A DNA stretch of 64,000 nucleotides, taken from the NCBI GenBank assembly GCA_023381615.1, contig JAMCQL010000013.1:3869-67868 (forward strand). The letters are read 5' to 3'. Position 1 is the first letter of the stretch. Each line of letters begins with the position of its first letter. A model generated the notes under the pieces. That model searched no databases, was not told the origin of the DNA, and saw only the letters and a program-made list of their open reading frames with translations. The position numbers and the translations under genes are program-made. Of this stretch, positions 1 to 64,000 are shown piece by piece. This DNA is from Bacteroidota bacterium (GTDB lineage Bacteria; Bacteroidota; Ignavibacteria; Kryptoniales; JAKASW01).

Positions 1-463
1 CGTAAGCGGATAGGCTGTCGGAGAAATAATAAACATCAATCACGTATTTGTAGGTTGCTTTTCTAACTCCTTCGACGATGTCCTTGTCGGTAACATGAAC
101 CTTCGACAATATCTCCTTTCTGTACAGCGCGTCCCGCAGGTAAGTTCCTGCTGCATCATGTTCCAACTGGTTTGCCTCAGGCGTTAAAGTCTTTCCCTGC
201 TTTATTGCGTCATCTGCCAGAAGCTGCTCCGCAATCAAGGAAAAGAGAAACCGTTCTTTCTCTGCATCCAGTTGGACCTTGATTTCCTTGTGAGGATAGA
301 TCGTCAGCTCAAACCGTTTCTTGAAATCGGCCGCGGTTATGGGCCTCCCGTTGACAAGGGCCAAGGTATCATTATCACTCTGGTGCCGAACCTGTGCCAT
401 GTCGAGTCCGGTAAATAGTGTAAATAAGTAGACGAAGAAGAAAGTGAATCTGAGTCGGGTCAT
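1..463 (-). CDS. SurA-like / PpiC-type periplasmic chaperone, N-terminal part (CDS runs off the left edge)
   Basis: The ORF track omits it because the frame stays open to position 1. My translation of the minus strand from ATG 463..461 reads MTRLRFTFFFVYLFTLFTGLDMAQVRHQSDNDTLALVNGRPITAADFKKRFELTIYPHKEIK... with no stop before the edge. The hydrophobic N-terminus and the 'VNGrpIT..dF' opening resemble SurA N-terminal domains. Its start overlaps the GH3 stop as ATGA (460-463). Confidence 0.45.
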   Translation of the reverse strand, partial: MTRLRFTFFFVYLFTLFTGLDMAQVRHQSDNDTLALVNGRPITAADFKKRFELTIYPHKEIKVQLDAEKERFLFSLIAEQLLADDAIKQGKTLTPEANQLEHDAAGTYLRDALYRKEILSKVHVTDKDIVEGVRKATYKYVIDVYYFSDSLSAY

Positions 464-2778
464 TGCTGAACCGCCGTTTCTTCACTGACTGTCATTGACC
501 TTCTTATTTGAACAGTTTTTGAGATAAGATCAATTGAATTACCGCCGACCATTACGTCAACATCGCCAGACTCAATGACACGCTCCATCTTGGTATTGAT
601 AAATGAAAGGTCGTAAGGCGTGAGCATAAATTCAGCGGTCTTTGTTTCGCCAGGTCTTAGATAAATTCTTTCGAATCCTTCGAGCTGCTCTACGGGCCTC
701 GTCACTGATGCACATTTCTGATGAATGTATAATTGCACAATTTCTTCGCCGTCTTTATCTCCGGCATTTGTAACGTCAACCGACACAGTGAAGTGATCAG
801 GCAACTTCGGATCGGAAACAACTTTGAGATTCGAGTACTTGAACTTTGTGTAGCTCAATCCAAAACCAAACGGATATAACGGGGTAGACGGCAAGTCGAT
901 ATATTTCGATGTATAATGGTCAGCCGATGCGGGCCGGCCGGTGTTCATATGATCGTAGTAGATCGGGACCTGACCAACTGTTCTTGGAAACGTCACGGGA
1001 AGCTTACCGCTGGGATTGTAATCCCCGAACAATACGTCCGCGATCGCATTTCCTGCCTCGGTTCCGAGGAACCAAGTCTCCAGAATTGCAGGGACATGTT
1101 CAGATGACCAACTGATAGAAAGAGGCCGCCCATTCATCAGCACTTCAACGACAGGTTTGCCAAGTCGACTTATCTCTTGAACCAACTTCTCCTGTACTCC
1201 AGGAATGTCCAGAGACGAACGAGATTCAGCTTCACCGCTCATGTCCCTGCTCTCGCCGATTGCCATAACTACGACATCTGCTTGCCTGGCTGCATCCAAA
1301 GCCTCAGCGAACCCAGCCGTCGATGAATCATTCACACCGCATCCCTTGGCGTAGATGACTTTCGCATCCGGCGACAGCTTTGCTTTTATGCCGTCGAGAA
1401 CCGTAACCACCGGCTCTGGTTTGCCCAAACAGTCCCAGCAGCCAAGCATATCATTCTTGCTTTCCGCCAAGGGGCCTATAACCGCAATCGATTTAATGCC
1501 CTTGCTTAAAGGAAGAATGTTTCCCTTATTCTTCAGCAGAACGATCGATTCTCTGGCTTCCTCACGTGCAAGCTTTCTGTAACCGGGAAGCAAGAGGCTT
1601 GTCTTCGATTTGTTCGCATCGACATATGGATTCTCGAAGAGTCCGAGTTCAAATTTTATTCTCAGAATTCTTCGAACTGCGTCATCAATGTTCCGCATCG
1701 GCACCTCTCCATCCTTCACAAGCTCAACAAGATGATCGTGATATGGACCGACCATATCCATATCAACTCCGGCATTGACAGCCTTCATTGTTGCTTGCGC
1801 GGAGTCGCATGCTATGCCGTGATTTATTAGTTCGGCAACCGCGTCCCAATCGCTGACAACAAAACCACTGAATGCCCATTCGCCCTTTAGAATGTGCCTT
1901 ATCATGGATGGGTTTGCAGATGCGGGTATGCCATCTATATCATCGAATGCACTCATTATTGTCCCGACGCCTGCATCGACAGCAGCTTTGAATGGAGGTA
2001 GATAGATTTCTCTAAGAGTTCTCTCGGACACTTCGGCAGTATTGTAATCGCGGCCACCTTCCGCCGCGCCGTAAGCCACGTAATGTTTTGCACAAGCAAC
2101 GAGATTACTCTCCGGAGATAACTTCTTTCCTTGATAACCTTCCACCTTTGCCTTTGCCATCGCCATGCCAAGGTATGGGTCTTCACCAGCACCTTCAGCG
2201 ATCCTTCCCCATCTCGGATCTCGCGCAATGTCAACCATTGGCGAGAATGTCCATCTAATTCCCTGTGAAGACGCTTCCCTTGCTGCTGTCGAAGCGCATT
2301 CCTTAACTAAATCCGGATCCCAACTGCTCGCCTCTGCAAGTGGAATCGGGAATATCGTAGAGTAACCATGGATGACATCCAAACCGAAAAGGATCGGTAT
2401 TCCCATGCGGGATTTTTTCACAGCAGCAGACTGAAGCTCATTTATCTCATTTGGTGAGATGACATTCAAGAATGAGCCAACTCGCCCCTCTGCTGCCAGT
2501 TGTTTTGAATCTGATGAATAACCGGAATACTGGCACATCTGTCCGATCTTTTCTTCGAGCGTCATCCGCCGCAGGAGATCGTCAATACGTTTCTCAATTG
2601 GAACTCGCGGATCACGATAAGGCAGGGAATCACTTTGTCGTGTCGCCACACTGTTTTGTGCAAAGACAGCACCGGAAGCACAAACCGAACAAACAATCAG
2701 CAGGATCAGGATGGAAATTGCATTTCGGTATAAGCTGTCTGTGATTGACAAATTTTGATTTGAAATTCTGACACTCAT
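460..2778 (-). CDS. bglX: Glycoside hydrolase family 3 beta-glucosidase, signal peptide/TM at N-terminus (periplasmic BglX-like)
   Basis: The 772-aa product carries GH3 hallmarks: GIPILFGLDVIHG, SPMVDIARDPRWGRIAEGAGEDPYL, the GFVVSDW nucleophile region and a C-terminal Fn3-like domain. The N-terminus (ISILILLIVCSVCASGAVFAQ) is hydrophobic. Confidence 0.9.
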   Translation of the reverse strand: MSVRISNQNLSITDSLYRNAISILILLIVCSVCASGAVFAQNSVATRQSDSLPYRDPRVPIEKRIDDLLRRMTLEEKIGQMCQYSGYSSDSKQLAAEGRVGSFLNVISPNEINELQSAAVKKSRMGIPILFGLDVIHGYSTIFPIPLAEASSWDPDLVKECASTAAREASSQGIRWTFSPMVDIARDPRWGRIAEGAGEDPYLGMAMAKAKVEGYQGKKLSPESNLVACAKHYVAYGAAEGGRDYNTAEVSERTLREIYLPPFKAAVDAGVGTIMSAFDDIDGIPASANPSMIRHILKGEWAFSGFVVSDWDAVAELINHGIACDSAQATMKAVNAGVDMDMVGPYHDHLVELVKDGEVPMRNIDDAVRRILRIKFELGLFENPYVDANKSKTSLLLPGYRKLAREEARESIVLLKNKGNILPLSKGIKSIAVIGPLAESKNDMLGCWDCLGKPEPVVTVLDGIKAKLSPDAKVIYAKGCGVNDSSTAGFAEALDAARQADVVVMAIGESRDMSGEAESRSSLDIPGVQEKLVQEISRLGKPVVEVLMNGRPLSISWSSEHVPAILETWFLGTEAGNAIADVLFGDYNPSGKLPVTFPRTVGQVPIYYDHMNTGRPASADHYTSKYIDLPSTPLYPFGFGLSYTKFKYSNLKVVSDPKLPDHFTVSVDVTNAGDKDGEEIVQLYIHQKCASVTRPVEQLEGFERIYLRPGETKTAEFMLTPYDLSFINTKMERVIESGDVDVMVGGNSIDLISKTVQIRRSMTVSEETAVQQ

Positions 2779-2795
2779 CTTATCCTCAAGAAATT

Positions 2796-5507
2796 TTATT
2801 TTTCAGCAATTGATTTATGCTTCGCATTTTTGGGAGACGATTGGTTTTTCTGTGACCGAATGCCGTGTGCAATCAGGTTCAATAAGAAACGCTGGGCAAC
2901 CGGGTCCGGCCTCCGAGCATACAATTCGGCATAGCAGCCCCGCTTCGGAATCAGTCGTCCGTGAAGCTCGACGCTTGAGACTACCACAAGACCTTTTCGC
3001 AGCTTTCCCTCGAGCACGACAAGCCTGCTTAGACTCAAACCTGATCTGGCTAAGACTTTATATGGCCCTTCAATCTTCAGGTCAGACTGCGGGACTATTT
3101 CACCGCCATATGCGCCATTGAACATTCGTAAATCGGTTTTTCTTAAACCTTCCCATAATAGATGGTCAATGTCATCGACAATCAAATAAGAATCATAGCC
3201 GCCCTGATCCGGGTCAACTCTGGGTTCAACCACCATCCGTTGTCCTCCCGGCAGCACGAAGGTTTCTTTTTGTAAAACATCTCTCTCCGGTTCGACAAAG
3301 ATGACACTGCGACCTTCATTTGCCCATCGGGTAATCTCCTCGCGCATACTATCGTAGGCAGAGCGGGAAACTGAACTGCCGGCGACAAGAAGCAAGTCAC
3401 AGGTTTCATCAAAATTGTTTTCGATACGATAAACGTTGACGCCCATCGACTTAAGAAAATCAGAAATTTCATCATCTTTGTCAATTACACCTATCTTTGC
3501 AGATTTCAGGACTGAGGGGATTTCAATCGAGTCGTAGATATGCGCGATCTTCTCACTGACCGCCTTGCGACCGGTTTGAGAATCGGTCAATTCCGCGCAC
3601 ACAAAATAATCATCTGAGTCTTTGGGAAAGCTTACGCTCAAAGTTATGATCTTCCGGTCAGACTCGACCACGCTCACAGACGTTTCCTCAAACGAAATCC
3701 ATTTCCCCAACTTGTCTTTGATTCCGAATTTCAGCCGGCCCCTGCTCTCACGAGGATAGTCGTTGAAGACATAGAGTGCAAAGTTTCTCTTCTCACCGAA
3801 AAAACAATGTCTGTCCCAAAGTTCAATGCTGACGCCGAAAGGCTCAAATGCGTTTTTCAAAGCCGCGAGTATTGGCTTGGGCTTCAAATCAGCGATGTTG
3901 TCAACGAACCAGTGTGAAGTCGGACCGTCATTAGTGCTGAGATAAACGAACGGTTGGATGCATTTCACATCCAGTCTTCTGAAGAGCTCGGTGAGCTCCG
4001 AGGCGAGGAAAGATTGGTGATCAACGAGTTCTTTCTCGGTGTAATCATTACCGAGCCATCGGCTGACGACCTTTTTTGTGAGCTCCGAAGGTTTGAAGTC
4101 CTTGTCAAGCCACCACCAAAGATATTCATTGACCTGAGAAGGATATCGCGAGTTCCCGATCGTGTCAAGAGATCTTGTGAATCCGAATTTCCTATCGACA
4201 AGAACAGGACCCAGAGAATAGATATAAGGATGATCTTCGAAAAAATCGTGTGACTCCCATGACCTTGTGGGATCAAGACGTTTCATTTCAGGAATAATCC
4301 TTGTCTGGACTGTCTCGTCAGTTGATTCGTTCAAGGCGTCCCAGATGACGATGCTCGGATGATTCCAATTGTCCTTCAGCCATTCTGAGAATTCTTTTGT
4401 TATCTGCTCCTTTGTTCCTGTCGCGCCCCAGAACTGCCATTCGTCCTGAAGCAGGATGCCTCCTTCGTCGGCAATATCGTACCATTTGTTATACATATGC
4501 CCAAGATGGGCACGGAAAAAATTGAAATTGTGGGACTTGGGAATGTCTACCAAAATTTTTTGTATCCATTTGGAATCCCACGGAAGGAGTTTGCGGTCTT
4601 TGTCGGAAAGAAACCGATGGAAAGCGATGTTGCTCCCTCTGAGATATATTTTCTTTCCATTCAGATAAAAGCTGGAGCCGCGAACCATGAATTCCCGCAT
4701 GCCAAAAGTGACGCTCTCCACATCCAACGGAATGTGCGAAGCATCACTCTTCGTGTGACCGGATTCATCTTCTAACTTTGCGGTGAAAAGGTAGAGAAAA
4801 GGAGACTCCGGCGACCAGAGTTTCATGTTTTCCACTTGCAGGAAAAGCGTAATCTTCCCTTCGGCACGAGGGCCCAACTCAGCCACTTTCAAACACACCG
4901 CGGAAGAGACAGCACCGCTTTTCTTTTCGCTGACTGCACCTCTCAAGATGATTGTTTGCTGAGCATCGTAATAATTTTCCAGCCAAACGTTCACCTCCAC
5001 ATTTGAGGTGTCTACGTGAGGAATTGCCTGAATCAGTTTTACACGCACCCGTTTCGTGAAGGTTAGTCTGACATCACCCCAAATTCCCGGGATGAACGAG
5101 AGGCGTTCCAAGTCTTTGCCGACAGCGCTTTCGGGTGGGAGTGTTGACTTCTGCCCGACTCTCACGACTATCTGATTCTCTACACTATAGTTCAGATAGT
5201 TGTCAATTCTGTATTCCTGAGAAGTGTAACACGAGATCGACTCCCCCACAAATGTGCCGTTTACCCAAACCGCAGTCCCAAACATGCTTTGTTCAATCTT
5301 CAAAAACGCCGCCTGATTTTCTCTTCCGTTCGGGACGAAAATATTTTTGCGGTACCAATGATATTCAAAGCCCCGCCAATCATAAGATGGCACAGCACAA
5401 TCGACTAGCGCGGGTACTTGCACCTTATGTTCGAACGAGTCGGGCAAATTCCCCTTAGTTCCAGGCTGAATTTCCCATGCTCCGTTCAAGTCTATTGTCT
5501 CGATCAA
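2796..5507 (-). CDS. Glycoside hydrolase family 2-like enzyme with an extra ~250-aa C-terminal domain, no signal peptide
   Basis: The 903-aa product opens like a GH2 sugar-binding domain (IDLNGAWEIQPG ... HWYRKNIFVP ... VWVNGTFVG). Its TIM-barrel acid/base region reads SIVIWDALNES. The C-terminal third (KIGVIDKDDEISDFL...LLLVAGSS...) has no function I can assign. Confidence 0.7.
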   Translation of the reverse strand: MIETIDLNGAWEIQPGTKGNLPDSFEHKVQVPALVDCAVPSYDWRGFEYHWYRKNIFVPNGRENQAAFLKIEQSMFGTAVWVNGTFVGESISCYTSQEYRIDNYLNYSVENQIVVRVGQKSTLPPESAVGKDLERLSFIPGIWGDVRLTFTKRVRVKLIQAIPHVDTSNVEVNVWLENYYDAQQTIILRGAVSEKKSGAVSSAVCLKVAELGPRAEGKITLFLQVENMKLWSPESPFLYLFTAKLEDESGHTKSDASHIPLDVESVTFGMREFMVRGSSFYLNGKKIYLRGSNIAFHRFLSDKDRKLLPWDSKWIQKILVDIPKSHNFNFFRAHLGHMYNKWYDIADEGGILLQDEWQFWGATGTKEQITKEFSEWLKDNWNHPSIVIWDALNESTDETVQTRIIPEMKRLDPTRSWESHDFFEDHPYIYSLGPVLVDRKFGFTRSLDTIGNSRYPSQVNEYLWWWLDKDFKPSELTKKVVSRWLGNDYTEKELVDHQSFLASELTELFRRLDVKCIQPFVYLSTNDGPTSHWFVDNIADLKPKPILAALKNAFEPFGVSIELWDRHCFFGEKRNFALYVFNDYPRESRGRLKFGIKDKLGKWISFEETSVSVVESDRKIITLSVSFPKDSDDYFVCAELTDSQTGRKAVSEKIAHIYDSIEIPSVLKSAKIGVIDKDDEISDFLKSMGVNVYRIENNFDETCDLLLVAGSSVSRSAYDSMREEITRWANEGRSVIFVEPERDVLQKETFVLPGGQRMVVEPRVDPDQGGYDSYLIVDDIDHLLWEGLRKTDLRMFNGAYGGEIVPQSDLKIEGPYKVLARSGLSLSRLVVLEGKLRKGLVVVSSVELHGRLIPKRGCYAELYARRPDPVAQRFLLNLIAHGIRSQKNQSSPKNAKHKSIAEK

Positions 5508-5547
5508 TTTTTGTTGTCTCTTGATTCTTACTTCTGATTTCTTGCGT

Positions 5548-6372
5548 CTATTCTTTCAAACTCCCGGCGACCAGTCCACTGACATAGCTCTTTTGCAAAG
5601 CGAGGAACAAGATCATGACTGGTAGTGTGGTTACAACCGATCCTGCCATCATGAGCTCGGTGTCAGGCGCGTGCTCACCCATCAGATTTGCCAGAGCCAC
5701 CGGAAGTGTGTACATGGAATCCTTGTTCATCACAATAAGTGGCCACATGAAATCGTTCCACGTACCAAGAAACGTAAAAAGTCCCAACGTGACAAGTGCC
5801 GGCCGTGCAAGGGGCAGCATGATCCGCCAATAGATTTTGAAATCGCCGCATCCATCTATCCTTGCAGAGTCAATAAGGTCGGTCGGAATGGTAGACATGT
5901 ACTGTCTGAAGAAAAAAATACTGAAAGCGCTGACGGTGCCGGGAAGAATGAGCCCCCAATAAGTATTCAGCATTCCCATCTGCCTCAAGATCAGGAAGAC
6001 CGGCAGCATTCCAACCTGTCCCGGAATTACCATCGTTACGAGAAAGGAAGTGAACATGAACCGCCGAGCTTTGAAATTGTATTTCGCGAACGCGAATCCG
6101 GCAAGCGAGTTTATGAACAAGCTTGATACCGTCATCAAACTTGCAACCGCAAAACTATTCAGAAAGTCTCTCAAGAAATGAAGGCGCTGAAAAAGAATTT
6201 GATATTGCTGTATTGTAAACGCTTTCGGCCAAAATCGCGGTGGATAAGAAAACGATTCTCCCGATTTCATAAATGAAGTCGTGATCATCCAGAAGAACGG
6301 GATCAAAACCAACATCACTGCCACAGCCACGACCGATGTGAGAGCCAGCGACTTCACACTTCTTTTCTTCAC
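5548..6372 (-). CDS. Carbohydrate ABC transporter permease (MalG-like)
   Basis: The 274-aa product is multi-TM and has the EAA-type loop IDSARIDGCGDFKIYWRIMLPLARPAL. It overlaps the upstream permease gene by 4 bp. Confidence 0.9.
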   Translation of the reverse strand: MKKRSVKSLALTSVVAVAVMLVLIPFFWMITTSFMKSGESFSYPPRFWPKAFTIQQYQILFQRLHFLRDFLNSFAVASLMTVSSLFINSLAGFAFAKYNFKARRFMFTSFLVTMVIPGQVGMLPVFLILRQMGMLNTYWGLILPGTVSAFSIFFFRQYMSTIPTDLIDSARIDGCGDFKIYWRIMLPLARPALVTLGLFTFLGTWNDFMWPLIVMNKDSMYTLPVALANLMGEHAPDTELMMAGSVVTTLPVMILFLALQKSYVSGLVAGSLKE

Positions 6373-7301
6373 ACTGCGCTCCCTTCCTTTTGAACTCGCA
6401 TTTCAATCATGGTCAGAATGAAAATGACAATCGCCAGAACGAATGCCAGTGAGGCAGCATATCCCATCTGCCAGTACCTAAATCCCTGCCGATACATCAA
6501 CAGAACTATTGACAGAGTCGAGTTCATAGGTCCACCCCCCGTCATTATGTACGGCTCCGCGAAGAGTTGGAGATATCCGATCAACGTCACGACAGTAACG
6601 AATAAAGTTGTGGGGGCGAGCATCGGAACTGTAATTCTCCAAAATCTCTGCCACGAACCGGCGCCGTCAATTCCGGCGGCATCATACAGGACTTCTGGTA
6701 TGGTTTGCAGCCCGGCAAGAAAAATCATCATCGTGTAACCGAAGTTCTTCCAGACAGCGAAGAGGATTATCGCAGGCATAGCCCACACCGGGTCGCTCAA
6801 CCAATCGCGCGGTGCCACCCCTAGGAAGCTGAGTGCGTAATTGAGAAGGCCAAACCTCGGATCGTAGATATACTTCCACACAACTGAAACCGCAACGAGG
6901 GTGGCAACCACGGGAGCGAAGAAGCCCAGCCTCAGAAGAGATCTGAACTTCACCAATTTAGAATTCAAAAGAACTGCCGCCAGGAGAGCCACAAAAATCG
7001 TGAGCGGTCCGCCCAAAATAAGAAAGTAAAAAGTGTTGAACATCGATTTCCAAAACAGCGGATCCGAGAAAAGATTCATGTAGTTCCCAAGGCCGACAAA
7101 ACGCGCAAAGCGGAAATGAGCGAGTGAGTAAATGTCGAAATCAGTAAAGCTCATAAGAAATGCCGCCACAACAGGTATAACAAAGAAGACCGCAAGCAGG
7201 ACGAAAGAAGGCGCAATAAAAAGATACGGAGCATTCACGGAAGACCACCTCGTGCCCGGATACCCGACTGCCTTTTTATCGCGATGACTAATCTTTAACA
7301 T
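6369..7301 (-). CDS. Carbohydrate ABC transporter permease (MalF-like)
   Basis: The 310-aa product is multi-TM and has the EAA loop YDAAGIDGAGSWQRFWRITVPMLAP. Confidence 0.9.
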   Translation of the reverse strand: MLKISHRDKKAVGYPGTRWSSVNAPYLFIAPSFVLLAVFFVIPVVAAFLMSFTDFDIYSLAHFRFARFVGLGNYMNLFSDPLFWKSMFNTFYFLILGGPLTIFVALLAAVLLNSKLVKFRSLLRLGFFAPVVATLVAVSVVWKYIYDPRFGLLNYALSFLGVAPRDWLSDPVWAMPAIILFAVWKNFGYTMMIFLAGLQTIPEVLYDAAGIDGAGSWQRFWRITVPMLAPTTLFVTVVTLIGYLQLFAEPYIMTGGGPMNSTLSIVLLMYRQGFRYWQMGYAASLAFVLAIVIFILTMIEMRVQKEGSAV

Positions 7302-7304
7302 TTT

Positions 7305-8639
7305 TCAGTCGGCCATCTTCCCCGTGCTTTTCAACCAACGCCGCTTTTCAAGCACGCGGTTTATATCTTTGTCCATACCGATAAGCGCCTGATCAAGCGT
7401 ATTCTTTCCCCAGACAACCGTCTCGATCCACTGCCCCATCTTATCTGTAACCTGTTCCCATTCAGGGATGCGCGGGAACGGACGCGAGGATTCAAGCTGG
7501 GTATAGAACGCCGAGATCAGCGGATTGCCGAGCAGCGTTGAATCCTGTCCCGACGAATGTCGGGATCCTTCGGACCAGGCGCTTTTCACAGCGGGGAGAT
7601 CGAAAGTCCCTCTGTAGAACTGCAGTTGGTTCTCGGGGAGCGAAAGAAATTCAATCAATTTCCAGTCTGCTTCTTTCTCCTTTGAACCGCGGAATATCAC
7701 AAAGCTGCTTCCACCCGCATTTGCGTCCCGGTTCTTGTTCACCGGAAGAGGAGCCACCGACCATTTGCCATTCAGATAACCGACGCGATTTCTCAACTCG
7801 TTTATATTCCACGGGCCGCTGATGAACATCCCGACATATCCAGACGCAAATGCCTGATACAAATTTGTCGTCGCGTTAGCTTCCATCGGAGAATAGCCGA
7901 GCTTAAAAAATTTCACGTAGTAATCGAACGCCTCACGATCATTCTGAGACAAAACATTGGAATAGCAGTCGTCATCTTTCAGTATATTTCCGTCATTTTG
8001 CCATGCAAAAAAGATCTCGTCCCATTCCAGGCCGGGGTTCACAGGCAGATAAATCCCGTAACAAGGACGACCGTTTAGTTTTGTCGAATAAGAAGTCAAA
8101 AGTTTCGCGGCTTTCAGAAGTTCATCCCAATTCTTCGGAGGTTGATGCATCCCTACCACACTCAACAGATCCTTCCTGTAGAAAAGCGCTCTCGTCTCAA
8201 CGTACCATGGAATTCCGTATACCTTTTTGCCCACAACATTCGTTTGCCAAATACCACTGAAATAGTTCGCTTCCTTCACAACATTTGATTTGGCGATAAA
8301 CGAATCGAGCGGCTCCAGCGCATCCATCGCATGAAGTTCCGATATCCACGTGTTGCCGAGCTGACACATATCAGGAGTTGCATTCCCCGCGAACGCCGTA
8401 AGCAATTTATCATGTGCTGAGCCCCATGGCACCACCTGAAGGTCAACGTAAATACCAGGATTCTCTCTCTCAAATTCTTTGATGAGCGAACCCAAATGCT
8501 CTCCCTCAGATCCCATTGCCCAGAAGGTGATCTTTGTAAGACCCTCGTTCCGTCTTGAACAGCCAAACACAACAAAGACTAACATCACCATCAATGACAT
8601 AACAATCGCTCTTTGAGAACGGGAATTATCTATTGTCAT
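7305..8639 (-). CDS. Extracellular solute-binding protein of a sugar ABC importer
   Basis: The 444-aa product has an N-terminal signal with a Cys (LVFVVFGCSRR). It looks like a family-1 sugar-binding protein (ITFWAMGSEGE..., GNTWISE, WYVETRALFYRKD) and sits 3 bp upstream of the permease genes. Confidence 0.85.
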   Translation of the reverse strand: MTIDNSRSQRAIVMSLMVMLVFVVFGCSRRNEGLTKITFWAMGSEGEHLGSLIKEFERENPGIYVDLQVVPWGSAHDKLLTAFAGNATPDMCQLGNTWISELHAMDALEPLDSFIAKSNVVKEANYFSGIWQTNVVGKKVYGIPWYVETRALFYRKDLLSVVGMHQPPKNWDELLKAAKLLTSYSTKLNGRPCYGIYLPVNPGLEWDEIFFAWQNDGNILKDDDCYSNVLSQNDREAFDYYVKFFKLGYSPMEANATTNLYQAFASGYVGMFISGPWNINELRNRVGYLNGKWSVAPLPVNKNRDANAGGSSFVIFRGSKEKEADWKLIEFLSLPENQLQFYRGTFDLPAVKSAWSEGSRHSSGQDSTLLGNPLISAFYTQLESSRPFPRIPEWEQVTDKMGQWIETVVWGKNTLDQALIGMDKDINRVLEKRRWLKSTGKMAD

Positions 8640-8732
8640 TAAACTTTAGATTACTACTTTTAGTGGTTTCATTTGCAGCCTCAGTATTTCAAAAAAGAAA
8701 ATGTAAATTAACTATTTGTGAATCAACTCACC

Positions 8733-8768
8733 CTCCTGCTTCATGGTCCGGTACCTGTGAAGCAGGAG
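8733..8768 (-). terminator. Stem-loop between GH144-like gene and ABC genes (11-bp perfect stem)
   Basis: CTCCTGCTTCA (8733-8743) pairs with TGAAGCAGGAG (8758-8768) across a 14-nt loop. It lies in the 161-bp gap downstream of the 842-aa gene. No clear U-tract follows, so it may be an attenuator or RNA-stability element rather than a strong terminator. Confidence 0.35.
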
Positions 8769-8800
8769 AAGGTGAACGACAAACGAATAGATTCCTCTAT

Positions 8801-11329
8801 TTATTTTATCACGGCCATCTTTCTTACGCTAGTAAAATCTCCTGCAACAATCCGATAGAAGTACACTCCGTTTGGCAACCTGCTCGCGTCGAATTTCACC
8901 GTGTAGCTTCCCGGATTCTGACGTTCGTTAACCAACGTTGCCACCTCTCTGCCAAGCACATCGTAAACTTTCAATGTTACGATCCCGACAAAATCGGGAG
9001 AAAGCTGATAGCTGATGACTGTTGATGGGTTAAACGGATTGGGATAGTTCTGTTCCAAATCAAACTTAGTCGGGATTCCAGACTTGTTTTCCGAAATTCC
9101 GGTGACAGTAGTGAAGCCAGCTTTTGCTAGTCCATCCTGGATCACGGGATTCTTCATGAATGTATTCCAGACCCTCTGCGTCCTGTAGTTTTCAATCATT
9201 ATCATAATTGGTCCTTGGTCGATTCCAATGACATCAGGCCCCCACCAATTTGCCTTCAGATTGAACGCATCACGGAAGCCATAACCCATCCAGATATTAG
9301 CGCGATATGTATTGTACATGTATCGCAGCGTTGGAACGGAATACTCAGGAGTGAACGCTATGGAACCACCCGCCGCAGTCGGCGCTATTGTACCATCATC
9401 GTTCATTGCAGGCGGTGCTCCTCTGGCAATGTAGCCGTGATATCCTGTTGAACCAGGACCATCACACGCTGTCAGACCCCAGATGTTTGGTCCGTATCCC
9501 GTAAACCCTCCGGGATTTGCTATGCAATATTGTCTCTGTGCCAGAGTAGCAAGACGAGAATTTTGAAAATAAGTGATGTCCTTATTCTTCATGTAATTGT
9601 CAGCAATATTGCGATAGTCTATCCAGCATTGTGAATATTGGTGACCGAAAAGAGGCGGAAAATTTACGTAGGAATAACCGTAGTAAGTCTGCCAACTATA
9701 TCCGCTTGTCCAGGAATTCCAAACGCTTGCTGGAAGAGATGCACCAATACCCATGATGTTTAATATCATTCCTTCGTTATATCCGATCCAGCGTGCGCCT
9801 ATGAAACCGGATTCCGGCTGCCAACCCATAGTGAGAGAGCTATCGCCGTTTGTCATCCAGTTCCAGTCGGCACGATTGAAAATTGAATCGGCTAATGATC
9901 GGATTTGTGTCTCGGTCGTGTCCGTTCCAGTGAAGTACTGTTTGGAATACAATATTCCTGCAAGCAACAGACCGGTGTCAATTGAAGACAACTCGGATGA
10001 ACCGGCTCTTACCGCTGTATTCATACCAAGAAAATGATAGAACCATCCTTTGTATCCAATTGTGCCGGTGGAAGCCGTTCCCTCAGGTCCATTCCAAAAT
10101 GTCTTAAGAGTTGTGAGAGTCCTGTCTGCGCCCGCTTGCCGAGTTATCCAGCCGTGGTCAACTGCGATCCCTATTCCCGTCAAGCCGAAGCCAACTGCCG
10201 CAATGCTCGCTGCAGAAGTCTGTTCGCTTCTGTCTCTTACAAGTCCGTTAGACGGATTAGCCTCGTACCAGAAATAATTGAAAGCAGTATGCTGAACGAG
10301 ATCTAAGAAAGTACTGTCGCTTGCAAACGCCTGAGGGGTAACATTGACAGTGTCGGAACCGGGTCCTTCAACTTGATTAGTGTTTACACCGCGAACGAAA
10401 TAGTAATAGGTCGAGCTATTCGTGACCGAAACGTCGGCGTAGTCCTGCGTTTGAATTACTGCAGAGTTCAGTTTCGTGTACGACCCGCTCATGGAACTTG
10501 AGCGATAGACATTGTAACCTGCCAGATTGCTTTGCGAACTCCAGTCCCAATACAACATGGCGCTTTGGTCTCCTGATAACGACACAAGATTCTTCGGTGC
10601 AGCGGGCGTTGTGGTATCATTCTGCGACACCTTTGCAACGATTCTAATATTGTCAACCCACAAGGTGTGGAGCGAGTCATCCGCGGCGCCTTGATGAAAG
10701 TTCACATCCTTGAAGTTTGCCAGGGAAAAACCCGTAGGATATGGAGCAAATGCCGACAAAGGTATACTTACTCTTTGCCATGTCGTAGTGTCGGCATCGA
10801 TACCGCTTGGGAGATAGTCGCTTAGGTTTACAGTTGATGTTTTGGTGTTGGTTCCGTCCTCGAGGCCAATTTTCGGCAGGTCGACAGCAGGAACTGCATA
10901 GCGGCCGTTCATGTATATAACTACACTATCATAGCCGCTGACATCCTTTGATGCCCAACCCCAACTAGATATGAAAAGTCCCCAGTCGCCGCCGCTCACA
11001 CTCTTCCACTGCAAGAGTCCACTGTTATGGCCGGTGTAGTAATAAGTAGTGTCAATTATCAGCTTGTCCTTTGGAGAGTTTGGACCTCCCAAAGTAAGCA
11101 CACTTCCACCATTGGAGAATCCCCAAGATGCATCGTAATACCCGACACCAGTCGGGTCGTCCTCATCGAAGATTACAATATCCGGCTTTGCCTGCGCAAA
11201 AACGGAAATTGGCAATAGTACCAGCAGCAGAACCGCTGCTCTAAGGCAAATGAAGGAGCGAATGCTCATTGCTAGCCTCCTTTTTTGTTTTTCTGATTTT
11301 TCAAAAATCTTCGCAACATGTGAAGTCAC
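8801..11329 (-). CDS. GH144-like (glucoamylase-like, PF10091-type) glycanase with N-terminal CBM-like + Fn3 modules and a T9SS type-A C-terminal sorting domain
   Basis: The core reads LDLVQHTAFNYFWYEANPSNGLVRDR...AAVGFGLTGIGIAVDHGWITR, matching the glucoamylase-like family. An Fn3-like stretch (APKNLVSLSGDQSAMLYWDW...YNVYRS) precedes it. The C-terminus is FDLEQNYPNPFNPSTVISYQL...YFYRIVAGDFTSVRKMAVIK. The likely true start is ATG 11269, giving MSIRSFICLRAAVLLLVLLPISVFAQ, preceded by GGAGG. Confidence 0.75.
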   Translation of the reverse strand: MTSHVAKIFEKSEKQKRRLAMSIRSFICLRAAVLLLVLLPISVFAQAKPDIVIFDEDDPTGVGYYDASWGFSNGGSVLTLGGPNSPKDKLIIDTTYYYTGHNSGLLQWKSVSGGDWGLFISSWGWASKDVSGYDSVVIYMNGRYAVPAVDLPKIGLEDGTNTKTSTVNLSDYLPSGIDADTTTWQRVSIPLSAFAPYPTGFSLANFKDVNFHQGAADDSLHTLWVDNIRIVAKVSQNDTTTPAAPKNLVSLSGDQSAMLYWDWSSQSNLAGYNVYRSSSMSGSYTKLNSAVIQTQDYADVSVTNSSTYYYFVRGVNTNQVEGPGSDTVNVTPQAFASDSTFLDLVQHTAFNYFWYEANPSNGLVRDRSEQTSAASIAAVGFGLTGIGIAVDHGWITRQAGADRTLTTLKTFWNGPEGTASTGTIGYKGWFYHFLGMNTAVRAGSSELSSIDTGLLLAGILYSKQYFTGTDTTETQIRSLADSIFNRADWNWMTNGDSSLTMGWQPESGFIGARWIGYNEGMILNIMGIGASLPASVWNSWTSGYSWQTYYGYSYVNFPPLFGHQYSQCWIDYRNIADNYMKNKDITYFQNSRLATLAQRQYCIANPGGFTGYGPNIWGLTACDGPGSTGYHGYIARGAPPAMNDDGTIAPTAAGGSIAFTPEYSVPTLRYMYNTYRANIWMGYGFRDAFNLKANWWGPDVIGIDQGPIMIMIENYRTQRVWNTFMKNPVIQDGLAKAGFTTVTGISENKSGIPTKFDLEQNYPNPFNPSTVISYQLSPDFVGIVTLKVYDVLGREVATLVNERQNPGSYTVKFDASRLPNGVYFYRIVAGDFTSVRKMAVIK

Positions 11330-13509
11330 TTACTTCTTTTGTCTTCCACGAAACCAATCTTTTTCAGCGCTTCGCCTATTTCCGGATTTGACATGAACAA
11401 CTTCCAGAGCAATCCTGTCCTGTAATTTTCTATCATGACCACGATTGGACCTTCATCGAGTGCCATGTAAATGTCGGCATACCAATTCTGGGTCAAGTTG
11501 AAGGCATCTCTGAACCCATATACCCCCCACAACTTCCCTCCGAGTTCGTTGTAGAGATATTTGAGCGTCGCCATCGATTCCTTTGGCGTGTACGGCATTG
11601 ATGAGATTGCACCTGTAGGAGTGATTGTCCCGTTATCAGTGCGGAGATCGGGAGAATGGGCGAGGTATCCCCAAGGATCATCGCTCGCAGTAAGTCCCCA
11701 ACAATCTTCACTGTAGCCGACATAGTGGCCGGGATTGGCAATGCAATAGCTCCTATTGATAAGAGATTGGTTACGGTTGTTCTCAAAGTAATCGGTGAAC
11801 TTGTCTTTTATTCCTCGCGGATCGAAACCGAGAAACGAATAATGCGTGAAGAAGAGAGGTCCGCCCGGGCCGCATCCTACATCCAACTTGATTCCGTAAT
11901 ATTCATGGCCATTCGCGTAATGGTCTCCTTCTTCGGTTTGACTCCAATTCTTCCGATAGTCAACCGCTCGCTTTGACTGTCCTGCCCAACCTGTGTAGTA
12001 CATCGAGGCGGGAACAGGATGGGTTGGCGAAGCAATCGCAAGGAGATATACTATCATCGTCTCGTTCCAACCGACCAAAGGATGATTGATGTGCCATCCA
12101 AAATCCGGCGACCAGTGCCAGAACAAAAAGTCGCTCGTCGAATCCTGGCGGAACCAATCCCATTCAACTGACTGCCAAAGATCGGTTATCGTCGAACGAA
12201 TCTCTTCTTCTTTGGGATTTTGCTTATCGAAAAATGCCCGGGCGGCAAGAAGTCCTTGCATCATAAATGATGTCTCAACCAAATCAGCTCCATCATCGTA
12301 TTTACCAAAAAGAGGAATCACTTTTCCCGTTTGTCCATCTAAGAAATGAGGCCATGCGCCGTGAAATCTGTCTGCCTTCTTCAAAAAGTGCAGTATCTTG
12401 AGCATACGATCTGTTCCCTGGTCTCTTGTGACAAATCCTCTCTCGACTCCCACGAGAAGAGACATCACGCCAAAACCCGAAGCACCGATGGTAACAAGAT
12501 TATCATCACCTGGAGTGTTCTCCCTTGCGAGTCCAGAGACCGGATGCGCGTTGTCCCAGAAATACCTGAATGTCGCCCTTTGGACCATGTCGAGCAATTC
12601 GCCGTCGGTCATTTGATGTGTCGTGGCAGAAGCGATCCCGGAGAATTGGGATTCCACATAATCCTGGCTCATCGCACATACCTTGTAGAAGAAACTCTTT
12701 CCCGTTACACCGACATAATCTTCATAAATGTCCACACCCGCTCTTTGACTTCCGACCTGTTTGAAAGTCTTACCATCGTAGGATCGGTAAATCACATAAC
12801 GCTCAATACTTGTGTCTTTGCTCCCCTGCCACTTTAGTTCAACGTGTTTTTCGTAACCATCTGCCTTGAGGCCGACCGGTCTGCCGGAGGGAGCAGTCTG
12901 TTTGACATCCGGTGTGTATATTTTTATCTCGTCCAACAGCAGGGTGTGGTCTGCTCCATCATTATCACTCTGATGAAATGTGATCAATTTTATTTTGTGC
13001 AAGTTGAAGGCCTTGTTCGCTGGCTTGAAGGCCTCGAGCGGGATAATCACCTGCGTCCACTTTTTTGAAGGAACACTTTGGGAAAAATCACGGAGCTCAA
13101 TTCTGCCGGACCGATTCTTGTCCATATCTGTCATACTTACGGATGGAAGTTGAGAGCGGTTCAACTCCCCGTTAGAATACATCCAAAAGAAAAGCACCGT
13201 ACCGTCAAAATTAATGTCGCGATTTCTCCATTTGCTGACTTGTATTGAAAGCTTCCAATCACCGCCGGGCTGTGAGTTCCAATGCATTCTTAGGCTATTC
13301 GGTGCCAACTTATAGTTGTTCGCGTCAACAGGACATTTACCGTCTATAAGCTCCAGCTTGCTTGGAGCTGTTGTCGTACCTGAGCTGTAGTAGTAGAAAT
13401 TATCAGACAGGCTGTTATCGAAAATCACATGGGAATCATACTTCAACCATTGTGCGAAGACGCTACCACTCATTACGAAGAGCATTAATATCCCCCTGAT
13501 GAACATCAT
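11326..13509 (-). CDS. GH144-like (glucoamylase-like) glycanase, signal peptide, no T9SS domain (periplasmic paralog)
   Basis: The 727-aa product reads LLDMVQRATFRYFWDNAHPVSGLARE...GASGFGVMSLLVGVERGFVTRDQG...ADRFHGAWPHFLDGQTGKVIPLFGKYDDGADLVETSFMMQGLL, which I recognise as the glucoamylase-like/GH144 pattern. The N-terminus has a CBM-like module and an Fn3 module. Its start overlaps the GH94 stop by 4 bp. Confidence 0.8.
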   Translation of the reverse strand: MMFIRGILMLFVMSGSVFAQWLKYDSHVIFDNSLSDNFYYYSSGTTTAPSKLELIDGKCPVDANNYKLAPNSLRMHWNSQPGGDWKLSIQVSKWRNRDINFDGTVLFFWMYSNGELNRSQLPSVSMTDMDKNRSGRIELRDFSQSVPSKKWTQVIIPLEAFKPANKAFNLHKIKLITFHQSDNDGADHTLLLDEIKIYTPDVKQTAPSGRPVGLKADGYEKHVELKWQGSKDTSIERYVIYRSYDGKTFKQVGSQRAGVDIYEDYVGVTGKSFFYKVCAMSQDYVESQFSGIASATTHQMTDGELLDMVQRATFRYFWDNAHPVSGLARENTPGDDNLVTIGASGFGVMSLLVGVERGFVTRDQGTDRMLKILHFLKKADRFHGAWPHFLDGQTGKVIPLFGKYDDGADLVETSFMMQGLLAARAFFDKQNPKEEEIRSTITDLWQSVEWDWFRQDSTSDFLFWHWSPDFGWHINHPLVGWNETMIVYLLAIASPTHPVPASMYYTGWAGQSKRAVDYRKNWSQTEEGDHYANGHEYYGIKLDVGCGPGGPLFFTHYSFLGFDPRGIKDKFTDYFENNRNQSLINRSYCIANPGHYVGYSEDCWGLTASDDPWGYLAHSPDLRTDNGTITPTGAISSMPYTPKESMATLKYLYNELGGKLWGVYGFRDAFNLTQNWYADIYMALDEGPIVVMIENYRTGLLWKLFMSNPEIGEALKKIGFVEDKRSK

Positions 13510-15941
13510 TTTAACGATCTCTTTTTGCTTGATGACGATTTATCAAGTACGACATCTATTTTGTGCGGTTTTCCATCCGTAAATGGAGGAACAAGCACTC
13601 CTTCATTAACAACACGAACGCCTTTCGCTGGCTTGCCATCTATCTCAACTTCAAATACTCCGTGGCAAACACGACCAAGGTTTTTCACTTCGATATCCAG
13701 ATTAGATCCTCGAAATCTTCTTGAGACCTTGTATCCCTCCCACTCGGATGGAATGTGAGGGTCAATAACCAAACCATCAATGGTCGGACGGATTCCGAGT
13801 ATGTAGTCGAGTCCAGCTTTGAAAAGCCATGTCGCAGAACCGGAATACCAAGTCCAACCGCCGCGTCCATAAAAAGGTGATTCTGGACCATCAATGTTCC
13901 CGGCCGTTACGTAAGGTTCGGCGACATACTCGTCAGGATTCATTGCCCGATTGATTGGATTTATCTTAGAGAACATTCTATACGCTGCCTCACTGCGTCC
14001 GAGCATCGCTTCCGCGATCACAGCCCACGTTGCGGCGTGAGTGTAAACACCGCCATTTTCTCTCATCCCCGCGGAGTATCTCGTGAGATAACCGATCTTC
14101 TCGTCCGGGATTTTGTAAGCCGGGAAAAGGAGCAGCGGACCGGCTTTCTTCTCTAACTGCTTCTCGACGACATCCATCACTTGCTTGCTCCGCTTTTCAT
14201 CCGCGACGCCGGCAATGACCGACCATGTTTGGGCGTTGAGATGAATCTTTCCATCCTTGTTTGACCGCGAACCAATTTTTTCGCCGGAGTCCTTTGTGGC
14301 ACTCCAATACCATCCACCGTCCCAGGCGTGCTTATTCAAAGCTTGACGTAGCCCACGCGCACGTTTTAAATACAGCGACGCAAGCTTCTTATGGCCATCG
14401 GCTTGAAGAATCGCAGCGTGATCGTTGAGGATTTTGTAAAGAAAATGCCCGAGCCAGACAGACTCGCCTTTCCATTTCAAACCGACCGCACTCAGACCAT
14501 CGTTCCAATCTCCTGCGCCTATCAAAGGCAGTCCGTGTTTACTGAACCGACTCAGAACTCGATCAATAGCGCGGTTGCAATGTTCGAGAAGCGAAACTGG
14601 TTTGGAATCATCAAGAAACGGCTCTTTACATTTCAGAATGGACCGATCATTCGTCTCCTGAATATAACTGTTTACTAAATACGGGAGCCAGAGTAGGTCA
14701 TCCGACATATTTGTCGAAAGGCCAAGTTCGGTTATCGGATGCCACCAATGATAAACTGTACCATCTTTGTTTTGGTGTCGAGCATGAAGCAAGATCTGTT
14801 GTTTTGTCTGTTCAGAATCTATCGGCAAGAAAATCTGACTGTCCTGCAACTGGTCACGATATCCAAGCGCGCCGCCGGTTTGGTAATATGCGGTGCGTCC
14901 CCACAATCGCCCTGAGATCGCCTGATATTTCAGCCAGATATTCAGCATCGTGTTCATCGCTTCGTCAGGCGTCTTGACTTCAACAGTAGACAGAAGTCGT
15001 CTCCATCTTGCTTTGACTTCGTCAAGCGCGTTGTCAACATTCTCGGTGGATTGATACTTGGCGATCAATCGCATCGCCTCGCGCTGATTATCCGCAGCGC
15101 CGAGAGTAAAACAAATGGTCTTCTCTTCTCCGGGGTGCAGCTCGACATCAACTGCAAGTGAACCTATCGGATCGAGCGAGTTGCCGGTTCGCTTGCCGGA
15201 ATTCCCGGATTCGACTGCGAGAGGACGGCTGAGTTCACGGTACATCCCGAGGAAGGATTCCTTATCGCCATCATGGCCCGAAGGTCTGACATCGGACGAA
15301 TGAAAAGCGATGTAAGGCCAATCCATGTTCCAGTGGCCGTTTTCCGTTGGAACTTCCCACAACCGTTTCGCGGCAAACATTGCATTGTGGGATTCATCGT
15401 AACGGGTATTTATGAAACACTTATGAAACTCACGATGCCAATCAGGCGCAGCGCCGAGGCCCCATTCGAAATATGTGAATAACCGGAGCCGCCGCTCAGA
15501 AATGCCTTCATTTTTCAGAGTCAACTTCCATACTTCAAGCGGATCGTTGTTCGGAACAAATACGAGAAGTGAACTGCGGATACCTCTGTTTAATGATTCA
15601 ATTTGCGAGTAGCCGACGCCATGCCTGCAACGGTACTCTTCAGGTTCGGCACACACAGGTTTCCAACCGGCGGACCAGAATTTTCCGCTTTCTTCATCCC
15701 GGATATATATGTACTTTCCCCACTCATCTTTGATAAGGTCTTGTTCCCATCTGGTCAAGCGGTTCAGGCCTGCATGCGTCCGCCAACTGTAACCGCTTCC
15801 TGTCTGTGAAATGACAAGACCATAATCACCATTGCTAATCACGTTCACCCAAGGCCGAGGAGTATCAGGTCTGGTAATGACATATTCTTTGTCGTCGTCG
15901 GAGAAGTATCCGAACTTTGTTTTTAACTTCTTAGTATGCAT
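13506..15941 (-). CDS. GH94 family glycoside phosphorylase (cellobiose-phosphorylase-sized), cytoplasmic
   Basis: The 811-aa product starts KFGYFSDDDKEYVITRPDTPRPWVNVISNG, like cellobiose/chitobiose phosphorylases. The catalytic-region motif is LPLIGAGDWNDGLS. There is no signal peptide. Confidence 0.85.
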   Translation of the reverse strand: MHTKKLKTKFGYFSDDDKEYVITRPDTPRPWVNVISNGDYGLVISQTGSGYSWRTHAGLNRLTRWEQDLIKDEWGKYIYIRDEESGKFWSAGWKPVCAEPEEYRCRHGVGYSQIESLNRGIRSSLLVFVPNNDPLEVWKLTLKNEGISERRLRLFTYFEWGLGAAPDWHREFHKCFINTRYDESHNAMFAAKRLWEVPTENGHWNMDWPYIAFHSSDVRPSGHDGDKESFLGMYRELSRPLAVESGNSGKRTGNSLDPIGSLAVDVELHPGEEKTICFTLGAADNQREAMRLIAKYQSTENVDNALDEVKARWRRLLSTVEVKTPDEAMNTMLNIWLKYQAISGRLWGRTAYYQTGGALGYRDQLQDSQIFLPIDSEQTKQQILLHARHQNKDGTVYHWWHPITELGLSTNMSDDLLWLPYLVNSYIQETNDRSILKCKEPFLDDSKPVSLLEHCNRAIDRVLSRFSKHGLPLIGAGDWNDGLSAVGLKWKGESVWLGHFLYKILNDHAAILQADGHKKLASLYLKRARGLRQALNKHAWDGGWYWSATKDSGEKIGSRSNKDGKIHLNAQTWSVIAGVADEKRSKQVMDVVEKQLEKKAGPLLLFPAYKIPDEKIGYLTRYSAGMRENGGVYTHAATWAVIAEAMLGRSEAAYRMFSKINPINRAMNPDEYVAEPYVTAGNIDGPESPFYGRGGWTWYSGSATWLFKAGLDYILGIRPTIDGLVIDPHIPSEWEGYKVSRRFRGSNLDIEVKNLGRVCHGVFEVEIDGKPAKGVRVVNEGVLVPPFTDGKPHKIDVVLDKSSSSKKRSLK

Positions 15942-15951
15942 AAAATTAAAA

Positions 15952-17013
15952 TCAGAATTGAATGCCTAACGCAAACCTCGTGACGCTGAGGAGCCTTCCG
16001 TAGTTTGCCCAGCCGAAGTCTGCCTTCAGGCGAGTTTGCCCCAAATTATAAGCTACTCCAGCACCCAACGTCAAACCGCCTTCGCTATCCTTTTGAAAAA
16101 GCGACCTATAGCCGGCTCTCAAAGAAACAACGTCATAAAAGATGTATTCGCCCCCAAGATTCAGACTCTCTGTATTGTCGTTGGGGTGTAATGCGTCAAC
16201 GGATATAATCAGTCGATTCATGTCGGTGGCCAACGGTTGAAAGGAAACACCGAATCGAAACGTCAAAGGAAGATTCCACGAGTCTGTCCTCAAGTCCGCG
16301 ATAATATTTTGATTGCTCCCGTTATATCCCGGGTTAATGTTGTAGTAGACTATCGCATTGTCACCCGCGAATTTCATTGGAGTTCCAAAATTTGAGATGC
16401 TCATTCCTAACGCAAGACCATGGAAACCTGTTCGATAAAGCGTACCAATATCTAATGCAACTGCGCTCGCACTCATGTGCCAGATATATTCATTCACATA
16501 TTTGGCAGTAAAACCTATCGAAAACATATCGGTAAGGTTCCGCGCATAAGAAGCGGCGAAAGCGAGGTCGCCCGCTGAAAATTTCTCCCCTGTTCCTTCC
16601 GGGAAAGTGACAGTTCTTACTTCCATATCTCCCATAGATAGAGAAGTAATGCTCAGTCCAATTGTGCCGATGTCGCCAAGCACCAATGCGGCCGCGCCAT
16701 AATCGTAGCCTATGCCTGCAAACCAGTTTGTGTGCGAAAGTAGAACTTCGTTATTCTGCAATTGCGCGATTCCCGCAACATTCCAGTACAACGCCGAGAC
16801 ATCATTCGCGATCGATACAAACGCGCCTCCCATTGCCGCTCCTCTCGGACTTGGATCGATTTTCAAAAACTGAGCAGCCGTCGTCCCGACATTGGTGACC
16901 TGTCCCGTCACCTGTGAATAAGAAGGAGGCGCGAAGATTGCGACAAAAAATAGCACGCCGAGCAGTTTCATCGAAAATTTAGGAAAAACTGATTTGAGCC
17001 ATGTATTTTTCAT
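15952..17013 (-). CDS. Outer-membrane beta-barrel, PorV/PorQ-like (T9SS shuttle family) candidate
   Basis: The 353-aa product has a signal peptide (LLGVLFFVAIFAPPSYSQ). The segment GTTAAQFLKIDPSPRGAAMGGAFVSIANDVSALYWNVAGIA resembles the PorV/PorQ/UPF0164 N-terminal signature. The rest shows an alternating beta-strand pattern and ends in ...ALGIQF. Confidence 0.5.
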   Translation of the reverse strand: MKNTWLKSVFPKFSMKLLGVLFFVAIFAPPSYSQVTGQVTNVGTTAAQFLKIDPSPRGAAMGGAFVSIANDVSALYWNVAGIAQLQNNEVLLSHTNWFAGIGYDYGAAALVLGDIGTIGLSITSLSMGDMEVRTVTFPEGTGEKFSAGDLAFAASYARNLTDMFSIGFTAKYVNEYIWHMSASAVALDIGTLYRTGFHGLALGMSISNFGTPMKFAGDNAIVYYNINPGYNGSNQNIIADLRTDSWNLPLTFRFGVSFQPLATDMNRLIISVDALHPNDNTESLNLGGEYIFYDVVSLRAGYRSLFQKDSEGGLTLGAGVAYNLGQTRLKADFGWANYGRLLSVTRFALGIQF

Positions 17014-17027
17014 TGTACTTCCATCAC

Positions 17028-20000
17028 TTATTTGATAAGTGCTAACTTGCCAATTTTTGTACCGATGCCCGGTGCATCGACTTGATAGACATATATGCCA
17101 GGAGCGATGTCGAGATTATCCTTACTTCGCAAATTCCACGGTTCTGCACCATCAGACATAATGGAATCGTGGTTCAAAGTCACCACAAGGTCGCCGCTAA
17201 TTGTATATATCCTTATGGTGCAGTGCTGAGGGAGATGAATAAAATAAAGCAGTCTCTCGCCTCTGCCTGACTGGGTAAGCCTCTGTGGTTCCCAGCTTGC
17301 CGCAACGGTGTACGGATTGGGAACTACGGCGATGCGATCAAGCGCACCTTTGGCAGACGCAGTATCAACCTTGGCAGCAATAGTTGTGAACTCAAATACA
17401 TCATTCGAGCGGAACGGTGAATTGATCTTGACGTATGCAGTATCCCCATTTTGGGGATTAATGGTATTTCCTGCTACCGGGGCAATCAGATCTATTTCCC
17501 ACAAAGAAGCATAACGATTTGATCCTATCGGGAGCCAGATTACGATGTAGTCCCCCGCCTCAAACTTGTTATCTGTTTGGCTAACCGGTTCCCACAAATA
17601 ATACCGCACCTTGTGGTTCTCTGTTACGTCCCAAACCTGAAAATTAGTCACCGATAACGGCACGCGGCCATAGCTCCAGGAAGTGTCTGGCACCCCCACC
17701 AGAATCTCGTAACTATCAGGGTAACCTGGTACTTTTCCAGAGCTCAAAAACTTCTGCGCGGTAGTCGTATCTAACTTTGCAATAAGCAAGGTGTTTGAAT
17801 TTCCGCTGACCCATTTTGTGCCTGATGGATTCCATGCCGCAGAATCGTTTTTCACAAAAAGTCTAATCCCGTTAAAAATGGGATTGAAGTCTTCTCCGTT
17901 TACAAAACTAGATCCGGTGAAGATCGAATCTGCATGAAGTGAATCCCTCATGTCATAGAGAGAGTAAGTCAATGGATTGGTACTTGACGTGTCATCAAAA
18001 ACAAGTTTGTAGGTCTCTCCGTCACGGACCTGGAGCGGATCTACAATATCCAGCCATACTGCTCCACTTCCTGTTCCACTAAGATGTTGAATGGAACCGC
18101 CTTTTAACATTGGACTCTTATACCCGGCAGCGGCGGCGTTCGGAGTAGCCATACCAGTATTGATATCAAAGTGAAGTGTACCAAACTGATCACGAGATAT
18201 TACCTTGGTACATTCCGATGGGAAAATTCCGTTTATGGCGTCCCCTTTACTATATGAAACCACAGCATAGTAGTACGTCTGACCATTCACGACACTTGTA
18301 TCAACCCACGAATGCTGCAACCCCTTATCGTCACCGAGATAAAACTGAATGCCGTGGTCCGCAATCGGGAAGAAACCTGATATTCCATCCCTCAAATCAA
18401 ATTGAGCAACAGGCTGAAACATCGTCTTGTCCCCAAACCCGTTTGTTATTGTAAATGCATCGTTAAAGCCCGGGTCGGTGCTTTTGTAAATCTTATAACC
18501 TTCGAAATTATTTGGCGGATGAGAAAATGGGTCGTAAGAGCTTTCAGCGGCTTCATCCCAATATAACGTTACCTCCTTGTCGCCTGCCACGATGTTCACG
18601 TGAGGTTTGTTGGGGGGTCGGGCGAAGTTGTAGTTATTGTTATATATCTGCTCCACCGTGATTTTGTGCCGAATCAAATCTGCGAGGTCTTGACCGTAGA
18701 CAAGGGCAAGAGAGAAAAACTCGTCAGTCCCAGGAGGAAGCGGGAAAGGACCAGAGCCGTATAGAAATGCGATGTTACCGTTTTGAAGAGTCGTTTGAAA
18801 GTGACTATTTGCAATCCTTTGCCAAATACCTTCATCATCATAAAATGCAACACCGGTTCCGATGTAAAACACATCAAAGGCCGTTAGTCCAATTTGGTCT
18901 GATTCGTCCTTATCGGTTTTATCAAAATGTGGTTCACCTTCCGTCGGTATGCCATCCCCTTCCCCCGTGTCTCCCGTTCCCGGTATGCCATCCGCACCGA
19001 CATCGTCGGTTTGAGGATTCCAATTACCATTCTCGTCTCCTGACCAATGCTTTTTATAAACTCCTTGATACTTACCTTTCAAGTCAGGACCTGCCGCGTA
19101 GTTCGGCACCCATCCATACTCTAATTGACCGGGTCCGCTATCTCGCCGCTCGTCAATCATACGGTCCTGCATTCCAGCGCCGGTCACATAATTTTTGTAG
19201 GCAAACCCCATATCAATCGTTGGACTCTCATCGATCAATCCATTAAGATTGTCATCAAGATTATTTCCCGGGATTTCCTGCAAGACAATTCCCGGATACA
19301 AGTGATAAACATGTCCAAGCGAAACCACGGTAGTGTCGTGATTTGGCATTGTTACTACCGTACGCTCATACGTATGAGCTTCGAATGGACGCTGATACGT
19401 ATGCTCTTTGATTACGACAAATTTATCGCCAGCATTGATGGAGCGCGGAAGAAAGTCGGCATCCTGCAAGTGCGGGCTGTTAGGATCGACACTATCGTCA
19501 TCGTTATCAATTCCGTCGTAAGGATTTCCGGGACTTTCCAAGAAAGCGTATCCAACAAAACCAGTCGGGCCCCAACCACCATCTCCTAATCCCGTTGTGT
19601 TCCATGAATATGTCAAATTAAGTGATTTGTCGAAAGAAGCATTGTTCACGTTTGAAGAATACTGCCCGCCAACTCCTGTGTCGCAATACATGCCGAAAAC
19701 CACCTTAGTGTAATCTTGCGTCCCTTCATTTGTAACATCATAATGCCAAAAAATATTGTCTTGCGCCAATACGTTTGCCCATTGGAGACCTCTAACCTGA
19801 ACGCTTGTTCCTAACCCGCGTCTGGTGTGATCAGTCGAATCCGGGTAGTAGGGGTTTCCATATATATCAGATCCATCGTCTGAATTGTCGTCCATAACGA
19901 AATAACTTTCTTGGTCGGCATTTGTCCTTTGCCCGAAATAGCCATTCCACTTCCCGTTCCAAGACGGCGGCTCGTTAGCCCACGAGGGTGGCCATGTGAT

Positions 20001-20435
20001 TGGCTGATCACTCATTGCAATATTATCCTGATTAGGATTGAAATAACCTGGTCGGGGCTGCCATCCTCTTTCCACACCCGTAGGCGATATGTCCATTAAT
20101 TCCCTGTAGCCAGCTTCGATCACGTGAGCAGTGTCCCCCGCTGCATCAACAATCTCCGCGGCAACTATCGGCGTCAAGCCGTCAATATACGAGTGCCCGC
20201 TTCCCTTTGGCCAAACGCCGCTCGGCTGTTTTCCCCACCAGCCAACTTCCCCAAAGTTCCAAAACAATGTCTCGACCAAATTGCCATTCATCAGGCCGAC
20301 TTTTCTATACTTCCGATCACCTCGCATATCTGGCGGAATGTGAATTTGAGCCGACAAGGGAGTTATCTCTACCATTAGCGAGAGTGAAAAACAAATCAGA
20401 AAAAGTCTGTGTAATTTCATATAATGGTTCTCCAA
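17028..20435 (-). CDS. Large secreted protein of unknown function with Asp/Gly-rich Ca-binding-like segment, Fn3-like module and T9SS-like C-terminal domain
   Basis: The 1135-aa product has a signal peptide (LFLICFSLSLMVEITPLSAQ) and probably starts at M6, position 20420. Its acidic repeat is DENGNWNPQTDDVGADGIPGTGDTGEGDGIPTEGEPHFDKTDKDESD. The Fn3-like module reads VAGDKEVTLYWDEAAE...YKIYKS. The C-terminus is VVPNPYTV...IRIYTISGDLVVTL...GIYVYQVDAPGIGTKIGKLALIK. Confidence 0.6.
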   Translation of the reverse strand: MENHYMKLHRLFLICFSLSLMVEITPLSAQIHIPPDMRGDRKYRKVGLMNGNLVETLFWNFGEVGWWGKQPSGVWPKGSGHSYIDGLTPIVAAEIVDAAGDTAHVIEAGYRELMDISPTGVERGWQPRPGYFNPNQDNIAMSDQPITWPPSWANEPPSWNGKWNGYFGQRTNADQESYFVMDDNSDDGSDIYGNPYYPDSTDHTRRGLGTSVQVRGLQWANVLAQDNIFWHYDVTNEGTQDYTKVVFGMYCDTGVGGQYSSNVNNASFDKSLNLTYSWNTTGLGDGGWGPTGFVGYAFLESPGNPYDGIDNDDDSVDPNSPHLQDADFLPRSINAGDKFVVIKEHTYQRPFEAHTYERTVVTMPNHDTTVVSLGHVYHLYPGIVLQEIPGNNLDDNLNGLIDESPTIDMGFAYKNYVTGAGMQDRMIDERRDSGPGQLEYGWVPNYAAGPDLKGKYQGVYKKHWSGDENGNWNPQTDDVGADGIPGTGDTGEGDGIPTEGEPHFDKTDKDESDQIGLTAFDVFYIGTGVAFYDDEGIWQRIANSHFQTTLQNGNIAFLYGSGPFPLPPGTDEFFSLALVYGQDLADLIRHKITVEQIYNNNYNFARPPNKPHVNIVAGDKEVTLYWDEAAESSYDPFSHPPNNFEGYKIYKSTDPGFNDAFTITNGFGDKTMFQPVAQFDLRDGISGFFPIADHGIQFYLGDDKGLQHSWVDTSVVNGQTYYYAVVSYSKGDAINGIFPSECTKVISRDQFGTLHFDINTGMATPNAAAAGYKSPMLKGGSIQHLSGTGSGAVWLDIVDPLQVRDGETYKLVFDDTSSTNPLTYSLYDMRDSLHADSIFTGSSFVNGEDFNPIFNGIRLFVKNDSAAWNPSGTKWVSGNSNTLLIAKLDTTTAQKFLSSGKVPGYPDSYEILVGVPDTSWSYGRVPLSVTNFQVWDVTENHKVRYYLWEPVSQTDNKFEAGDYIVIWLPIGSNRYASLWEIDLIAPVAGNTINPQNGDTAYVKINSPFRSNDVFEFTTIAAKVDTASAKGALDRIAVVPNPYTVAASWEPQRLTQSGRGERLLYFIHLPQHCTIRIYTISGDLVVTLNHDSIMSDGAEPWNLRSKDNLDIAPGIYVYQVDAPGIGTKIGKLALIK

Positions 20436-20438
20436 AGC

Positions 20439-23153
20439 TTAAAATCCGACTGCAACGCCAAACAAAACTCTTCGGGGTGCAGAATAGAAATCTGGTCGGT
20501 TTATAAAGTCAGCAAGCGTGTTCACACCGCTCACATTTCCAGCATACCTCGACACGAGAGTGTAGCCAGCCCGGCCGGTATCCAGGTACACGCCTGTTTC
20601 GTTGAGCTGATCAAAAAGATTATAAATCTTCAAGAACATCGTGTAGTCTAGCCCGGCAATTTTGATTACTTTTTGAGCTTCGAGATCAAATGTGTACTGG
20701 GGCGGCTTTCGACCATTGTTCTCAAATTCGACTTGAAGGTTCTGAAGCTCGGGCGTATAGGGTAGCCCACTTTCAATGCGGCCAATCAATCCCAAACTCC
20801 AGTCGTTTGGTTCGCCAAGACTGAGGACAAAATTAAGAGTGTGTCGTTGATCCCAATTCAACGGAACAACTTGGACTTCATCTGCCCTCGGTGGAGAACT
20901 TTGCCGATTCAAGAATTGGGAATTGGGATCTGATGCGTTCCCCTCTGCAATTTGGAAAGTGTAATCAATACTTGCTCTCAGCATGTTTGAAAGGCGAATG
21001 TTTGATGAGATCGTTATGCCTCGAACGTTGCCATAATCAAGATTCACGTATTTTGCATACATATCACCTAATGTATAAAGCTCGAAGACCTCTGTTCCAA
21101 GCAAACCTCTGATGTCTTTATAAAATCCAGTAACATCAAGACCGACCTCGTCCGCTAACTGTTGCTGAAGCCCTACCTCATATTGGACTGTCTCCTGAGG
21201 AGCAAGGTCAGCATTACCCATAAGTGTTGAAAGACTTCCTGGAATAACTTCGAATCCCGGATCCGCGTAAAGGTATTGATAAGCTGGCACCTGGAAGAAA
21301 TGCCCATAAGAAATGTGAATCACTCCTCTATCAGTGATGGGGAAAGCCATCCCGATCCTCGGGCTCAACTGATATTTGGGAGTCGCTTGCCTAAACCAGT
21401 TCGGATTGCCCTTTAGCGTGCCGCTTGGATCCCTTGGGTCGACCGGCACGATTCCCCTGGAGTCAAAATAGTCATACCTGAGGCCAACATTAAGAATAAT
21501 TTCCTTTAACTCTATTTTGTCTTGCAAGTAAACCGCCGCCTGAATCGGGTAGTGAAGATACTCATTATTGTTATATGAAGTGATGGGAGGAATTACCGGC
21601 TGCCAGTTAGACTGCTGGTCCAGTTCAATGTTGTACTCATGCAGCCACAGCCTATCTCGATGAAGCTCAACGCCCGTCTTGATGAGATTATATCTGTCTA
21701 TCTGGCTCGTAAAGTCACCTTTCAGCAGAAGGACGTCTGTTGTATGATAGAAATGACCCATCGCAGCCCCGCCCGTATGAAAGCTGAAAGCACCTTTTGT
21801 GTAAAGCCGGGTCGGATCGACATACTGAGGATCAAACGGATTCGAAAATACATACTGAGCATAATCACTATGCATGGACGAAAGTTTCAGCCCATAATAA
21901 GTACTCGAAGATAGCATGTGAGTAAACGAAAGAATATTTGTTAGCCCATACGTATGGTACTGGTACATACCATTGGGGTCATACTTAAAAAGATGATCGT
22001 AAAGATGGTAGTCGCTCCCACTGTATAATCCTTCGTATGCGACCTTGATGCCGCCAGTAATTTGCCAACTTAGTTTTCCTTGGAAATTGAGTTGACGGCT
22101 ATCATTCATCGGGACAATCTTGCCGTCTCCGGTTTTCTGAATAAACCACGCCGTCGAATCTGGACTGCTGAAATTGGAGGAATCGCTTATATTATAAACT
22201 CTCTTCCCAAACATCCAACCCTGATTGTAATCACTCCTAACCGACGCAAAAAATCGCAAATTATTGGAGGTCAACGGGACCGGGCCGTTGAGATTTGCTT
22301 GTACACTATAAACGCCCAATGGATTCAGATGATTTATATTCATGAAAATGCTGCTGTGATTGCTGACGTAATCGCCGGTATAAGCAGTTATCTGACCTCC
22401 AAGTTTTGTCCCCCCTTCCTTCGTGACAATGTCAACCACTCCCGACATCGCCTGACCGTATTCAGCATTGAACGTACCGCTCACCAACTTCAGTTCCTGT
22501 ATGCCTTCACTCCCTACCTGAACTGAAGCATTCCATCCGTACGGATCAGTAACCGGCACACCGTCAATCATGTAAGAAACTTCACCAGAACGACCGCCCC
22601 TCACATGCAGGTCGCCGCTCGGCCCAACAACGACACCCGCTTGCAGTTGGAGTATATCCTGAAACGACTCAACGGGCATAGACTGAATCTGTTCGGCGCT
22701 CACGCTCGCCGAAGATGATGTTAGGTCTTTCCGTATCAGCGGACGCTGGGCAACAACGGTTACCTCTTTCTGCGTAATCGTTCCCTGATTTAACTCAACA
22801 TCAATCTTCGTAGTGTAATCAATTGAGACCGAGACGTTCGTCACCATAGACTCTGTATAACCCACCATAGACGCTTGGAGTTTGTATGTTCCGGGTGGCA
22901 CGTTGATTATGACATAATATCCATCTAAGTCGGTAGCCGCACCCAATCTGGTCCCTTCAATTCGGATTGTCGCACCGATCAGCGGCTCTTTTGTGGCTGC
23001 ATCCGTGACCCGGCCGGTAATTTTACCGGTAGTGCCGGCAATCGCAACAAAAGACAAAACTAAAATCAACGCAAAAGCACCAGAGAATCTCACCAGGAGG
23101 GTTTTGATTAGCCGATCCCTTATAAAACGCTGAGGGTATAAAAGGTCATGCAT
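20439..23153 (-). CDS. TonB-dependent outer-membrane receptor (CarboxypepD_reg + plug + 22-strand barrel type)
   Basis: The 904-aa product has a CarboxypepD_reg region (GKITGRVTDAATKEPLIGATIRIEGT...DGYYVIINVPPGTYKL) and a plug region (IQSMPVESFQDILQLQAGVV). The C-terminus ends ...RRVLFGVAVGF with an aromatic terminal residue. Confidence 0.9.
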   Translation of the reverse strand: MHDLLYPQRFIRDRLIKTLLVRFSGAFALILVLSFVAIAGTTGKITGRVTDAATKEPLIGATIRIEGTRLGAATDLDGYYVIINVPPGTYKLQASMVGYTESMVTNVSVSIDYTTKIDVELNQGTITQKEVTVVAQRPLIRKDLTSSSASVSAEQIQSMPVESFQDILQLQAGVVVGPSGDLHVRGGRSGEVSYMIDGVPVTDPYGWNASVQVGSEGIQELKLVSGTFNAEYGQAMSGVVDIVTKEGGTKLGGQITAYTGDYVSNHSSIFMNINHLNPLGVYSVQANLNGPVPLTSNNLRFFASVRSDYNQGWMFGKRVYNISDSSNFSSPDSTAWFIQKTGDGKIVPMNDSRQLNFQGKLSWQITGGIKVAYEGLYSGSDYHLYDHLFKYDPNGMYQYHTYGLTNILSFTHMLSSSTYYGLKLSSMHSDYAQYVFSNPFDPQYVDPTRLYTKGAFSFHTGGAAMGHFYHTTDVLLLKGDFTSQIDRYNLIKTGVELHRDRLWLHEYNIELDQQSNWQPVIPPITSYNNNEYLHYPIQAAVYLQDKIELKEIILNVGLRYDYFDSRGIVPVDPRDPSGTLKGNPNWFRQATPKYQLSPRIGMAFPITDRGVIHISYGHFFQVPAYQYLYADPGFEVIPGSLSTLMGNADLAPQETVQYEVGLQQQLADEVGLDVTGFYKDIRGLLGTEVFELYTLGDMYAKYVNLDYGNVRGITISSNIRLSNMLRASIDYTFQIAEGNASDPNSQFLNRQSSPPRADEVQVVPLNWDQRHTLNFVLSLGEPNDWSLGLIGRIESGLPYTPELQNLQVEFENNGRKPPQYTFDLEAQKVIKIAGLDYTMFLKIYNLFDQLNETGVYLDTGRAGYTLVSRYAGNVSGVNTLADFINRPDFYSAPRRVLFGVAVGF

Positions 23154-23197
23154 TTGTTTTCCCGTTTATAGAATTCATACCGACCGTCTTTTGGCTA

Positions 23198-23227
23198 ATG
23201 CAGCCAACCGAGATCAGTTGGCTGCAT
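23198..23227 (-). terminator. 11-bp perfect stem-loop between CBM9-like gene and TonB-receptor gene
   Basis: ATGCAGCCAAC (23198-23208) pairs with GTTGGCTGCAT (23217-23227) across an 8-nt loop, inside the 94-bp gap. There is no strong U-tract, so it could be a partial terminator or processing site. Confidence 0.35.
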
Positions 23228-23247
23228 CAGTGAAGTAACTTACAAAA

Positions 23248-25029
23248 TTATTTAAGAAGCATCATCTTACGCACGCTGGAATAGCTGCCAGCTTTCAAAA
23301 CAAGCAGATACACACCGCTTGTTACTGATTGGTTGAAGCTATTGCGACCATTCCATGTGACCTGATAGGTACCAGCATCTTGCGTTACATTAACGAGAGT
23401 AGCGACTTCTTCGCCTAAGATGTTGTACACCTTCAATGTAACTTGATGCTTTTCTGGGAGTTGGTAAGTAATCAACGTAGTCGGATTAAAAGGATTGGGG
23501 TAATTTTGTTCAAGCGCAAAAGAACGCGGGGTTGACTCCACCCCTCTTTTAACAGCAGTGACCATGGAAGGTGAAAGGTAAACCTGCCTGTACATATAAT
23601 ACTTATCAAAAGTTGGATCTGTCCACTCCGACCCCCACCATGCCTTTGCGTAGACATGCTTGTGAGGATCTGTTACGTCCGGAGAATAGTGATCCATATC
23701 CCACATTACAATTGAAATCTGGGCGGTATCACCAACAGAGTAGCCCAAGTCCCCAAGCTTCACTAAAATTTCGCCCGAATAACCATGATCCTTACCATTG
23801 GTATCGGTTCTTGTAACAGTTCCCGGAAATTCATAGCTTACCCCTGCTCCACTCCCGGTGGGCATTTTGGAATTGGCATAGAAACCTGCGGGACCGCCCA
23901 CAGAATCGCCGCTATACATCAAGCTTACCTGGAATCCACCCGAACCGTTCACATCTGTAAACGAAATCATTGGCCCGTCGGCTTCCCAACCATCAGATTT
24001 CTGACAGACGGACGAGTCGTTTGACACATAGCCAATATAAAGATCGGTACCTTTGTGAAGGAACTTGACAGTAGTAAAACTCGGGTCGTCATACCGATCC
24101 AAGGAATCAGCCCACTCCATATACCACCATCCAGTTGCGTCCCTGCTGCCAGGCCCAATTATAACCGAATCAGCTTTCTGCCAGACCGCTTCACTGACTT
24201 TGCCATTCAAGGTGATACTGTCTGGCGTTGCGTAGGCAGTTGCCATCGGCTTATCCGCAAGAACAAGTTGGCGGAAATCGGATGGTTGACCGGTGCCTCC
24301 CCACTCTGTCCCCCACCAGCTTTTGTAAAACTGAACGATTCCCGGCTGTGTGGATTCCGTAGTGTCTTTTGTGTAAAAATCGGGGTCCATGACAGTGATG
24401 TCAGCCAACACTGTGTCGTTAGCTGAATAGCCGAGCTTGTCGAGATGAATAACCATTTCGAGAGAGTAGCCACTGTCTGGTGCGGAGTTATCGTTTACTA
24501 TCGTTCCCGGAAATTCATAGGAAGTACCAGCGCCGGATCCTGCAGGCCCAGTGGTCCGAAAAGGAGCTTTATTTGTGTCCGGTTGATACATTAAATCATA
24601 TTCGTATGTGTGGAGTCCATCTTTGGTGCGGAATTTAGTGAAAAGTCCATCACCTTCCCATGCTCCCCAGCGCGCGCATACGGACTTGTCATTCGAAAGG
24701 ACGCCAACATAAAGGTCTGTCCCGTAGTGCAGAAAATATACCGACGTGCTTGATGAATCGGTGTAACCCTTAGTACCAGTTAGACCGCTTGTGACCAGAG
24801 CAGAGCTAGTCACACCGTATGTGTTATCGCCAGGCTTGTACCCAGCGCGAAAGTTTAAGTAGAAGAAATGCCTGGTCCAATCTGGGTCATTTAGTTTGCC
24901 ATCTACGTTAATTGGCTGAGACGCACTCATGACAATCATGGACGGCGGATCAATGTGTCCCAGTTGGGCTTGAACCGTCGCGGTTCCGACGGCAACCAAA
25001 CCAGCTAAAGCGAGAAGCAACGTTCTCAT
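23248..25029 (-). CDS. Secreted tandem CBM9-like/DOMON-like carbohydrate-binding protein with T9SS type-A C-terminal domain
   Basis: The 593-aa product has a signal peptide. It contains two internally homologous ~200-aa halves: FLHYGTDLYVGVLSNDKSVC...GSGAGTSYEFPGT...LDKLGYS and FLHKGTDLYIGYVSNDSSVC...GSGAGVSYEFPGT...LGDLGYS. Each half opens with a DGKLND..W / NGKVSE..W motif. The C-terminus is ALEQNYPNPFNPTTLITYQL...SSVRKMMLLK. Confidence 0.7.
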   Translation of the reverse strand: MRTLLLALAGLVAVGTATVQAQLGHIDPPSMIVMSASQPINVDGKLNDPDWTRHFFYLNFRAGYKPGDNTYGVTSSALVTSGLTGTKGYTDSSSTSVYFLHYGTDLYVGVLSNDKSVCARWGAWEGDGLFTKFRTKDGLHTYEYDLMYQPDTNKAPFRTTGPAGSGAGTSYEFPGTIVNDNSAPDSGYSLEMVIHLDKLGYSANDTVLADITVMDPDFYTKDTTESTQPGIVQFYKSWWGTEWGGTGQPSDFRQLVLADKPMATAYATPDSITLNGKVSEAVWQKADSVIIGPGSRDATGWWYMEWADSLDRYDDPSFTTVKFLHKGTDLYIGYVSNDSSVCQKSDGWEADGPMISFTDVNGSGGFQVSLMYSGDSVGGPAGFYANSKMPTGSGAGVSYEFPGTVTRTDTNGKDHGYSGEILVKLGDLGYSVGDTAQISIVMWDMDHYSPDVTDPHKHVYAKAWWGSEWTDPTFDKYYMYRQVYLSPSMVTAVKRGVESTPRSFALEQNYPNPFNPTTLITYQLPEKHQVTLKVYNILGEEVATLVNVTQDAGTYQVTWNGRNSFNQSVTSGVYLLVLKAGSYSSVRKMMLLK

Positions 25030-25168
25030 TTTGAATCCTCCTTTGTTTAAGTATTTAGATCGTTTTTATAACCAACACAACTTTTACTCACGAATTTCAT
25101 TATCACCTCCTCTTACAAGCAGTCATTTAAGTTGAAAACATTTCTCATGTTTAGCATTCGAATTATTA

Positions 25169-26185
25169 TCAAGTCGCCACCGGCGTACATCCACATGATT
25201 CTCTTTTAATAACCAACGTCGGAAGCATCATCTTCTTTCCTTCACCCCCATTCTTGCCCTCCAAAGAAACGAACAGGTGTTCAACCGCCTCTTTTCCCAT
25301 CTCAAATATCGGCACGTGAACCGATGTAAGGGATGGTAATACATATCGTGCCGAAGGCACATCATCGAATCCCGCAAGAGCAATCTCACCGGGAACGATG
25401 ATGTCTTTCTCGTGCATTGCCCGCAAGGCACCAAGCGCCATAGAATCATTCGAACAAAAGATCGCGGTTGGCTTTGACTTCATCCTCAAGACCCCAATCA
25501 TTGCATCGTAACCAGACTCTTCAGTGAAGTCACCCAGCAACTCAAAATTCTTTATCCTATCCAAACCGTTGTCTTTCACTGCGTCCAGGTAGCCACGAAA
25601 TCTTTCTTGTGCGTCGTAGTTCCTTTCCTCTCCTTTGAGAATCGCAATCCTCTTGTGTCCATGCTCTATTAAATGTTCAACCATTTGATAAGCGCCGCCG
25701 TAATTGTCAATTGTAACGGAATCGAAGCTGGCACCATTGAGATATGAATTAACGAATACTACTCGCGAAAGAGGAGACAAATGCTTTATTACTTCTTCCG
25801 TGTCAATATGCGGCGACATAATGATGAGTCCATCTACACGCCCGCCCTGCATTACCGTGAGCATCGACTCAATTTCTCTTTTGTCACTATGGGTGCTCGA
25901 AACAATGATGTGATAATTGTGCTGACGTGCAGCCTTATCAATACCTCTAATTAGTTCCGAAAAGAATTCACTGTGGACATCTGGCAGGATAACACCGATG
26001 AGGTTTGTTTGCCGAGTAACCAGGGCACGCCCGATAGCATGTGGCATGTAATTGAGTTCGTCGATTACGGCAAGAACCCGTCGCTTCGTCTCTTCGGTCA
26101 CCACCTCGCTGCTGTTAAGAACGCGGGACACGGTCGCTGTAGACACATTAGCTTTCTTCGCCACTTCTTTTATACCGTTTTTCAC
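25169..26185 (-). CDS. LacI family transcriptional regulator
   Basis: The 338-aa product has the HTH IKEVAKKANVSTATVSRVLN followed by a periplasmic-binding-protein-like sugar-sensor fold. The start codon is GTG at 26185. Confidence 0.9.
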   Translation of the reverse strand: MKNGIKEVAKKANVSTATVSRVLNSSEVVTEETKRRVLAVIDELNYMPHAIGRALVTRQTNLIGVILPDVHSEFFSELIRGIDKAARQHNYHIIVSSTHSDKREIESMLTVMQGGRVDGLIIMSPHIDTEEVIKHLSPLSRVVFVNSYLNGASFDSVTIDNYGGAYQMVEHLIEHGHKRIAILKGEERNYDAQERFRGYLDAVKDNGLDRIKNFELLGDFTEESGYDAMIGVLRMKSKPTAIFCSNDSMALGALRAMHEKDIIVPGEIALAGFDDVPSARYVLPSLTSVHVPIFEMGKEAVEHLFVSLEGKNGGEGKKMMLPTLVIKRESCGCTPVAT

Positions 26186-26221
26186 TCTACGCTAAACCTT
26201 CTAAATGCTGTAAAATAGGTG

Positions 26222-26237
26222 ATGTAAACGTTTACAT
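26222..26237. promoter_or_regulatory. Perfect 16-bp palindrome ATGTAAACGTTTACAT, candidate LacI-family operator
   Basis: I read this directly from the sequence. It lies 37-52 bp upstream of the lacI-family GTG and directly abuts a TATTTTAC -10/-7-like element on the minus strand. The central CG and the TGTAAA/TTTACA arms fit the generic LacI/CcpA-type operator layout. Confidence 0.6.
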
Positions 26238-26559
26238 TGCATAATAACAGTTTTGCTTTTTATTGTCAAGCAAAAAATGAGAATTGTGTGACAGCAATGC
26301 GAAAGAGAATGACTATGACTGTCACGAGATAGACCCGCAACCTCGGCCGCAATTTTCGCAAAACAACTTACGACTTGTACCCTCTTTCAAAAGGGGTGCA
26401 GTCCACTATTTCACTCCTCAAAAGAGAGCATTCGAACGAATGGGGTGTTATATTGCAAAAGAGTGTATGAAGGTTTTTTATGCAGAAACGATCTAAACAC
26501 TAGTCAGGTAGCTTGTTGATAATGCAGTTAGCAGCGCTTACCCCAAGAAACGACAACCC

Positions 26560-27552
26560 GTGACTGGACTAATTAACATGCACCCCAATGAAATGTTGCG
26601 TGCCGTAAGTCGAACCTTTGCCCTTTCCATTGAGCGGCTCCCCACGGGTCTGCGCGACGTGGTCACGACGGCCTATTTACTATTTCGGGTTTCGGATTGT
26701 CTTGAAGACAATGATCTATTAGTCACGCCGCGCAAAGCGGAGCTGTTGCGCTTATGGGCCGGGGTGCTGACTGACACCATGCCTGTGGCTTCTCTGACGG
26801 GCGAGATTGTGCATCTGGATGCAAGTGATCCCGAGGTCTATGTTGCCCAACATGCCGGGCAACTTCTCGAACGACTGCATCGGCTTCCGCTGGCAATTCA
26901 AGAGATCATTACCAGCCATGTGAACCAAACCTCCTTGGGCATGGCCCGTTGGCAAGAGCATGGTCCCGAGGTGCATAATGAAGAGGACATGGACGACTAT
27001 ATGCATCAAGTGGCAGGGCGCGTAGGCTATCTGCTGACTGATCTTTTCGCGTGGTACTCACCTGTCATCATGGAGCGCAAAGCCAAGTTGCTGCCGTTGG
27101 CTCGCCATTTTGGCTTGGCATTACAAACGGTAAATATCATCCGCGGGTTACGCAAGGACTATGACCGGGGGTGGGTATATGTGCCCCGCACTTTTTATGA
27201 ACCGCTGGGTTTAACGCGAGACAGTCTCTTTGCCCCAGAAAATACAGCCCAGATTATCCGGGTGATCGATCTATTGGCCAACAAAGCTGAAGCTCATTTG
27301 CAGTATGGACTAAACTACATTACGAGCTTTCCCAAGCGGCTGCATGGAATACGCTTGGCTTGTATGTGGCCCCTGCTGTTCGCGGTGAGGACACTTGCCG
27401 TTAGTCGTAACAATATCAATGTGGTTCTGACTGAAGCCAAAATCACGCGAGCCGAAGTCAAGAAAATTATGCGCGAGACTACTCTCTTTGGTTGGTCCAA
27501 TGACTGGTTGATAAACTACTATCGCCGTTTGCATATCATTCGCCCTGCCTAA
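26560..27552 (+). CDS. Squalene/phytoene synthase family protein (eukaryote-type squalene-synthase-like), divergent second Asp-rich motif
   Basis: The 330-aa product reads SRTFALSIERLPTGLRDVVTTAYLLFRVSDCLEDN (first DxxED motif present), YMHQVAGRVGYLLTDLF and LALQTVNIIRGLRKDYDRG. The track start is GTG 26560, and an alternative ATG lies at 26578. Confidence 0.75.
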   Translation: MTGLINMHPNEMLRAVSRTFALSIERLPTGLRDVVTTAYLLFRVSDCLEDNDLLVTPRKAELLRLWAGVLTDTMPVASLTGEIVHLDASDPEVYVAQHAGQLLERLHRLPLAIQEIITSHVNQTSLGMARWQEHGPEVHNEEDMDDYMHQVAGRVGYLLTDLFAWYSPVIMERKAKLLPLARHFGLALQTVNIIRGLRKDYDRGWVYVPRTFYEPLGLTRDSLFAPENTAQIIRVIDLLANKAEAHLQYGLNYITSFPKRLHGIRLACMWPLLFAVRTLAVSRNNINVVLTEAKITRAEVKKIMRETTLFGWSNDWLINYYRRLHIIRPA

Positions 27553-27635
27553 TTGATCTCATCGCCGGCTGTCTCTATTGTCACGGCCTAGGCGTCAGTC
27601 ATCACTACAAGCTGGCATCTCATTTCCACTTTTGC

Positions 27636-27911
27636 TTAGACGTCGACTATCCCCTTAATGATCCCTTCAATCATTCTCCTACTCTTGTAACGTTTTATCT
27701 TCCGCTCCGCCGCAAGAGCTTCTGCCTTCGTCCCGTATTCCTTCGTGTAAACCAACTCCCATGGACGGTACCTTGAAGTAAATCCCTTTTCAATAGTGTT
27801 GTGAAACTTCAGCCTGCGAATCGGGTATTCAGATGACCCGGCATAATACCGATCACCAACTTTGGAGTATAATATATAGAGATAATAACTCATCCGTAGA
27901 AAAAAGCCCAC
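27636..27911 (-). CDS. Small GIY-YIG nuclease-superfamily protein
   Basis: The product reads YYLYILYSKVGDRYYAGSSEYPIRRLKFHN...AEALAAERKIKRYKS, which contains GIY/YIG-like motifs plus conserved R and E. The likely true start is ATG 27893, giving 85 aa. The track start (GTG 27911) would run through the upstream terminator hairpin. Confidence 0.8.
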   Translation of the reverse strand: MGFFLRMSYYLYILYSKVGDRYYAGSSEYPIRRLKFHNTIEKGFTSRYRPWELVYTKEYGTKAEALAAERKIKRYKSRRMIEGIIKGIVDV

Positions 27912-27926
27912 CCTTAGTATCGGGCT
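27900..27926 (-). terminator. Rho-independent-type terminator after the tRNA-like element
   Basis: The minus strand reads AGCCC-GATACTAAGGGT-GGGCT followed by TTTTTT, where the T-run is the plus-strand A-run at 27900-27905. It starts 4 nt after the tRNA-like 3' end. Confidence 0.5.
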
Positions 27927-27930
27927 TCTG

Positions 27931-28013
27931 CTCCTCGGGCAGGACTCGAACCTGCATCCCGACAGCGTCGGGATAACACCCGATTGTCCCGATTTTATCG
28001 GGACTACCGAGGA
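27931..28013 (-). ncRNA. tRNA-Asn(GUU)-like element, non-canonical (possible tRNA pseudogene or tRNA mimic)
   Basis: The minus strand reads TCCTCGG TA GTCCCGATAAAATCGGGAC AA TCGGG TGTTAT CCCGA CGCTGTCGGGAT GCAGG TTCGAGT CCTGC CCGAGGA G. The acceptor stem is a perfect 7 bp and the T arm is canonical. It has U1-A72/G73 and a GTT triplet as in bacterial tRNA-Asn. However, the D arm is an 8-bp hairpin lacking G18G19, the anticodon loop is 6 nt, and the variable region is 12 nt. Confidence 0.5.
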
Positions 28014-28336
28014 ATATCAAAAACATACTCACAGAACTCTTCATCCTCAACTCGAACCTGCATCCCGACAGCGTCGGGATAACACCCGATTGTCCCGATT
28101 TTATCGGGACTACCGAGGAATATCAAAAACATACTCACAGAACTCTTCATCCTCAACTCGAACCTGCATCCCGACAGCGTCGGGATAACACCCGATTGTC
28201 CCGATTTTATCTGGACTACCGAGGAATATCAAAAACATACTCACAGAACTCTTCATCCTCAACTCGAACCTGCATCCCGACAGCGTCGGGACAACACCCG
28301 ATTGTCCCGATTTTATCTGGACTACCGAGGAATATT
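27945..28336. repeat. Tandem direct repeat, 106-bp period, about 3.7 copies
   Basis: Unit starts (ctcgaacctgcatcccgac...) fall at 27945, 28051, 28157 and 28263. Copies 1 and 2 are identical, copy 3 has one substitution (28212 G>T), and copy 4 has two (28292 T>C plus the same G>T). Homology ends near 28336. Each unit carries the tRNA-like 5' two-thirds plus a ~30-nt spacer. Confidence 0.95.
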
Positions 28337-28450
28337 AACAGAAAAATGCTACTAAATATATTCGCTGAAAACCATAAAATCAAAGACTTTTTTTAGTTGT
28401 GTTGTCCAGATTCGATCGAAGTACTCATGAGGATCGCAAGGATATGAGCC

Positions 28451-28810
28451 TCACATCTTCAAGAAACCCACAAGTAAGAAAATATGTCCAAGAAGAAAAC
28501 TTACTCCACCAAACGGTGTGATGATTCCAAAGACTGCCGTGCCTGTCAGAGCAAGCACGTACAAACTGAATGAGAAAAGAACCATCCCAATGATGTAAAA
28601 TATTCCAGCAAACCGAAACGTCTTTCCTTTATCGGCAAGAAACGCAACTGCCACGAGCGCAATAGAATGGTACATTTGATATCTTACGCCCGTCTCAAAA
28701 ACACCGAGCATTTCCGCCGACAGATGCCCGCGAAGCGAGTGCGCCCCAAAAGCGCCAAATGCCACTCCGAGGAAAAGCCCGATTGCGCCTGCCGATCCAA
28801 AAACTTTCAT
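28451..28810 (-). CDS. DUF423 family small membrane protein (YgdD/TMEM256-like)
   Basis: The 119-aa product has four TM segments and reads GAFGAHSLRGHLS...FETGVRYQMYHS. Confidence 0.8.
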   Translation of the reverse strand: MKVFGSAGAIGLFLGVAFGAFGAHSLRGHLSAEMLGVFETGVRYQMYHSIALVAVAFLADKGKTFRFAGIFYIIGMVLFSFSLYVLALTGTAVFGIITPFGGVSFLLGHIFLLVGFLKM

Positions 28811-28847
28811 TTACTGCTCTCGGTGCCCGAATATGAAAGAGAACGCT

Positions 28848-29918
28848 TCACTTCTGTGAGATTTCGAGCTGCTGTCCGCGCTCCGCTAGTCTCAACTGTT
28901 CCACAAGTTCATCAAGATTTCCGTCGAGTACGGAATGCAGGTCGTAGATTGTGTAGTTGATTCGATGATCGGTCACTCTGTTCTGAGGAAAATTATACGT
29001 TCGAATCTTATCGCTTCTGTCTCCGCTTCGCACCATAGTCTTTCTCTTTGCCGCAATCTCCGAATCTCTTTGCTGCAGCATGAGGTCGTAAAAACGCGCC
29101 CGGAGAATTTTCATCGCCTTCTGCCGGTTTTTGTATTGACTTCTCTCATCCTGGCACTGTACCACGATGCCGGTTGGAATATGCGTGATCCTTATGGCTG
29201 TTTCAACTTTGTTAACATTCTGCCCGCCGTGTCCGCCCGCCCGGTAAACGTCTATTCTTAAATCATCCAGGTTAATGTCTACTTCAACATCCGCAACTTC
29301 CGGCAGAACGACAACGCTAGCAGCCGACGTGTGAATCCTGCCGCTCGATTCCGTGACCGGCACTCTCTGGACTCTATGCACTCCGCTTTCATATTTCAAA
29401 TCGGCATAGACGTCTTTCCCGCTTACCCCCAAAACTATTTCTTTGAATCCGCCGATTCCCGTTTCATTGAAGTCAAGAGTCTCAACCCGCCAGCCGCGCT
29501 TATCTGCCAACCTTGTATACATTCGGTACAAATCTGCCGCAAACAAAGCCGCCTCTTCCCCTCCTGTGCCCGAACGAATCTCGAGAATCACATCTTTGCT
29601 GTCGTTCGGATCCTTCGGAATCAAAAGAGCCTTCAGGCTTTCTTCTTTCGCCGTGATCTTTCCTTCGAGTTCCAGAGCTTCCTGTTTCGCAAGCTGATGC
29701 ATCTCCTGATCATCAGCGGAATCTGCCAGCTCACGCGCCTCCGACAAATGGCGATCTAAGCTCAAGAGTTCATCATAGGCTCTTACAATAGCAGTAAGGT
29801 CGCTGTGCTCTTTGCTTAATTCCCTGTACTTTTCTTGGTTTGAAATTACTGACGAATCCGAGAGAAGATTTGTAAGTTCCTCGTATCGTGCTTTTATCTT
29901 TTCAATTTTTTCCCGCAT
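28848..29918 (-). CDS. prfA: Peptide chain release factor 1
   Basis: The 356-aa product has the GGQ motif ([25 protein letters not shown]) and the RF1-type tripeptide region RVPVTES. Confidence 0.95.
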
Positions 29919-30159
29919 TCCTTACTCTTCTTATGATACCTCGTGCCTGATGTATAAAGTAAATTGAAATTATCAAACTTATCGCCGACCATATTATAGA
30001 AGCGGAAGTAATGACAATTCCGTACGACGGTATTTTTTCCTCTACTGTAGACTCAAATGCGAGTCCGAAAATAATCCACAAGGATCCGATAATTAAATAC
30101 ATCGCCATCATCATCATGATGCTGCTCGTTATTAACATCTTTGCCGGATGAAAGTGCAT
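29902..30159 (-). CDS. Hypothetical small membrane protein (2 TM)
   Basis: The 85-aa ORF has two hydrophobic spans and overlaps the prfA start by 17 bp. I see no recognisable family, so whether it is coding is uncertain. Confidence 0.3.
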
Positions 30160-30272
30160 TCAATTCTCCACAAAACGCGACGTTATTATTCAGCCGGTAA
30201 CAAACCTTCGTGCAGCTTCTGAATTGCTGAACGATAAGTATTTGATTATCTACCAGCTATGTAATAAAGATA

Positions 30273-31796
30273 TTGAAATACGAGGTAAATCAAAAATCGC
30301 GTTTGGTGCTTCACGGCTGCTTGAACTTAGAAAGCACAAGGATTAACTTTTCAAGTAGAGATAAAGCGGCGAGTGATTCTGATGCGCCTACAAAACGGAG
30401 AATTCAAATGAGCACGATGGAAAATATAGATATACAACTTATTAAGAAGTACGACAGGCCCGGACCGCGTTATACGAGCTACCCACCGGCACCGGCTTTC
30501 AGTTCAAGCTTCACCGCGGACGACTTTTTCCAGTCTTTGAAAGAAAACAACACGCCGGAAAATAAAGCTGAGATGTCGCTCTATTTCCACATTCCCTTCT
30601 GTGACACGCTTTGTTATTTTTGCGGCTGCAATATGCTTGTTACGCGAAGCCGTCCCCGAATCGCAGAGTATCTTGACTATCTGAAAAATGAGATGAAGCT
30701 TTCGGCGCCATATTTCAACAAGGCCAGAAAAGTCGGACAGCTTCACTGGGGCGGCGGAACGCCGTCTTATTTGAATCCCGATGAAATCACAATGCTCGCA
30801 AATTCCATAAAAGAACATTTCACTTTCTCGCCTGACATCGAAGCCGGAGTCGAGATCGATCCGCGCGGATTGACATTCGAACACATGTCCGCTTTTCGGG
30901 ACGCAGGATTCAACAGAGTGAGTATGGGAGTTCAGGATTTCGAGCCGAAAGTTCAGGAGGCAGTAAATCGAGTTCAGCCCGAAAAAATTACACGCGACGC
31001 GGTTGAGTGGAGCCGAAAGCTTGGCTTCAAAAGCATAAACCTCGACATGATCTACGGACTTCCCTACCAAACTATCGAATCATTTGAGAACAGTCTCCGC
31101 AAAATCATAGACATCTCACCGGAACGAATTGCGGTATTCAACTTCGCTCATGTGCCGTGGCTGAAGTCGCATCAGAAGTTGATCGACAAAAATGCTTTGC
31201 CGGCTCCTGAAGTCAAACTTGAAATCCTGAAAATGACAATAGAGCTTTTAACGAGTTCCGGTTACGTTTACATCGGGATGGATCACTTCGCGAAGCCCGA
31301 CGACGAGTTGGCAATTGCACAGCACAAGAAGACTCTTTACAGAAACTTCCAAGGGTATTCGACTCACGCGGGAGCAGACCTGTACGCTTTCGGCAACTCC
31401 GCGATAAGCCAGTTCAACAATGTCTATGCGCAAAATTATAAATCGCTTCAGGATTATTACAACGCGCTGAAAGCTAACCACTTCCCGACAGTACTTGGGT
31501 ACAGGATGACCGATGACGACATAATTCGCCAGCGCGTTATAACGAGACTGATGTGCGATATGGAACTCAACAAACGCGATATCGAAAAGAAATTTGGTAT
31601 AGATTTCGACGAATACTTCGCAAATGCTTATCCGAAGTTTGAAGAATTTGTGGAAGATAATTTGCTTGAATTAACGGACGACAAAATTATCATTAAAGGA
31701 ATGGGAAGACTTGTAATACGAAACATCGCGATGGCATTCGACGCTTACCTCGAGAAAATGATGAAAGAGAAACCGATCTTCTCACGAACGGTCTAG
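30273..31796 (+). CDS. hemN: Oxygen-independent coproporphyrinogen III oxidase (radical SAM, HemN)
   Basis: The product reads YDRPGPRYTSYPPA, carries the radical-SAM CxxxCxxC motif (FCDTLCYFCGC), and reads HWGGGTPSYL. The probable true start is ATG 30408 (MSTMENID...), preceded by GGAG. The upstream 45 codons look like a track over-extension. Confidence 0.9.
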   Translation: MKYEVNQKSRLVLHGCLNLESTRINFSSRDKAASDSDAPTKRRIQMSTMENIDIQLIKKYDRPGPRYTSYPPAPAFSSSFTADDFFQSLKENNTPENKAEMSLYFHIPFCDTLCYFCGCNMLVTRSRPRIAEYLDYLKNEMKLSAPYFNKARKVGQLHWGGGTPSYLNPDEITMLANSIKEHFTFSPDIEAGVEIDPRGLTFEHMSAFRDAGFNRVSMGVQDFEPKVQEAVNRVQPEKITRDAVEWSRKLGFKSINLDMIYGLPYQTIESFENSLRKIIDISPERIAVFNFAHVPWLKSHQKLIDKNALPAPEVKLEILKMTIELLTSSGYVYIGMDHFAKPDDELAIAQHKKTLYRNFQGYSTHAGADLYAFGNSAISQFNNVYAQNYKSLQDYYNALKANHFPTVLGYRMTDDDIIRQRVITRLMCDMELNKRDIEKKFGIDFDEYFANAYPKFEEFVEDNLLELTDDKIIIKGMGRLVIRNIAMAFDAYLEKMMKEKPIFSRTV

Positions 31797-31851
31797 TTAA
31801 TTCAAGTAACACTTTTTAGCACACAGAGAGCAGAGCAGTCTGAAACAATAA

Positions 31852-33279
31852 ATGTCGCCAAAGAAAACCAATGCCCGTTTAGAAGGCATCGCCGCAATCA
31901 TGTCCAATGCCGACACGTGCGGCGTAATCGTAGACAAAAACGGGAAAATTCTCGCAAGCACACCCCGTTTCTCGGAAATCAGCGGCAATAAAAAGACCTT
32001 CCGGAATCTGCAAGAAATCTTTAGAGATTTGCCCGATGTTTCTTCGCTCAAGCCGAACGGCGACATAAGACTTGTGCTCAACAATTCCGGCAAAGAAATC
32101 ACAGCTAAAGCCGTTTCAACATTTCAGGAAGATGGGAATCTTGCAATTATTTTTCGTGCTCCTCAGAATGAAAGAATTTTGGAAGAGCGGCTCGAACTAT
32201 TTCACAGCGCCTTTGAACATTCCACCGATGCAATCACCATAACAAAAGTCGACGGAACGATCATCGACGTGAACGACGCATTCACAAAAATCTTTGGATA
32301 CACCCGCGAAGAGGTAATCGGCAAGACAACCGCGCTGGTCAAATCGAAGCATTCAACTCGCGACTTTTACAATCAAATGTGGGAGTCGCTGGACAAGCAC
32401 GACCAGTGGAAGGGCGAGATCATAAATTGCCGAAAGGATGGCATGGAAATTCCCGTTTGGCTTACCATCACGCCGATCTACCTCGACGGGAAAAAGATCG
32501 GTTACATGGGAATCGAATCCGACATCAGCGAGAGGAAAAATCTCGAGCAACAGCTGATCCAGACAGAAAAACTTGCGACCATAGGACAACTTGCTGCGGG
32601 CATCGCACACGAAATCGGCACGCCTCTCAACATAATTTCCGGCAACGCAGAGTACATGCTGCTTGATATGAAGGAGTCGGAGAAAGGCTGTCAAGAGCTT
32701 TTGACCATCATCAGTCAAACAAAGCGCATGACACAATTGATGAGACAACTCCTCGACTTTGCCAGACCGAACATTTTGTCGTTAGAACCCGTAAATGTCA
32801 ACGCCGTTATAAAAGGAGTGCTCGATTTTGTGCGGCTCCAGTTCAAGATGAACGACATCGAAGTCAAGACAAATCTCGAAGAAAACCTCCCGAAAGTTTA
32901 TGGCGATCCAGCTCTGCTCTACCAAGTTTTCTTGAACACAATCGTAAATGCCTTTCAAGCGATGACAAGAGGCGGTGAACTTCGAATTCACACGAGCGCG
33001 GAAAATGACGGCGTCAACAAGGGGAAAATAATTGTTCGAATAAAGGACACGGGCGAAGGAATTCAGCCGGAAAATATAGAAAGAGTCTTCACGCCGTTTT
33101 TCACGACTAAGGAACCGGGAAAAGGAACCGGACTTGGGCTGGCGGTTACGCGAAGGATTGTTCAGGAACACAACGGAACGATCAAGATCGACAGCGAGGT
33201 GGGCAAAGGTACCGCAGTAGTGATTATGTTTAACGCATTCGAGCCACAGAAAAAATCGGAAAGCAAACGGAAGTCGTAA
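31852..33279 (+). CDS. Cytoplasmic PAS-domain sensor histidine kinase
   Basis: The 475-aa product has a PAS region (FEHSTDAITITKVDGTIIDVNDAF...GYTREEVIG), an H-box (AAGIAHEIGTPLN) and an ATPase G-boxes region (DTGEGI...GTGLGLAV). It has no TM segments, and no response regulator gene is adjacent. Confidence 0.85.
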   Translation: MSPKKTNARLEGIAAIMSNADTCGVIVDKNGKILASTPRFSEISGNKKTFRNLQEIFRDLPDVSSLKPNGDIRLVLNNSGKEITAKAVSTFQEDGNLAIIFRAPQNERILEERLELFHSAFEHSTDAITITKVDGTIIDVNDAFTKIFGYTREEVIGKTTALVKSKHSTRDFYNQMWESLDKHDQWKGEIINCRKDGMEIPVWLTITPIYLDGKKIGYMGIESDISERKNLEQQLIQTEKLATIGQLAAGIAHEIGTPLNIISGNAEYMLLDMKESEKGCQELLTIISQTKRMTQLMRQLLDFARPNILSLEPVNVNAVIKGVLDFVRLQFKMNDIEVKTNLEENLPKVYGDPALLYQVFLNTIVNAFQAMTRGGELRIHTSAENDGVNKGKIIVRIKDTGEGIQPENIERVFTPFFTTKEPGKGTGLGLAVTRRIVQEHNGTIKIDSEVGKGTAVVIMFNAFEPQKKSESKRKS

Positions 33280-33355
33280 TTGATTTCGGGCGCAATTCCG
33301 CTTTTATTTTCCAAAGTTTGTATTTGTAGAGAAGCCAAAATAAATTTCGTTACAC

Positions 33356-34231
33356 ATGACGAATGAAAACCCAATTGAAAAGACGATAAGAAATGTCGAG
33401 CTTTTCCTCAAACAGCAGGCTGAATTGTTCGGAGATGAAACATTCCTGCCTGCCGCATCTGCTCAGCTTGACGCGACTCAGGGGAATGCTTCAACACCGG
33501 CTGAAGTGAAAAAGCAGGCTCAGCAAAAAAAAGAAAACGAACAAGAATCGGCGGGATTCTTAGGAACTGATTTGAAACAAAAGCCAAAAACAATAAAAGT
33601 GACTGAGGATCGCGAACTCTTTGAAGGCGCGGTCCCGACAAGGTCGGGATGGAAAATCGATCCGCATTGGTATGAGAGCGAGTCTCTTGAAAGCCTGAAT
33701 TCTAAAGTCTCCGGCTGTTTGAAATGCCCGCTTGGCTCGACGAGAAAAAATTTCGTCTTCGGCGTCGGAAACCCGGACGCAAAATTAGTTTTGATCGGTG
33801 AAGCTCCGGGTGCCGACGAAGACGAACAGGGCGAACCCTTTGTGGGCCGCGCGGGACAGCTCCTCACGAAAATTCTTGCCGCGGTTCAACTCCGCCGCGA
33901 GGACGTTTACATCTGCAACATTCTCAAGTGCCGACCGCCGAACAATCGCGAGCCGCTTCCAACAGAAGTTGAGGCTTGTGAGCCATATTTGAAGAAGCAG
34001 CTCGAGATCATCAAGCCGAAGTTGATCATGTGCCTTGGCAGGATTGCCGGACAGTCGCTTCTGAAAACTAACACTACCTTGTCCGAACTGAGAAACAATA
34101 TTTATGAGTATCAGGGAATCAAGGTGCTCGTAACATATCACCCGGCAGCGCTTTTGCGAAATCCGAATTGGAAAAGACCTGCATGGGAAGACGTGCAAAA
34201 AATGCGCAAATTGTACGACGAACTCCCTTAA
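33356..34231 (+). CDS. Family 4 (Fe-S) uracil-DNA glycosylase with ~110-aa low-complexity N-terminal extension
   Basis: The product reads CLKCPLGSTRKNFVFGVGNPDAKLVLIGEAPGADEDEQGEPFVGRAGQLL and HPAALLRNP. Confidence 0.85.
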   Translation: MTNENPIEKTIRNVELFLKQQAELFGDETFLPAASAQLDATQGNASTPAEVKKQAQQKKENEQESAGFLGTDLKQKPKTIKVTEDRELFEGAVPTRSGWKIDPHWYESESLESLNSKVSGCLKCPLGSTRKNFVFGVGNPDAKLVLIGEAPGADEDEQGEPFVGRAGQLLTKILAAVQLRREDVYICNILKCRPPNNREPLPTEVEACEPYLKKQLEIIKPKLIMCLGRIAGQSLLKTNTTLSELRNNIYEYQGIKVLVTYHPAALLRNPNWKRPAWEDVQKMRKLYDELP

Positions 34232-34252
34232 AAGAAGAGATTAGAGACTGAG

Positions 34253-35725
34253 ATGGCGACAAATTTTGAATCAGGAAGGACGAGAGACTTTTCCGCAGGA
34301 TCCTCCGGAGACAACGCGGCCGAAAATTTATCCGGCGGAAGAATCCCACCGCAGGACAGCGAGGCAGAAAAAGCCGTGCTCGGCGCGATGCTGCTAGACA
34401 AACATGCGGTCGCACCCGCAATAGAACTTTTGCAGTCGGATTATTTTTATTCAATCGCCAACGAAAAAATATTTGCGGCAATGATCGAGCTTTATACGCG
34501 CAACACCGAGATCGATGTGATCACGGTGCGCGAAGAGCTGAGGCGAACGGGCAGTCTCGAAAATATCGGCGGATCGGCATACCTCAATGAACTTGTTTCA
34601 TCGGTGGTATCTTCGGCGAACATCGAGGCTCACGCTCAGATCGTTGCAGAAAAATACATGCTGCGCAGCCTCATTGTTACAATGTCCTCAAGCTTGCAAA
34701 AGTGTTTCGATAATCGTGAGGACGCGTTCGGACTCATCGACGAAGTTGAGCGGGACATCTTCAAGGTCTCCGAAGCCCGCATGAAGAAATCCGTAGTTCC
34801 GCTCCAGCAAGCGATCGTCAAAACGATGGAGGTACTCGAACGGATTCACGGTACAAGGGGCGGCGTAACGGGAGTTGCGACCGGATTTAAAGATTTGGAT
34901 ATGATGACCGGCGGTCTGCAAAAATCGGATATGATTATTATTGCGGCAAGACCGAGTGTCGGAAAAACTGCGTTTGCTTTATCCATCGCGCGGAATGCAG
35001 CGGTAAAGACCGGCGTGCCCACTGCTGTCTACAGCCTCGAAATGTCACAGCAACAGCTTTTGATCCGTCTTCTTGCGGCAGAAGCGCGAGTCGATGCGCA
35101 CGCGCTTCGAACCGGCACACTGCCGGAAGACAAATGGGCACACATTTCAACTCGCATTCACAGGCTTGCTCCGGCCCCCATTTTTATAGATGACACACCG
35201 GCTCTGTCGATTCTCGAACTCCGTGCACGTTCCCGACGATTGAAAACCGAACACGACATCGGTTTGATCGTGGTTGACTACTTGCAGTTAATGCAAGGCC
35301 CGGCAAGAGCGGAAAGCCGTGAAAGAGAAATCTCAATGATCTCGAGAAGCCTGAAAGTTCTCGCCAAGGAACTTGATATTCCTGTTGTCGCACTTTCTCA
35401 GCTCCGGCGATCAGTGGAAGAACGAGGAGACAAGCGTCCGATCCTATCTGACTTAAGAGAGTCAGGGGCGCTTGAACAGGACGCCGACGTTGTAATCTTC
35501 ATTCACAGGCCGGAGTTATACGGAATTGAAAGCTACCCTGACGGCGGGCCAACTGCGGGCGTCGCGGAGGTAATGATCAGCAAACAGAGAAACGGACCGA
35601 CCGGTGAGATTAAGCTGACGTTTATCAAGGAATACGCAAGATTTGAGGACCTGGCAAAATATCCGACGGACTCAAAATACCGCGAAGGCTCTGCCGCCGA
35701 AAGCGATGAGAAAGTGCCGTTCTAA
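34253..35725 (+). CDS. dnaB: Replicative DNA helicase DnaB
   Basis: The 490-aa product reads PPQDSEAEKAVLGAML, has a Walker A motif (ARPSVGKTAF), and reads LIVVDYLQLM and SQLRRSVEER. Confidence 0.95.
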   Translation: MATNFESGRTRDFSAGSSGDNAAENLSGGRIPPQDSEAEKAVLGAMLLDKHAVAPAIELLQSDYFYSIANEKIFAAMIELYTRNTEIDVITVREELRRTGSLENIGGSAYLNELVSSVVSSANIEAHAQIVAEKYMLRSLIVTMSSSLQKCFDNREDAFGLIDEVERDIFKVSEARMKKSVVPLQQAIVKTMEVLERIHGTRGGVTGVATGFKDLDMMTGGLQKSDMIIIAARPSVGKTAFALSIARNAAVKTGVPTAVYSLEMSQQQLLIRLLAAEARVDAHALRTGTLPEDKWAHISTRIHRLAPAPIFIDDTPALSILELRARSRRLKTEHDIGLIVVDYLQLMQGPARAESREREISMISRSLKVLAKELDIPVVALSQLRRSVEERGDKRPILSDLRESGALEQDADVVIFIHRPELYGIESYPDGGPTAGVAEVMISKQRNGPTGEIKLTFIKEYARFEDLAKYPTDSKYREGSAAESDEKVPF

Positions 35726-35837
35726 GATTTTATCCGAGTGAACTACTAATTAGTCTTTTGATGCACTGTTAGAGTTTCAGAAAAGAATCCAGCGTTTCTT
35801 ATCAGTTGTTTTCTCCTCCGCAGGATCCTTCGGACTT

Positions 35838-36521
35838 TTATTCCTGAGTCAGCTCGCGGAGCTTCTTCAGGTTCGTTACAAAAATCTTCTTCGACACTTC
35901 CCTGATAATCTTATCTTCCTTCAATTTTCTGAGTGTACGCGACAGCGTCTCGCTCGCAATTCCAAGGTGACCCGCAAGGTCTTTTTTCGGAATCATCAGA
36001 TTAAAGAACGGTTCCGGCAGCTTCACGGAGTTATTTAGCTGGATTTCATTCAGCAAATACCGCGCTACCCTTCCTTCCACGCTCGACGCAAGCTGGTCGA
36101 TTCGCTGGTTAAGTTCCATCAGCCTTACGGCAAATGCTTCCGACACTCTGATCGCGAGCGCAGGATTTTTTCCCAGCAGCAAGGCAAACTCTGTGCTTGG
36201 CACGTAAAGCAAGGTGGAATCTTCAAGAGCTTGCGCGCAGGAGGTATAAAACCTGGAACCGGAGAACAACGACGACTCCGCGAAACTGCGGAAAGGCGAA
36301 AGTTCATGCAAAACGATCTCGTCCCCGTCACCGTTGAGTTTGTACACTTTCACCCCGCCGCTCAAGACTATGTAAAATCCTACATACGCCTCGCCTTCGA
36401 GAAAAATTATCTGGTTCTTCTTATAGCGCTTTGTCCTGGAAATATCTGTAATGAGCTTAAGCTCGGTGGGAGACAACTTTCCGAAGAGCGGGATGTCGTG
36501 AAGAGTGTGTCTTTTCTCCAT
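35838..36521 (-). CDS. Crp/Fnr family transcriptional regulator
   Basis: The 227-aa product has a cNMP-binding-like N-terminus and a C-terminal HTH (KKDLAGHLGIASETLSRTLRKL). It lacks an N-terminal Cys cluster, so it is not a classical FNR. Confidence 0.85.
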   Translation of the reverse strand: MEKRHTLHDIPLFGKLSPTELKLITDISRTKRYKKNQIIFLEGEAYVGFYIVLSGGVKVYKLNGDGDEIVLHELSPFRSFAESSLFSGSRFYTSCAQALEDSTLLYVPSTEFALLLGKNPALAIRVSEAFAVRLMELNQRIDQLASSVEGRVARYLLNEIQLNNSVKLPEPFFNLMIPKKDLAGHLGIASETLSRTLRKLKEDKIIREVSKKIFVTNLKKLRELTQE

Positions 36522-36579
36522 TGCCTCTAATTCATACTAGATAAACTAAAAACTAATTCATATCAAAACGACAAGAACA

Positions 36580-36599
36580 TCCCGCTCAATTAAGCGGGA
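36580..36599 (-). terminator. Hairpin TCCCGCT-caatta-AGCGGGA downstream of the 989-aa gene
   Basis: It has a 7-bp stem. On the minus strand it is followed by the T-rich run TGTTCTTGTCGTTTTG. Confidence 0.3.
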
Positions 36600-36765
36600 C
36601 ACAATGTGAAACTCTTATTTGAAATTTATTAGCAGTTGAACGAAGAGTCAAATTGAAAGTGAGAAAAGCAAAAACAGTTCGGGTGCTTAAACGAAGTTCA
36701 GCGCGGTTTGGAAAATTTCATGGAGCGCAAAAGGATACAAAAGTCTTGCTTCCACGCGATCAAAA

Positions 36766-39735
36766 CTAAAAGTCCCAGCCGAAGAAAAACTGATAAAAGA
36801 GCCCGTGTTGAAGTCTCTGGAAATTGTCTTCAATCCTTTTGCCGATATCATATCGGAGAACAAGGACTCCGCCAAGGTTGAATCGCAGCCCGACGCCGAA
36901 ATCGCCCAGCGTAGAAGTATACACGTTATCCCAAGCAGCGCCTGCGTCGAAATACGCAGCGCCCCGGATCGCCGTAAAAAGCATTCCGCCAAATGGAAAA
37001 TTTATGTTGAGCTCGTCAATCAGCGGAAACCGCAATTCCTCGCTGGCTATCCATATTTTCTTGCCGCGAATTCCCCAGAGAGGCCAGCCGCGCAGGTCCC
37101 AGCTCCCGCCCATGAAAAATCTTCTCGATTGTTCCCCTTGATTAAAAAGCAAGGCTTCGCGCGTGGCAAACGCAACTGTCTGACTCAATCTGAAATAACG
37201 CCTGTAGTCGAGCATCACCGTGTAGTAATTCACCGAGCCGTACTCGACGTCAGTTGTGTACGCAATACTCGCGAGAAATCTGTGCCCGTCGAGCGGACCC
37301 GTCGGCCCCCACAAAGAATTGTCTTCGACATACGCGACTGAATTCGAAAAGAGAAGCGACGTTCTCTCACCCGCACCGTAATAAAGCTCTTTGTAGGTAT
37401 TGGAAAGGCTCGTCGTCGCCTCGATCCGGTCGAATCTCGAAAGCGGATAGCTCAGTGCAAAATATCCGCCGAATGTCCTCTCGTAGAAATAAATATCAGG
37501 ATCGGTTAGGTCATATTGTCGCCCGGCAAAATTGAAAATGCCGTAAGCGTAATTCGTCCTATGTGTGAGAGAAATTTTCGAAATGGCAATGTTAAAACTC
37601 TTGAGGATTTCGTCTTGCGTCTGCGCGGTGTTGAAGAGCAGGAAGTAGTATTGGTCGTTGCCAAGCATGTCGCTCAATGCCATTGCCGCCCCGCCGGAAG
37701 TTCCGAAAACCGGGTCGGTCGATATCTGGCTTTCTGCAACGTCTATGCTGTATTTCGGTACGTATGGAGTCGCCGGTGTTCCCGCTTTAGAAGAATAGCT
37801 CTCCGCGTACCATGATGTGTCGTAGTTCGTAACCGCATAAGCAAAATGTTCTTTCGAATTGTGTATTCGCTGTTCAACACTGTCTATCATTCTTATTTGA
37901 AAACTGTAGTTTTCAAACGCACTGAATACTAATCCCGATGAATCAGTCCCGACAAAATCGGGATTGAAAGCGGCGGTTGGAAAGTTCGTGATTTTGTATG
38001 ATACGACAGAATCCGTCATCGCCGACAGATTCAGCGGCATGACGAAGATGTTTTGTCCGCCGTTTTCATTGCTTACGTAAGCAATTTCCTTTCCGTCGGG
38101 CGACCATGCGGGGGCATAATCCGACTCGCGTCCTTTGGTCAGGTATTTCATCTTTCCAGATTTCAGATCCATCAAGAATAGATTGTAATAGCCTTCATCC
38201 CCGAAAATTGTCCTGTCGGACGAGAAAATGATCCACTTGTCGTCAGGCGACCAAACAGGATCCCTGTCGTCATAGTAGCCGTGCGTCAACTTGTGAAGCA
38301 AACCAGACTGCAAATCATAAGTATATATGTTGAAGTATCCGGCCATAGAAGCGCCGGAGAAAACGATTTTCTCTCCGTCGGGCGAAAAAGAAACCGACCC
38401 AATTCTGCTTATGTCTTCGAGGCGTTTTTGACCGACGATTTTCTTTTTCTCCACATCATACAAATGCAGGACATCGGTCTCGCCGCTCTTCGAAACAAAT
38501 GCGAGCAAGCCGCCGCGCGAAATCGCCATCTTGTCCGACGGAAGATGGAAAGCCTCGAACTCGCTCGTGCGTTCTCCTTTTACGATCGGAACAGGCTGAG
38601 ATTTTTCAGCGAGCCGCTGCTCATAAACGTCTGTGTAGCCGCGGTGATTACCGATATAATAAATGTATTCTTTCCCGTCATGCGCCCTGTAAAAAACAGG
38701 AGTGTCGTTGAACCCTTTGGAATAGATGTCCCGCGTGACATGTGAAGGCAAATCATGCGAAGAAAGAAGCGGATAGTATTTCTTCTGGAGATGGTAGACC
38801 CAAATTTTGTCGAATTCCTTGTAGTTCAATCCGATCGTCAATTTCATATCTTCTTCAAAAGTTGAAGTCTTCCAGAAGTTTTCCATCAGCAAAAGAATCT
38901 TATCATCGCCGTAGTGTTCCGAAATAAATTTCAGGATATTCTGTCCTTCTTTGTACATCAGGAACGTTCCGTAGATTCTCGTCATGTCGGAGAGCGGAAC
39001 AAGATAGCCGCTCAGAACCGCATCGCGGATTACCATCTCCGCCTGATCGTCCCAGTTCGTCGACCAGAATTCTGCAAGTCCCTCGGAAAACCAGAGCGGA
39101 GGCTCGCGGTCGGTGCTCAGCCGATGATCACGAAGCACACGTGCAATCTTCGCCGTCATGAAAACATGTATAAGCTCGTGTCGAATCACGTGCCTCAACT
39201 GGTACAGCGAGCCGTCGTAAGGAATCACCACGCGTCCTTTCATGTATTCAAAGAAGCCGCCGACGCCTTCAGGTATGAATCCGGGAATGGTGTTCGTCTG
39301 CTCAAAGTACAAATGAGATGAATAGAGTATTAGCGGGATGCGGTGCGTGATGTTGATGTCGAACTTATTTTCCAAATAGCGGTAGCCGTCTTCGGCAATT
39401 TGAGCGCTCTGATTCGCAAGCTCGGTCATCTCAGGATAAAAGTAGATTTCGAAATGCTCAGTCCGAAGAGTTTGCCAGCGGAAATTAGTGTACTGGACCT
39501 TGTTTTGGCCAAAGTAATAAAACTGCGCCTCAGCGGCAGAAGCAAGGAACATAATCGGGAGTATGAAACGGATAATTTTGGTCACTGGTAGCTTAAAAAT
39601 GGGAAAAGTTGGCAATTTCCGCAAGACCAAATGGGATGGAATGAATTGGGATAGTTGAAGAACGGAATGATAGAAGGATGAAACGACGTGACCGTCACTG
39701 GAGTTTATCCCTCCTTGCGAGAAAGTGACGGTCAC
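36766..39735 (-). CDS. Outer-membrane fusion protein: peptidase-MA-like (HExxH) domain + PD40/TolB-like beta-propeller + Omp85 (bacterial surface antigen) beta-barrel
   Basis: The zinc site reads IRHELIHVF ... WFSEGLAEFWS. PD40 repeats include DPVWSPDDKWIIFSSDR and APAWSPDGKEIAYVSNENGGQNIFVM. The C-terminal barrel reads FFMGGSWDLRGWP...RFPL...AAYFDAGAAW...VLRYDIG and ends ...FFFGWDF. The likely true start is GTG 39585, giving MTKIIRFILPIMFLASAAEAQ, a good signal peptide. Confidence 0.7.
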   Translation of the reverse strand: MTVTFSQGGINSSDGHVVSSFYHSVLQLSQFIPSHLVLRKLPTFPIFKLPVTKIIRFILPIMFLASAAEAQFYYFGQNKVQYTNFRWQTLRTEHFEIYFYPEMTELANQSAQIAEDGYRYLENKFDINITHRIPLILYSSHLYFEQTNTIPGFIPEGVGGFFEYMKGRVVIPYDGSLYQLRHVIRHELIHVFMTAKIARVLRDHRLSTDREPPLWFSEGLAEFWSTNWDDQAEMVIRDAVLSGYLVPLSDMTRIYGTFLMYKEGQNILKFISEHYGDDKILLLMENFWKTSTFEEDMKLTIGLNYKEFDKIWVYHLQKKYYPLLSSHDLPSHVTRDIYSKGFNDTPVFYRAHDGKEYIYYIGNHRGYTDVYEQRLAEKSQPVPIVKGERTSEFEAFHLPSDKMAISRGGLLAFVSKSGETDVLHLYDVEKKKIVGQKRLEDISRIGSVSFSPDGEKIVFSGASMAGYFNIYTYDLQSGLLHKLTHGYYDDRDPVWSPDDKWIIFSSDRTIFGDEGYYNLFLMDLKSGKMKYLTKGRESDYAPAWSPDGKEIAYVSNENGGQNIFVMPLNLSAMTDSVVSYKITNFPTAAFNPDFVGTDSSGLVFSAFENYSFQIRMIDSVEQRIHNSKEHFAYAVTNYDTSWYAESYSSKAGTPATPYVPKYSIDVAESQISTDPVFGTSGGAAMALSDMLGNDQYYFLLFNTAQTQDEILKSFNIAISKISLTHRTNYAYGIFNFAGRQYDLTDPDIYFYERTFGGYFALSYPLSRFDRIEATTSLSNTYKELYYGAGERTSLLFSNSVAYVEDNSLWGPTGPLDGHRFLASIAYTTDVEYGSVNYYTVMLDYRRYFRLSQTVAFATREALLFNQGEQSRRFFMGGSWDLRGWPLWGIRGKKIWIASEELRFPLIDELNINFPFGGMLFTAIRGAAYFDAGAAWDNVYTSTLGDFGVGLRFNLGGVLVLRYDIGKRIEDNFQRLQHGLFYQFFFGWDF

Positions 39736-39749
39736 ATAGGAAAGCCAGC

Positions 39750-40802
39750 CTAGTTCAATCGGCTGAGACGCTTTTTGAGAATATCTATGTTCGTCACCGG
39801 TGTCGGATCAACACCTTTTTTTACGGCGAGATAAAAGCTCAGCCAGTCGCCGAAATGTATCAGGCTGAACATTCGGGCGAGGAGACTCTTGCCCTGCGAA
39901 TGAAGTTCCACGACATCCATGCAATACGGACGAATTATTTCTTTCACAAGATCGAACCGTGCTTTCACGCGAGGGTGGTCTTCTTTGTCAAGCAGATAAA
40001 TCACCGTGAAGCGCATGAGAACGTCGCGAAGTGTCGAATACCCGACGATCTCATTATGATTCATTTCCGGAAACAAGTTTCCGTACGCGACAGTCTTTGC
40101 ATTCTCAGAGATCTGGCCGCGCCAGCGCAAGTTGACTGCGTCAAGCCGCTCGGACGACGAGTAAACAATAGGCAAAGCGTTGACCATTTGCTCGGCAAGC
40201 TTCAATGGCTGAGGATTATTGCCGTAATCGGAATATTCGTCGCTGACGTTACGCAAGAGTTCCAATGTCTCTTTCACTTCGGCCTGTTTTGCTCTTATGA
40301 TCCCGGCTTTTTGAAACGCGGTCAGCATTGTAAAGAAAGAATAACCGAGCGCCGCGCGAGGAGGAAGTCCGCCGGGAATTTTTATCCAACTGCCGTGTGA
40401 TTTCTCCGCCACCTCTCCGATTTTTCCTCCGGAAGTAATGACAAGAATTTGGGCGCCTTTTTTCTTTGCCTGCGCGTAAGCTGAAATAGTTTCTTCCGTT
40501 CCACCAGAATAGCTCGATACGACAACCAGCGTATTCTTGTCAACGAACTGCGGAAGTGTATAACTGCGATTAACAATAATAGGAACCGGCGATTGTCCCG
40601 CAGAGTAACTTCTCAGGATGTCTCCGCCGATCGCCGATCCGCCGAGTCCTGTTATCACAATATTTCTGATCTTTGATAAGGATAATTTGAGCTTTGCGCT
40701 TTTTGCTATGTCTATAGCTTCCGCTGCCTGCTCGGGAAAAGATTTGATCAAATCGTACATGCCGGCATTGTCAACATTCTTAATATCAATCTCGCTAATC
40801 AA
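39750..40802 (-). CDS. Bifunctional phosphoglucose/phosphomannose isomerase (SIS-domain PGI/PMI family)
   Basis: The 350-aa product has SIS motifs (ITGLGGSAIGGDIL and VVVSSYSGGTEET). Its length and layout match the archaeal-type PGI/PMI family. Confidence 0.75.
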   Translation of the reverse strand: MISEIDIKNVDNAGMYDLIKSFPEQAAEAIDIAKSAKLKLSLSKIRNIVITGLGGSAIGGDILRSYSAGQSPVPIIVNRSYTLPQFVDKNTLVVVSSYSGGTEETISAYAQAKKKGAQILVITSGGKIGEVAEKSHGSWIKIPGGLPPRAALGYSFFTMLTAFQKAGIIRAKQAEVKETLELLRNVSDEYSDYGNNPQPLKLAEQMVNALPIVYSSSERLDAVNLRWRGQISENAKTVAYGNLFPEMNHNEIVGYSTLRDVLMRFTVIYLLDKEDHPRVKARFDLVKEIIRPYCMDVVELHSQGKSLLARMFSLIHFGDWLSFYLAVKKGVDPTPVTNIDILKKRLSRLN

Positions 40803-42600
40803 GATTTTCCTCGCTGATGGTGGTGAAATAGATTCTTTCGAATCGTGTTTTCAAATATTCGTTAAGCGACTTCTTTATTTCGGCAGGTGAGTCTATTTTC
40901 AACAGCTGTCTCGCGAACTTGCGGGCGCTCTTGTAGTTTGTGTCTCGAATGATTTTTTTCAGAATAGGCAGCACCGAGCTGACGGCGCTGAACTCATCAA
41001 GTCCCATTCCGAGAAGCATGACCGTCGCGAGAGGATTTCCTGCCATCTCTCCGCACATTGCAACCTTGACGCCGGCATCATGGCCAGCATCAATTATATA
41101 TTTTATCGTCCTCAAAACTGCAGGGTGAAATTCTTCATAAACGTTGGCGACAAGCTCGTTGGTTCTATCAACCGCCAGCAGATATTGTGTCAGATCATTT
41201 GTTCCGATGCTAAGGAAACTGACGTGCCGTGCGATTTCTTTGCTCAAGAGCGCAGCCGACGGAATCTCAATCATTACGCCAACTTCGATTTTCTTATCAT
41301 AATTCACTTTCTGAGAATCCAGTGAGCGCTTTGCTTCATCAAAAATTTCATTCGCTCTTGTCACCTCATCCACAGTCGCGACCATCGGATACATTATCTT
41401 GCATTTTCCGTACGCGCTTGCGCGGAGAATCGCTCTAAACTGATCCTTAAGCAATTCGGGACGGTCGAGCATCATCCGGATTCCTCTCCATCCTAAAAAC
41501 GGGTTTGCCTCGGCGTGGTCTTGGACGAACATTTTGTCGCCGCCAATGTCGAAAGTCCTGTACACTACCGGATTAGGATAGGCTTCCTCTGCGGCCTTCT
41601 TGAAAATCTCAAATTGAGTTTCCTCGTCGGGAATTGCCTCTGAATTGATTATTAAAGTCTCCGTGCGGAAAAGTCCAACCCCATCAGCACCGTGCGGTTT
41701 TAGCAGCGGAAGTTCCTCAAGAAGCTCGATGTTGGCTTCGACAAAGATTCTTCTTCCGTCGGTCGTCAGTGCAGGCTCATTCGCTTCAACAAGAAGCTCA
41801 GCGTCGAGTCTCTCGCACCAGCTCTTCCTCTCAGAATATTTCTTGACCGTACTTCCGGTCGGATTCATTACCACAACGCCTCGATAGCCGTCGAGGATCA
41901 AATCCATTCCGTCATGGGCATGCTTCGTCGCTTCCTTCAAGCCGACGACGGCCGGAATCCCGAGCGAACGCGAAAGTATGGATGCGTGGGATCGCGCTCC
42001 GCCAAAATCGCTCGCATAACCGAGAACCGCATTGCGGCTAAGAAGAACTGCATCCGCAGGAGTAAGTTCGCTCGTCACGACAATCGGCGTGCCTTCGAAC
42101 CGCGACTTCAATTTTGCATCCGCGAGATTCCGGATAATTCTGTTCCGCACATCTTCTATTTCGAAAGCACGGAGTTTAAAAATCTCGCTGTCGCTTTTTC
42201 TGAGCTGTTCTATCTGCCGCGAGAATTCATCCGCCACGACGAATTCCGCATTTTTTCTCTCCGCAACGATCCTCCGCTTTATTGCATCGACAAAAATCGG
42301 ATCCGAGATCATCAAAAGCTGAGCTTCAAATATCTTCGCCTTGTCGCTTCCGATTTTCTCAAAAGCAGTGTTGTAAACCTTCTCGAGTTCGTATGTGGAA
42401 CGCTCCAAAGATTTCTGGAGCCTGTCGAGTTCGAGAGAAGGATCATCGACAGATCTTTCCTCGACAACGATACCGTCTTTCTTCAAAACGACGGCTTTCC
42501 CTATGGCGATGCCGGGCGATGCCGGGACGCCGCGAAGAACAATCTCTTCGCTGGCCGCCGAATGTTCCGAAATTTCAAAGCTCATCAAATCCTCTGTCAA
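40795..42600 (-). CDS. ptsI: Phosphoenolpyruvate-protein phosphotransferase (PTS Enzyme I)
   Basis: The product reads GVPASPGIAIGKAVV, has the active-site His region GGARSHASILSRSLGIPAVVG, and reads GLFRTE and FLSIGTNDLTQY. Confidence 0.9.
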   Translation of the reverse strand: MTEDLMSFEISEHSAASEEIVLRGVPASPGIAIGKAVVLKKDGIVVEERSVDDPSLELDRLQKSLERSTYELEKVYNTAFEKIGSDKAKIFEAQLLMISDPIFVDAIKRRIVAERKNAEFVVADEFSRQIEQLRKSDSEIFKLRAFEIEDVRNRIIRNLADAKLKSRFEGTPIVVTSELTPADAVLLSRNAVLGYASDFGGARSHASILSRSLGIPAVVGLKEATKHAHDGMDLILDGYRGVVVMNPTGSTVKKYSERKSWCERLDAELLVEANEPALTTDGRRIFVEANIELLEELPLLKPHGADGVGLFRTETLIINSEAIPDEETQFEIFKKAAEEAYPNPVVYRTFDIGGDKMFVQDHAEANPFLGWRGIRMMLDRPELLKDQFRAILRASAYGKCKIMYPMVATVDEVTRANEIFDEAKRSLDSQKVNYDKKIEVGVMIEIPSAALLSKEIARHVSFLSIGTNDLTQYLLAVDRTNELVANVYEEFHPAVLRTIKYIIDAGHDAGVKVAMCGEMAGNPLATVMLLGMGLDEFSAVSSVLPILKKIIRDTNYKSARKFARQLLKIDSPAEIKKSLNEYLKTRFERIYFTTISEENLD

Positions 42601-42844
42601 AAAAATCCACTACCGTTGTAAGAGCTGCTTCTTCGTCTTCGCCCTCGAACATCAATAAAATTCTTGAACCCTGTTCGGCCGCAAGCGTCATCACGCCGAT
42701 TATGCTTTTACCGTTGACACGGTATCCATCTCTTTCAAGATAGAACTCGGATTTATACTTCGCCGCAAGTTTGACAAGCGATGCCGCCGGACGGGTATGC
42801 AGACCGAGGCGATTTTTCACCACGACTTCTTGTTGAACCATCAA
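42575..42844 (-). CDS. ptsH: Phosphocarrier protein HPr
   Basis: The 89-aa product has the His-15 site (NRLGLHTRPAA) and the Ser-46 region (VNGKSIIGVMTL). Confidence 0.85.
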   Translation of the reverse strand: MMVQQEVVVKNRLGLHTRPAASLVKLAAKYKSEFYLERDGYRVNGKSIIGVMTLAAEQGSRILLMFEGEDEEAALTTVVDFFDRGFDEL

Positions 42845-43821
42845 AATTTTCTCTGCACAAGTGAATTTGCCAGCTCAACAAGTGCATCTTTACCATCAGA
42901 CTCCTTTAACATTTTCAGACTCTCCAGAGCACGCACAGTATAGTCCGCAACTTCGTTCTTCGCCGCGTTGAAAATTCCGCCATCGCGGTAAGTATCCCGC
43001 ACTGAGACGACGTCGGTTTCGCTTATTGACGACTTTCTATATGCAGCGTTCACAACTTCAAATCTTTTTTCATCCAATGATTGCTGAGCTTTTAGAAATA
43101 AGTAGTTCTTCTTCTTTTCAATTATGTCAAGCCCCCGCGGCTTCCCAAATCTTTCAACGTCGCCTTCGAGGTCGAGCATATCGTCTAAAATCTGAAATGC
43201 TATCCCAATATTCAACCCAAAATTTCCGAGCAAATCGATCTCTTTGGAGGTTCCTCCGCCAAGAAGCCCACCCAATTTTCCGGCAGCCATCAGCAAAGCG
43301 CCTGTTTTTTTCGAAATCATGTCTATATATGCAGGCATTGTCGCACCATCTACTTTGCTCAGGCTTTCATCAAGCGCCTGGCCGTCGCAAACCTGCTTAA
43401 CGCCTTCATTGAAAATCTGCAATCCCTCCCGCAGATGCTCCTTACTGCATTTCTCAAGGCAATCGTACGCAAGCGCCATCATCAGATCGCCGACGAGTAT
43501 TGCCGTATTGACACCACTCGTTACGTGCACAGTAGTTTTCCCGCGGCGAGTATCAGCGTTGTCCATTATGTCGTCATGCACAAGCGTGAAGTTGTGGAGA
43601 ATCTCAATTGCAGCAGCGGCGTGCAATACATCCTTGTTGAACTTGCCGACCGCTTCCGCCGCCAAAATTGTCAGCAGCGGACGAACTCTTTTCCCACCCA
43701 TCGAGAATACATATTCAATATTGCCTTCGAGAGGTGAATCTGCGACCAATTCAAGCGAACCCTCAAGTTCACTTTCAACCATCAAACGGCGTTGTTCAAA
43801 ATATTCAGTAAAATTTTTCAA
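42841..43821 (-). CDS. Polyprenyl diphosphate synthase (FPP/GGPP synthase family)
   Basis: The 326-aa product has the first Asp-rich motif (FTLVHDDIMD) and the second (AFQILDDMLD). Confidence 0.9.
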   Translation of the reverse strand: MKNFTEYFEQRRLMVESELEGSLELVADSPLEGNIEYVFSMGGKRVRPLLTILAAEAVGKFNKDVLHAAAAIEILHNFTLVHDDIMDNADTRRGKTTVHVTSGVNTAILVGDLMMALAYDCLEKCSKEHLREGLQIFNEGVKQVCDGQALDESLSKVDGATMPAYIDMISKKTGALLMAAGKLGGLLGGGTSKEIDLLGNFGLNIGIAFQILDDMLDLEGDVERFGKPRGLDIIEKKKNYLFLKAQQSLDEKRFEVVNAAYRKSSISETDVVSVRDTYRDGGIFNAAKNEVADYTVRALESLKMLKESDGKDALVELANSLVQRKF

Positions 43822-44951
43822 ATAGTGACCTTCAACAATTTTGCTTTCTTAAGTTGAGCTAAGTTCTTGCTTCCGGTCAAGAACATCGCACCTTTTAATT
43901 CTTCGACCCAGGCATCGAACTCTTTCACCAAACCTTTCACGCCGTCTTTGTCGAGCGCTTTCAGGAATGGCTGAGCAGCTGCACAGATGTCCGCGCCGAG
44001 ACCTATCGACTTTGCAACATCCAAACCATCCCGGATTCCGCCGGAAGAAATGAGCTTAATTTTCTTTCTCGACGGAAGCGAGTTGACTTGAATCAAAGCG
44101 TCAGCAGTTGGGATTCCCCAATTCCAGAACTTTCTTCCGATTCGCTTGTCGGTTCGCCGAAGCGTCTCGATTGCAGCCCAGCTCGTTCCGCCCGCACCGG
44201 AGACATCGATCGCAGACACGCCTGCTCCAATTAATTTTTTTGCAGCATCCGCGCCGATGCCTGCTCCGGTCTCTTTCACAATTACCGGAATCTTTATCTT
44301 CTCGACAAGTTTCGAAATGCCTTTTACCACACCGCAAAAATTCTTGTCGCCTTCGAATTGAATAAGTTCCTGCAGAGCATTGAGATGAACGGCGAGCGCA
44401 TCGGCTTCAACCATGTCGATAATTTTTCGGACTTTATCCAGGGCGAAGCCATCGGCAACCTGCGCGGCTCCGATGTTGCTCATTACAAAAATATCTTTTG
44501 CTGTGCGGCGAACAACCTTGAACGTCTCAAGATAGTCGCTGTTTTCAAGCGCTTGTCTCTGGCTGCCGACGCCCATTCCGATATTTTTATCTTTGCAAAA
44601 CTCAGCGAGCGCGGCGTTGATGTAACCCGCACGTTTAAAGCCTCCGGTCATCGAGGAAGCGATAATCGGCGCGGAGAACTTATGGGAAAGGAACTTGACG
44701 GTTGTATCTATTTCTGCATAGTCGATTTCCGGCAATGCGTTGTGAACAAACTCATATTTCTCAAGCCCGGTTGACTTGTAATAATCGATTTGCTCATTCA
44801 AAACAATATCAACGTGGCTTGATTTCCGCTTAGCGGTTTGATCCATTCCCGCAAATGCGGGATCTCGCCCCGCTAACGGGGTCTCACTGCGCGATGACTT
44901 TGTGCTCGACATGTGTGTTGAAAAAATAGCCGTAAAGGCAAAAATATGCAA
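43818..44951 (-). CDS. fni: Type 2 isopentenyl-diphosphate delta-isomerase (FMN-dependent IDI-2)
   Basis: The product reads RKSSHVDIVLNE, SAPIIASSMTGG, VIVKETGAGI and SGAGGTSWAAIE. The probable true start is ATG 44846 (MDQTAKRK...). The first 35 track codons run through GC-rich hairpin repeats. Confidence 0.85.
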   Translation of the reverse strand: MHIFAFTAIFSTHMSSTKSSRSETPLAGRDPAFAGMDQTAKRKSSHVDIVLNEQIDYYKSTGLEKYEFVHNALPEIDYAEIDTTVKFLSHKFSAPIIASSMTGGFKRAGYINAALAEFCKDKNIGMGVGSQRQALENSDYLETFKVVRRTAKDIFVMSNIGAAQVADGFALDKVRKIIDMVEADALAVHLNALQELIQFEGDKNFCGVVKGISKLVEKIKIPVIVKETGAGIGADAAKKLIGAGVSAIDVSGAGGTSWAAIETLRRTDKRIGRKFWNWGIPTADALIQVNSLPSRKKIKLISSGGIRDGLDVAKSIGLGADICAAAQPFLKALDKDGVKGLVKEFDAWVEELKGAMFLTGSKNLAQLKKAKLLKVTI

Positions 44952-45050
44952 GGTTGGCTTGATTAGTCGAAAAAGAATAGTGTCCTTCCGCTCGCCGACT
45001 TGAGAGGTTTTCTCGCTCCCATGCTCTCAGACTGTGTCACAATTATCTAT

Positions 45051-45131
45051 TTCCTCTCCCTTGATGGGCCTACGGCTCGACGAGTCGAGTCATCGACCTC
45101 GTAGAGGAGAGGATTAAGGTGAGGGTGATAA
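45051..45131. repeat. Intergenic palindromic repeat element (family with termini TTCCTCTCCCTTG ... GAGGGTGATAA)
   Basis: It sits 6 bp downstream of the mntH stop. Its termini resemble those of the element at 49065-49171. Its 34-bp core (45076-45109) recurs at 52798-52831 with 30 of 34 positions identical. Confidence 0.6.
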
Positions 45132-45136
45132 ATGAA

Positions 45137-46396
45137 TTACTTAAAGAACCCAATGAACAAAATGACATTTAAATAAGTAACCACCAGCCCGACAATCATG
45201 AGAACCGCGATCGTAAATTTCCCATTGGCGTATTCCCCCATGACGCGCTTGGAAGAAGTTAGATAGATTTGCAGAAAAATCGTGAACGGAAGCTGTATGC
45301 TCAGAACCATCTGGGAAATTATCAGCCCCTTAAACGGGTCTCTTATCAGGAAAACTATCAGTAGAGCGGCGACCAGCGAGATCAGGATTCCTGCGCGGCT
45401 GATTTTGTCTTTTATGTTGAATCCCTTTCCGAACAGTCCAGCAAAGATCGATCCGCCCGCCATACCGGAAGTAACGCTCGACGCAATTCCCGCAAAGAGC
45501 AAACCTGCTGCAAAGATAATCGAAGCGCTGCTCCCCAATAAAGGTTTCAGCAGCGCGTCTGCATCCTGGAGCGCGTTGACTCGAATATTCTTCTGAAAGA
45601 ATGTCGCCGCCGCTAAGAGTAACATCGCACAGTTGATTGCCCATCCGACGATCATCGAAAACAGAGTGTCGAAGAACTCGTAATCGAGCTGCCTCTTTAT
45701 GACACGGTCGTCTTCGAGATTCCATTGCCTGCTCTGGATTATTTCGGAATGTAGAAAAAGGTTGTGCGGCATAACGACTGCGCCGAGAACGCTCATGACA
45801 ACAACCATCGAACCCGGCGGGATTATCGGTCTGACCGCACTCACGAGCACAGTTCCCCATTGGATATTCACCAGTGCCAACTCGTAGATAAATGAAAGCC
45901 CAATCAATGACACGAAAGCGATTATCCATTTCTCCAGCCTCTTGTAAGAGTTCGTAAGAAGCATATAACTGACAAGCGCAACGACGAGGAAAGCTCCGAA
46001 CGCGAGTGGAATTCTAAAAAGCATATTGAGTGCGATTGCGCCGCCTAACACTTCGGCTAGCGAAGTGGAGATAGAGGCAAGAACCGCAGACCACAGGACT
46101 GAACGAGAGATCCATTTTTTCGTGTGAGCGGTGGCGGCTTCTGAAAGGCAAAGTCCAGTCGCTATTCCAAGATGCGCGACATTGTGCTGAAGAATTATCA
46201 GCATCACTGTGGAAAGTGTGACGACCCAAAGGAGGGGGTACCCGTACCACGATCCTGCTGCAACGTTCGTTGCCCAATTCCCAGGGTCGATGAAACCGAC
46301 GGTCACGAGAAATCCCGGACCGACATACTTCAGCAAGTCCAAAGCGCCGACAGACATACGGTGATTTTTATCCTTCAGGAAATGGCGAAAACTCAT
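45137..46396 (-). CDS. mntH: Nramp-family divalent metal (Mn2+/Fe2+) transporter
   Basis: The 419-aa product is multi-TM and has the signature GPGFLVTVGFIDPGNWATNVAAGS. Confidence 0.9.
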   Translation of the reverse strand: MSFRHFLKDKNHRMSVGALDLLKYVGPGFLVTVGFIDPGNWATNVAAGSWYGYPLLWVVTLSTVMLIILQHNVAHLGIATGLCLSEAATAHTKKWISRSVLWSAVLASISTSLAEVLGGAIALNMLFRIPLAFGAFLVVALVSYMLLTNSYKRLEKWIIAFVSLIGLSFIYELALVNIQWGTVLVSAVRPIIPPGSMVVVMSVLGAVVMPHNLFLHSEIIQSRQWNLEDDRVIKRQLDYEFFDTLFSMIVGWAINCAMLLLAAATFFQKNIRVNALQDADALLKPLLGSSASIIFAAGLLFAGIASSVTSGMAGGSIFAGLFGKGFNIKDKISRAGILISLVAALLIVFLIRDPFKGLIISQMVLSIQLPFTIFLQIYLTSSKRVMGEYANGKFTIAVLMIVGLVVTYLNVILFIGFFK

Positions 46397-46433
46397 AATT
46401 GGATTATAGTCTACTTACAAACTATTTCAAACC

Positions 46434-46600
46434 GAGGTTTTTCTCGCTCCCATGTGAGCGCCCCCGCCATGCGGGATCTTCGACTTGCGCCATCCCGTCT
46501 TTAGCGGGACTCTGCGTGGGAGCGGATATTACATCGCTCTGCGCCAAACAATAAAACGCAGAGCGTCTCAATAAATGTGTTACCGCGCGGAGCGTGGTAA
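46434..46600. repeat. Cluster of GC-rich palindromes in the yjbQ-mntH spacer
   Basis: Three inverted repeats are readable. The first is CGCTCCCATG...CGTGGGAGCG (46445-46523). The second is CGCTCTGCG-(13)-CGCAGAGCG (46535-46565). The third is TGTTACC-(11)-GGTAACA (46578-46602). Confidence 0.6.
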
Positions 46601-46733
46601 CAAGATTAAGTTGTTAAAAAAGCGAAGAACCTGTCGTTGCGAAGCGATCCGATGAAATCGGGGCGGCAAGGTCCCGTTTGCCCGAAGTTCCTTCTGAACA
46701 AAAACAAACACCTAACGATATATGATAAGTCTT

Positions 46734-47147
46734 CTATTCGCCTATTATCTTTATGATGACCCTTTTTCTCCGCTGCCCGTCGAACTCGGCATAGAAAACT
46801 TGCTCCCACGGTCCGAGGTCGAGCCTTCCCTTCGTAATGGGAAGAATAACTTGATGATGAATGAGAGTCCTCTTCAAATGCGCATCGGCGTTATCTTCGC
46901 CCGTGCGGTGATGTCTGTATTCCGGTTTGAAAGGAGCGAGCGTCTCAAGCGTATCCATCAAGTCCTGTTTAAGTCCCGATTCCTCGTCGTTCACCCAGAT
47001 GCCGCTCGTTATGTGCATTGCGCTGACGAGACAGAACCCTTCCTGCACCCCGCTCGCCTTCACATTCTTTTCTACATCGCTCGTAATATTGACAAACTCT
47101 TTTCTGTCCTTGGTATTGAACCAGAGATATTCTGTGTGCGATTTCAT
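46734..47147 (-). CDS. yjbQ: YjbQ/UPF0047 family protein (secondary thiamine-phosphate synthase-like)
   Basis: The 137-aa product reads [12 protein letters not shown]...[21 protein letters not shown]...NADAHLK. Confidence 0.85.
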
Positions 47148-47170
47148 TTTAGCCTCGCTTTCAAAAGAAT

Positions 47171-49018
47171 TTACTTTTTAGGACTTAATATCATAAAACC
47201 ATATTCTCTGAGCGAAATTTCAAGCTTGCCGCTCTTAACCGGAAAGCGTTCGCCGGTGACATCGTCAATAAAATTTAAGTTGTTTAGACCACTCACGCTA
47301 ATCTTAATGTTCTTCTTCTCCAACTTTGAAAAATTGAAGACACAAACCGCGATCCTGTCGCCCAATTTCCTTTCAAACGCAAACACATTTCTTTCGTCGC
47401 TTGTGGGAAGCATCTTGTAATTTCCACGCTCGAGTTCCGGATGCGCTTTGCGTATATCGTAAATCTTTTCGTACAATTCTCTAAAACCATTTCGTTCGTT
47501 CCAGTCGATAGGAACTTGCTCGAATAAACTCAGACGTTTTGCATTGCCGACTTCATCGCCGTTGTATATCAGCGGGACGCCCGGCAATGTTGCGATGAGT
47601 GCGATGGTTAAACTGTCTCCGCCGGGTCCGTAACGTTCAATCGACGGCGCATCAAATGCGTTCTCGTCGTGGTTCGTGTTGAAGCGAAGTCGCAAAGCGC
47701 CTTTAGGATAAGTCCGACTTTCACGTTCGAGGACGCTGTCAATTGCTGAAGGGGGCGTCCTTCCGTTGAAAATCTTTCCGAGCACGTCGTAGATATTCCA
47801 TGAATAAGTGAGGTCGAATGCCTTCAAGTGCAGATCAGGTTTCGCTCCTTCTGCGAGCATCATGACTGGTTTGATGCTGTCGAGCACCGCGCGAGCCTCA
47901 TCCCAGAAGTCGAGCGGGACAAGTTCCGCAACATCGCAGCGAAAGCCGTCAATGCCCACATCTTTCACCCAATACTTCATCATTTTAATCATGTATTGGC
48001 GCAAACCCTTGTGCGAGTAATCGAGCTGTGCCACATCGGTCCAATCGGGATTCGGCGCAATGATCTTTCCGGTGCTGTCGTGCTTGTACCAATCCGGATG
48101 TTCCTTGATGAGAGGATTGTCCCACGCCGTGTGGTTGATAACCAAGTCGATAATTATATGCATCCCGGCGTGATGAACAGCTTTCACAAGTTTCTCGAAA
48201 TCGGCAAGTGTCCCATATTCAGGATTGATCTTGTAATAATTTTGAATTGAATACGGACTTCCGAGCGTTCCTTTCCTGTGTAACTTTCCGATTGGGTTTA
48301 TGGGCATAACCCAGAGAACCGTAACACCTAACTTCTTCAGCTCGGGAATTTTTCTTATGATTGAAAGGAAACTTTCGCCTTTCGAAAACGAGCGCGGATA
48401 CAATTCATAGATTACGGCGTCCTTCACCCATTCAGCGCTTGGCCGAGCATACTCTTTTGAAACATCAAGACGGGAAATCTTTGACAAATCCTCTCGTCGG
48501 ACGAGAGAGACCGGGGTGTAAATCTTCTCCATACCTGCAGGCCGATTCAGCCGAACCGCCAGAAAGTTCTCGCCATTCTTCAAAAGTCCGCGTGTATCAA
48601 AAGAGAGATCTTCTGAGTAGCCAACTGTCTTTCCGACTTCCTGTCCGTTCAGATAGAAAAACGCTTCATCATCTATTCCTGAAACATACAGAGCTAAATC
48701 TTCTTCCGGATTGTCAATGGAAAACTTCTTCGCGTACCATGTAACGCCTGAGGCTTCACGCCGGATGGAATGCCTCGTCCAGTAGTCCGGGATTTTGTAC
48801 TCTTTCCATCCTTCACCAAAATTGATTGCGTTCTGCCACGCTTCATCCAACCCGGCATTTGCGGGATCGTTCTTTGAATACCAGCCGTCATTGAGATTCG
48901 GTTCTATATCTTTCTGCATTTTGTTTTCCATTGCGTAAAGAGCGTGAACGTTCAGACAAAGAATAATCACGGGCAAAATAAATCTGTGTATCATTAAAGT
49001 AAACCCTCCTTCCTTCAT
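47171..49018 (-). CDS. GH13 alpha-amylase family enzyme with N-terminal galactose-binding-like domain
   Basis: All four GH13 conserved regions are present: [24 protein letters not shown] and FNTNHDEN. A signal peptide follows an internal Met ([21 protein letters not shown]). Confidence 0.85.
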
Positions 49019-49064
49019 TTTGCTATTGGTATCGAGTAAACTTGAAGATCCCTTTCAGAACAAT

Positions 49065-49171
49065 TCCTTCTCCTCCCTTGTCCGATGGACTCCGAAGAGC
49101 CATACGGACTCCTTCGGAGATGGGTGAGCTTCTCCCGCTAATGATCGGAAAGATTGAGAGGAGGGTGATAA
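49065..49171. repeat. Intergenic palindromic repeat element (same terminal family as 45051-45131)
   Basis: The termini are TTCCTTCTCCTCCCTTG ... GAGAGGAGGGTGATAA. It has an internal inverted repeat CTCCGAAG...CTTCGGAG. The 3' terminus GAGGGTG pairs with CACCCTC at 49194-49200. Confidence 0.55.
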
Positions 49172-49346
49172 TTGGACTGAATGCAGTATTTTTCACCCTC
49201 TCTTTTTTTCTCCCCCATCGAGGAAGAGGGAAGGTCAATCAGCAATCGTATCACATACTTCATACAAAAAATAAGGACAAGCACTCCGTCCGTGAGTATG
49301 GACAGACTACCAGCCCTTGACATCAACGGTCTTGTCATTATATATA

Positions 49347-49865
49347 TCAGCGATATTGCTTCAAGAAGTCAAGCCTGTCCTTCAACTGCGATGCAGGAAT
49401 CAACAGCTTGTCTTTTCCATAAATCGCATCTTTGGGGTTGGTGAAAGTGAGTTCGAATTCCTTGCTCATAATTATCGCTTCTTCCGGACACACTTCCTCA
49501 CAGAATCCGCAGAAGATGCATCTCAGCATGTTTATCTCAAAAAGTTTAGGATAACGCTCTTTATCAAGTTCTGTCTCCGCAGCCTGGACCTGAATAGCCA
49601 GCGAAGGACAAACGCGCGCACAAAGTCCGCAGGCGACGCAGCGTTCGACGCCTGTCTCATCCTCCATGACAAGAACCGGTCTGCCGCGAAATACCGGCGG
49701 CGGAATCCAGCGCTCTTCCGGATACTGCCGGGTGAACTTCGGCCTGAAAAAAACTCTGATGGTGATCGACATTCCGCGTAGAATCTCAGGAAAGTAGAGC
49801 CTTTCCCACAGCGACATCTTAGGTTTTATTCTTTCATTTCCATTTTCTGACATTTCGTACCTCAC
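49347..49865 (-). CDS. nuoI: NADH-quinone oxidoreductase subunit I (2x[4Fe-4S])
   Basis: The product reads CVACGLCARVCP and CIFCGFCEEVCP. Confidence 0.9.
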   Translation of the reverse strand: MRYEMSENGNERIKPKMSLWERLYFPEILRGMSITIRVFFRPKFTRQYPEERWIPPPVFRGRPVLVMEDETGVERCVACGLCARVCPSLAIQVQAAETELDKERYPKLFEINMLRCIFCGFCEEVCPEEAIIMSKEFELTFTNPKDAIYGKDKLLIPASQLKDRLDFLKQYR

Positions 49866-49866
49866 A

Positions 49867-50886
49867 TTACTTAACTGCTAACATGACCGCGCCGGTGCCA
49901 AGAAGGTTCAGGATAGCAAGCGGAAGAAGGACTTTCCAACCGATATTCATAAGCTGGTCATACCTGAAACGCGGCAGAGTCCATCTGACCCACATGTAAA
50001 TAAATATGAATATTCCGGTCTTGAACATAAAAGTCACGACCTGTACCAACGCCGCAATGTTCGGCGACATCGAAGCATAATTTACAAATGGGAGCGACCA
50101 ACCGCCGAAATAGAGCGTGGCCATCAAAGCGCTCGAGACGATCATGTTCGTGTATTCCGACAAGAAGAAGAGTCCCCACCGCATTCCGCTGTACTCCGTA
50201 TGATAACCGCCGACGAGTTCAGGCTCGGCTTCCGGCAAATCGAACGGGAGACGGTTTGTTTCAGCAAATGCCGCCACGAAGAACACGAGGAAACCAAGCG
50301 GTTGATAGAAAATATTCCAGTGCCACCCGCTCTGCGCTTCGACGATTTTGTTAAGCTGCAGTGTCCCATTCACCATCAGAACGCCGATGATGCTGAGTCC
50401 AAGCGAAAGCTCGTAGCTGATCATCTGTGCGGACGAACGCAGACCGCCAAGGAGCGAGTACTTGCTGTTGGAACCCCACCCGCTGAGTGTAATTCCATAC
50501 ACGCCGAGCGATGACAGCGCGAGGATGTAGAGTACACCGACATTCACGTTTGCGATCATCAGGCTTATTTTTTGTCCTCCGATCACGATATAATTTCCGA
50601 ACGGTATTACCGCGAGCGCAGAAAGCGCAACCGTTATTGAAATTACCGGCGCGAGAGCGTGAATAAATTGAGTGGCCTTTTCCGGAACGATCTGTTCCTT
50701 CAACACGAGTTTCAGAATGTCGGCGAAAGGTTGAAATAATCCTTTCGGGCCAACCCGGTTGGGTCCTATTCTGTCCTGCATGTATGCGCTTACTTTTCGT
50801 TCGAGCAAAACGAGGTACGCAACAGTTCCGAGAACTACTAAGACCAAAACGATGATTTTGACCAAGGCTTCAATGGCAATCGTCAT
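49867..50886 (-). CDS. nuoH: NADH-quinone oxidoreductase subunit H
   Basis: The 339-aa product is multi-TM and reads RKVSAYMQDRIGPNRVGP, AETNRLPFDLPEAEPELVGGYHTEYSG. Confidence 0.95.
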   Translation of the reverse strand: MTIAIEALVKIIVLVLVVLGTVAYLVLLERKVSAYMQDRIGPNRVGPKGLFQPFADILKLVLKEQIVPEKATQFIHALAPVISITVALSALAVIPFGNYIVIGGQKISLMIANVNVGVLYILALSSLGVYGITLSGWGSNSKYSLLGGLRSSAQMISYELSLGLSIIGVLMVNGTLQLNKIVEAQSGWHWNIFYQPLGFLVFFVAAFAETNRLPFDLPEAEPELVGGYHTEYSGMRWGLFFLSEYTNMIVSSALMATLYFGGWSLPFVNYASMSPNIAALVQVVTFMFKTGIFIFIYMWVRWTLPRFRYDQLMNIGWKVLLPLAILNLLGTGAVMLAVK

Positions 50887-52586
50887 GATACCAATGCTTC
50901 TTCTTTGGATTTTTTTCCGATGGATCCCGACCCTTGTCGGGACAATAACGCTCCGCGGTCGCCGAGCTTAGCGTACGAGAGTCCTTTGAAACTCGGAGCG
51001 ACCTGAGCGATTTCATCAAATACTTTTTGAGCGGATTGATAGCGCATCTTTCCGCCAAGCAAATTACCTACAGCCGATATTATTTCCCACGATGAGCGCA
51101 CGTTTCGCCGCGGGCCTTTGTTCCATTTGTCGAACGCGCTTCCAAATTTATCGAGACGACTCATCGTGAATCTTCCGGGAACGCGCTCCTGCTCAAGCGT
51201 CGAGACCGCAGGCCGGAACATCTGTACCCGTCCGAGGAAATTCACGAACGTGCCGTACTTCTCCGCAAAAGTCGCGCTGGGAAATACGACGTCCGCAAGC
51301 TGTGTCGTCTTCGTCTTGACCCAGTGATTCACGATCAGAACATCGAGCTTGGTCAGGAGTTCTTCAATCTCTTTCGAAGCCGCGATATCATCATCCATTA
51401 CATAAAGCGCTTTGATCTTTCCAGCCGCGATCAATTCAAAAATTTTCTTCGAATCGACTCCCTTCGAGGAGACAACTCCGGCTTCGCGCGCACCGCAGCT
51501 GTTCGGAGTTTTGTCGGCGCGGATCAGTAGATTATCCTGGTCGCCTTCAATAGTGTGCTGCAGGAAATCGATGTTCGTCGTCCCGAGCACCTGCTTCGCA
51601 AATTTCTGCAGGATGTAGTTGTCTTCAACGGAAGAGTAAGCCGACCCGAACACAGCTATTTCGTCTTTTGAAAAAGGTTTCAATGCGTCGGCGGCGTGCG
51701 CGAGCGATTCATCCCAACCAGCCTCCTGCAAAACGCCATCCTTGCGAACTAACGGAGAGTTCAAGCGTTCAGCGGAGTTCACTTCTCTGAACGAGTTCAG
51801 CCTGCCGTTGTCACACATCCAGTAGCTGTTGACTTCCGGATTGAAACGCGGCGTGAGGCGAAGAATCTCGTTGTTCCTGACCCAGATGTTGATGTTGCAG
51901 CCGCGCGAACATCCCGCACAGATTCCTTCCGTCGAGGAAGTCTCCCATACTCTTGCCTTGAATCTGTAGTCGCGGTTTGTGAGGGCGCCGACAGGGCACA
52001 CATCGATCACATTCATCGAATATGGATCGTTGAGTTCCTTTCCGGGGAATGTATCAATGTAAACTCTATCGCCGCGTTCGACAAATGTCAAAGTCGGGTT
52101 CTTCACCACCTCGTCCATCACGCGAATGCAGCGAGAGCATAAAATGCAGCGTTCCGCATCGTAAACGACATTCGGCCCAAGCGGAACTCGTTTCGGCTTC
52201 TTGTTCTTGGCCTCTTCGAGAGCGCTGTGTCCAGGACCGTAGCTGTAAGTGTAATCCTGAAGATTGCACTCGCCGGCTTCGTCGCAGATCGGGCAATCGA
52301 GCGGGTGGTTGATCAGTATAAACTCAAGGACAGCTTTTCTAGCTTCAATGGCTTTCTCCGAGTTTACGTGTACCACCATGCCGTCCGATACTTGCGTTGC
52401 ACATGCGATCGCAAGCTTCGGCATCTTTTCAATTTCGACGAGACACATTCTGCAATTTCCGGCGACTGACAATCCCGGATGCCAACAGAAATGCGGTATC
52501 TCTATCCCTGCTTGTGCTGCTGCACGGATTATCGTCGTTCCATTTTCGACTTCTACAGTTTTACCTTCTATAGTTACCTTAGGCAT
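50883..52586 (-). CDS. nuoG: NADH-quinone oxidoreductase subunit G-like (short form, 567 aa)
   Basis: The N-terminal 2Fe-2S region reads CWHPGLSVAGNCRMCLVE. A His-ligated cluster reads HPLDCPICDEAGEC. A 4Fe-4S region reads CILCSRCIRV...CPVGAL. The molybdopterin-like domain is shortened. Confidence 0.85.
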   Translation of the reverse strand: MPKVTIEGKTVEVENGTTIIRAAAQAGIEIPHFCWHPGLSVAGNCRMCLVEIEKMPKLAIACATQVSDGMVVHVNSEKAIEARKAVLEFILINHPLDCPICDEAGECNLQDYTYSYGPGHSALEEAKNKKPKRVPLGPNVVYDAERCILCSRCIRVMDEVVKNPTLTFVERGDRVYIDTFPGKELNDPYSMNVIDVCPVGALTNRDYRFKARVWETSSTEGICAGCSRGCNINIWVRNNEILRLTPRFNPEVNSYWMCDNGRLNSFREVNSAERLNSPLVRKDGVLQEAGWDESLAHAADALKPFSKDEIAVFGSAYSSVEDNYILQKFAKQVLGTTNIDFLQHTIEGDQDNLLIRADKTPNSCGAREAGVVSSKGVDSKKIFELIAAGKIKALYVMDDDIAASKEIEELLTKLDVLIVNHWVKTKTTQLADVVFPSATFAEKYGTFVNFLGRVQMFRPAVSTLEQERVPGRFTMSRLDKFGSAFDKWNKGPRRNVRSSWEIISAVGNLLGGKMRYQSAQKVFDEIAQVAPSFKGLSYAKLGDRGALLSRQGSGSIGKKSKEEALVS

Positions 52587-52797
52587 TCCGTCCTACCATT
52601 TTTAACAAAACAAACTAACAAAAATATTGTTACCCATGCAACAACTCATAAATTATCACCGTTTCTACAAACATTCGACTCCTACGGAGCCGAGCCTTCT
52701 TTCGCCATCAGAAATTATCATTACAAAGCTCCGCCAGGGGCTTCACGTTTGTAGCCTTAGCATTTTTCATGTCAAATAGAACTCCGTAGGTCTACGA

Positions 52798-52831
52798 CTC
52801 GACGAGCCGAGCCGTCGGCCTCGTAGAGGAG
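52798..52831. repeat. 34-bp repeat core CTCGACGAGCCGAGCCGTCGGCCTCGTAGAGGAG (second copy)
   Basis: It differs from 45076-45109 only by four transitions. It lies in the ald-nuoG spacer and is embedded in a larger ACTCC...GGAGT inverted repeat. Confidence 0.6.
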
Positions 52832-52875
52832 TTCAACCGCCGTTGCATCCATTCTGTCGAATATACAATCAAGTT

Positions 52876-53991
52876 TCAATTCAAAACTTCTTCGACCGGC
52901 GTGTACTCGAAATCAAACGCTTCGGCGACATTCTTGTATATAATCTTGCCATAAGCCATGTTCAATCCGAGTTTAATTTCGTTGTTTGTCTTGACTGCCT
53001 TTTCCCAGCCGCTTCCGGCAATTTCAATTGCGTAAGGAAGTGTCGCATTCGTCAGCGCAATTGTCGATGTGAACGGAACCGCACCCGGCATATTAGCCAC
53101 GCAGTAATGTAAAACGCCGTCGACGACGAAAGTCGGATTCTCGTGCGTCGTCGGATGACATGTCTCGATGCATCCGCCCTGATCCACAGAAACATCAACG
53201 ATCACAGAACCTTCCTTCATATCTTTCAGCATCTCTCTTGTAACAAGCTTCGGAGCCTTTGCGCCCGGAATCAGAACCGCACCGATCAAAACATCCGCGC
53301 GGGAGGCGGCTTTCCGAACGTTGTACGGATTCGATGCGAGCGTCATAACATTTTTTGGCATCACGTCATCGAGATAGCGAAGCTTCTGCAAGTTGCTGTC
53401 GAGGATCGTAACTCTTGCGCCAAATCCCGCGGCGATGCGCGCGGCGTTCTGACCTACAACTCCGCCGCCGAGAACGACCACATCAGCCGGTTCAACGCCG
53501 GGAACTCCGCCTAAAAGAATTCCTCTTCCGCCCATCGTCTTCTCAGCATACTTTGCGCCTTCCTGCGGAGCCATTCTTCCTGCGACCTCGCTCATCGGGA
53601 TAAGAAGAGGAAGAGAATTGTCCGCCTTCTGAACTGTTTCATACGCAATGCAAATTGCTTTCGACTTCATCATCGCCTGCGTCAATTCCTTGTTCGCCGC
53701 GAAATGGAAATATGTAAAGACTATTTGCCCTTCCCTGATCAGTTTGTATTCGGGTTTGATCGGCTCTTTCACTTTCATAATCATATCTGCGGAGCCGTAA
53801 ACTTCTGCCGCTGTCTGAATGATCTTCGCGCCGACCTTCTTATAGAGTTCATCCGGGAATCCGCTTGCGAGACCGGCATTTTTCTCGACGATAACTTTGT
53901 GGCCGTGAGCAATCAAAAGCTCCGCGCCGGCAGGCAGCAATGCCACCCGATTTTCATTTGGCTTAATTTCTTTAAGTAACCCGATAATCAT
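52876..53991 (-). CDS. ald: Alanine dehydrogenase
   Basis: The 371-aa product opens MIIGLLKEIKPNENRVALLP and has the NAD-binding motif VVVLGGGVVGQNAARIA. Confidence 0.95.
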   Translation of the reverse strand: MIIGLLKEIKPNENRVALLPAGAELLIAHGHKVIVEKNAGLASGFPDELYKKVGAKIIQTAAEVYGSADMIMKVKEPIKPEYKLIREGQIVFTYFHFAANKELTQAMMKSKAICIAYETVQKADNSLPLLIPMSEVAGRMAPQEGAKYAEKTMGGRGILLGGVPGVEPADVVVLGGGVVGQNAARIAAGFGARVTILDSNLQKLRYLDDVMPKNVMTLASNPYNVRKAASRADVLIGAVLIPGAKAPKLVTREMLKDMKEGSVIVDVSVDQGGCIETCHPTTHENPTFVVDGVLHYCVANMPGAVPFTSTIALTNATLPYAIEIAGSGWEKAVKTNNEIKLGLNMAYGKIIYKNVAEAFDFEYTPVEEVLN

Positions 53992-55304
53992 TCAATTTTC
54001 TCCTTTTTCTGCGGAAGTATTTTCACGGAAGTAAATCCGCCGTTTGTTAGATATTTTTTTGCGGCCTCCGCGATATCGGCATCAGTGACTTTCTCGATAG
54101 AATCAAGTGACTCTGAAACATTCGATCTTTCCCTGTAATAAAGTTCGTCTCTGGCAAAAAGCGACGCTCTGTCCCAAGGGTTTTCCAACGAGAAAATGAT
54201 TCCCGCTTTGAGCTGAGCCTTCGCCCGTGCAACTTCTTCTTGCGTAGGACCGGTTTTACCAAACTCATTTATAGTTGAAAAAATTCTCTCTTCTGCTTTT
54301 TCTACATCCTCAATTGCGGTGCAGGCATAAATTCCCATCACTCCGGTGTCGGCATAGCCCGAACCGTAGGAGTAAATCGAATACGCGAGACCGTCTTTTT
54401 CTCTGACATTTTTATATAATCTCGAACTCGACCCGTCTCCCAAAATCACGCCGACCATCGACGCCGCATATCTGTCGTCATCGTTGAGTCCGGGCGCTCT
54501 GGCGCCTAAAAGAATGTGCGCCTGTTTTCCGAGGCCGCGGCGGACAATGTAATTCTTCGGTTTATTGTAACGCGGCTTCCTTCTTATGTAAATCGTCAAA
54601 GAAAGCGGCATCGGTGATAGATATTTCGCGGCGAGCTCAATCAAATCCGACTTGTTGAAATTCCCGGCGGCGCTGACAACAATCCGGTCTGCCGTAAAAT
54701 TCTTTGAATGAAACTGACGCAGATCATCTACATCAAACTTCCGGAGCATCGAAGCTTTACCTGTGATCGGAAGCGAAAGCGAATTTCCGTCGAAGATTTT
54801 CTCTTCGATGTAGTCCATTCCCCAATCTTCGGGGTCGTCGTAAACTTCCTGCATTTCCGACAGGACAACTTTGCGCTCGCTCTGCAGATCAGCCTTCTGA
54901 AACTTTGGATGAACTACGAGATCGGAAAGGACGCGGATTACCTGTTCGAGGTCTTCCTTGAAAACCTTCGCGTAGTAGCATGAAAACTCTTTCGTGGTAA
55001 ACGCATTGATATATCCGCCGCGGCTTTCGATCGTTCCGACAATTTCATCTGCGGTAAAATGCTCTGTGCCTTTGAAGACCATGTGTTCGATGAGGTGCGT
55101 GAGCCCGTTTTCCTCTTTCTTCTCATCGCGCGAACCGAAGTTGACCCAAACCCCGACGGCAATGCTTTCGACAGAAGGAATGCTTTCTCCGATCACCATG
55201 ACGCCATTGGACAGCTTTTGGCGAAATGGCTCGCTCAAACTTGGATTGTGGACTTTGAGACCTACAGAAGGGGTGCGTTTCCGTGTGCGATTGTTTTTCT
55301 GCAT
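53988..55304 (-). CDS. M16 (pitrilysin) family zinc peptidase
   Basis: The 438-aa product has the inverted zinc motif HxxEH in GLTHLIEHMVFKGT. Confidence 0.85.
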   Translation of the reverse strand: MQKNNRTRKRTPSVGLKVHNPSLSEPFRQKLSNGVMVIGESIPSVESIAVGVWVNFGSRDEKKEENGLTHLIEHMVFKGTEHFTADEIVGTIESRGGYINAFTTKEFSCYYAKVFKEDLEQVIRVLSDLVVHPKFQKADLQSERKVVLSEMQEVYDDPEDWGMDYIEEKIFDGNSLSLPITGKASMLRKFDVDDLRQFHSKNFTADRIVVSAAGNFNKSDLIELAAKYLSPMPLSLTIYIRRKPRYNKPKNYIVRRGLGKQAHILLGARAPGLNDDDRYAASMVGVILGDGSSSRLYKNVREKDGLAYSIYSYGSGYADTGVMGIYACTAIEDVEKAEERIFSTINEFGKTGPTQEEVARAKAQLKAGIIFSLENPWDRASLFARDELYYRERSNVSESLDSIEKVTDADIAEAAKKYLTNGGFTSVKILPQKKEKIE

Positions 55305-55528
55305 TTTTGTGCAAAAAATATATCAACCGAGGGGACAATAATCAATTTAGCGTTTTAGGACACAGGTCGGAACGCCGCGCGTAGTTGCAGTTTGTTGGTA
55401 AAGAGATATAAAAAGTATGATCTTCCCCGCAGTGACCTTCAGTTTGGAAATAAAATCGAGCAAATGTGCAAGAGAGCCGAATCGAGTCGTTGCATTTACA
55501 CGGATTTTTTGATTATCTTTTTATATAC

Positions 55529-55602
55529 GCGCCCATAGCTCAATTGGATAGAGCAACGGCCTTCTAAGCCGTAGGTTGCCGGTTCAAATCCAGCTGGGCG
55601 CA
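55529..55602 (+). tRNA. tRNA-Arg (anticodon TCT)
   Basis: It reads GCGCCCA TA GCTC AATTGGATA GAGC A ACGGC CTTCTAA GCCGT AGGTT GCCGG TTCAAAT CCAGC TGGGCGC A. The cloverleaf is canonical, with one C-A mismatch in the T stem. Confidence 0.9.
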
Positions 55603-55757
55603 CTTCCCTACCTTCAGACATTTAGTATCCCCCTTCCTACAAATTCGTCTTTCTAGTCGCCTACGGCTTCAAAAATCTTCAAAACTTCACATCTCCTTCA
55701 CACATCCTTAATGTTTATTCACTTAATTATGACTGCAAGAAAATTGGAGGCAGGCAA

Positions 55758-56906
55758 GTGAAAGAGTTGTTTGAAATCCTCATCGGCTTAGGGTTGACAT
55801 ATTATCTCTCTATTCTGACCGCAGCACTTTTGAAGCTTTTTTCATCCCGAGTTGGTGCCGCGCACAACTCAGCGGGCAGTAACGACTTCCTTCCTCCAAT
55901 TTCGATTTTGAAACCGGTAAACGGCGTCGACGGCAATCTCCGCGAAAATCTTCTTTCGTTCATCAATCAGGATTATCCTGAATTTGAAATTGTCATCGGC
56001 GTTCAGTCTCCCGACGACCCGGCAATAGAACTCGTCAATCGTCTCAAAGAACAATCCCCCGACAAGAATATCCATTTCATCGTCAGCAATCGAACGCTTG
56101 GCTTCAATCCGAAGATCAACAACTTGTACGGCATGATGCCGCTTGCGAATCACGACTACATGGTGATAAGCGACAGCAACGTTATCGTCGAGAAAGATTA
56201 TCTGCGTTCGAACATAAAATATTTCAAGGACAAACAAGTCGGCCTGGTAACAAATCTCATCAAAGGAATCGGCGGAGAAGGCTTCGGCGCGCTGTTCGAG
56301 AATCTGCACCTCAATTCTTTCACGATTGGGAACGTCAGCTTGCTTGATTATGCAAAGAAGGAAGTTGTCGTCGGCAAATCAATATTCTTCCGGAAGTCGC
56401 AGTTCGACGAGCTTGGCGGAATTTGGGAACTGCGGAATTATCTCGCCGAAGATTATCTGATGGGAAGGCTCTACAAAGAAAACGGATACAAAGTCGTGGT
56501 ATCGCCGTACCTTATCAGCACCACAAATCATTCCTGGACGATGAAGCGTTTCCTGAACCGGCATACAAGATGGGCACAGCTCAGATGGAATTTGAACAAG
56601 CCCGCTTATATCGGAGAGCTCCTGACAAATTTGCCGCTCTGGTCACTCGTGTATGCAATCGCTTTTGGTTTCTCTTACGAAGCGTCTTTCGTTACCGCTT
56701 TCTGCTGGGCGGCAAAGATAACCGGAGATGCACTCATGAATGCGACGCTTGAAACAGGACTTGGATTTCGGCATTGTCTCGCTGCCCCAATGAAAGACCT
56801 GGTCATTGCCTTTACCTGGCCGGTTCCGCTCGTGAATAGAAAGACGAAGTGGCGAGGTAACCCGGTCCGCATTACACATAATACACTTCTTTTGCCCTCA
56901 GACTAG
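55758..56906 (+). CDS. GT2/GT21-type glycosyltransferase (ceramide-glucosyltransferase-like)
   Basis: The 382-aa product has an N-terminal TM segment. It reads ISILKPVNGVDGNLRENLLSFINQDYPEFEIVIGV, VISDSNV, AEDY and RHTRWAQLRW, the last being the Q/RxxRW motif. Confidence 0.7.
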   Translation: MKELFEILIGLGLTYYLSILTAALLKLFSSRVGAAHNSAGSNDFLPPISILKPVNGVDGNLRENLLSFINQDYPEFEIVIGVQSPDDPAIELVNRLKEQSPDKNIHFIVSNRTLGFNPKINNLYGMMPLANHDYMVISDSNVIVEKDYLRSNIKYFKDKQVGLVTNLIKGIGGEGFGALFENLHLNSFTIGNVSLLDYAKKEVVVGKSIFFRKSQFDELGGIWELRNYLAEDYLMGRLYKENGYKVVVSPYLISTTNHSWTMKRFLNRHTRWAQLRWNLNKPAYIGELLTNLPLWSLVYAIAFGFSYEASFVTAFCWAAKITGDALMNATLETGLGFRHCLAAPMKDLVIAFTWPVPLVNRKTKWRGNPVRITHNTLLLPSD

Positions 56907-57161
56907 TTGGTAGCTTATCTGCAGACTTCCTGCAAAAAGGGAAACAAATTTTCAAGTTCCAAGCACGAAATTCCAAACAAGCTCCGAATTCCAATAAGCA
57001 AATGACCGAGACTCATCTTGGTGAAGCTGCACTTCACGAAGCGTTAAGTGTAGTAATGTCCTTTATTTGAAATTTGTTTGGGATTTGGAATTTGTGATCT
57101 GAGATTTCGCATTGGGTGCCGCCACAGGATCACGACCATGCCGGGACTTGAAAGGCGGACA

Positions 57162-58385
57162 TTAATCTGCGGAACCACTCACAAGCCCATCTATTTCAAA
57201 AGTTCCTGTCTTCGGAAGATTGTTATATCCGTTCTCCGCAAGTTCCATCAGCATGCTGCTGCACCGGCTCCCCAAAATCCACTTGGCAAAATCAGAAGGC
57301 GGCACCATGTTGACCCCGCAGCGGTTCTCAAAAATATAGTCTCGATTCTTGGCCTCGTGTGCTCCAATCGGCGGCAGAAACACAAGCGGTATTCCCAACG
57401 CGGCGTAGAAGACCATCTCGCTCGGTTTGGTGATCATCACGTCCGTTGATTTCAATGCGGAGTTAAACCTGTCAAACGCCGTAAAAATATCTTTGTCGTA
57501 CATGATCTCGGTGAACTCGAGTTCGTCGATTCCGTAATTGACAAACAAATTCTCCGCATTCCTCTGCGCATGGGCATTGTCACCGCATGATACTATCAGG
57601 CGAAGAGCTCCCGCTTTCAGTTCGTCTATAATTGACTTAACCAACTCGGCAAGCACGTTCGAATACGCACCCGCGCCGCTGAAAGGAAACATTATCGTCA
57701 GAGGCAACGAAGAATCATTCTTGAGTCTGGTCTTTCTGATTTCTAAATCATCTGCAAGTAATTTCAAATCTCCCCCGCCTGTGTTTTGAACCGGCAGCGG
57801 AAATCCGGTGACGCAGATTTTTTCCTTTTTGACACCGTACGAAATCAGCCTGTCGGCAGACTTTGCCGTCGGAACGCAGTAATTTAGATTACGGTTGCCG
57901 GGGTGAATTGGTGCCCACACGCGATGTATGTCGGTGTCGCAGAGCAAAAGAAAATTTTTCCCCGCGTAGCCGTGATAGACCGATAGCATTGCCGGAAGAT
58001 AAAACGTGTGGAGCAACGTCGGTGAATAGTCATCCAACGAATTGAAGAGCTTTTTGCCCGCGCCTAATTTTTGCAGAGTATAGATAAGCTCTGACCCCTT
58101 CAAAGATGCAGGCGCGTGGTCATCAGGTATTTCCATCAGCTTCTCGAATCGCCTGTAAAGAAACTTGCTTCGACTTTCCGAGTCCCTCGACCCGTAAATA
58201 TGCGTGGACTGCCCGACGCGCCAGACGAATCTGTCAATCACGCTCACGTATGGATCATTATCGACTCTGAGCACCGGCGCCTTACTGTAACTTGCGATGT
58301 TATGAGCGGCGCGGAGATGCCCGAATCCCATCAACGCAGAAGTAATTAGATATTTACTCTCCGAAAGCTGTTCAGACACGGTCAA
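57162..58385 (-). CDS. Putative GT-B fold glycosyltransferase (MurG/MGDG-synthase-like), function uncertain
   Basis: The 407-aa product has the N-terminal motif YLITSALMGFGHLRAAHNIA, which resembles the G-rich loop of GT28-type enzymes. The C-terminal half reads ITKPSEMVFYAALGIPLVFLPPIGAHEAKN. Confidence 0.4.
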   Translation of the reverse strand: MTVSEQLSESKYLITSALMGFGHLRAAHNIASYSKAPVLRVDNDPYVSVIDRFVWRVGQSTHIYGSRDSESRSKFLYRRFEKLMEIPDDHAPASLKGSELIYTLQKLGAGKKLFNSLDDYSPTLLHTFYLPAMLSVYHGYAGKNFLLLCDTDIHRVWAPIHPGNRNLNYCVPTAKSADRLISYGVKKEKICVTGFPLPVQNTGGGDLKLLADDLEIRKTRLKNDSSLPLTIMFPFSGAGAYSNVLAELVKSIIDELKAGALRLIVSCGDNAHAQRNAENLFVNYGIDELEFTEIMYDKDIFTAFDRFNSALKSTDVMITKPSEMVFYAALGIPLVFLPPIGAHEAKNRDYIFENRCGVNMVPPSDFAKWILGSRCSSMLMELAENGYNNLPKTGTFEIDGLVSGSAD

Positions 58386-58857
58386 GACCTTCCCACTACC
58401 GATTCCGTTTATAAGTTTGAAATTATTTTAAGAGGGGTAAGAGGATTGTTACAGGTATAAATATATCGAACGGAAAGCTTGCAAACAATTTTTGACAAGA
58501 AACGAAATCTTAAAAGTCAAATGCCAAAAATCAAAATTACAGCGCAAAGCTCAAATCCGGGTATAAACGGTTTTGTCGGCCCCAAGCAAATGGTTTTTAT
58601 GACCACCCTTGCAGCCAAATCCAACTTTTCTATACCCTTGAAATTGAGTCATGAGGCTACGCGAGATCCTGAGAAAAAGGACATTCGTTGTCTTTCCTAT
58701 ATTCTTTATCCTCCATACAAAACATGAAATTGAAATCATAGTTTTGAGTTTTGAATTGTAGCTTTGACCTTTGAGTCTTGACTTTCTTCCACCCATCAAT
58801 CTCGTCAGCATGGCAATCCCGAGCTAAAATAAACCACTTACTACCTTGGGATAATAG

Positions 58858-59970
58858 TCACCACTCAATCGTCGCTTTTATCTCGTCGTCTCCATGGTGC
58901 TGTAAAGCCGATGCGAAGTCATCGAAGCGGTGCCTGTTCGTGATAAGCTTTTTCAAGTGGTCGCCCCAGAGCAATTGAGCATGCATCAGATCGTCGACCG
59001 CCATTTGGAAGTGATCCCGCGCAGCGTTCACACTACCCACCATGACCTGGTTTTTCAGAACCAATCTTCGAACCAAATCTGCTCCGTCAATTTGCAGAGC
59101 GCGGTCTCCGCCCGGAACACCCGTCAAAACATAGACGCCGTTCAACGCGAGCGCGTCAAGTAAATTGAATTCGACCGGCGCGAATCCCGTCGCGTCGAAA
59201 ACCAAGTCCATCGGCACAACGGCATCCGCAACTTTCTGTGCGGGAATCTTCCTGCCGTCAATATATTTACCACCTATCGTTGCCAACCATTTCGGACGAG
59301 CTGTACCCTCATCGACGATGTCGAGACCGTAAACCTCCGCCCCGCGAAGTTTCAGCGATACTGCGGCAAGCAATCCGATCGGGCCGAGTCCCGCGACCAA
59401 ACACTTCTTTCCGAAGAGCCATTTCGGTGTTGCACCCGCATCAGGGAGTCGGGCAGACTGAATCCTAACAGCTTCGTCGATTGCTTTCTCCGCAACCGAA
59501 GTCGGTTCCGTCAAAACTCCTACGGCTTCCAATTCCGCCGGAACACGGACGACATATTGTTCCTTATCTACGATATATTCTGTCTGGTAGCCGTCGAGTC
59601 CCCAGATTCCCCGCTCGTGGTAGTCACCTGTCAGGCACATATCTGAGCGGTTCATCAGACACGGCAGACATTTTCCGCAGCCGCGTCGCACAGTGAAGAC
59701 GACGAAATCGCCGGGCTTGACTCTGCTCACGGATTTTCCAACCTCAACAACTTTTCCGAACATCTCGTGTCCGAGAACGAGGTCGCCGCTTCCTTGCGGC
59801 GCGAGCGATCTCCCGCCGGCGGCTTCTTCGCGGTCCGTTCCGCAAATTCCAACTCGAATGATTTTTACTTTTACTTCATCAGGCACACTGATCTTCGGCT
59901 CGACTCGATCAACGAGTTGAATCGAAGTTGTTCCGGGTTTAATCGAAATTGCTTTCATAAATATTCCCAT
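58858..59970 (-). CDS. Zinc-dependent MDR dehydrogenase, glucose 1-dehydrogenase-like
   Basis: The product reads IIRVGICGTDREEAAGG and GHEMFGKVVEVG, has a structural Zn Cys cluster (RRGCGKCLPCLMNRSDMC), and has the NAD motif VAGLGPIGLL. The likely start is the internal MKAISIKPG. Confidence 0.75.
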   Translation of the reverse strand: MGIFMKAISIKPGTTSIQLVDRVEPKISVPDEVKVKIIRVGICGTDREEAAGGRSLAPQGSGDLVLGHEMFGKVVEVGKSVSRVKPGDFVVFTVRRGCGKCLPCLMNRSDMCLTGDYHERGIWGLDGYQTEYIVDKEQYVVRVPAELEAVGVLTEPTSVAEKAIDEAVRIQSARLPDAGATPKWLFGKKCLVAGLGPIGLLAAVSLKLRGAEVYGLDIVDEGTARPKWLATIGGKYIDGRKIPAQKVADAVVPMDLVFDATGFAPVEFNLLDALALNGVYVLTGVPGGDRALQIDGADLVRRLVLKNQVMVGSVNAARDHFQMAVDDLMHAQLLWGDHLKKLITNRHRFDDFASALQHHGDDEIKATIEW

Positions 59971-59979
59971 CCAATGTTT

Positions 59980-62532
59980 TTAATTTCCAATTAAATTTTC
60001 CAATTTCGCGTTCGCCCAATCTGCATGGTCATTGTCAATTCCACCGCCGGCGCCCGTTACTTTCAAGAGCAAACTCTTCACGCCTTTTATGTCGATTGAA
60101 ACCGGGACCGCGCCGTTCGATTTGGTAACAACTCCGCTGTGCCACAACTCTCTGCCGTCGCCGCAAACGGAAAACTCGACGTTTGCTTTATCACTTCCGT
60201 TGTTGTCATCAATTCCGACAACCGCGGAGAATTTTTCGTACAAGCCGTTCACGTTGTACTGAATATCGGAGTTGGCGTGAGTGCCGATTCCAAATTCAAA
60301 ACTCTTACCGGCGATTGATATTCCCTTTCCTGAAACAGATTTGTTCATCTCTACATTTCCCCAACCAGAAGTCGCCATAATAGGTTCCAGCTTGCTCAAA
60401 TAGATTTTGTCCGGCAAAAGTTTCTTGAGCTCAAAACTTGCAGCAGCTTCTTTCTTACTCAGCGTTCCATCTTCCCAAACCGACCGGGCGGCAACATTGT
60501 AAGTTGCATCGGGATTCAAGTTCCTCAGCGGGAATACGTTCGTCGGAGTGTAACCGGCGAGTTCGCCGTTTACATAAACCTGACAGCCTTCATTCAAATA
60601 ATATTGATCGTCCCACCGGATATTCACGCCGTCAAGACCATTGCTTGTAACCGTCAAACCGTACGGCGCGCTGACGGGATAGTGATAAAAATCGGACGGG
60701 ACAAACGAAACCTCCCATTCAACTTCAGCCGTCTTCGGAGAAGTGAATTTCACCTCTGCCCAACCCTGATGATCATCAACTGCCACTTTCAGGTTCTGTG
60801 CCCTTGCATTCTTCGCCTTGAAATTTTCTCCGCGCGGGAAGGCAAAGAATAATTCATACGGATCGTTTCCGATGACTTTGCTCTTCCCATGAAAAGTGTT
60901 CGTCTTTCCATCGAACTTCAGCGACGCAAGGTCTATGTATCCCTGCGTAATATGCCGGTTCGTCGAAATAAGCTGGATGTGTCCATCGTCTTTCAGCAGA
61001 GTCAGGACACGGCAGCTTGTCGGCAGCAAAGTAACTGCAATTCCTTTTTGCCATACGCCCATATATTCTTTGTTCCAAAAATCGAAGACTTGAACAAGCG
61101 ATGAATCCTCGTAACCGAGGTCCTTCCAGCTGACAAAAAGTGTTTTAGATTTTTTCTCGTTATAGTTGAAAATCCCGACAACGTCGTAATTCCTGCCGAG
61201 ATGATTGATTTTCAAATCCCAGATATGCTTGTATGTTTTTGACGGAAACAGGTCGAGCGGACGAATGTCGAGCGCGGGAAAGACGCGCTTCAAGATATCC
61301 ACGCGGCCGCTCGATAGGTCCATCATGCGGTCGCTTGCCATCAAAGCTTCGCCTGTCAAACCCTGCAGCGTTGCCCAGGCGCGCGCCTGGTCGAGCGTCA
61401 GCGGATAACGCAGCAGCATCACGTCGGGGTCGCAGTACCAAACGACGTTGTGAAGGAAATAGTAGTGCATCGTGGCATCGAGAGCGGTCGTGAAACCGTC
61501 CCAGCCGAGGTCCACGTCTCCGCCGGTCCGTGAGCCGTTCATTATCCCCGTGCCGTCGAGCGGAATTCCCCAACAGCCGAGGAGGTACCTGTTATTTCCG
61601 ATTGTGCTTCGTATCATCTCAATCGTTGCGCGGTATAGTGAATCGGGATTACTTGATGGATGCGCCATGAGTCCCGTTTTTTTATGATATTGGTCTATGA
61701 CGATAGGCTGGCCGTCGATCTTGAAGTAGTCATAACCCCATCCTGTAAGAGTCGTGAAAAGATTCTTGAGATAGTTCAAACCGACTTTTGTCGAAGGATC
61801 GACTAAGTAATTCCCTTCCCATGTTTTCGAGGCAGACGTATCGTCTTTCAGAATGAACGCGCCGGGGTTTTCCTCAACAACTTTCGGATTACTTTGTCCG
61901 TGCGGCGCAAGCCAGAGCCCCGGTTTCAAGCCCAAGCTTTTTATATAAGCCGCAAGCTTATTCATTCCGCCGGGGAAACGGTTGTCGATTGTCGTCCAGT
62001 CTCTATTGTCGCCGGAGCCGTGTCCCTTCCCCTGCCAACCGTCGTCGATCTGGATATACTCTGCACCGTAGTCTTTCAAGTTGACCGCAACCCATTTCGC
62101 GTTCCGCTCGATTTCTTTTTCATTTACTTCCTGATAGTAATAGTACCACGAGCACCATCCGGACGGCGGAAGTGGAAACACGGATTTGTCGATCGGTTTG
62201 TAAAATTTTATTCCAAGCGAATCGCGGTAATAGTTCTTGATTACGCTTCCGTGGTTAAGAATTACTTCGTCTTTCGCCGGATCAAACATTCCGTCGGCAA
62301 GCGGCGTCTTAACGTCCCCGAGTGTCATCACGAACAAGTCTTTGTTCGCGCCTTCGTGGATCCTGCACGGAATGAGATGGGGCCAAGTCTTGTCGGCTTT
62401 TTCAACTCGCTGCTCGGCCTTGCGCGCGCCTCCGCCATTCAAACCAAAAGAAAAGATGCCGGCGATCAGCGAAAAGCCAAGCACACTTTTCCTGAAGCTG
62501 TTTGAGAAGGCTGTTGTAAATGACCGGCTCAT
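59980..62532 (-). CDS. Clan GH-D alpha-galactosidase-like glycosidase with C-terminal NPCBM (CBM51-like) domain
   Basis: The product reads PSGWCSWYYYYQEVNEKEI...YGAEYIQIDDGWQG and DYFKIDG. The C-terminal NPCBM signature reads YLSKLEP..ATSGWGNVEMNKSVSGKGISIAGKSFEFGIGTHANS...VGIDDN...DHADWANAKL. An N-terminal TM or signal segment is present. Confidence 0.65.
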   Translation of the reverse strand: MSRSFTTAFSNSFRKSVLGFSLIAGIFSFGLNGGGARKAEQRVEKADKTWPHLIPCRIHEGANKDLFVMTLGDVKTPLADGMFDPAKDEVILNHGSVIKNYYRDSLGIKFYKPIDKSVFPLPPSGWCSWYYYYQEVNEKEIERNAKWVAVNLKDYGAEYIQIDDGWQGKGHGSGDNRDWTTIDNRFPGGMNKLAAYIKSLGLKPGLWLAPHGQSNPKVVEENPGAFILKDDTSASKTWEGNYLVDPSTKVGLNYLKNLFTTLTGWGYDYFKIDGQPIVIDQYHKKTGLMAHPSSNPDSLYRATIEMIRSTIGNNRYLLGCWGIPLDGTGIMNGSRTGGDVDLGWDGFTTALDATMHYYFLHNVVWYCDPDVMLLRYPLTLDQARAWATLQGLTGEALMASDRMMDLSSGRVDILKRVFPALDIRPLDLFPSKTYKHIWDLKINHLGRNYDVVGIFNYNEKKSKTLFVSWKDLGYEDSSLVQVFDFWNKEYMGVWQKGIAVTLLPTSCRVLTLLKDDGHIQLISTNRHITQGYIDLASLKFDGKTNTFHGKSKVIGNDPYELFFAFPRGENFKAKNARAQNLKVAVDDHQGWAEVKFTSPKTAEVEWEVSFVPSDFYHYPVSAPYGLTVTSNGLDGVNIRWDDQYYLNEGCQVYVNGELAGYTPTNVFPLRNLNPDATYNVAARSVWEDGTLSKKEAAASFELKKLLPDKIYLSKLEPIMATSGWGNVEMNKSVSGKGISIAGKSFEFGIGTHANSDIQYNVNGLYEKFSAVVGIDDNNGSDKANVEFSVCGDGRELWHSGVVTKSNGAVPVSIDIKGVKSLLLKVTGAGGGIDNDHADWANAKLENLIGN

Positions 62533-62558
62533 GGCTTCATCTCCGTTTTCTGCAGTCT

Positions 62559-64000
62559 CTATTCTGCGGTGTCAACCGTGAATCTCTTTATCTTCTGCGT
62601 GGTTGTCTTTTGAAATTCCTCGTCCCGGACACGGAAACTTTTTATCTGCTTGTAAATCGGAAACTCGCGATTGACTTTCCTGATTTCTCCGTCGATCACT
62701 TCGTTGATGAGTTCGGGAGTTATTTGCACTCCCTTCGATTCCGAGAGTTCGATGAACGCTTCAGCGTCAACCACGATTTGCGCGGCGATGACTTCGCCCT
62801 CTTTCTCGCTTTTTTCTCCGTAAACCATGCTTTCAAGTATGAATGGACTCCGGTTCAAGACATCTTCGATCTCTTCCGGAAAGACGTTTTCTCCGCTCTT
62901 CGAGATGATCACGTTCTTCTTGCGTCCGCTGATGTGAAGGAAGCCATCCTCGTCTATGTAACCGACATCGCCCGTCTTGAACCACTCGCCGTCGAAAGTG
63001 TCCTTGGTTGCTTTTTCGTTCTTGTAATATCCTAACATCACGCTCGGCGCTTTTGCGTAAACTTCACCGATGCCTTCAGGATTGGGGCTGCCAATTTTTA
63101 TTTGAACATGCGGAAGCGGAAGTCCGGCTGCGTTGTCCTTGAAATTGGAGAGCCGGTTGAGCGTCAGGATAGGCGAAGTCTCAGTGAGTCCGTAGCCCTG
63201 CACAAAATTAAATCCGAATTCGCGGAGTCCTTTTGCGACAAGCGGATCAGGCGCAGCACCGCCGGCGATGAAGCATCGGATAGAGCCGCCAAACTTATGA
63301 TGTATTTCCTTGAACACAACTTTTTTGGAACTCTTCCAGCCGATCTTCTCGAGAACTTCAGTCGCTTTTATCATCGGACGAATGATCGCACCGACTAACT
63401 TCTTTTCCTTTATCCCGCGGTAAATTGCCTTGAACATTTTATCGTAAAGCAGCGGGACCGCGAGGAGCATTGTAGCTTTAACCTTCTGCAGATCATCAAC
63501 AATTGTTTTTAATGACCTCGCATAATGAACGGAGGCACCTGCATACAATGGACACAACATCCCGCATGTACATTCATAGGTGTGGTGTATCGGAAGAACC
63601 GACAGGAAACGGTCCTCCGGATGGATCATAAACATGCTGACCATGTCCATGAGGTTCGCCGCAATATTCTTTTGGCTGAGCATGACTCCCTTCGCCCTGC
63701 CGAGCGTGCCGGATGTAAAAATGATGACGGCGAGATCGTCGGGATTGATCGCCGGCAATTTGCTTTGATCTATTCCAGGACTCTTGTTAATGAGTTCCGT
63801 CATGGAATAGAAGCCGTCTGCCTGCGTTTTTGCATCCATGCTGATGTAATGCTTGAGGTGTTTCATGGACGCCCTTTTTTCGCGGAACATCGGCTCATAA
63901 GTTTCGGTGAAAATCACGGATGTTGCTTCGGATTCATGAAGTATGTTGAGTATCTCGTTGACACCCAAGTTTTTGTCGACCGGCACAACGACAAAGTTGA
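62559..64000 (-). CDS. AMP-dependent long-chain acyl-CoA synthetase/ligase (5' end beyond the right edge)
   Basis: The AMP-binding motif is IIFTSGTLGRAKGVMLS, and the product also reads GYGLTETS, WFKTGDVGYIDEDGFLHISGRKKN. The frame stays open from 63986 to 64000 (...NFVVVPVDKN), so the track Met is internal. Confidence 0.85.
   Translation of the reverse strand, partial: NFVVVPVDKNLGVNEILNILHESEATSVIFTETYEPMFREKRASMKHLKHYISMDAKTQADGFYSMTELINKSPGIDQSKLPAINPDDLAVIIFTSGTLGRAKGVMLSQKNIAANLMDMVSMFMIHPEDRFLSVLPIHHTYECTCGMLCPLYAGASVHYARSLKTIVDDLQKVKATMLLAVPLLYDKMFKAIYRGIKEKKLVGAIIRPMIKATEVLEKIGWKSSKKVVFKEIHHKFGGSIRCFIAGGAAPDPLVAKGLREFGFNFVQGYGLTETSPILTLNRLSNFKDNAAGLPLPHVQIKIGSPNPEGIGEVYAKAPSVMLGYYKNEKATKDTFDGEWFKTGDVGYIDEDGFLHISGRKKNVIISKSGENVFPEEIEDVLNRSPFILESMVYGEKSEKEGEVIAAQIVVDAEAFIELSESKGVQITPELINEVIDGEIRKVNREFPIYKQIKSFRVRDEEFQKTTTQKIKRFTVDTAE

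Follow-up and report, generated by a model that had tools for sequence, protein, structure and literature searches.

β-1,2-Glucans serve bacteria as polymers of symbiosis, virulence and osmoprotection, and it is only since 2014 that enzymes breaking them down have come to be identified. The question raised by the present locus is the substrate of a GH94 phosphorylase of the size of a cellobiose phosphorylase (CBP), encoded beside two GH144 genes in the window, i.e. the whole stretch of 64,000 nucleotides analysed here. An earlier note on this DNA had proposed a sophorose-type phosphorylase, in a size class to which this activity was not known to have been assigned. We describe the protein, with about even confidence, as a cytoplasmic phosphorylase of β-1,2-glucooligosaccharides (Sopn) of DP at least 3, belonging to a stand-alone subfamily of about 800 residues. 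Specificity for the β-1,2 linkage, whatever the chain length, is quite probable.

The GH94 open reading frame is genuine, according to the ORF call and Pfam, and it carries the GDWND motif attributed to it (residues 477-481, within IGAGDWNDGLS). The earlier description of the ORF and of its overlap with the first GH144 gene stood; the strand, which had been left unstated, is the minus strand. The protein begins with MHTKKLKTKFGYFSDDDKEYVITRPDTPRPW, and just 8 codons are open in the frame upstream of its start. Pfam detected a supersandwich domain (PF06165, E 1.5e-84) and a catalytic domain (PF17167, E 7.5e-119), in line with the family GH94 architecture (supersandwich, (α/α)6 and C-terminal β domains) seen in the AF2 model (pTM 0.82). 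No NCBIfam model matched this protein or the GH144 domains of its neighbours. As pLDDT was below 50 across all active-site and partner loops, which are unreliable, the model served for fold confirmation alone. Foldseek matched it over full length to CBP, chitobiose phosphorylase (ChBP) and cyclic glucan synthase (Cgs), with TM values of 0.75-0.79, and the same three enzymes were found as PDB sequence matches. The protein has no signal peptide and is predicted to be cytoplasmic. Its alignment with CBP begins at residue 9, against CBP residue 2, which leaves no space for the N-terminal domain Ndom1 of 1,2-β-oligoglucan phosphorylases (SOGP). The characterised SOGPs indeed exceed 1000 residues through such an extra domain, as the earlier note had stated (PMC5309861; the 5H3Z chain has 1122 aa).

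Table 1. Genes of the β-1,2-glucan utilisation locus, in order of position in the window.
Feature	Position	Strand	Length and main characteristics
GH3 BglX-type β-glucosidase	460..2778	(-)	772 aa; signal peptide (periplasmic); Pfam + NCBIfam
GH2-like protein	2796..5507	(-)	903 aa; weak GH2 domain matches, residues 1-416 only
Two ABC permease genes	5548..7301 (6369-7301; 5548-6372)	(-)	BPD_transp_1
ABC-transporter solute-binding lipoprotein, Lin1841-like	7305..8639	(-)	444 aa; SBP_bac_1; N-terminal lipobox
GH144 paralog b	8801..11329	(-)	842-aa ORF, likely 822 aa; PF10091; Pfam + NCBIfam
GH144 paralog a	11326..13509	(-)	727 aa; PF10091; Sec signal peptide; no T9SS tail
GH94 phosphorylase	13506..15941	(-)	811 aa; ORF + translation; PF06165 + PF17167
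PorV/PorQ-family outer-membrane protein	15952..17013	(-)	353 aa; NF033709, 231 bits
Secreted protein, no assigned family	17028..20435	(-)	~1130 aa; uptake-module member
TonB-dependent outer-membrane receptor	20439..23153	(-)	904 aa; CarboxypepD_reg + Plug + barrel
T9SS-sorted surface protein	23248..25029	(-)	593 aa; Por_Secre_tail + FlgD_ig
LacI-family regulator, locus head	25169..26185	(-)	338 aa

The GH94 gene sits in a 13-gene β-1,2-glucan utilisation locus (Table 1). Its stop codon overlaps the start of GH144 paralog a as ATGA at 13506-13509. Paralog a carries a signal peptide (MMFIRGILMLFVMSGSVFA/Q, the stroke marking cleavage) and no T9SS tail, which points to the periplasm, and it is a full-length homolog of BDI_3064 (5Z06; 735 bits, residues 26-721). 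Translational coupling had been suggested for both GH144 genes. It held for the first, but paralog b overlaps paralog a solely with the ORF-maximal GTG at 11329. A proper signal peptide results from the ATG at 11269, some 56 nt further downstream, which gene callers also picked on identical contigs (822 aa), so that coupling is limited to the GH94/paralog a pair. Besides its GH144 domain, paralog b carries a signal peptide, a CBM30-like domain and a C-terminal sorting domain of the T9SS type. Its best PDB match was XcSGL XCC2207 (8XUL, 373 bits; 185 bits for CpSGL), a GH144 β-1,2-glucanase (PMC12102758), and it is a candidate secreted or surface endo-β-1,2-glucanase.

Several other neighbours fit the same substrate. 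The solute-binding lipoprotein matched Lin1841 (5YSB, 219 bits), a binding protein for Sop3-5, its best match being 3UOR (338 bits). The GH3 enzyme matched the periplasmic β-glucosidase 5XXL (673 bits) and Lin1840 (564 bits). The GH2-like protein has no signal peptide, hence a cytoplasmic location, and is a candidate for the processing of residual sophorose. Pfam, NCBIfam and PDB searches gave no match for the secreted protein of about 1130 residues, and the T9SS-sorted surface protein is possibly glycan-binding, its homolog in locus L084 having a CBM9. Every hydrolase of the locus with a characterised match resembled a β-1,2-glucan enzyme, and no cellulase, cellodextrin or chitin gene was detected in the locus by Pfam. 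As in an SGL cluster, GH144 glucanases, a Sopn-type binding protein with its ABC transporter, and a Sop2/Sopn β-glucosidase are gathered in one locus. Promoter-like signals (33, versus 27.1 +/- 5.1 in shuffled sequence) and terminator-like signals (27, versus 17.1 +/- 4.0) were close to expectation across the locus, and no operon boundaries were drawn.

This genetic environment is conserved. Of about 14 homolog loci that were informative, 11 have a GH144-like gene no more than 10 kb from the GH94 gene. Together with the BDI_3064 homolog, this makes the link to β-1,2-glucan much stronger than it was in the earlier note. The same cassette was found in MAGs of Kryptoniota, KSB1 and Acidobacteriota (loci L084-L087), and the locus type is common to these three groups and Ignavibacteria. 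The PorV/PorQ gene directly upstream of GH94 recurs in L084, L086 and L087, as does the GH2-like gene; the position of the ~1130-aa secreted protein is kept in these three loci and in L006 and L010, the permease pair in L006, L012, L084 and L087, and L007, L010, L011 and L027 have LacI homologs upstream. In L009 and L010, extended open frames gave the impression of a GH94-GH144 fusion, but proved to be two same-frame genes with a stop between them.

The relationship of the protein to CBPs is distant. Its identity was 36.8% with CtCBP and 32.4% with CgCBP, versus 64.3% between these two; it reached 39% with the GH94 domains of Cgs, to which CBPs are about 30% identical. In a neighbour-joining tree, the ~800-residue group formed a clade (70/100) adjoining the Cgs clade (100/100), outside which our protein fell, and the CBPs stood on a long branch. 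This tree was midpoint-rooted, and the sister status to Cgs rests on that rooting; the CBPs in it are CtCBP and CgCBP, rebuilt from printed alignments, and it holds no ChBP, CBAP, CDP, LBP or SOGP sequences. The GH94 region of Cgs was the best PDB sequence match, but this ranking was discarded as proof of the clade, since a second match, of 73 bits and to the duplicated GP1 domain, contributes to its total of 559 bits. The single-domain score of the Cgs GP2-3 region (487 bits, residues 9-754) nearly equals the HMMER score of CtCBP (494 bits), and indels, signature residues and identity were therefore used instead of scores. Cellobionic acid phosphorylase (CBAP, 263 bits), laminaribiose phosphorylase (73 bits) and LpSOGP (5H3Z, 42 bits) scored lower.

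Active-site residues were compared in 24 stand-alone sequences of about 800 residues (this protein counted), 12 N-extended sequences and 38 Cgs sequences. All residues of the -1 subsite and phosphate site were aligned, namely R349, R362-D363, W479, D481, E628, H635 and S700-G701, equivalent in this order to CgCBP R351, R367-D368, W488, D490, E659, H666 and T731-G732. Eight of the ten catalytic, -1 and phosphate positions were invariant in the 24 subfamily sequences, R349 being Lys in two and position 700 Thr or Ser. Two deletions were present in every sequence compared. One removes three residues (CgCBP I360-G361-R362), of which R362 fills subsite +2 in CBP (PMC5309861). The other removes 15 residues (CtCBP 487-501), the catalytic-loop lid including ESFQ 496-499; in CBP, this lid (CgCBP 495-513; CtCBP ESFQ 496-499) folds over or dips into the pocket (PMC10572201). 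Every sequence compared also showed, relative to CgCBP, the substitutions E649->Y, K658->R, F664->Y, N667/N668->A/A and L730->Y, which correspond here to Y618, R627, Y633, A636-A637 and Y699. The +1 ligands of CgCBP are Y653, E649, Q165(B), E659 and K658 (Table S2 of PMC5309861). E649 and Q165 were replaced by unlike residues (Y618 and H173) and K658 by R627, only Y653 and E659 being kept; CgCBP R166 is Lys in our protein. Neither conservation of the whole CBP acceptor site nor tight clustering with CBPs, both previously named as observations that would speak against the sophorose proposal, was thus found.

This signature of the Cgs clade, substitutions and both deletions included, was identical throughout these three sets of sequences. 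The stand-alone proteins differ from Cgs at the partner-subunit loop E171-F172-H173-K174, which has the full CBP-type length, versus 4-5 residues fewer in Cgs, and is conserved in the subfamily (E171 in 23/23, F172 and K174 in 22/23, H173 in 18/23). They also differ by Arg621, invariant and subfamily-specific, where Cgs has Gly. With respect to LpSOGP, R627 corresponds to R916 through the equivalence of K658-E659 and R916-E917, while Y633, A358 and Y699 were equated with Y922, A626 and Y1004 by motif spacing, without direct alignment. Y1004 of LpSOGP binds the +2 glucose.

In view of these residues, an ordinary cellobiose or chitobiose phosphorylase lying beside GH144 by chance is highly improbable, even though its size, its four-domain fold (Foldseek TM 0.77-0.79), the score of CtCBP and the name 'cellobiose phosphorylase' given to its homologs in JGI would agree with it. 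Identity to CBPs is 33-37%, versus 64% between two true CBPs; the +1 ligands, R362 and the lid are changed or lost as described; the linkage to GH144 is kept across phyla; and the locus is devoid of genes for cellulose, cellodextrin or chitin use. Judging from its sequence, the protein does not appear to be a cellobiose phosphorylase. The earlier view that cellobiose or laminaribiose was equally possible is no longer supported, given the loss of the CBP +1-site residues and of both pocket-closing elements, and the 73 bits of laminaribiose phosphorylase. Action on another β-glucoside, such as laminaribiose or β-1,3-oligomers, a sophoroside or a β-1,2-glucosyl compound whose aglycone is other than glucose, or an acidic disaccharide (cf. 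cellobionic acid phosphorylase), is also improbable. New acceptor specificities do keep appearing in GH94, including solabiose and glucosyl-glucuronide (PMC8741936; reference in PMC11975218), GH3 enzymes of the present type also cleave β-1,3 links (PMC12369401), and IaSGT, the GH35 transglucosylase of the Ignavibacterium album cluster, glucosylates diverse aglycones. Laminaribiose phosphorylase and CBAP are however distant, all matchable hydrolases of the locus resemble β-1,2-glucan enzymes, and the signature residues are those of the β-1,2-specific Cgs domain.

The main alternative concerns chain length. [quoted passage not shown] In this case, and with the same reserve, the subfamily would consist of sophorose phosphorylases (Glc-β-1,2-Glc + Pi <-> α-Glc1P + Glc) that are CBP-like dimers, H173/K174 and Arg621 closing a Cgs-type pocket, with a disaccharide specificity so far assigned to no enzyme. 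The periplasmic neighbour resembles BDI_3064, a sophorose-releasing enzyme that cuts Sop4 and longer chains to disaccharide units (PMC11975218). Sophorose is thus expected as the main small periplasmic product, and a cytoplasmic phosphorylase ought to accept it. The conserved full-length partner loop and invariant Arg621 could close the pocket round a single +1 glucose, and no sophorose phosphorylase was found in the literature searched. However, CBPs are restricted to disaccharides by three elements, and two of these, R362 and the lid of the catalytic loop, are missing here through deletion, just as in the Cgs domain, which acts on chains; the rest of the +1/+2 signature is the same as in that domain. 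Tyr699 occupies, by motif spacing, the position of the +2 ligand LpSOGP Y1004; the binding protein resembles Lin1841, a Sop3-5 binder; and the conserved cytoplasmic GH2-like protein, or IaSGT in I. album, for which Sop2 is a donor, suggests that another enzyme handles leftover sophorose. The β-1,2 part of the sophorose proposal is thus supported, while disaccharide specificity is not favoured.

From a mechanistic point of view, the preferred reading, a Sopn phosphorylase acting on DP at least 3, would imply the following pathway. β-1,2-Glucan would be cut extracellularly by the T9SS-secreted GH144 endoglucanase, and the fragments may enter the periplasm through the TonB-dependent receptor module. 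They would be trimmed there by the BDI_3064-like GH144 sophorohydrolase and the GH3 β-glucosidase, and short Sopn would be imported by the Lin1841-like binding protein and the two permeases. The GH94 enzyme, an inverting one with Asp481 as the putative general acid, would then take off the non-reducing-end glucose with phosphate, yielding α-glucose 1-phosphate with no ATP spent. Sophorose would, as a committed guess, be left to the GH2-like enzyme. The absence of an extra N-terminal domain and the full-length CBP-type partner loop suggest a CBP-like homodimer, in which the loop E171-F172-H173-K174 of the partner subunit would, together with the subfamily-specific Arg621, close the pocket.

We infer the activity through the Cgs domain and the genomic context, similarity to SOGP being marginal (42 bits with LpSOGP; 16% identity by Foldseek). 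The phosphorylase domain of Cgs attacks chains of β-1,2-glucan by phosphorolysis at their non-reducing end (PMC10901819, PMC11842490). Cgs is nevertheless a membrane protein of about 2800 residues with GT84, cyclase, GP1 and Rossmann-like domains, which trims the growing chain during synthesis, whereas our protein is soluble, proposed to be catabolic, and free of GP1 and of any GT84/cyclase fusion. SOGPs of the Listeria/Lachnoclostridium type (EC 2.4.1.333) catalyse the reaction proposed for our protein, in a neighbourhood of similar kind (Sopn-binding protein, Sop2-cleaving glucosidase). The Arg that precedes the conserved Glu (R916/R627) is common to them and to our protein, as are, by motif spacing, a Tyr at the phosphate site (Y922/Y633) and small residues in place of the +2-blocking Arg of CBP. 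They differ from it as monomers whose pocket is completed by the duplicated Ndom1. CBPs (CtCBP 3QDE, CgCBP 2CQS; EC 2.4.1.20) have the same length, N-terminal opening motif, partner-loop length, -1 subsite and phosphate site, but a cellulose instead of a β-1,2-glucan context.

The nearest counterpart is IALB_1177 of I. album, a stand-alone GH94 protein predicted to be an SOGP-type enzyme (Kobayashi et al. 2022, PMC8861115). These authors relate it by homology to the SOGP domain at the C-terminus of Cgs and expect it to leave Sop2 (PMC8861115). As in our locus, the stand-alone GH94 gene is accompanied in its cluster by two GH144 genes and by genes for a Lin1841-like binding protein and a TonB receptor; IaSGT takes the place of the GH2-like protein. 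An I. album MAG protein (locus L007) was 50% identical to ours and fell in the same clade. Our protein appears to be the same kind of enzyme as IALB_1177, whose activity is itself a prediction and not a reference. The idea is hence less novel than had been supposed, a counterpart releasing sophorose having already been predicted in print (PMC8861115). The earlier remark that a sophorose-type activity is not known in this size class agrees with our survey: in the literature searched, newer GH94 activities included, we found neither a characterised enzyme of that size with β-1,2 activity nor a characterised member of the subfamily.

The subfamily is found in several bacterial phyla, with no fewer than 120 database clusters of 61-97% identity. 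It is common in uncultured members of the FCB group and other phyla, under the annotation 'cellobiose phosphorylase'. Known β-1,2 phosphorylases come in two architectures, and each builds its pocket with an extra domain: Ndom1 in the monomeric SOGP, GP1 in the C-terminal region of Cgs. The stand-alone subfamily would be a third solution, on a simple scaffold of CBP size that is presumably dimeric. With one member characterised, this annotation would be mended, and a conserved β-1,2-glucan locus would be complete at its cytoplasmic end. If glucose were accepted as an acceptor, it would also offer a one-enzyme route to sophorose, the present synthesis of which takes three enzymes (PMC11975218).

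The protein encoded by the GH94 gene (N-terminus MHTKKLKTKFGYFSDDDKEYVITRPDTPRPW) matched the GH94 supersandwich (E 1.5e-84) and catalytic (E 7.5e-119) domains of Pfam, with GDWND at residues 477-481, and both genes downstream carried PF10091, the GH144-type domain; the observation behind the earlier note, a cellobiose-phosphorylase-sized GH94 reading frame with this motif and GH144 neighbours, was correct. Translational coupling, which it had extended to both GH144 genes, holds at the first junction, where the TGA stop and the next ATG share an ATGA overlap, but not at the second, where the most likely start lies ~56 nt past the end of the first GH144 gene. The identical GH94 protein was found on three further metagenome contigs, which share the gene order of the window.

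[quoted passage not shown] Over 775 aligned columns, identity was 36.8% to CtCBP, 32.4% to CgCBP and on average 39.1% to 38 Cgs GH94 domains, while the two CBPs share 64.3% with each other and ~30% each with Cgs. Relatives recovered by genome scan comprised stand-alone proteins (~790-840 aa, 45-62% identity), full-length synthases (~2900 aa) and N-terminally extended proteins (~1050-1350 aa), the latter two at 36-40% identity. In a neighbour-joining tree rooted at the midpoint only, our protein fell outside the long CBP branch (bootstrap 100/100), in a stand-alone clade (70/100) adjoining that of Cgs and N-extended proteins (100/100). Its AlphaFold model, unreliable at the active-site loops, showed a four-domain fold (pTM 0.82), with Foldseek TM-scores of 0.77-0.79 against CBPs and 0.75 against Cgs.

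Among the matches listed, at least 120 database clusters of ~800 aa each, 61-97% identical to the window protein, originated in MAGs of Kryptoniota, KSB1, Bacteroidota and Acidobacteriota. These homologs are labelled "cellobiose phosphorylase", "glycosyl transferase family 36" (GT36) or "GH36-type glycosyl hydrolase domain-containing protein", and no NCBIfam model matched the window protein; naming them after cellobiose is probably a systematic annotation error.

The active site was compared with CtCBP and CgCBP sequences reconstructed from printed alignments, native CgCBP numbering being checked at R351, R362, D490 and E649. Ligands of subsite -1 and of phosphate are kept (R349, R362-D363, W479, D481, E628, H635, S700-G701). 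On the acceptor side, where CgCBP uses Y653, E649, partner-subunit Q165, E659 and K658 as ligands of the +1 glucose (Table S2 of PMC5309861), several CBP residues are changed: E649 becomes Tyr618, Q165 His173, K658 Arg627 and R166 Lys174. Two deletions accompany these changes. One, of three residues, includes CgCBP R362, which occupies the space of subsite +2 in LpSOGP (PMC5309861); the other removes fifteen residues of the catalytic-loop lid (CtCBP 487-501), among them ESFQ 496-499, a stretch that reaches into the pocket of CBP and restricts chain length (PMC10572201). Both deletions, together with Y618, R627, Y633, A636-A637 and Y699, occurred in all stand-alone, N-extended and Cgs sequences compared. 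R627 corresponds to the +1 ligand R916 of LpSOGP; Y633/Y922 and Y699/Y1004 were matched by motif spacing only. That cellobiose is equally likely, as stated in the earlier note, is contradicted by the altered +1 residues, the loss of R362 and lid, and the low identity to CBPs, and a cellobiose or chitobiose phosphorylase is highly improbable.

Features of the GH94 locus and of homolog loci in other genomes or contigs (L numbers)
Feature	Locus	Position	Strand	Characteristics
GH94	window	13506-15941	-	ATG start, 811 aa
First GH144	window			727 aa; Sec signal peptide, no T9SS tail
Second GH144	window	ATG 11269 (most likely)		signal peptide, CBM30-like domain, T9SS sorting domain
GH3	window			signal peptide; similar to periplasmic beta-glucosidases, among them 5XXL and Lin1840
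GH2-like	window	2796-5507	-	903 aa; no signal peptide, cytoplasmic
First gene after LacI	window	23248-25029	-	593 aa; signal peptide, T9SS C-terminal sorting domain
Putative uptake triad	window	15952-23153	-	middle protein 17028-20435
Putative uptake triad	L084	599-7670
Putative uptake triad	L086	3009-9982
Putative uptake triad	L087	1-4835
Discoidin protein	L084	15680-18853		~1060 aa
Discoidin protein	L085	18796-21966		~1060 aa
Discoidin protein	L086	15421-18675		~1060 aa
Discoidin protein	L087	6747-9941		~1060 aa
Extended GH94	L020, L025, L051, L078	about 10001-12400		GH94 match
Extended GH94	L083	3141-5465		GH94 match

The proposed link to beta-1,2-glucan was strongly reinforced by gene context. 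The GH94 gene lies within a 13-gene co-directional cluster headed by a LacI regulator, with a T9SS-sorted protein, a TonB-dependent receptor, a ~1130-aa secreted protein and a PorV/PorQ-like protein upstream. Among PDB sequences, the first GH144 matched the sophorose-releasing BDI_3064 over its full length (735 bits); the second best matched the Xanthomonas GH144 beta-1,2-glucanase XcSGL (373 bits), and the second-best PDB match of the binding lipoprotein was Lin1841 (219 bits), a binder of beta-1,2-glucooligosaccharides (Sopn) Sop3-5. Searched with an HMM built from GH144 domains, 11 of ~14 informative stand-alone GH94 loci had a GH144-like gene no more than 10 kb away, mostly directly downstream. 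Three closer homologs (L084, L086, L087), on long contigs of a Kryptoniota and an Acidobacteriota MAG and on a long JGI contig, share the cassette: receptor, ~1100-aa protein, PorV-like protein, GH94, two PF10091 genes, binding protein and two permeases (not found in the part of L086 that was read), GH2-like protein and GH3 (in L086). The locus of a homolog from KSB1 is a looser version of this arrangement.

Such a cluster is present in Ignavibacterium album, whose GH94 IALB_1177 was described as homologous to the C-terminal SOGP domain of Cgs, with sophorose (Sop2) as expected final product (Kobayashi et al. 2022, PMC8861115); for this I. album counterpart, the general prediction is already in print. 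Our literature search found IALB_1177 in that paper only, no mention of "sophorose phosphorylase" and, in newer GH94 work, no characterised member of the stand-alone ~800-aa subfamily. Sophorose synthesis still needed three enzymes in 2025 (PMC11975218).

We predict that the window enzyme represents an uncharacterised, CBP-sized subfamily of beta-1,2-glucan phosphorylases without the extra N-terminal domain (Ndom1) of SOGPs. SOGP and Cgs pockets are completed by such a domain (PMC5309861; PMC10901819); as it is missing here, we infer a CBP-like homodimer. Beta-1,2-glucan would be cut extracellularly by the secreted GH144, its fragments taken up by the receptor module and trimmed in the periplasm by the BDI_3064-like enzyme and GH3, and short Sopn imported by the ABC system; GH94, which lacks a signal peptide and is counted cytoplasmic, would then release non-reducing-end glucose as alpha-glucose 1-phosphate. 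Regarding chain length, the odds are about even that Sopn of three or more units are the substrate; in favour are the apparently open subsite +2, the resemblance of the binding protein to Lin1841 and the conservation of a cytoplasmic GH2-like partner (in I. album, GH35 IaSGT uses Sop2; PMC8861115). These same features count against sophorose, the disaccharide put forward earlier, which is possible but not favoured. Activity on it is nevertheless favoured by the putative periplasmic sophorohydrolase, by the partner-subunit loop (E171-F172-H173-K174), full length in the stand-alone subfamily but 4-5 residues shorter in Cgs and N-extended proteins, and by Arg621, invariant in this subfamily and Gly in Cgs; we consider it rather unlikely. 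A phosphorylase of another beta-glucoside is more doubtful still.

The GH2-like protein, with weak GH2 matches in its first ~416 residues only, is kept in L084, L086 and L087; it may act on sophorose as a hydrolase or transglycosylase not yet described, filling the role of IaSGT in I. album. The 593-aa protein has no recognisable catalytic or binding domain, and a weak CBM9 match in its L084 counterpart suggests that it may bind glucan at the surface. The triad (CarboxypepD_reg-type TonB-dependent receptor, ~1070-1135-aa secreted protein, PorV/PorQ-family protein) lies ahead of GH94 in all close homolog loci and resembles an outer-membrane module for glycan uptake in FCB-group bacteria other than Bacteroidota; its middle protein, for which Pfam, NCBIfam and PDB sequences gave no match, is an orphan family. 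An extra protein with an F5/8-type-C (discoidin) domain, absent from the window, lies near the GH144 genes of homolog loci; in L084 and L086 it follows them directly. A second uncharacterised catabolic architecture was also observed in Proteobacteria and Acidobacteriota (L020, L025, L051, L078, L083): Cgs-clade stand-alone proteins of ~1150-1320 aa, with a 350-530-aa N-terminal extension, presumably like Ndom1 or GP1, the extra domain of Cgs, which adjoin GH144 genes and, in L051, ABC transporter genes.

Follow-up and report, generated by a model that had tools for sequence, protein, structure and literature searches.

Hairpin-tagged tRNA-Asn pseudo-copies arrayed beside a small GIY-YIG nuclease gene in a Bacteroidota genome

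A tandem array of 106-bp units found in a 64,000-nucleotide stretch of Bacteroidota DNA (the window) is very probably a hairpin-tagged pseudo-copy of a tRNA-Asn gene, belonging to a module which combines a tRNA gene, a small GIY-YIG nuclease gene and a short hairpin. The module is apparently shared by Kryptoniota, Ignavibacteria, Chlorobi and Bacteroidota (FCB group), widespread and undescribed, as no description of the arrangement was found in Rfam, Pfam, NCBIfam, PADLOC or the searched literature. That the module moves by a homing-type mechanism is a tentative proposal, somewhat more apt to be wrong than right, and the statement taken whole, a pseudo-copy array within a homing-type module, is evenly poised between belief and doubt. 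The preliminary description of the repeats had caught the remodelling of the tRNA, but had missed the adjacent GIY-YIG gene as a constant partner of the remodelled copies.

The array spans positions 27944-28335 and is one uninterrupted tandem repeat (Tandem Repeats Finder: period 106, 3.7 copies, 99% matches, no indels), in keeping with the exact 106-bp period first reported. A 106-bp repeat with 99% identity cannot have originated by chance. The minus-strand starts of the units are at 28331, 28225, 28119 and 28013 (Table 1). Each of them carries a 70-nt tRNA-like part ending at GGTTCGAGT, and an identical 36-nt spacer follows units 1, 2 and 3. Relative to the terminal unit 4, unit 1 differs at two positions (TCCAGAT and GTTGTCC), unit 2 at one and unit 3 at none; the comparison agrees with the earlier observation that divergence grows, by 0, 1 and 2 substitutions, with distance from the complete unit. 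Similarly, the complete T arm had been assigned to the terminal unit only, and the continuation CCTGC-CCGAGGA-G is indeed confined to unit 4. The 5' strand TCCTCGG has a possible partner in the segment TTGAGGA (28044-28050) of unit 3, and the pairing predicted earlier, with its two G-U pairs, is present (UCCUCGG-UUGAGGA) in the minimum-free-energy fold of a truncated unit. Both perfect 8-bp hairpins with 3-nt loops previously noticed were found, and they dominate the minimum-free-energy fold. The palindrome sitting in the D arm has one mismatch in units 1 and 2 (about 28199-28215 and 28305-28321), and at the distant locus L075 the D arm has been replaced by a hairpin identical to it.

Transcription of the array likely proceeds as a single transcript from the promoter-like site ahead of unit 1. 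The same TTGATT-17-TATATT motif is found ahead of canonical tRNA-Asn genes in relatives, the homologous leaders of which (L062, L067, L046) were read directly. The start codon of the GIY-YIG gene lies 6 nt beyond the terminator-like element that closes the array, and expression of the nuclease would therefore have to occur by read-through. The same layout, a terminator followed by the GIY-YIG gene, is found in L020, L062, L023 and L081.

Table 1. Features of the array, of the adjacent nuclease gene and of the palindromes in the window
Feature	Position	Strand	Description
Putative promoter TTGATT-17-TATATT	28355..28383	-	upstream of unit 1; from pattern scan
Unit 1	28226..28331	-	70-nt tRNA-Asn-derived part 28262-28331, T-loop truncated, plus 36-nt spacer
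Unit 2	28120..28225	-	truncated unit plus spacer; 1 difference from unit 4
Unit 3	28014..28119	-	truncated, with spacer; no difference from unit 4 in 70 nt
Unit 4 (terminal)	27931..28013	-	remodelled interior; T arm, 3' acceptor strand and discriminator G preserved
'V' hairpin palindrome TCCCGAC-NNN-GTCGGGA	27957..27973	.	in place of tRNA positions 38-48
'V' hairpin, further copies	28063-28079, 28169-28185, 28275-28291	.	
Second palindrome TCCCGAT-AAA-ATCGGGA	27987..28003	.	in place of D arm; second copy 28093-28109
Intrinsic-terminator-like hairpin and T run	27900..27926	-	after unit 4; sequence read directly
GIY-YIG nuclease gene	27636..27893	-	85 aa, Slx1/UPF0213-like; Pfam PF01541, E = 3.7e-14
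Palindrome inside UDG gene	33633..33649	.	+3-nt replacement, missing from orthologs
Palindromes inside ORFs	7548-7565, 8983-8999, 11140-11157, 37947-37963, 50925-50942	.	

The derivation of the units is best appreciated in a contig from a sister strain (L005), in which unit 1 of the window and its spacer are followed, at the terminal position, by a canonical tRNA-Asn(GTT). L005 and the window do not differ in acceptor, T arm, terminator or the gene that follows, and unit 4 coincides with L005 from GCAGG onward. L012 and L013 have mosaic alleles, in which a canonical 5' half is joined to a remodelled 3' half; in L013 the sole unit is hairpin-bearing, and its anticodon stem is not pairable. L015 has lost the T arm together with the 3' end and the GIY-YIG gene, through a deletion between two 22-nt repeats. 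The comparison of these alleles indicates that the units are copies of the tRNA-Asn gene, the interior of which has been overwritten by a conserved GC-rich hairpin. The canonical allele and the mosaics bear out the tRNA-Asn scaffold recognized in the preliminary description, and serial duplication of a tRNA-derived unit was also rightly proposed. Among the three explanations originally offered, scars of a tRNA-targeting mobile element come nearest to the evidence. Decay of a tRNA as an idiosyncratic event does not hold, as the same hairpin resides in tRNA-Asn copies of distant lineages and in tRNA-Val copies of Bacteroidota.

The 85-aa product of the neighbouring gene consists of a catalytic domain and a basic tail, with no separate DNA-binding domain. 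Its relatives in the PDB are 1ywl, 1zg2 and SLX1, the closest solved structures being those of single-domain UPF0213 proteins and of the SLX1 nuclease domain. The catalytic residues Y6, Y17, R27, H31, N32 and E63 are invariant in 20 homologs across phyla. Identity across phyla is 54-70%, and the motif GFTSRYRPW never varies. Conservation of this kind indicates that the nuclease is under selection. When loci were looked up starting from the protein, all six members of the Asn subfamily were found to adjoin a tRNA-Asn gene and hairpin units, and all three members of a subfamily about 48% identical were found at a tRNA-Val gene with the same hairpin. At every look-up the hairpin begins 2-23 nt after the stop codon of the GIY-YIG gene, on the sense strand of the transcribed region. 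To judge from these loci, the 85-aa GIY-YIG gene is the constant partner of hairpin-bearing tRNA fragments. Across about 24 species of Kryptoniota, GIY-YIG genes and extra units co-occur (Fisher p = 0.02), and the cassette resides in about 3 of 25 species of the phylum. Its site is always tRNA-Asn, or tRNA-Val in the sister subfamily. At most loci of the family the hairpin unit follows the nuclease gene; in the window the array precedes it. The species of the window has kept an intact nuclease gene, with the hairpin after it broken or deleted. Hairpin arrays devoid of an adjacent GIY-YIG gene were found in L050 and L066.

Presence of the cassette is polymorphic. The filled allele L062 and the empty allele L059 have the native downstream flank in common, and the first tRNA copy of L062 carries a cassette-specific terminator. 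L081 conforms to the filled pattern of L062. The polymorphism is compatible with either gain or loss, since a precise deletion between repeats can give empty alleles. A direct repeat made by the 3' segment of the tRNA flanks the insert in L062, L074, L081 and L080, among others. The downstream repeat has been deleted in the window; a remnant is kept in L013. Tandem amplification has involved both the units and the nuclease genes.

The hairpin (consensus TCCCGA(C/T)-loop-(G/A)TCGGGA) stands in for part of the anticodon arm both in additional tRNA-Asn copies of Kryptoniota, Ignavibacteria and Chlorobiaceae and in tRNA-Val copies of cultured Bacteroidota. Its position in the tRNA is the same across more than 20 lineages. 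Comparison of 20 distinct inserts located between TGTTA and the T arm revealed a 7-bp stem common to 19 of them and loops that differ, ranging in length from 2 to 13 nt and at times hosting other, nested hairpins. Stem variants are compensated (TCCGCC/GGCGGA, TCCGTCCAT/ATGGACGGA, TCCCGAATA/TATTCGGGA, CCCCGAT/ATCGGGG, TCCCGT/ACGGGA). A scan of metagenomes returned 24 matches, about 17 of which are genuine loci; seven (L024, L025, L031-L033, L042, L043) are chance matches in GC-rich coding DNA. Hairpins are also found in the D loop, on both sides of the anticodon, in the T loop or nested within another hairpin, and in Pedobacter a near-complete tRNA-Val copy has the entire anticodon arm exchanged for the hairpin. 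Units are amplified to 15 identical copies in L050 and to about 15 in L069; a deletion between two hairpins marks L075, nested hairpins L079, and chimeric T stems L035 and L040. Most upstream units break inside the T-loop motif GGTTCRANTCC, and the T stems of downstream units carry uncompensated mismatches. Rfam searches of the window region and 8 related loci gave nothing at the gathering threshold except canonical tRNAs; weak matches to snoR28, rnk leader and CRISPR direct repeat were regarded as noise.

Several ideas on the nature of the hairpin were discarded. Hairpins are not mini-introns, as their removal does not restore positions 38-48. Their arms do not derive from the local anticodon stem, because the hairpin stem is unchanged though the stems of the hosts differ (TGCGG, TTCGG, TCCGG, ATCGG, TGCGA), and is the same also at tRNA-Val. 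A binding site for a dimer on double-stranded DNA is unlikely, given the 2-13 nt loops and the nested insertions. Models of the IS200/IS605 or integron attC type found no matching enzyme, target or core motif.

These loci share a general layout. The tRNA gene is followed by one or more cassettes, and these by the original 3' part of the tRNA with its native terminator. Each cassette includes a tRNA 3' part, a terminator of its own, the GIY-YIG gene (about 85 aa), a tRNA 5' remnant and the hairpin as stand-in for the anticodon arm, and its GIY-YIG gene would be read through from the tRNA terminator. Unequal crossing-over, deletion and gene conversion among the direct repeats represented by tRNA pieces, terminators and hairpins very probably give rise to upstream units truncated in the T loop, downstream units truncated at the 5' end, multi-copy nuclease genes and mosaic alleles, and the array of the window is best taken as a product of recombination in such a tRNA-resident cassette. 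In the species of the window the terminal, once canonical gene was very probably converted to the hairpin allele, its D arm replaced by a second hairpin, the unit amplified to at least four copies, and the hairpin unit normally found after the nuclease gene deleted. As to mechanism, the cassette may be a selfish homing-type nuclease element, anchored in a tRNA gene which it would restore, and the hairpin may be the cognate structured site of the nuclease. In that role the hairpin may mark the end of the cassette, or make the extra copy uncleavable and non-homologous.

Several considerations weigh against homing. The protein has no DNA-binding domain, unlike SegB and I-TevI, and sequence-specific homing is thus not obviously possible. 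The strong conservation of the nuclease looks more like that of a useful cellular, or partnered, protein than that of a decaying selfish gene. A canonical tRNA beside the nuclease gene in cassette-bearing genomes would stay cleavable, and the model needs any disrupting sequence, a conserved hairpin not being required. The hairpin arrays of L050 and L066, with no GIY-YIG gene beside them, are a further difficulty. Horizontal mobility is conjectural, and the module is nearly absent from plasmid, phage and viral collections: the nuclease cassette has no copy on PLSDB plasmids or INPHARED phages and one in IMG/VR, and the hairpin plus tRNA-Asn pattern has no match in IMG/VR. The one match returned by a first viral scan, on an AT-rich giant-virus contig, was due to chance. 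A broader proposal, to be regarded as rather doubtful, is that a small Slx1-like GIY-YIG nuclease and its cognate 7-bp-stem hairpin make up a new kind of tRNA-resident genetic element, either a mobile cassette or a nuclease/RNA pair. As a mobile cassette of about 0.4 kb, the element would rebuild the targeted tRNA gene with no need of an integrase, and the hairpin would spread alone, even in-frame into protein genes. As a nuclease/RNA pair, a tRNA-scaffolded hairpin would control the enzyme. In either case the array described here would correspond to the hairpin component in amplified form.

The array may also be thought of as part of an RNA-protein module, in which the tRNA-scaffolded hairpin, co-transcribed with the gene, would be the RNA partner of the GIY-YIG protein, and could work as a type III-like inhibitor or antitoxin, as a decoy for a tRNA-directed nuclease, or as a regulatory or stabilising 3' element. 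According to this view, unlikely yet to be taken seriously, the array of the window would reflect a dosage amplification of the partner RNA ahead of the terminator and the nuclease gene. Promoter, tandem repeats, terminator and a nuclease gene with no room for its own promoter succeed each other in the window in the same order as in the ToxIN design. The hairpin is always found on the sense strand of the transcribed region, straight after the stop codon, and loops of 2 to 13 nt with nested hairpins are better suited to a folded stem-loop than to a double-stranded DNA site for a rigid dimer. The tRNA-Val copy of Pedobacter, with the hairpin in place of the anticodon arm, resembles an engineered tRNA scaffold. 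The amplification to 15 identical units and the strong conservation of the protein point in the same direction, as do the fusions and shared operons reported between GIY-YIG domains of the prokaryotic Slx1-like type and tRNA methyltransferase-like genes (PMC1564403). However, the 5' acceptor strand is missing from most downstream units, as is the 3' strand from most upstream ones, so that no tRNA-like fold is possible for them, and the T-stem mismatches of the downstream units are uncompensated. The strand asymmetry of G-U versus A-C pairs, chance matches included, favoured neither an RNA nor a DNA function. In addition, GIY-YIG enzymes are known as DNases, and PADLOC gave no match for the GIY-YIG protein. 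The place of the hairpin unit is also at odds with this scheme: in most loci it comes after, not before, the nuclease gene, and in the window's species the nuclease gene has remained intact with the post-gene hairpin broken or deleted.

It is improbable that a duplicated tRNA-Asn gene has merely undergone neutral decay and been invaded by a REP-like palindrome, the GIY-YIG gene being an unrelated neighbour. Such a view is prompted by the dispersal of the palindrome in this genome. The window hosts 11 exact matches, compared with 0.09 expected. The dispersed copies (5-6 in 64 kb) map at six sites in five ORFs, all within long ORFs and most outside Pfam domains. The array lacking an adjacent GIY-YIG gene in L050, that in L066, and the variable position of the hairpin within tRNA copies fit the same view. 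Yet, each of the nine protein-first look-ups led to a tRNA gene, with the hairpin 2-23 nt past the stop codon and with two tRNA identities involved. In other genomes about 290 kb of flanking sequence contain almost no dispersed copies, and across phyla the loops have drifted but not the stem. The preliminary description considered its claim refuted should the unit prove to be a common dispersed REP unrelated to tRNA; dispersal within ORFs goes halfway in that direction, but the relationship to tRNA stands.

Still less probable is that the units are stacked attL- and attR-type scars, left by integrase-driven islands or phages which target tRNA-Asn and cross over in the anticodon loop and in the T loop. 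These loops are the two classical sub-locations used by integrases within tRNA genes, and the breakpoints of the units coincide with both. The inserted DNA lies between direct repeats of the 3' part of the tRNA, and at a Bacteroidales locus (L084) a phage-type integrase gene lies beside a tRNA-Val fragment. L084 is the only locus with an integrase gene nearby; in the window, and at about 15 further loci, the repeats have none amid or next to them. The putative elements are just 70-480 bp long, the upstream 5' fragments are not expected from integrase-mediated insertion, and the extra copies are inexact and carry a conserved foreign hairpin. The scarcity of the cassette in the plasmid, phage and viral collections mentioned above argues likewise against vehicles of this sort.

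Unit 4 could be taken for a functional, highly aberrant tRNA-Asn or suppressor-like tRNA, since acceptor stem, discriminator G, T arm and GUU triplet are intact, in the terminal unit only. The remodelled complete unit is moreover found in at least eight assemblies, and a pattern scan detected one tRNA-Asn gene each, at this locus, in the chromosome-scale assemblies of related species. A role as a working tRNA is very unlikely, and unit 4 is better regarded as a tRNA-like pseudo-gene. No tRNA model accepts it. ARAGORN calls unit 4 alone, labelling it 'tRNA-???' and giving it a 2-nt 'anticodon', the equivalent of the 6-nt anticodon loop reported earlier. The best match in the tRNA clan of Rfam is tRNA-Sec, at 20.4 bits against a gathering threshold of 47, whereas canonical tRNAs at related loci score 69-74 bits. 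The D arm, an 8-bp stem closed by AAA, is devoid of G18G19, and the anticodon loop is 6 nt at best. In the minimum-free-energy fold (-43.5 kcal/mol, z = -4.8 to -5.5) the 8-bp hairpins dominate and the anticodon arm is absent, an 8-bp hairpin taking its place and GUU lying in an 11-nt linker. Mutually exclusive folds, as suggested at first, are possible, but the cloverleaf-like alternative is not the predicted one. The same hairpin units are plainly fragments in other lineages, and sister alleles have lost the 3' half (L015) or have an anticodon stem that cannot pair (L013). These dead alleles suggest that another tRNA-Asn copy exists and, unit 4 being non-working, tRNA-Asn would be supplied from elsewhere in the genome. 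The single gene detected in each of the related species weighs against such a postulated second copy. The pattern used in the genome scan was built for canonical, mosaic and remodelled units of this clade, and the contigs returned were those of relatives, none of them from the species of the window.

The gap between the DUF423 and GIY-YIG genes varies in steps of 106 bp, corresponding to 1, 2, 3 or 4 units, among assemblies of the same or sister strains, in which collapse by short-read assemblers could mimic variation. As the copy number differs between assemblies, four is the minimum backed by this contig and not a fixed number. Where the remodelled interior meets the complete 3' end, the junction has only 13 nt in common with a canonical gene; it was seen in at least eight independent assemblies, hence it should not be a k-mer chimera. 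An assembly artefact, either a repeat expansion or a chimera, may be suspected from the 1 to 4 units obtained in different short-read assemblies, but can practically be dismissed, as assemblies from NCBI, JGI, ENA and Logan repeatedly show the same unit structure and the same remodelled complete junction, and analogous arrays reside on chromosome-scale contigs of relatives (L046, L050).

Stand-alone GIY-YIG proteins of the UPF0213/bacterial Slx1 type are numerous (1,429 representatives at E <= 1e-10 in a 50%-identity library), and to our knowledge none has an assigned role. The strict, conserved genomic partnership of one clade with a tRNA gene and a specific hairpin leads to a testable hypothesis on substrate and function. 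If the cassette is mobile, it would represent a very small route into essential tRNA genes which leaves them intact; should the hairpin work at the RNA level, a nuclease would be under the control of a natural tRNA scaffold. Cultured hosts, as Algoriphagus aestuariicola and Pedobacter sp. LMG 31464, make experiments feasible. On the practical side, the units give false tRNA calls and break short-read assemblies. Odd or false calls include 'tRNA-???', a tRNA-Cys called falsely in L084 and, in L013, an anticodon of 4 bases.

Features of the module recall different known systems. Unit 4 has a long D stem, a tiny loop and an extra-arm region, as tRNA-Sec and allo-tRNAs. However, its 20.4 bits are far under the threshold, the acceptor stem measures 7 bp and the T stem 5 bp, UCA or any other usable anticodon loop is missing, and the peculiar features come from an inserted palindrome common to obvious fragments. 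The succession of promoter, non-coding tandem repeats, terminator and read-through nuclease gene in the window is reminiscent of type III toxin-antitoxin systems (ToxIN, CptIN, TenpIN). In these, however, the ToxN-type toxins are endoRNases of a fold other than GIY-YIG; in the module the repeat is tRNA-derived, and in most loci the hairpin unit follows the gene. Similarly to REPs and RAYTs (REPtrons), short GC-rich hairpins with a conserved stem and a free loop cluster around one nuclease-type gene and have spread elsewhere, and copies found in-frame inside protein genes recall the Rickettsia palindromic elements. The enzyme of the module is a GIY-YIG protein, not a Y1/HUH transposase, the hairpin measures only 16-19 nt, and dispersal has been seen in this genome only, inside ORFs rather than in intergenic regions, transposition being putative.

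As with islands and prophages integrated in tRNA genes, the insert brings its own 3' part, restores the tRNA and leaves a direct repeat of the 3' segment, with break points at the anticodon loop and the T loop. It differs because it has no integrase, because cassettes are only 0.4 kb and the duplicated copy is modified by a hairpin, and because upstream 5' fragments and tandem units of 70-110 bp are also present. T4 SegB is a free-standing GIY-YIG homing endonuclease encoded in a tRNA gene cluster; its preferred cleavage site, recognized through GGTTCRANTCC, lies inside the tRNA-Asn gene of phage T2L, and inheritance of its gene drags flanking tRNA sequence along (PMC2330249). SegB is about 220 aa long, has a DNA-binding part, is carried by a phage and is associated neither with hairpin pseudo-copies nor with tandem arrays; the protein of the module is an 85-aa Slx1/UPF0213-type domain, chromosomal and conserved across phyla. 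In comparison with homing endonucleases of the SegB and I-TevI type, the module protein has the catalytic core (Tyr, Tyr, Arg, His/Asn, Glu) and lacks a separate DNA-binding domain. The resemblance to SegB lies in the position of a GIY-YIG gene amid tRNA genes and flanked by tRNA-derived repeats, and in the T-arm motif of SegB, in which most upstream units of the module break. As expected for homing endonucleases, the cassette is present or absent at one fixed site among close relatives.

In the window, the tandem repeats are part of a conserved association that combines a hairpin and a small GIY-YIG gene with a tRNA gene. As the preliminary description stated, they form one tandem repeat, and Tandem Repeats Finder reports a single array (period 106, 3.7 copies, 99% identity, no indels). 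The order on the minus strand is prfA, DUF423, array, terminator and the gene for an 85-aa GIY-YIG protein; next comes an oppositely oriented squalene/phytoene synthase gene. Every unit contains 70 nt, from TCCTCGGTAG through GGTTCGAGT, followed in units 1-3 by an identical 36-nt spacer. Only in unit 4 does the 70-nt part continue into CCTGC-CCGAGGA-G and an intrinsic-terminator-like hairpin. Units 1, 2 and 3 carry 2, 1 and 0 substitutions relative to unit 4, the same gradient as first reported. The predicted fold (-43.5 kcal/mol, z about -5) is dominated by two perfect 8-bp hairpins, also noticed at the outset, and in the fold predicted for a truncated unit the envisaged UCCUCGG/UUGAGGA pairing is formed; all the initial descriptive statements hold. 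In each unit a sigma-70-like -35/-10 pair spaced by 17 nt arises from TTGATA, where the spacer ends, and TAAAAT, at the loop of the D-arm hairpin; if the host phylum uses such promoters, the remodelled D arm could thus create internal ones.

Unit 4 is not a credible tRNA. ARAGORN calls it alone, as 'tRNA-???' with a two-base anticodon, and no Rfam tRNA-clan model reaches threshold on it (best tRNA-Sec, 20.4 bits vs 47); canonical neighbour tRNAs score 69-74 bits with Rfam. G18G19 is missing from the D arm, at most 6 nt make up the anticodon loop, and in the stable predicted fold the second hairpin takes up the strand that would form the 3' side of the anticodon stem. A functional, aberrant tRNA is a less likely explanation of the unit.

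The array is an amplified, hairpin-bearing pseudo-copy of tRNA-Asn. A look-up of the DUF423 protein yielded 10 assemblies from the species of the window and 6 from one about 97% identical; across them, the spacing between the DUF423 and GIY-YIG genes varies in 106-bp steps, corresponding to 1, 2, 3 or 4 units. In L005 (L numbers denote loci from other assemblies or metagenomes) unit 1 and a spacer are followed by a canonical tRNA-Asn(GTT), which matches the window in its acceptor, T arm, terminator and downstream gene. L013 and unit 1 of L012 are mosaics, canonical through CTGTTA and then carrying the hairpin ATCCCGAC-GTT/CTT-GTCGGGAT. In L013 a remnant (GCAATCGGCTGTTATCCCGAC...) abuts the GIY-YIG stop codon, and L015, devoid of T arm, 3' end and nuclease gene, is a deletion between a post-stop remnant of this type and the upstream unit. 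Differences in unit number and allele, mosaics and the deletion indicate that the locus recombines actively, the repeats undergoing deletions, conversions and amplifications; an assembly artefact is less likely. Some genomes hold no usable tRNA-Asn at the locus, so that another tRNA-Asn gene presumably exists.

About 17 genuine loci with differing host tRNA-Asn sequences were found in a metagenome scan for GTCGGGATGCAGGTTCGAG, and others came from protein-first look-ups. In the extra tRNA-Asn copies of all these loci, positions 38-48 of the tRNA are replaced by the hairpin, giving CTGTTA-TCCCGAC-N2-4-GTCGGGA-TGCAGGTTCGA. The 7-bp stem is common to 19 of the 20 distinct inserts, loops are almost all different, and variant stems are compensated. 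The hairpin also occupies the 5' side of the anticodon (L020, L070), the D loop (L078 and L075, the latter with exactly the TCCCGATAAAATCGGGA of the window) and the T loop (L020, L075, L079). Since it is found at several tRNA positions elsewhere, the remodelled interior of the window units corresponds to two copies of the hairpin element; pure decay of a tRNA gene combined with an unrelated palindrome is less likely. One stretch of L079 is packed with GC-rich hairpins that have TCC...GGA ends and fall into several families; some are T-loop insertions and one is nested within the loop of another, a pattern suggesting repeated insertion of hairpins into loops.

Features in the window and at related loci
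Feature	Locus	Position	Strand	Sequence or host
Array	window	27944-28335
Unit 1 start	window	28331	minus
Unit 2 start	window	28225	minus
Unit 3 start	window	28119	minus
Unit 4 start	window	28013	minus
Sigma-70-like pair	window	27992-28020	minus	TTGATA-17-TAAAAT
Sigma-70-like pair	window	28098-28126	minus	TTGATA-17-TAAAAT
Sigma-70-like pair	window	28204-28232	minus	TTGATA-17-TAAAAT
Weaker pair, unit 1	window	28310-28338		TTAATA-17-TAAAAT
Palindrome outside array	window	7548-7565		TCCCGAC-loop-GTCGGGA or close variant
Palindrome outside array	window	8983-8999		as above
Palindrome outside array	window	11140-11157		as above
Palindrome outside array	window	33633-33649		as above
Palindrome outside array	window	37947-37963		as above
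Palindrome outside array	window	50925-50942		as above
Variant stem	L050, L079			TCCGCC/GGCGGA
Variant stem	L066			TCCGTCCAT/ATGGACGGA
Variant stem	L062			TCCCGAATA/TATTCGGGA
Variant stem	L078			CCCCGAT/ATCGGGG
Variant stem	L080			TCCCGT/ACGGGA
Unit array	L050	797-2430		Kryptoniota, CAVQQJ010000008.1 (3.5 Mb)
Toxin-antitoxin pair by cassette array	L074	3684-4251
Crowded hairpins	L079	1430-2480
Cassette at tRNA-Val(TAC)	L081	1281-2600		Algoriphagus aestuariicola GCA_017254835.1
Cassette at tRNA-Val(TAC)	L083	1369-1830		Pedobacter sp. LMG 31464 GCA_014172375.1
Integrase gene by tRNA-Val fragment	L084	130-1760		Bacteroidales MAG JADHVR010000013.1

The window contains 11 occurrences of the palindrome, vs 0.09 expected; five, or six counting a compensated variant, are outside the array. 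All of these are within long ORFs, for the most part in tails or linkers that no Pfam domain covers, and the five host ORFs are unrelated (a solute-binding protein, a secreted glucoamylase with two copies, UDG, a PD40/peptidase protein and a NuoG-like protein). The UDG copy, encoding VPTRSG, is an in-frame +3-nt replacement absent from three orthologs, which have V-LNPE, V-TKEE or VLNKE instead. Palindromes away from the tRNA locus are almost missing in about 290 kb from other genomes.

The 85-aa protein is a GIY-YIG domain (PF01541) matching no family in NCBIfam or PADLOC; the nearest solved structures are the UPF0213 proteins 1ywl and 1zg2, then the SLX1 nuclease domain. Homologs (54-70% identity) reside in Kryptoniota, Ignavibacteria, Chlorobiaceae and 'Bacteroidota' MAGs, and share invariant Y6, Y17, R27, H31, N32, E63 and the motif GFTSRYRPW. 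At E <= 1e-30 a profile search retrieved 10 representatives, a number that rises to 1,429 at E <= 1e-10. In 6/6 protein-first look-ups the nuclease gene lies beside a canonical tRNA-Asn and hairpin units; tandem nuclease genes, in 2-3 copies, are present at many loci, and L069 carries about 15 units, each of 68-69 nt. The hairpin always starts 2-23 nt past the nuclease stop codon. The tRNA terminator typically directly precedes the nuclease start codon (the gap is 6 nt in the window), so that the nuclease would be expressed by read-through. Immediately downstream of the triple GIY-YIG cassette array of L074 resides a ParE/PhD toxin-antitoxin pair.

A genome scan, whose pattern covered canonical, mosaic and remodelled units of the clade of the window, matched 25 species, most labelled Candidatus Kryptoniota or 'Bacteroidetes bacterium'; the species of the window was not among the contigs returned. 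DUF423-tRNA-Asn synteny is common among them. Extra units (L046, L050, L062, L066) and the nuclease gene (L062, L067 and probably L046) co-occur in these species (Fisher p = 0.02). Two of the contigs, L046 and L050, are chromosome-scale. The former has one truncated hairpin unit ahead of the canonical gene. In the latter, a canonical tRNA-Asn is preceded by 15 identical truncated tRNA-Asn units of 109 bp, which have a spacer homologous to that of the window and a fully compensated hairpin of another sequence, TCCGCC-TGC-GGCGGA; the L050 array has no neighbouring GIY-YIG gene. The native downstream flank is common to L062 (filled) and L059 (empty). The Kryptoniota-type tRNA-Asn pattern was also met in contigs binned as Anaerolineales, Sumerlaeota or Ardenticatenia (L044, L047, L049, L054, L060); mis-binning, or a tRNA sequence that many lineages share, could explain this.

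The same design occurs at tRNA-Val(TAC) in Bacteroidota proper, with the nuclease family of L080, the sole IMG/VR relative (about 48% identical). Hosts are Algoriphagus aestuariicola, Pedobacter sp. LMG 31464 and a Bacteroidales MAG; the first two are cultured, hence experimentally tractable. In Algoriphagus three cassettes, each made of GIY-YIG, TCCCGATGCAATCGGGA, T arm, 3' end and cassette terminator, lie downstream of tRNA-Val genes, the last having a different, native terminator. In the Pedobacter tRNA-Val copy TCCCGAC-ATTTCA-GTCGGGA replaces the whole anticodon arm. In the MAG (L084) a phage-type integrase gene adjoins a 5'-truncated tRNA-Val fragment, followed by a GIY-YIG gene and a hairpin unit miscalled by ARAGORN as tRNA-Cys(GCA).

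In the mechanism we favor, the module would be a selfish, homing-type nuclease cassette that restores the tRNA gene in which it resides. The hairpin may be the structured cognate site of the enzyme, or a device for immunity and homology-breaking. Against homing, the nuclease lacks a DNA-binding domain, shows the conservation of a useful gene and is absent from mobile replicons (plasmid and phage collections yielded no relative), and a canonical, presumably cleavable tRNA copy stays beside it; nor does homing demand a conserved hairpin. The main rival is a partnership at the RNA level, the tRNA-scaffolded hairpin acting as inhibitor, decoy or regulator of the nuclease, in a layout analogous to type III toxin-antitoxin systems. 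COG4123, the tRNA-Val m6A37 methylase, may be a lead in this direction. Such a partnership is consistent with reported fusions of bacterial Slx1-like domains to tRNA-methyltransferase-like domains (PMC1564403). Scars left by an integrase are less likely than either.

For homing, the best precedent is SegB of phage T4, a GIY-YIG endonuclease encoded among tRNA genes, whose preferred site is inside a tRNA-Asn gene and is recognised via a T-arm motif (PMC2330249); most upstream units described here end within that motif. No description of the tRNA/hairpin/GIY-YIG arrangement was found in Rfam, Pfam, NCBIfam, PADLOC or the searchable literature. The arrangement is filed with known kinds, free-standing GIY-YIG cassettes and tRNA-gene-resident elements, and there is a substantial chance that the module is a new kind of element.
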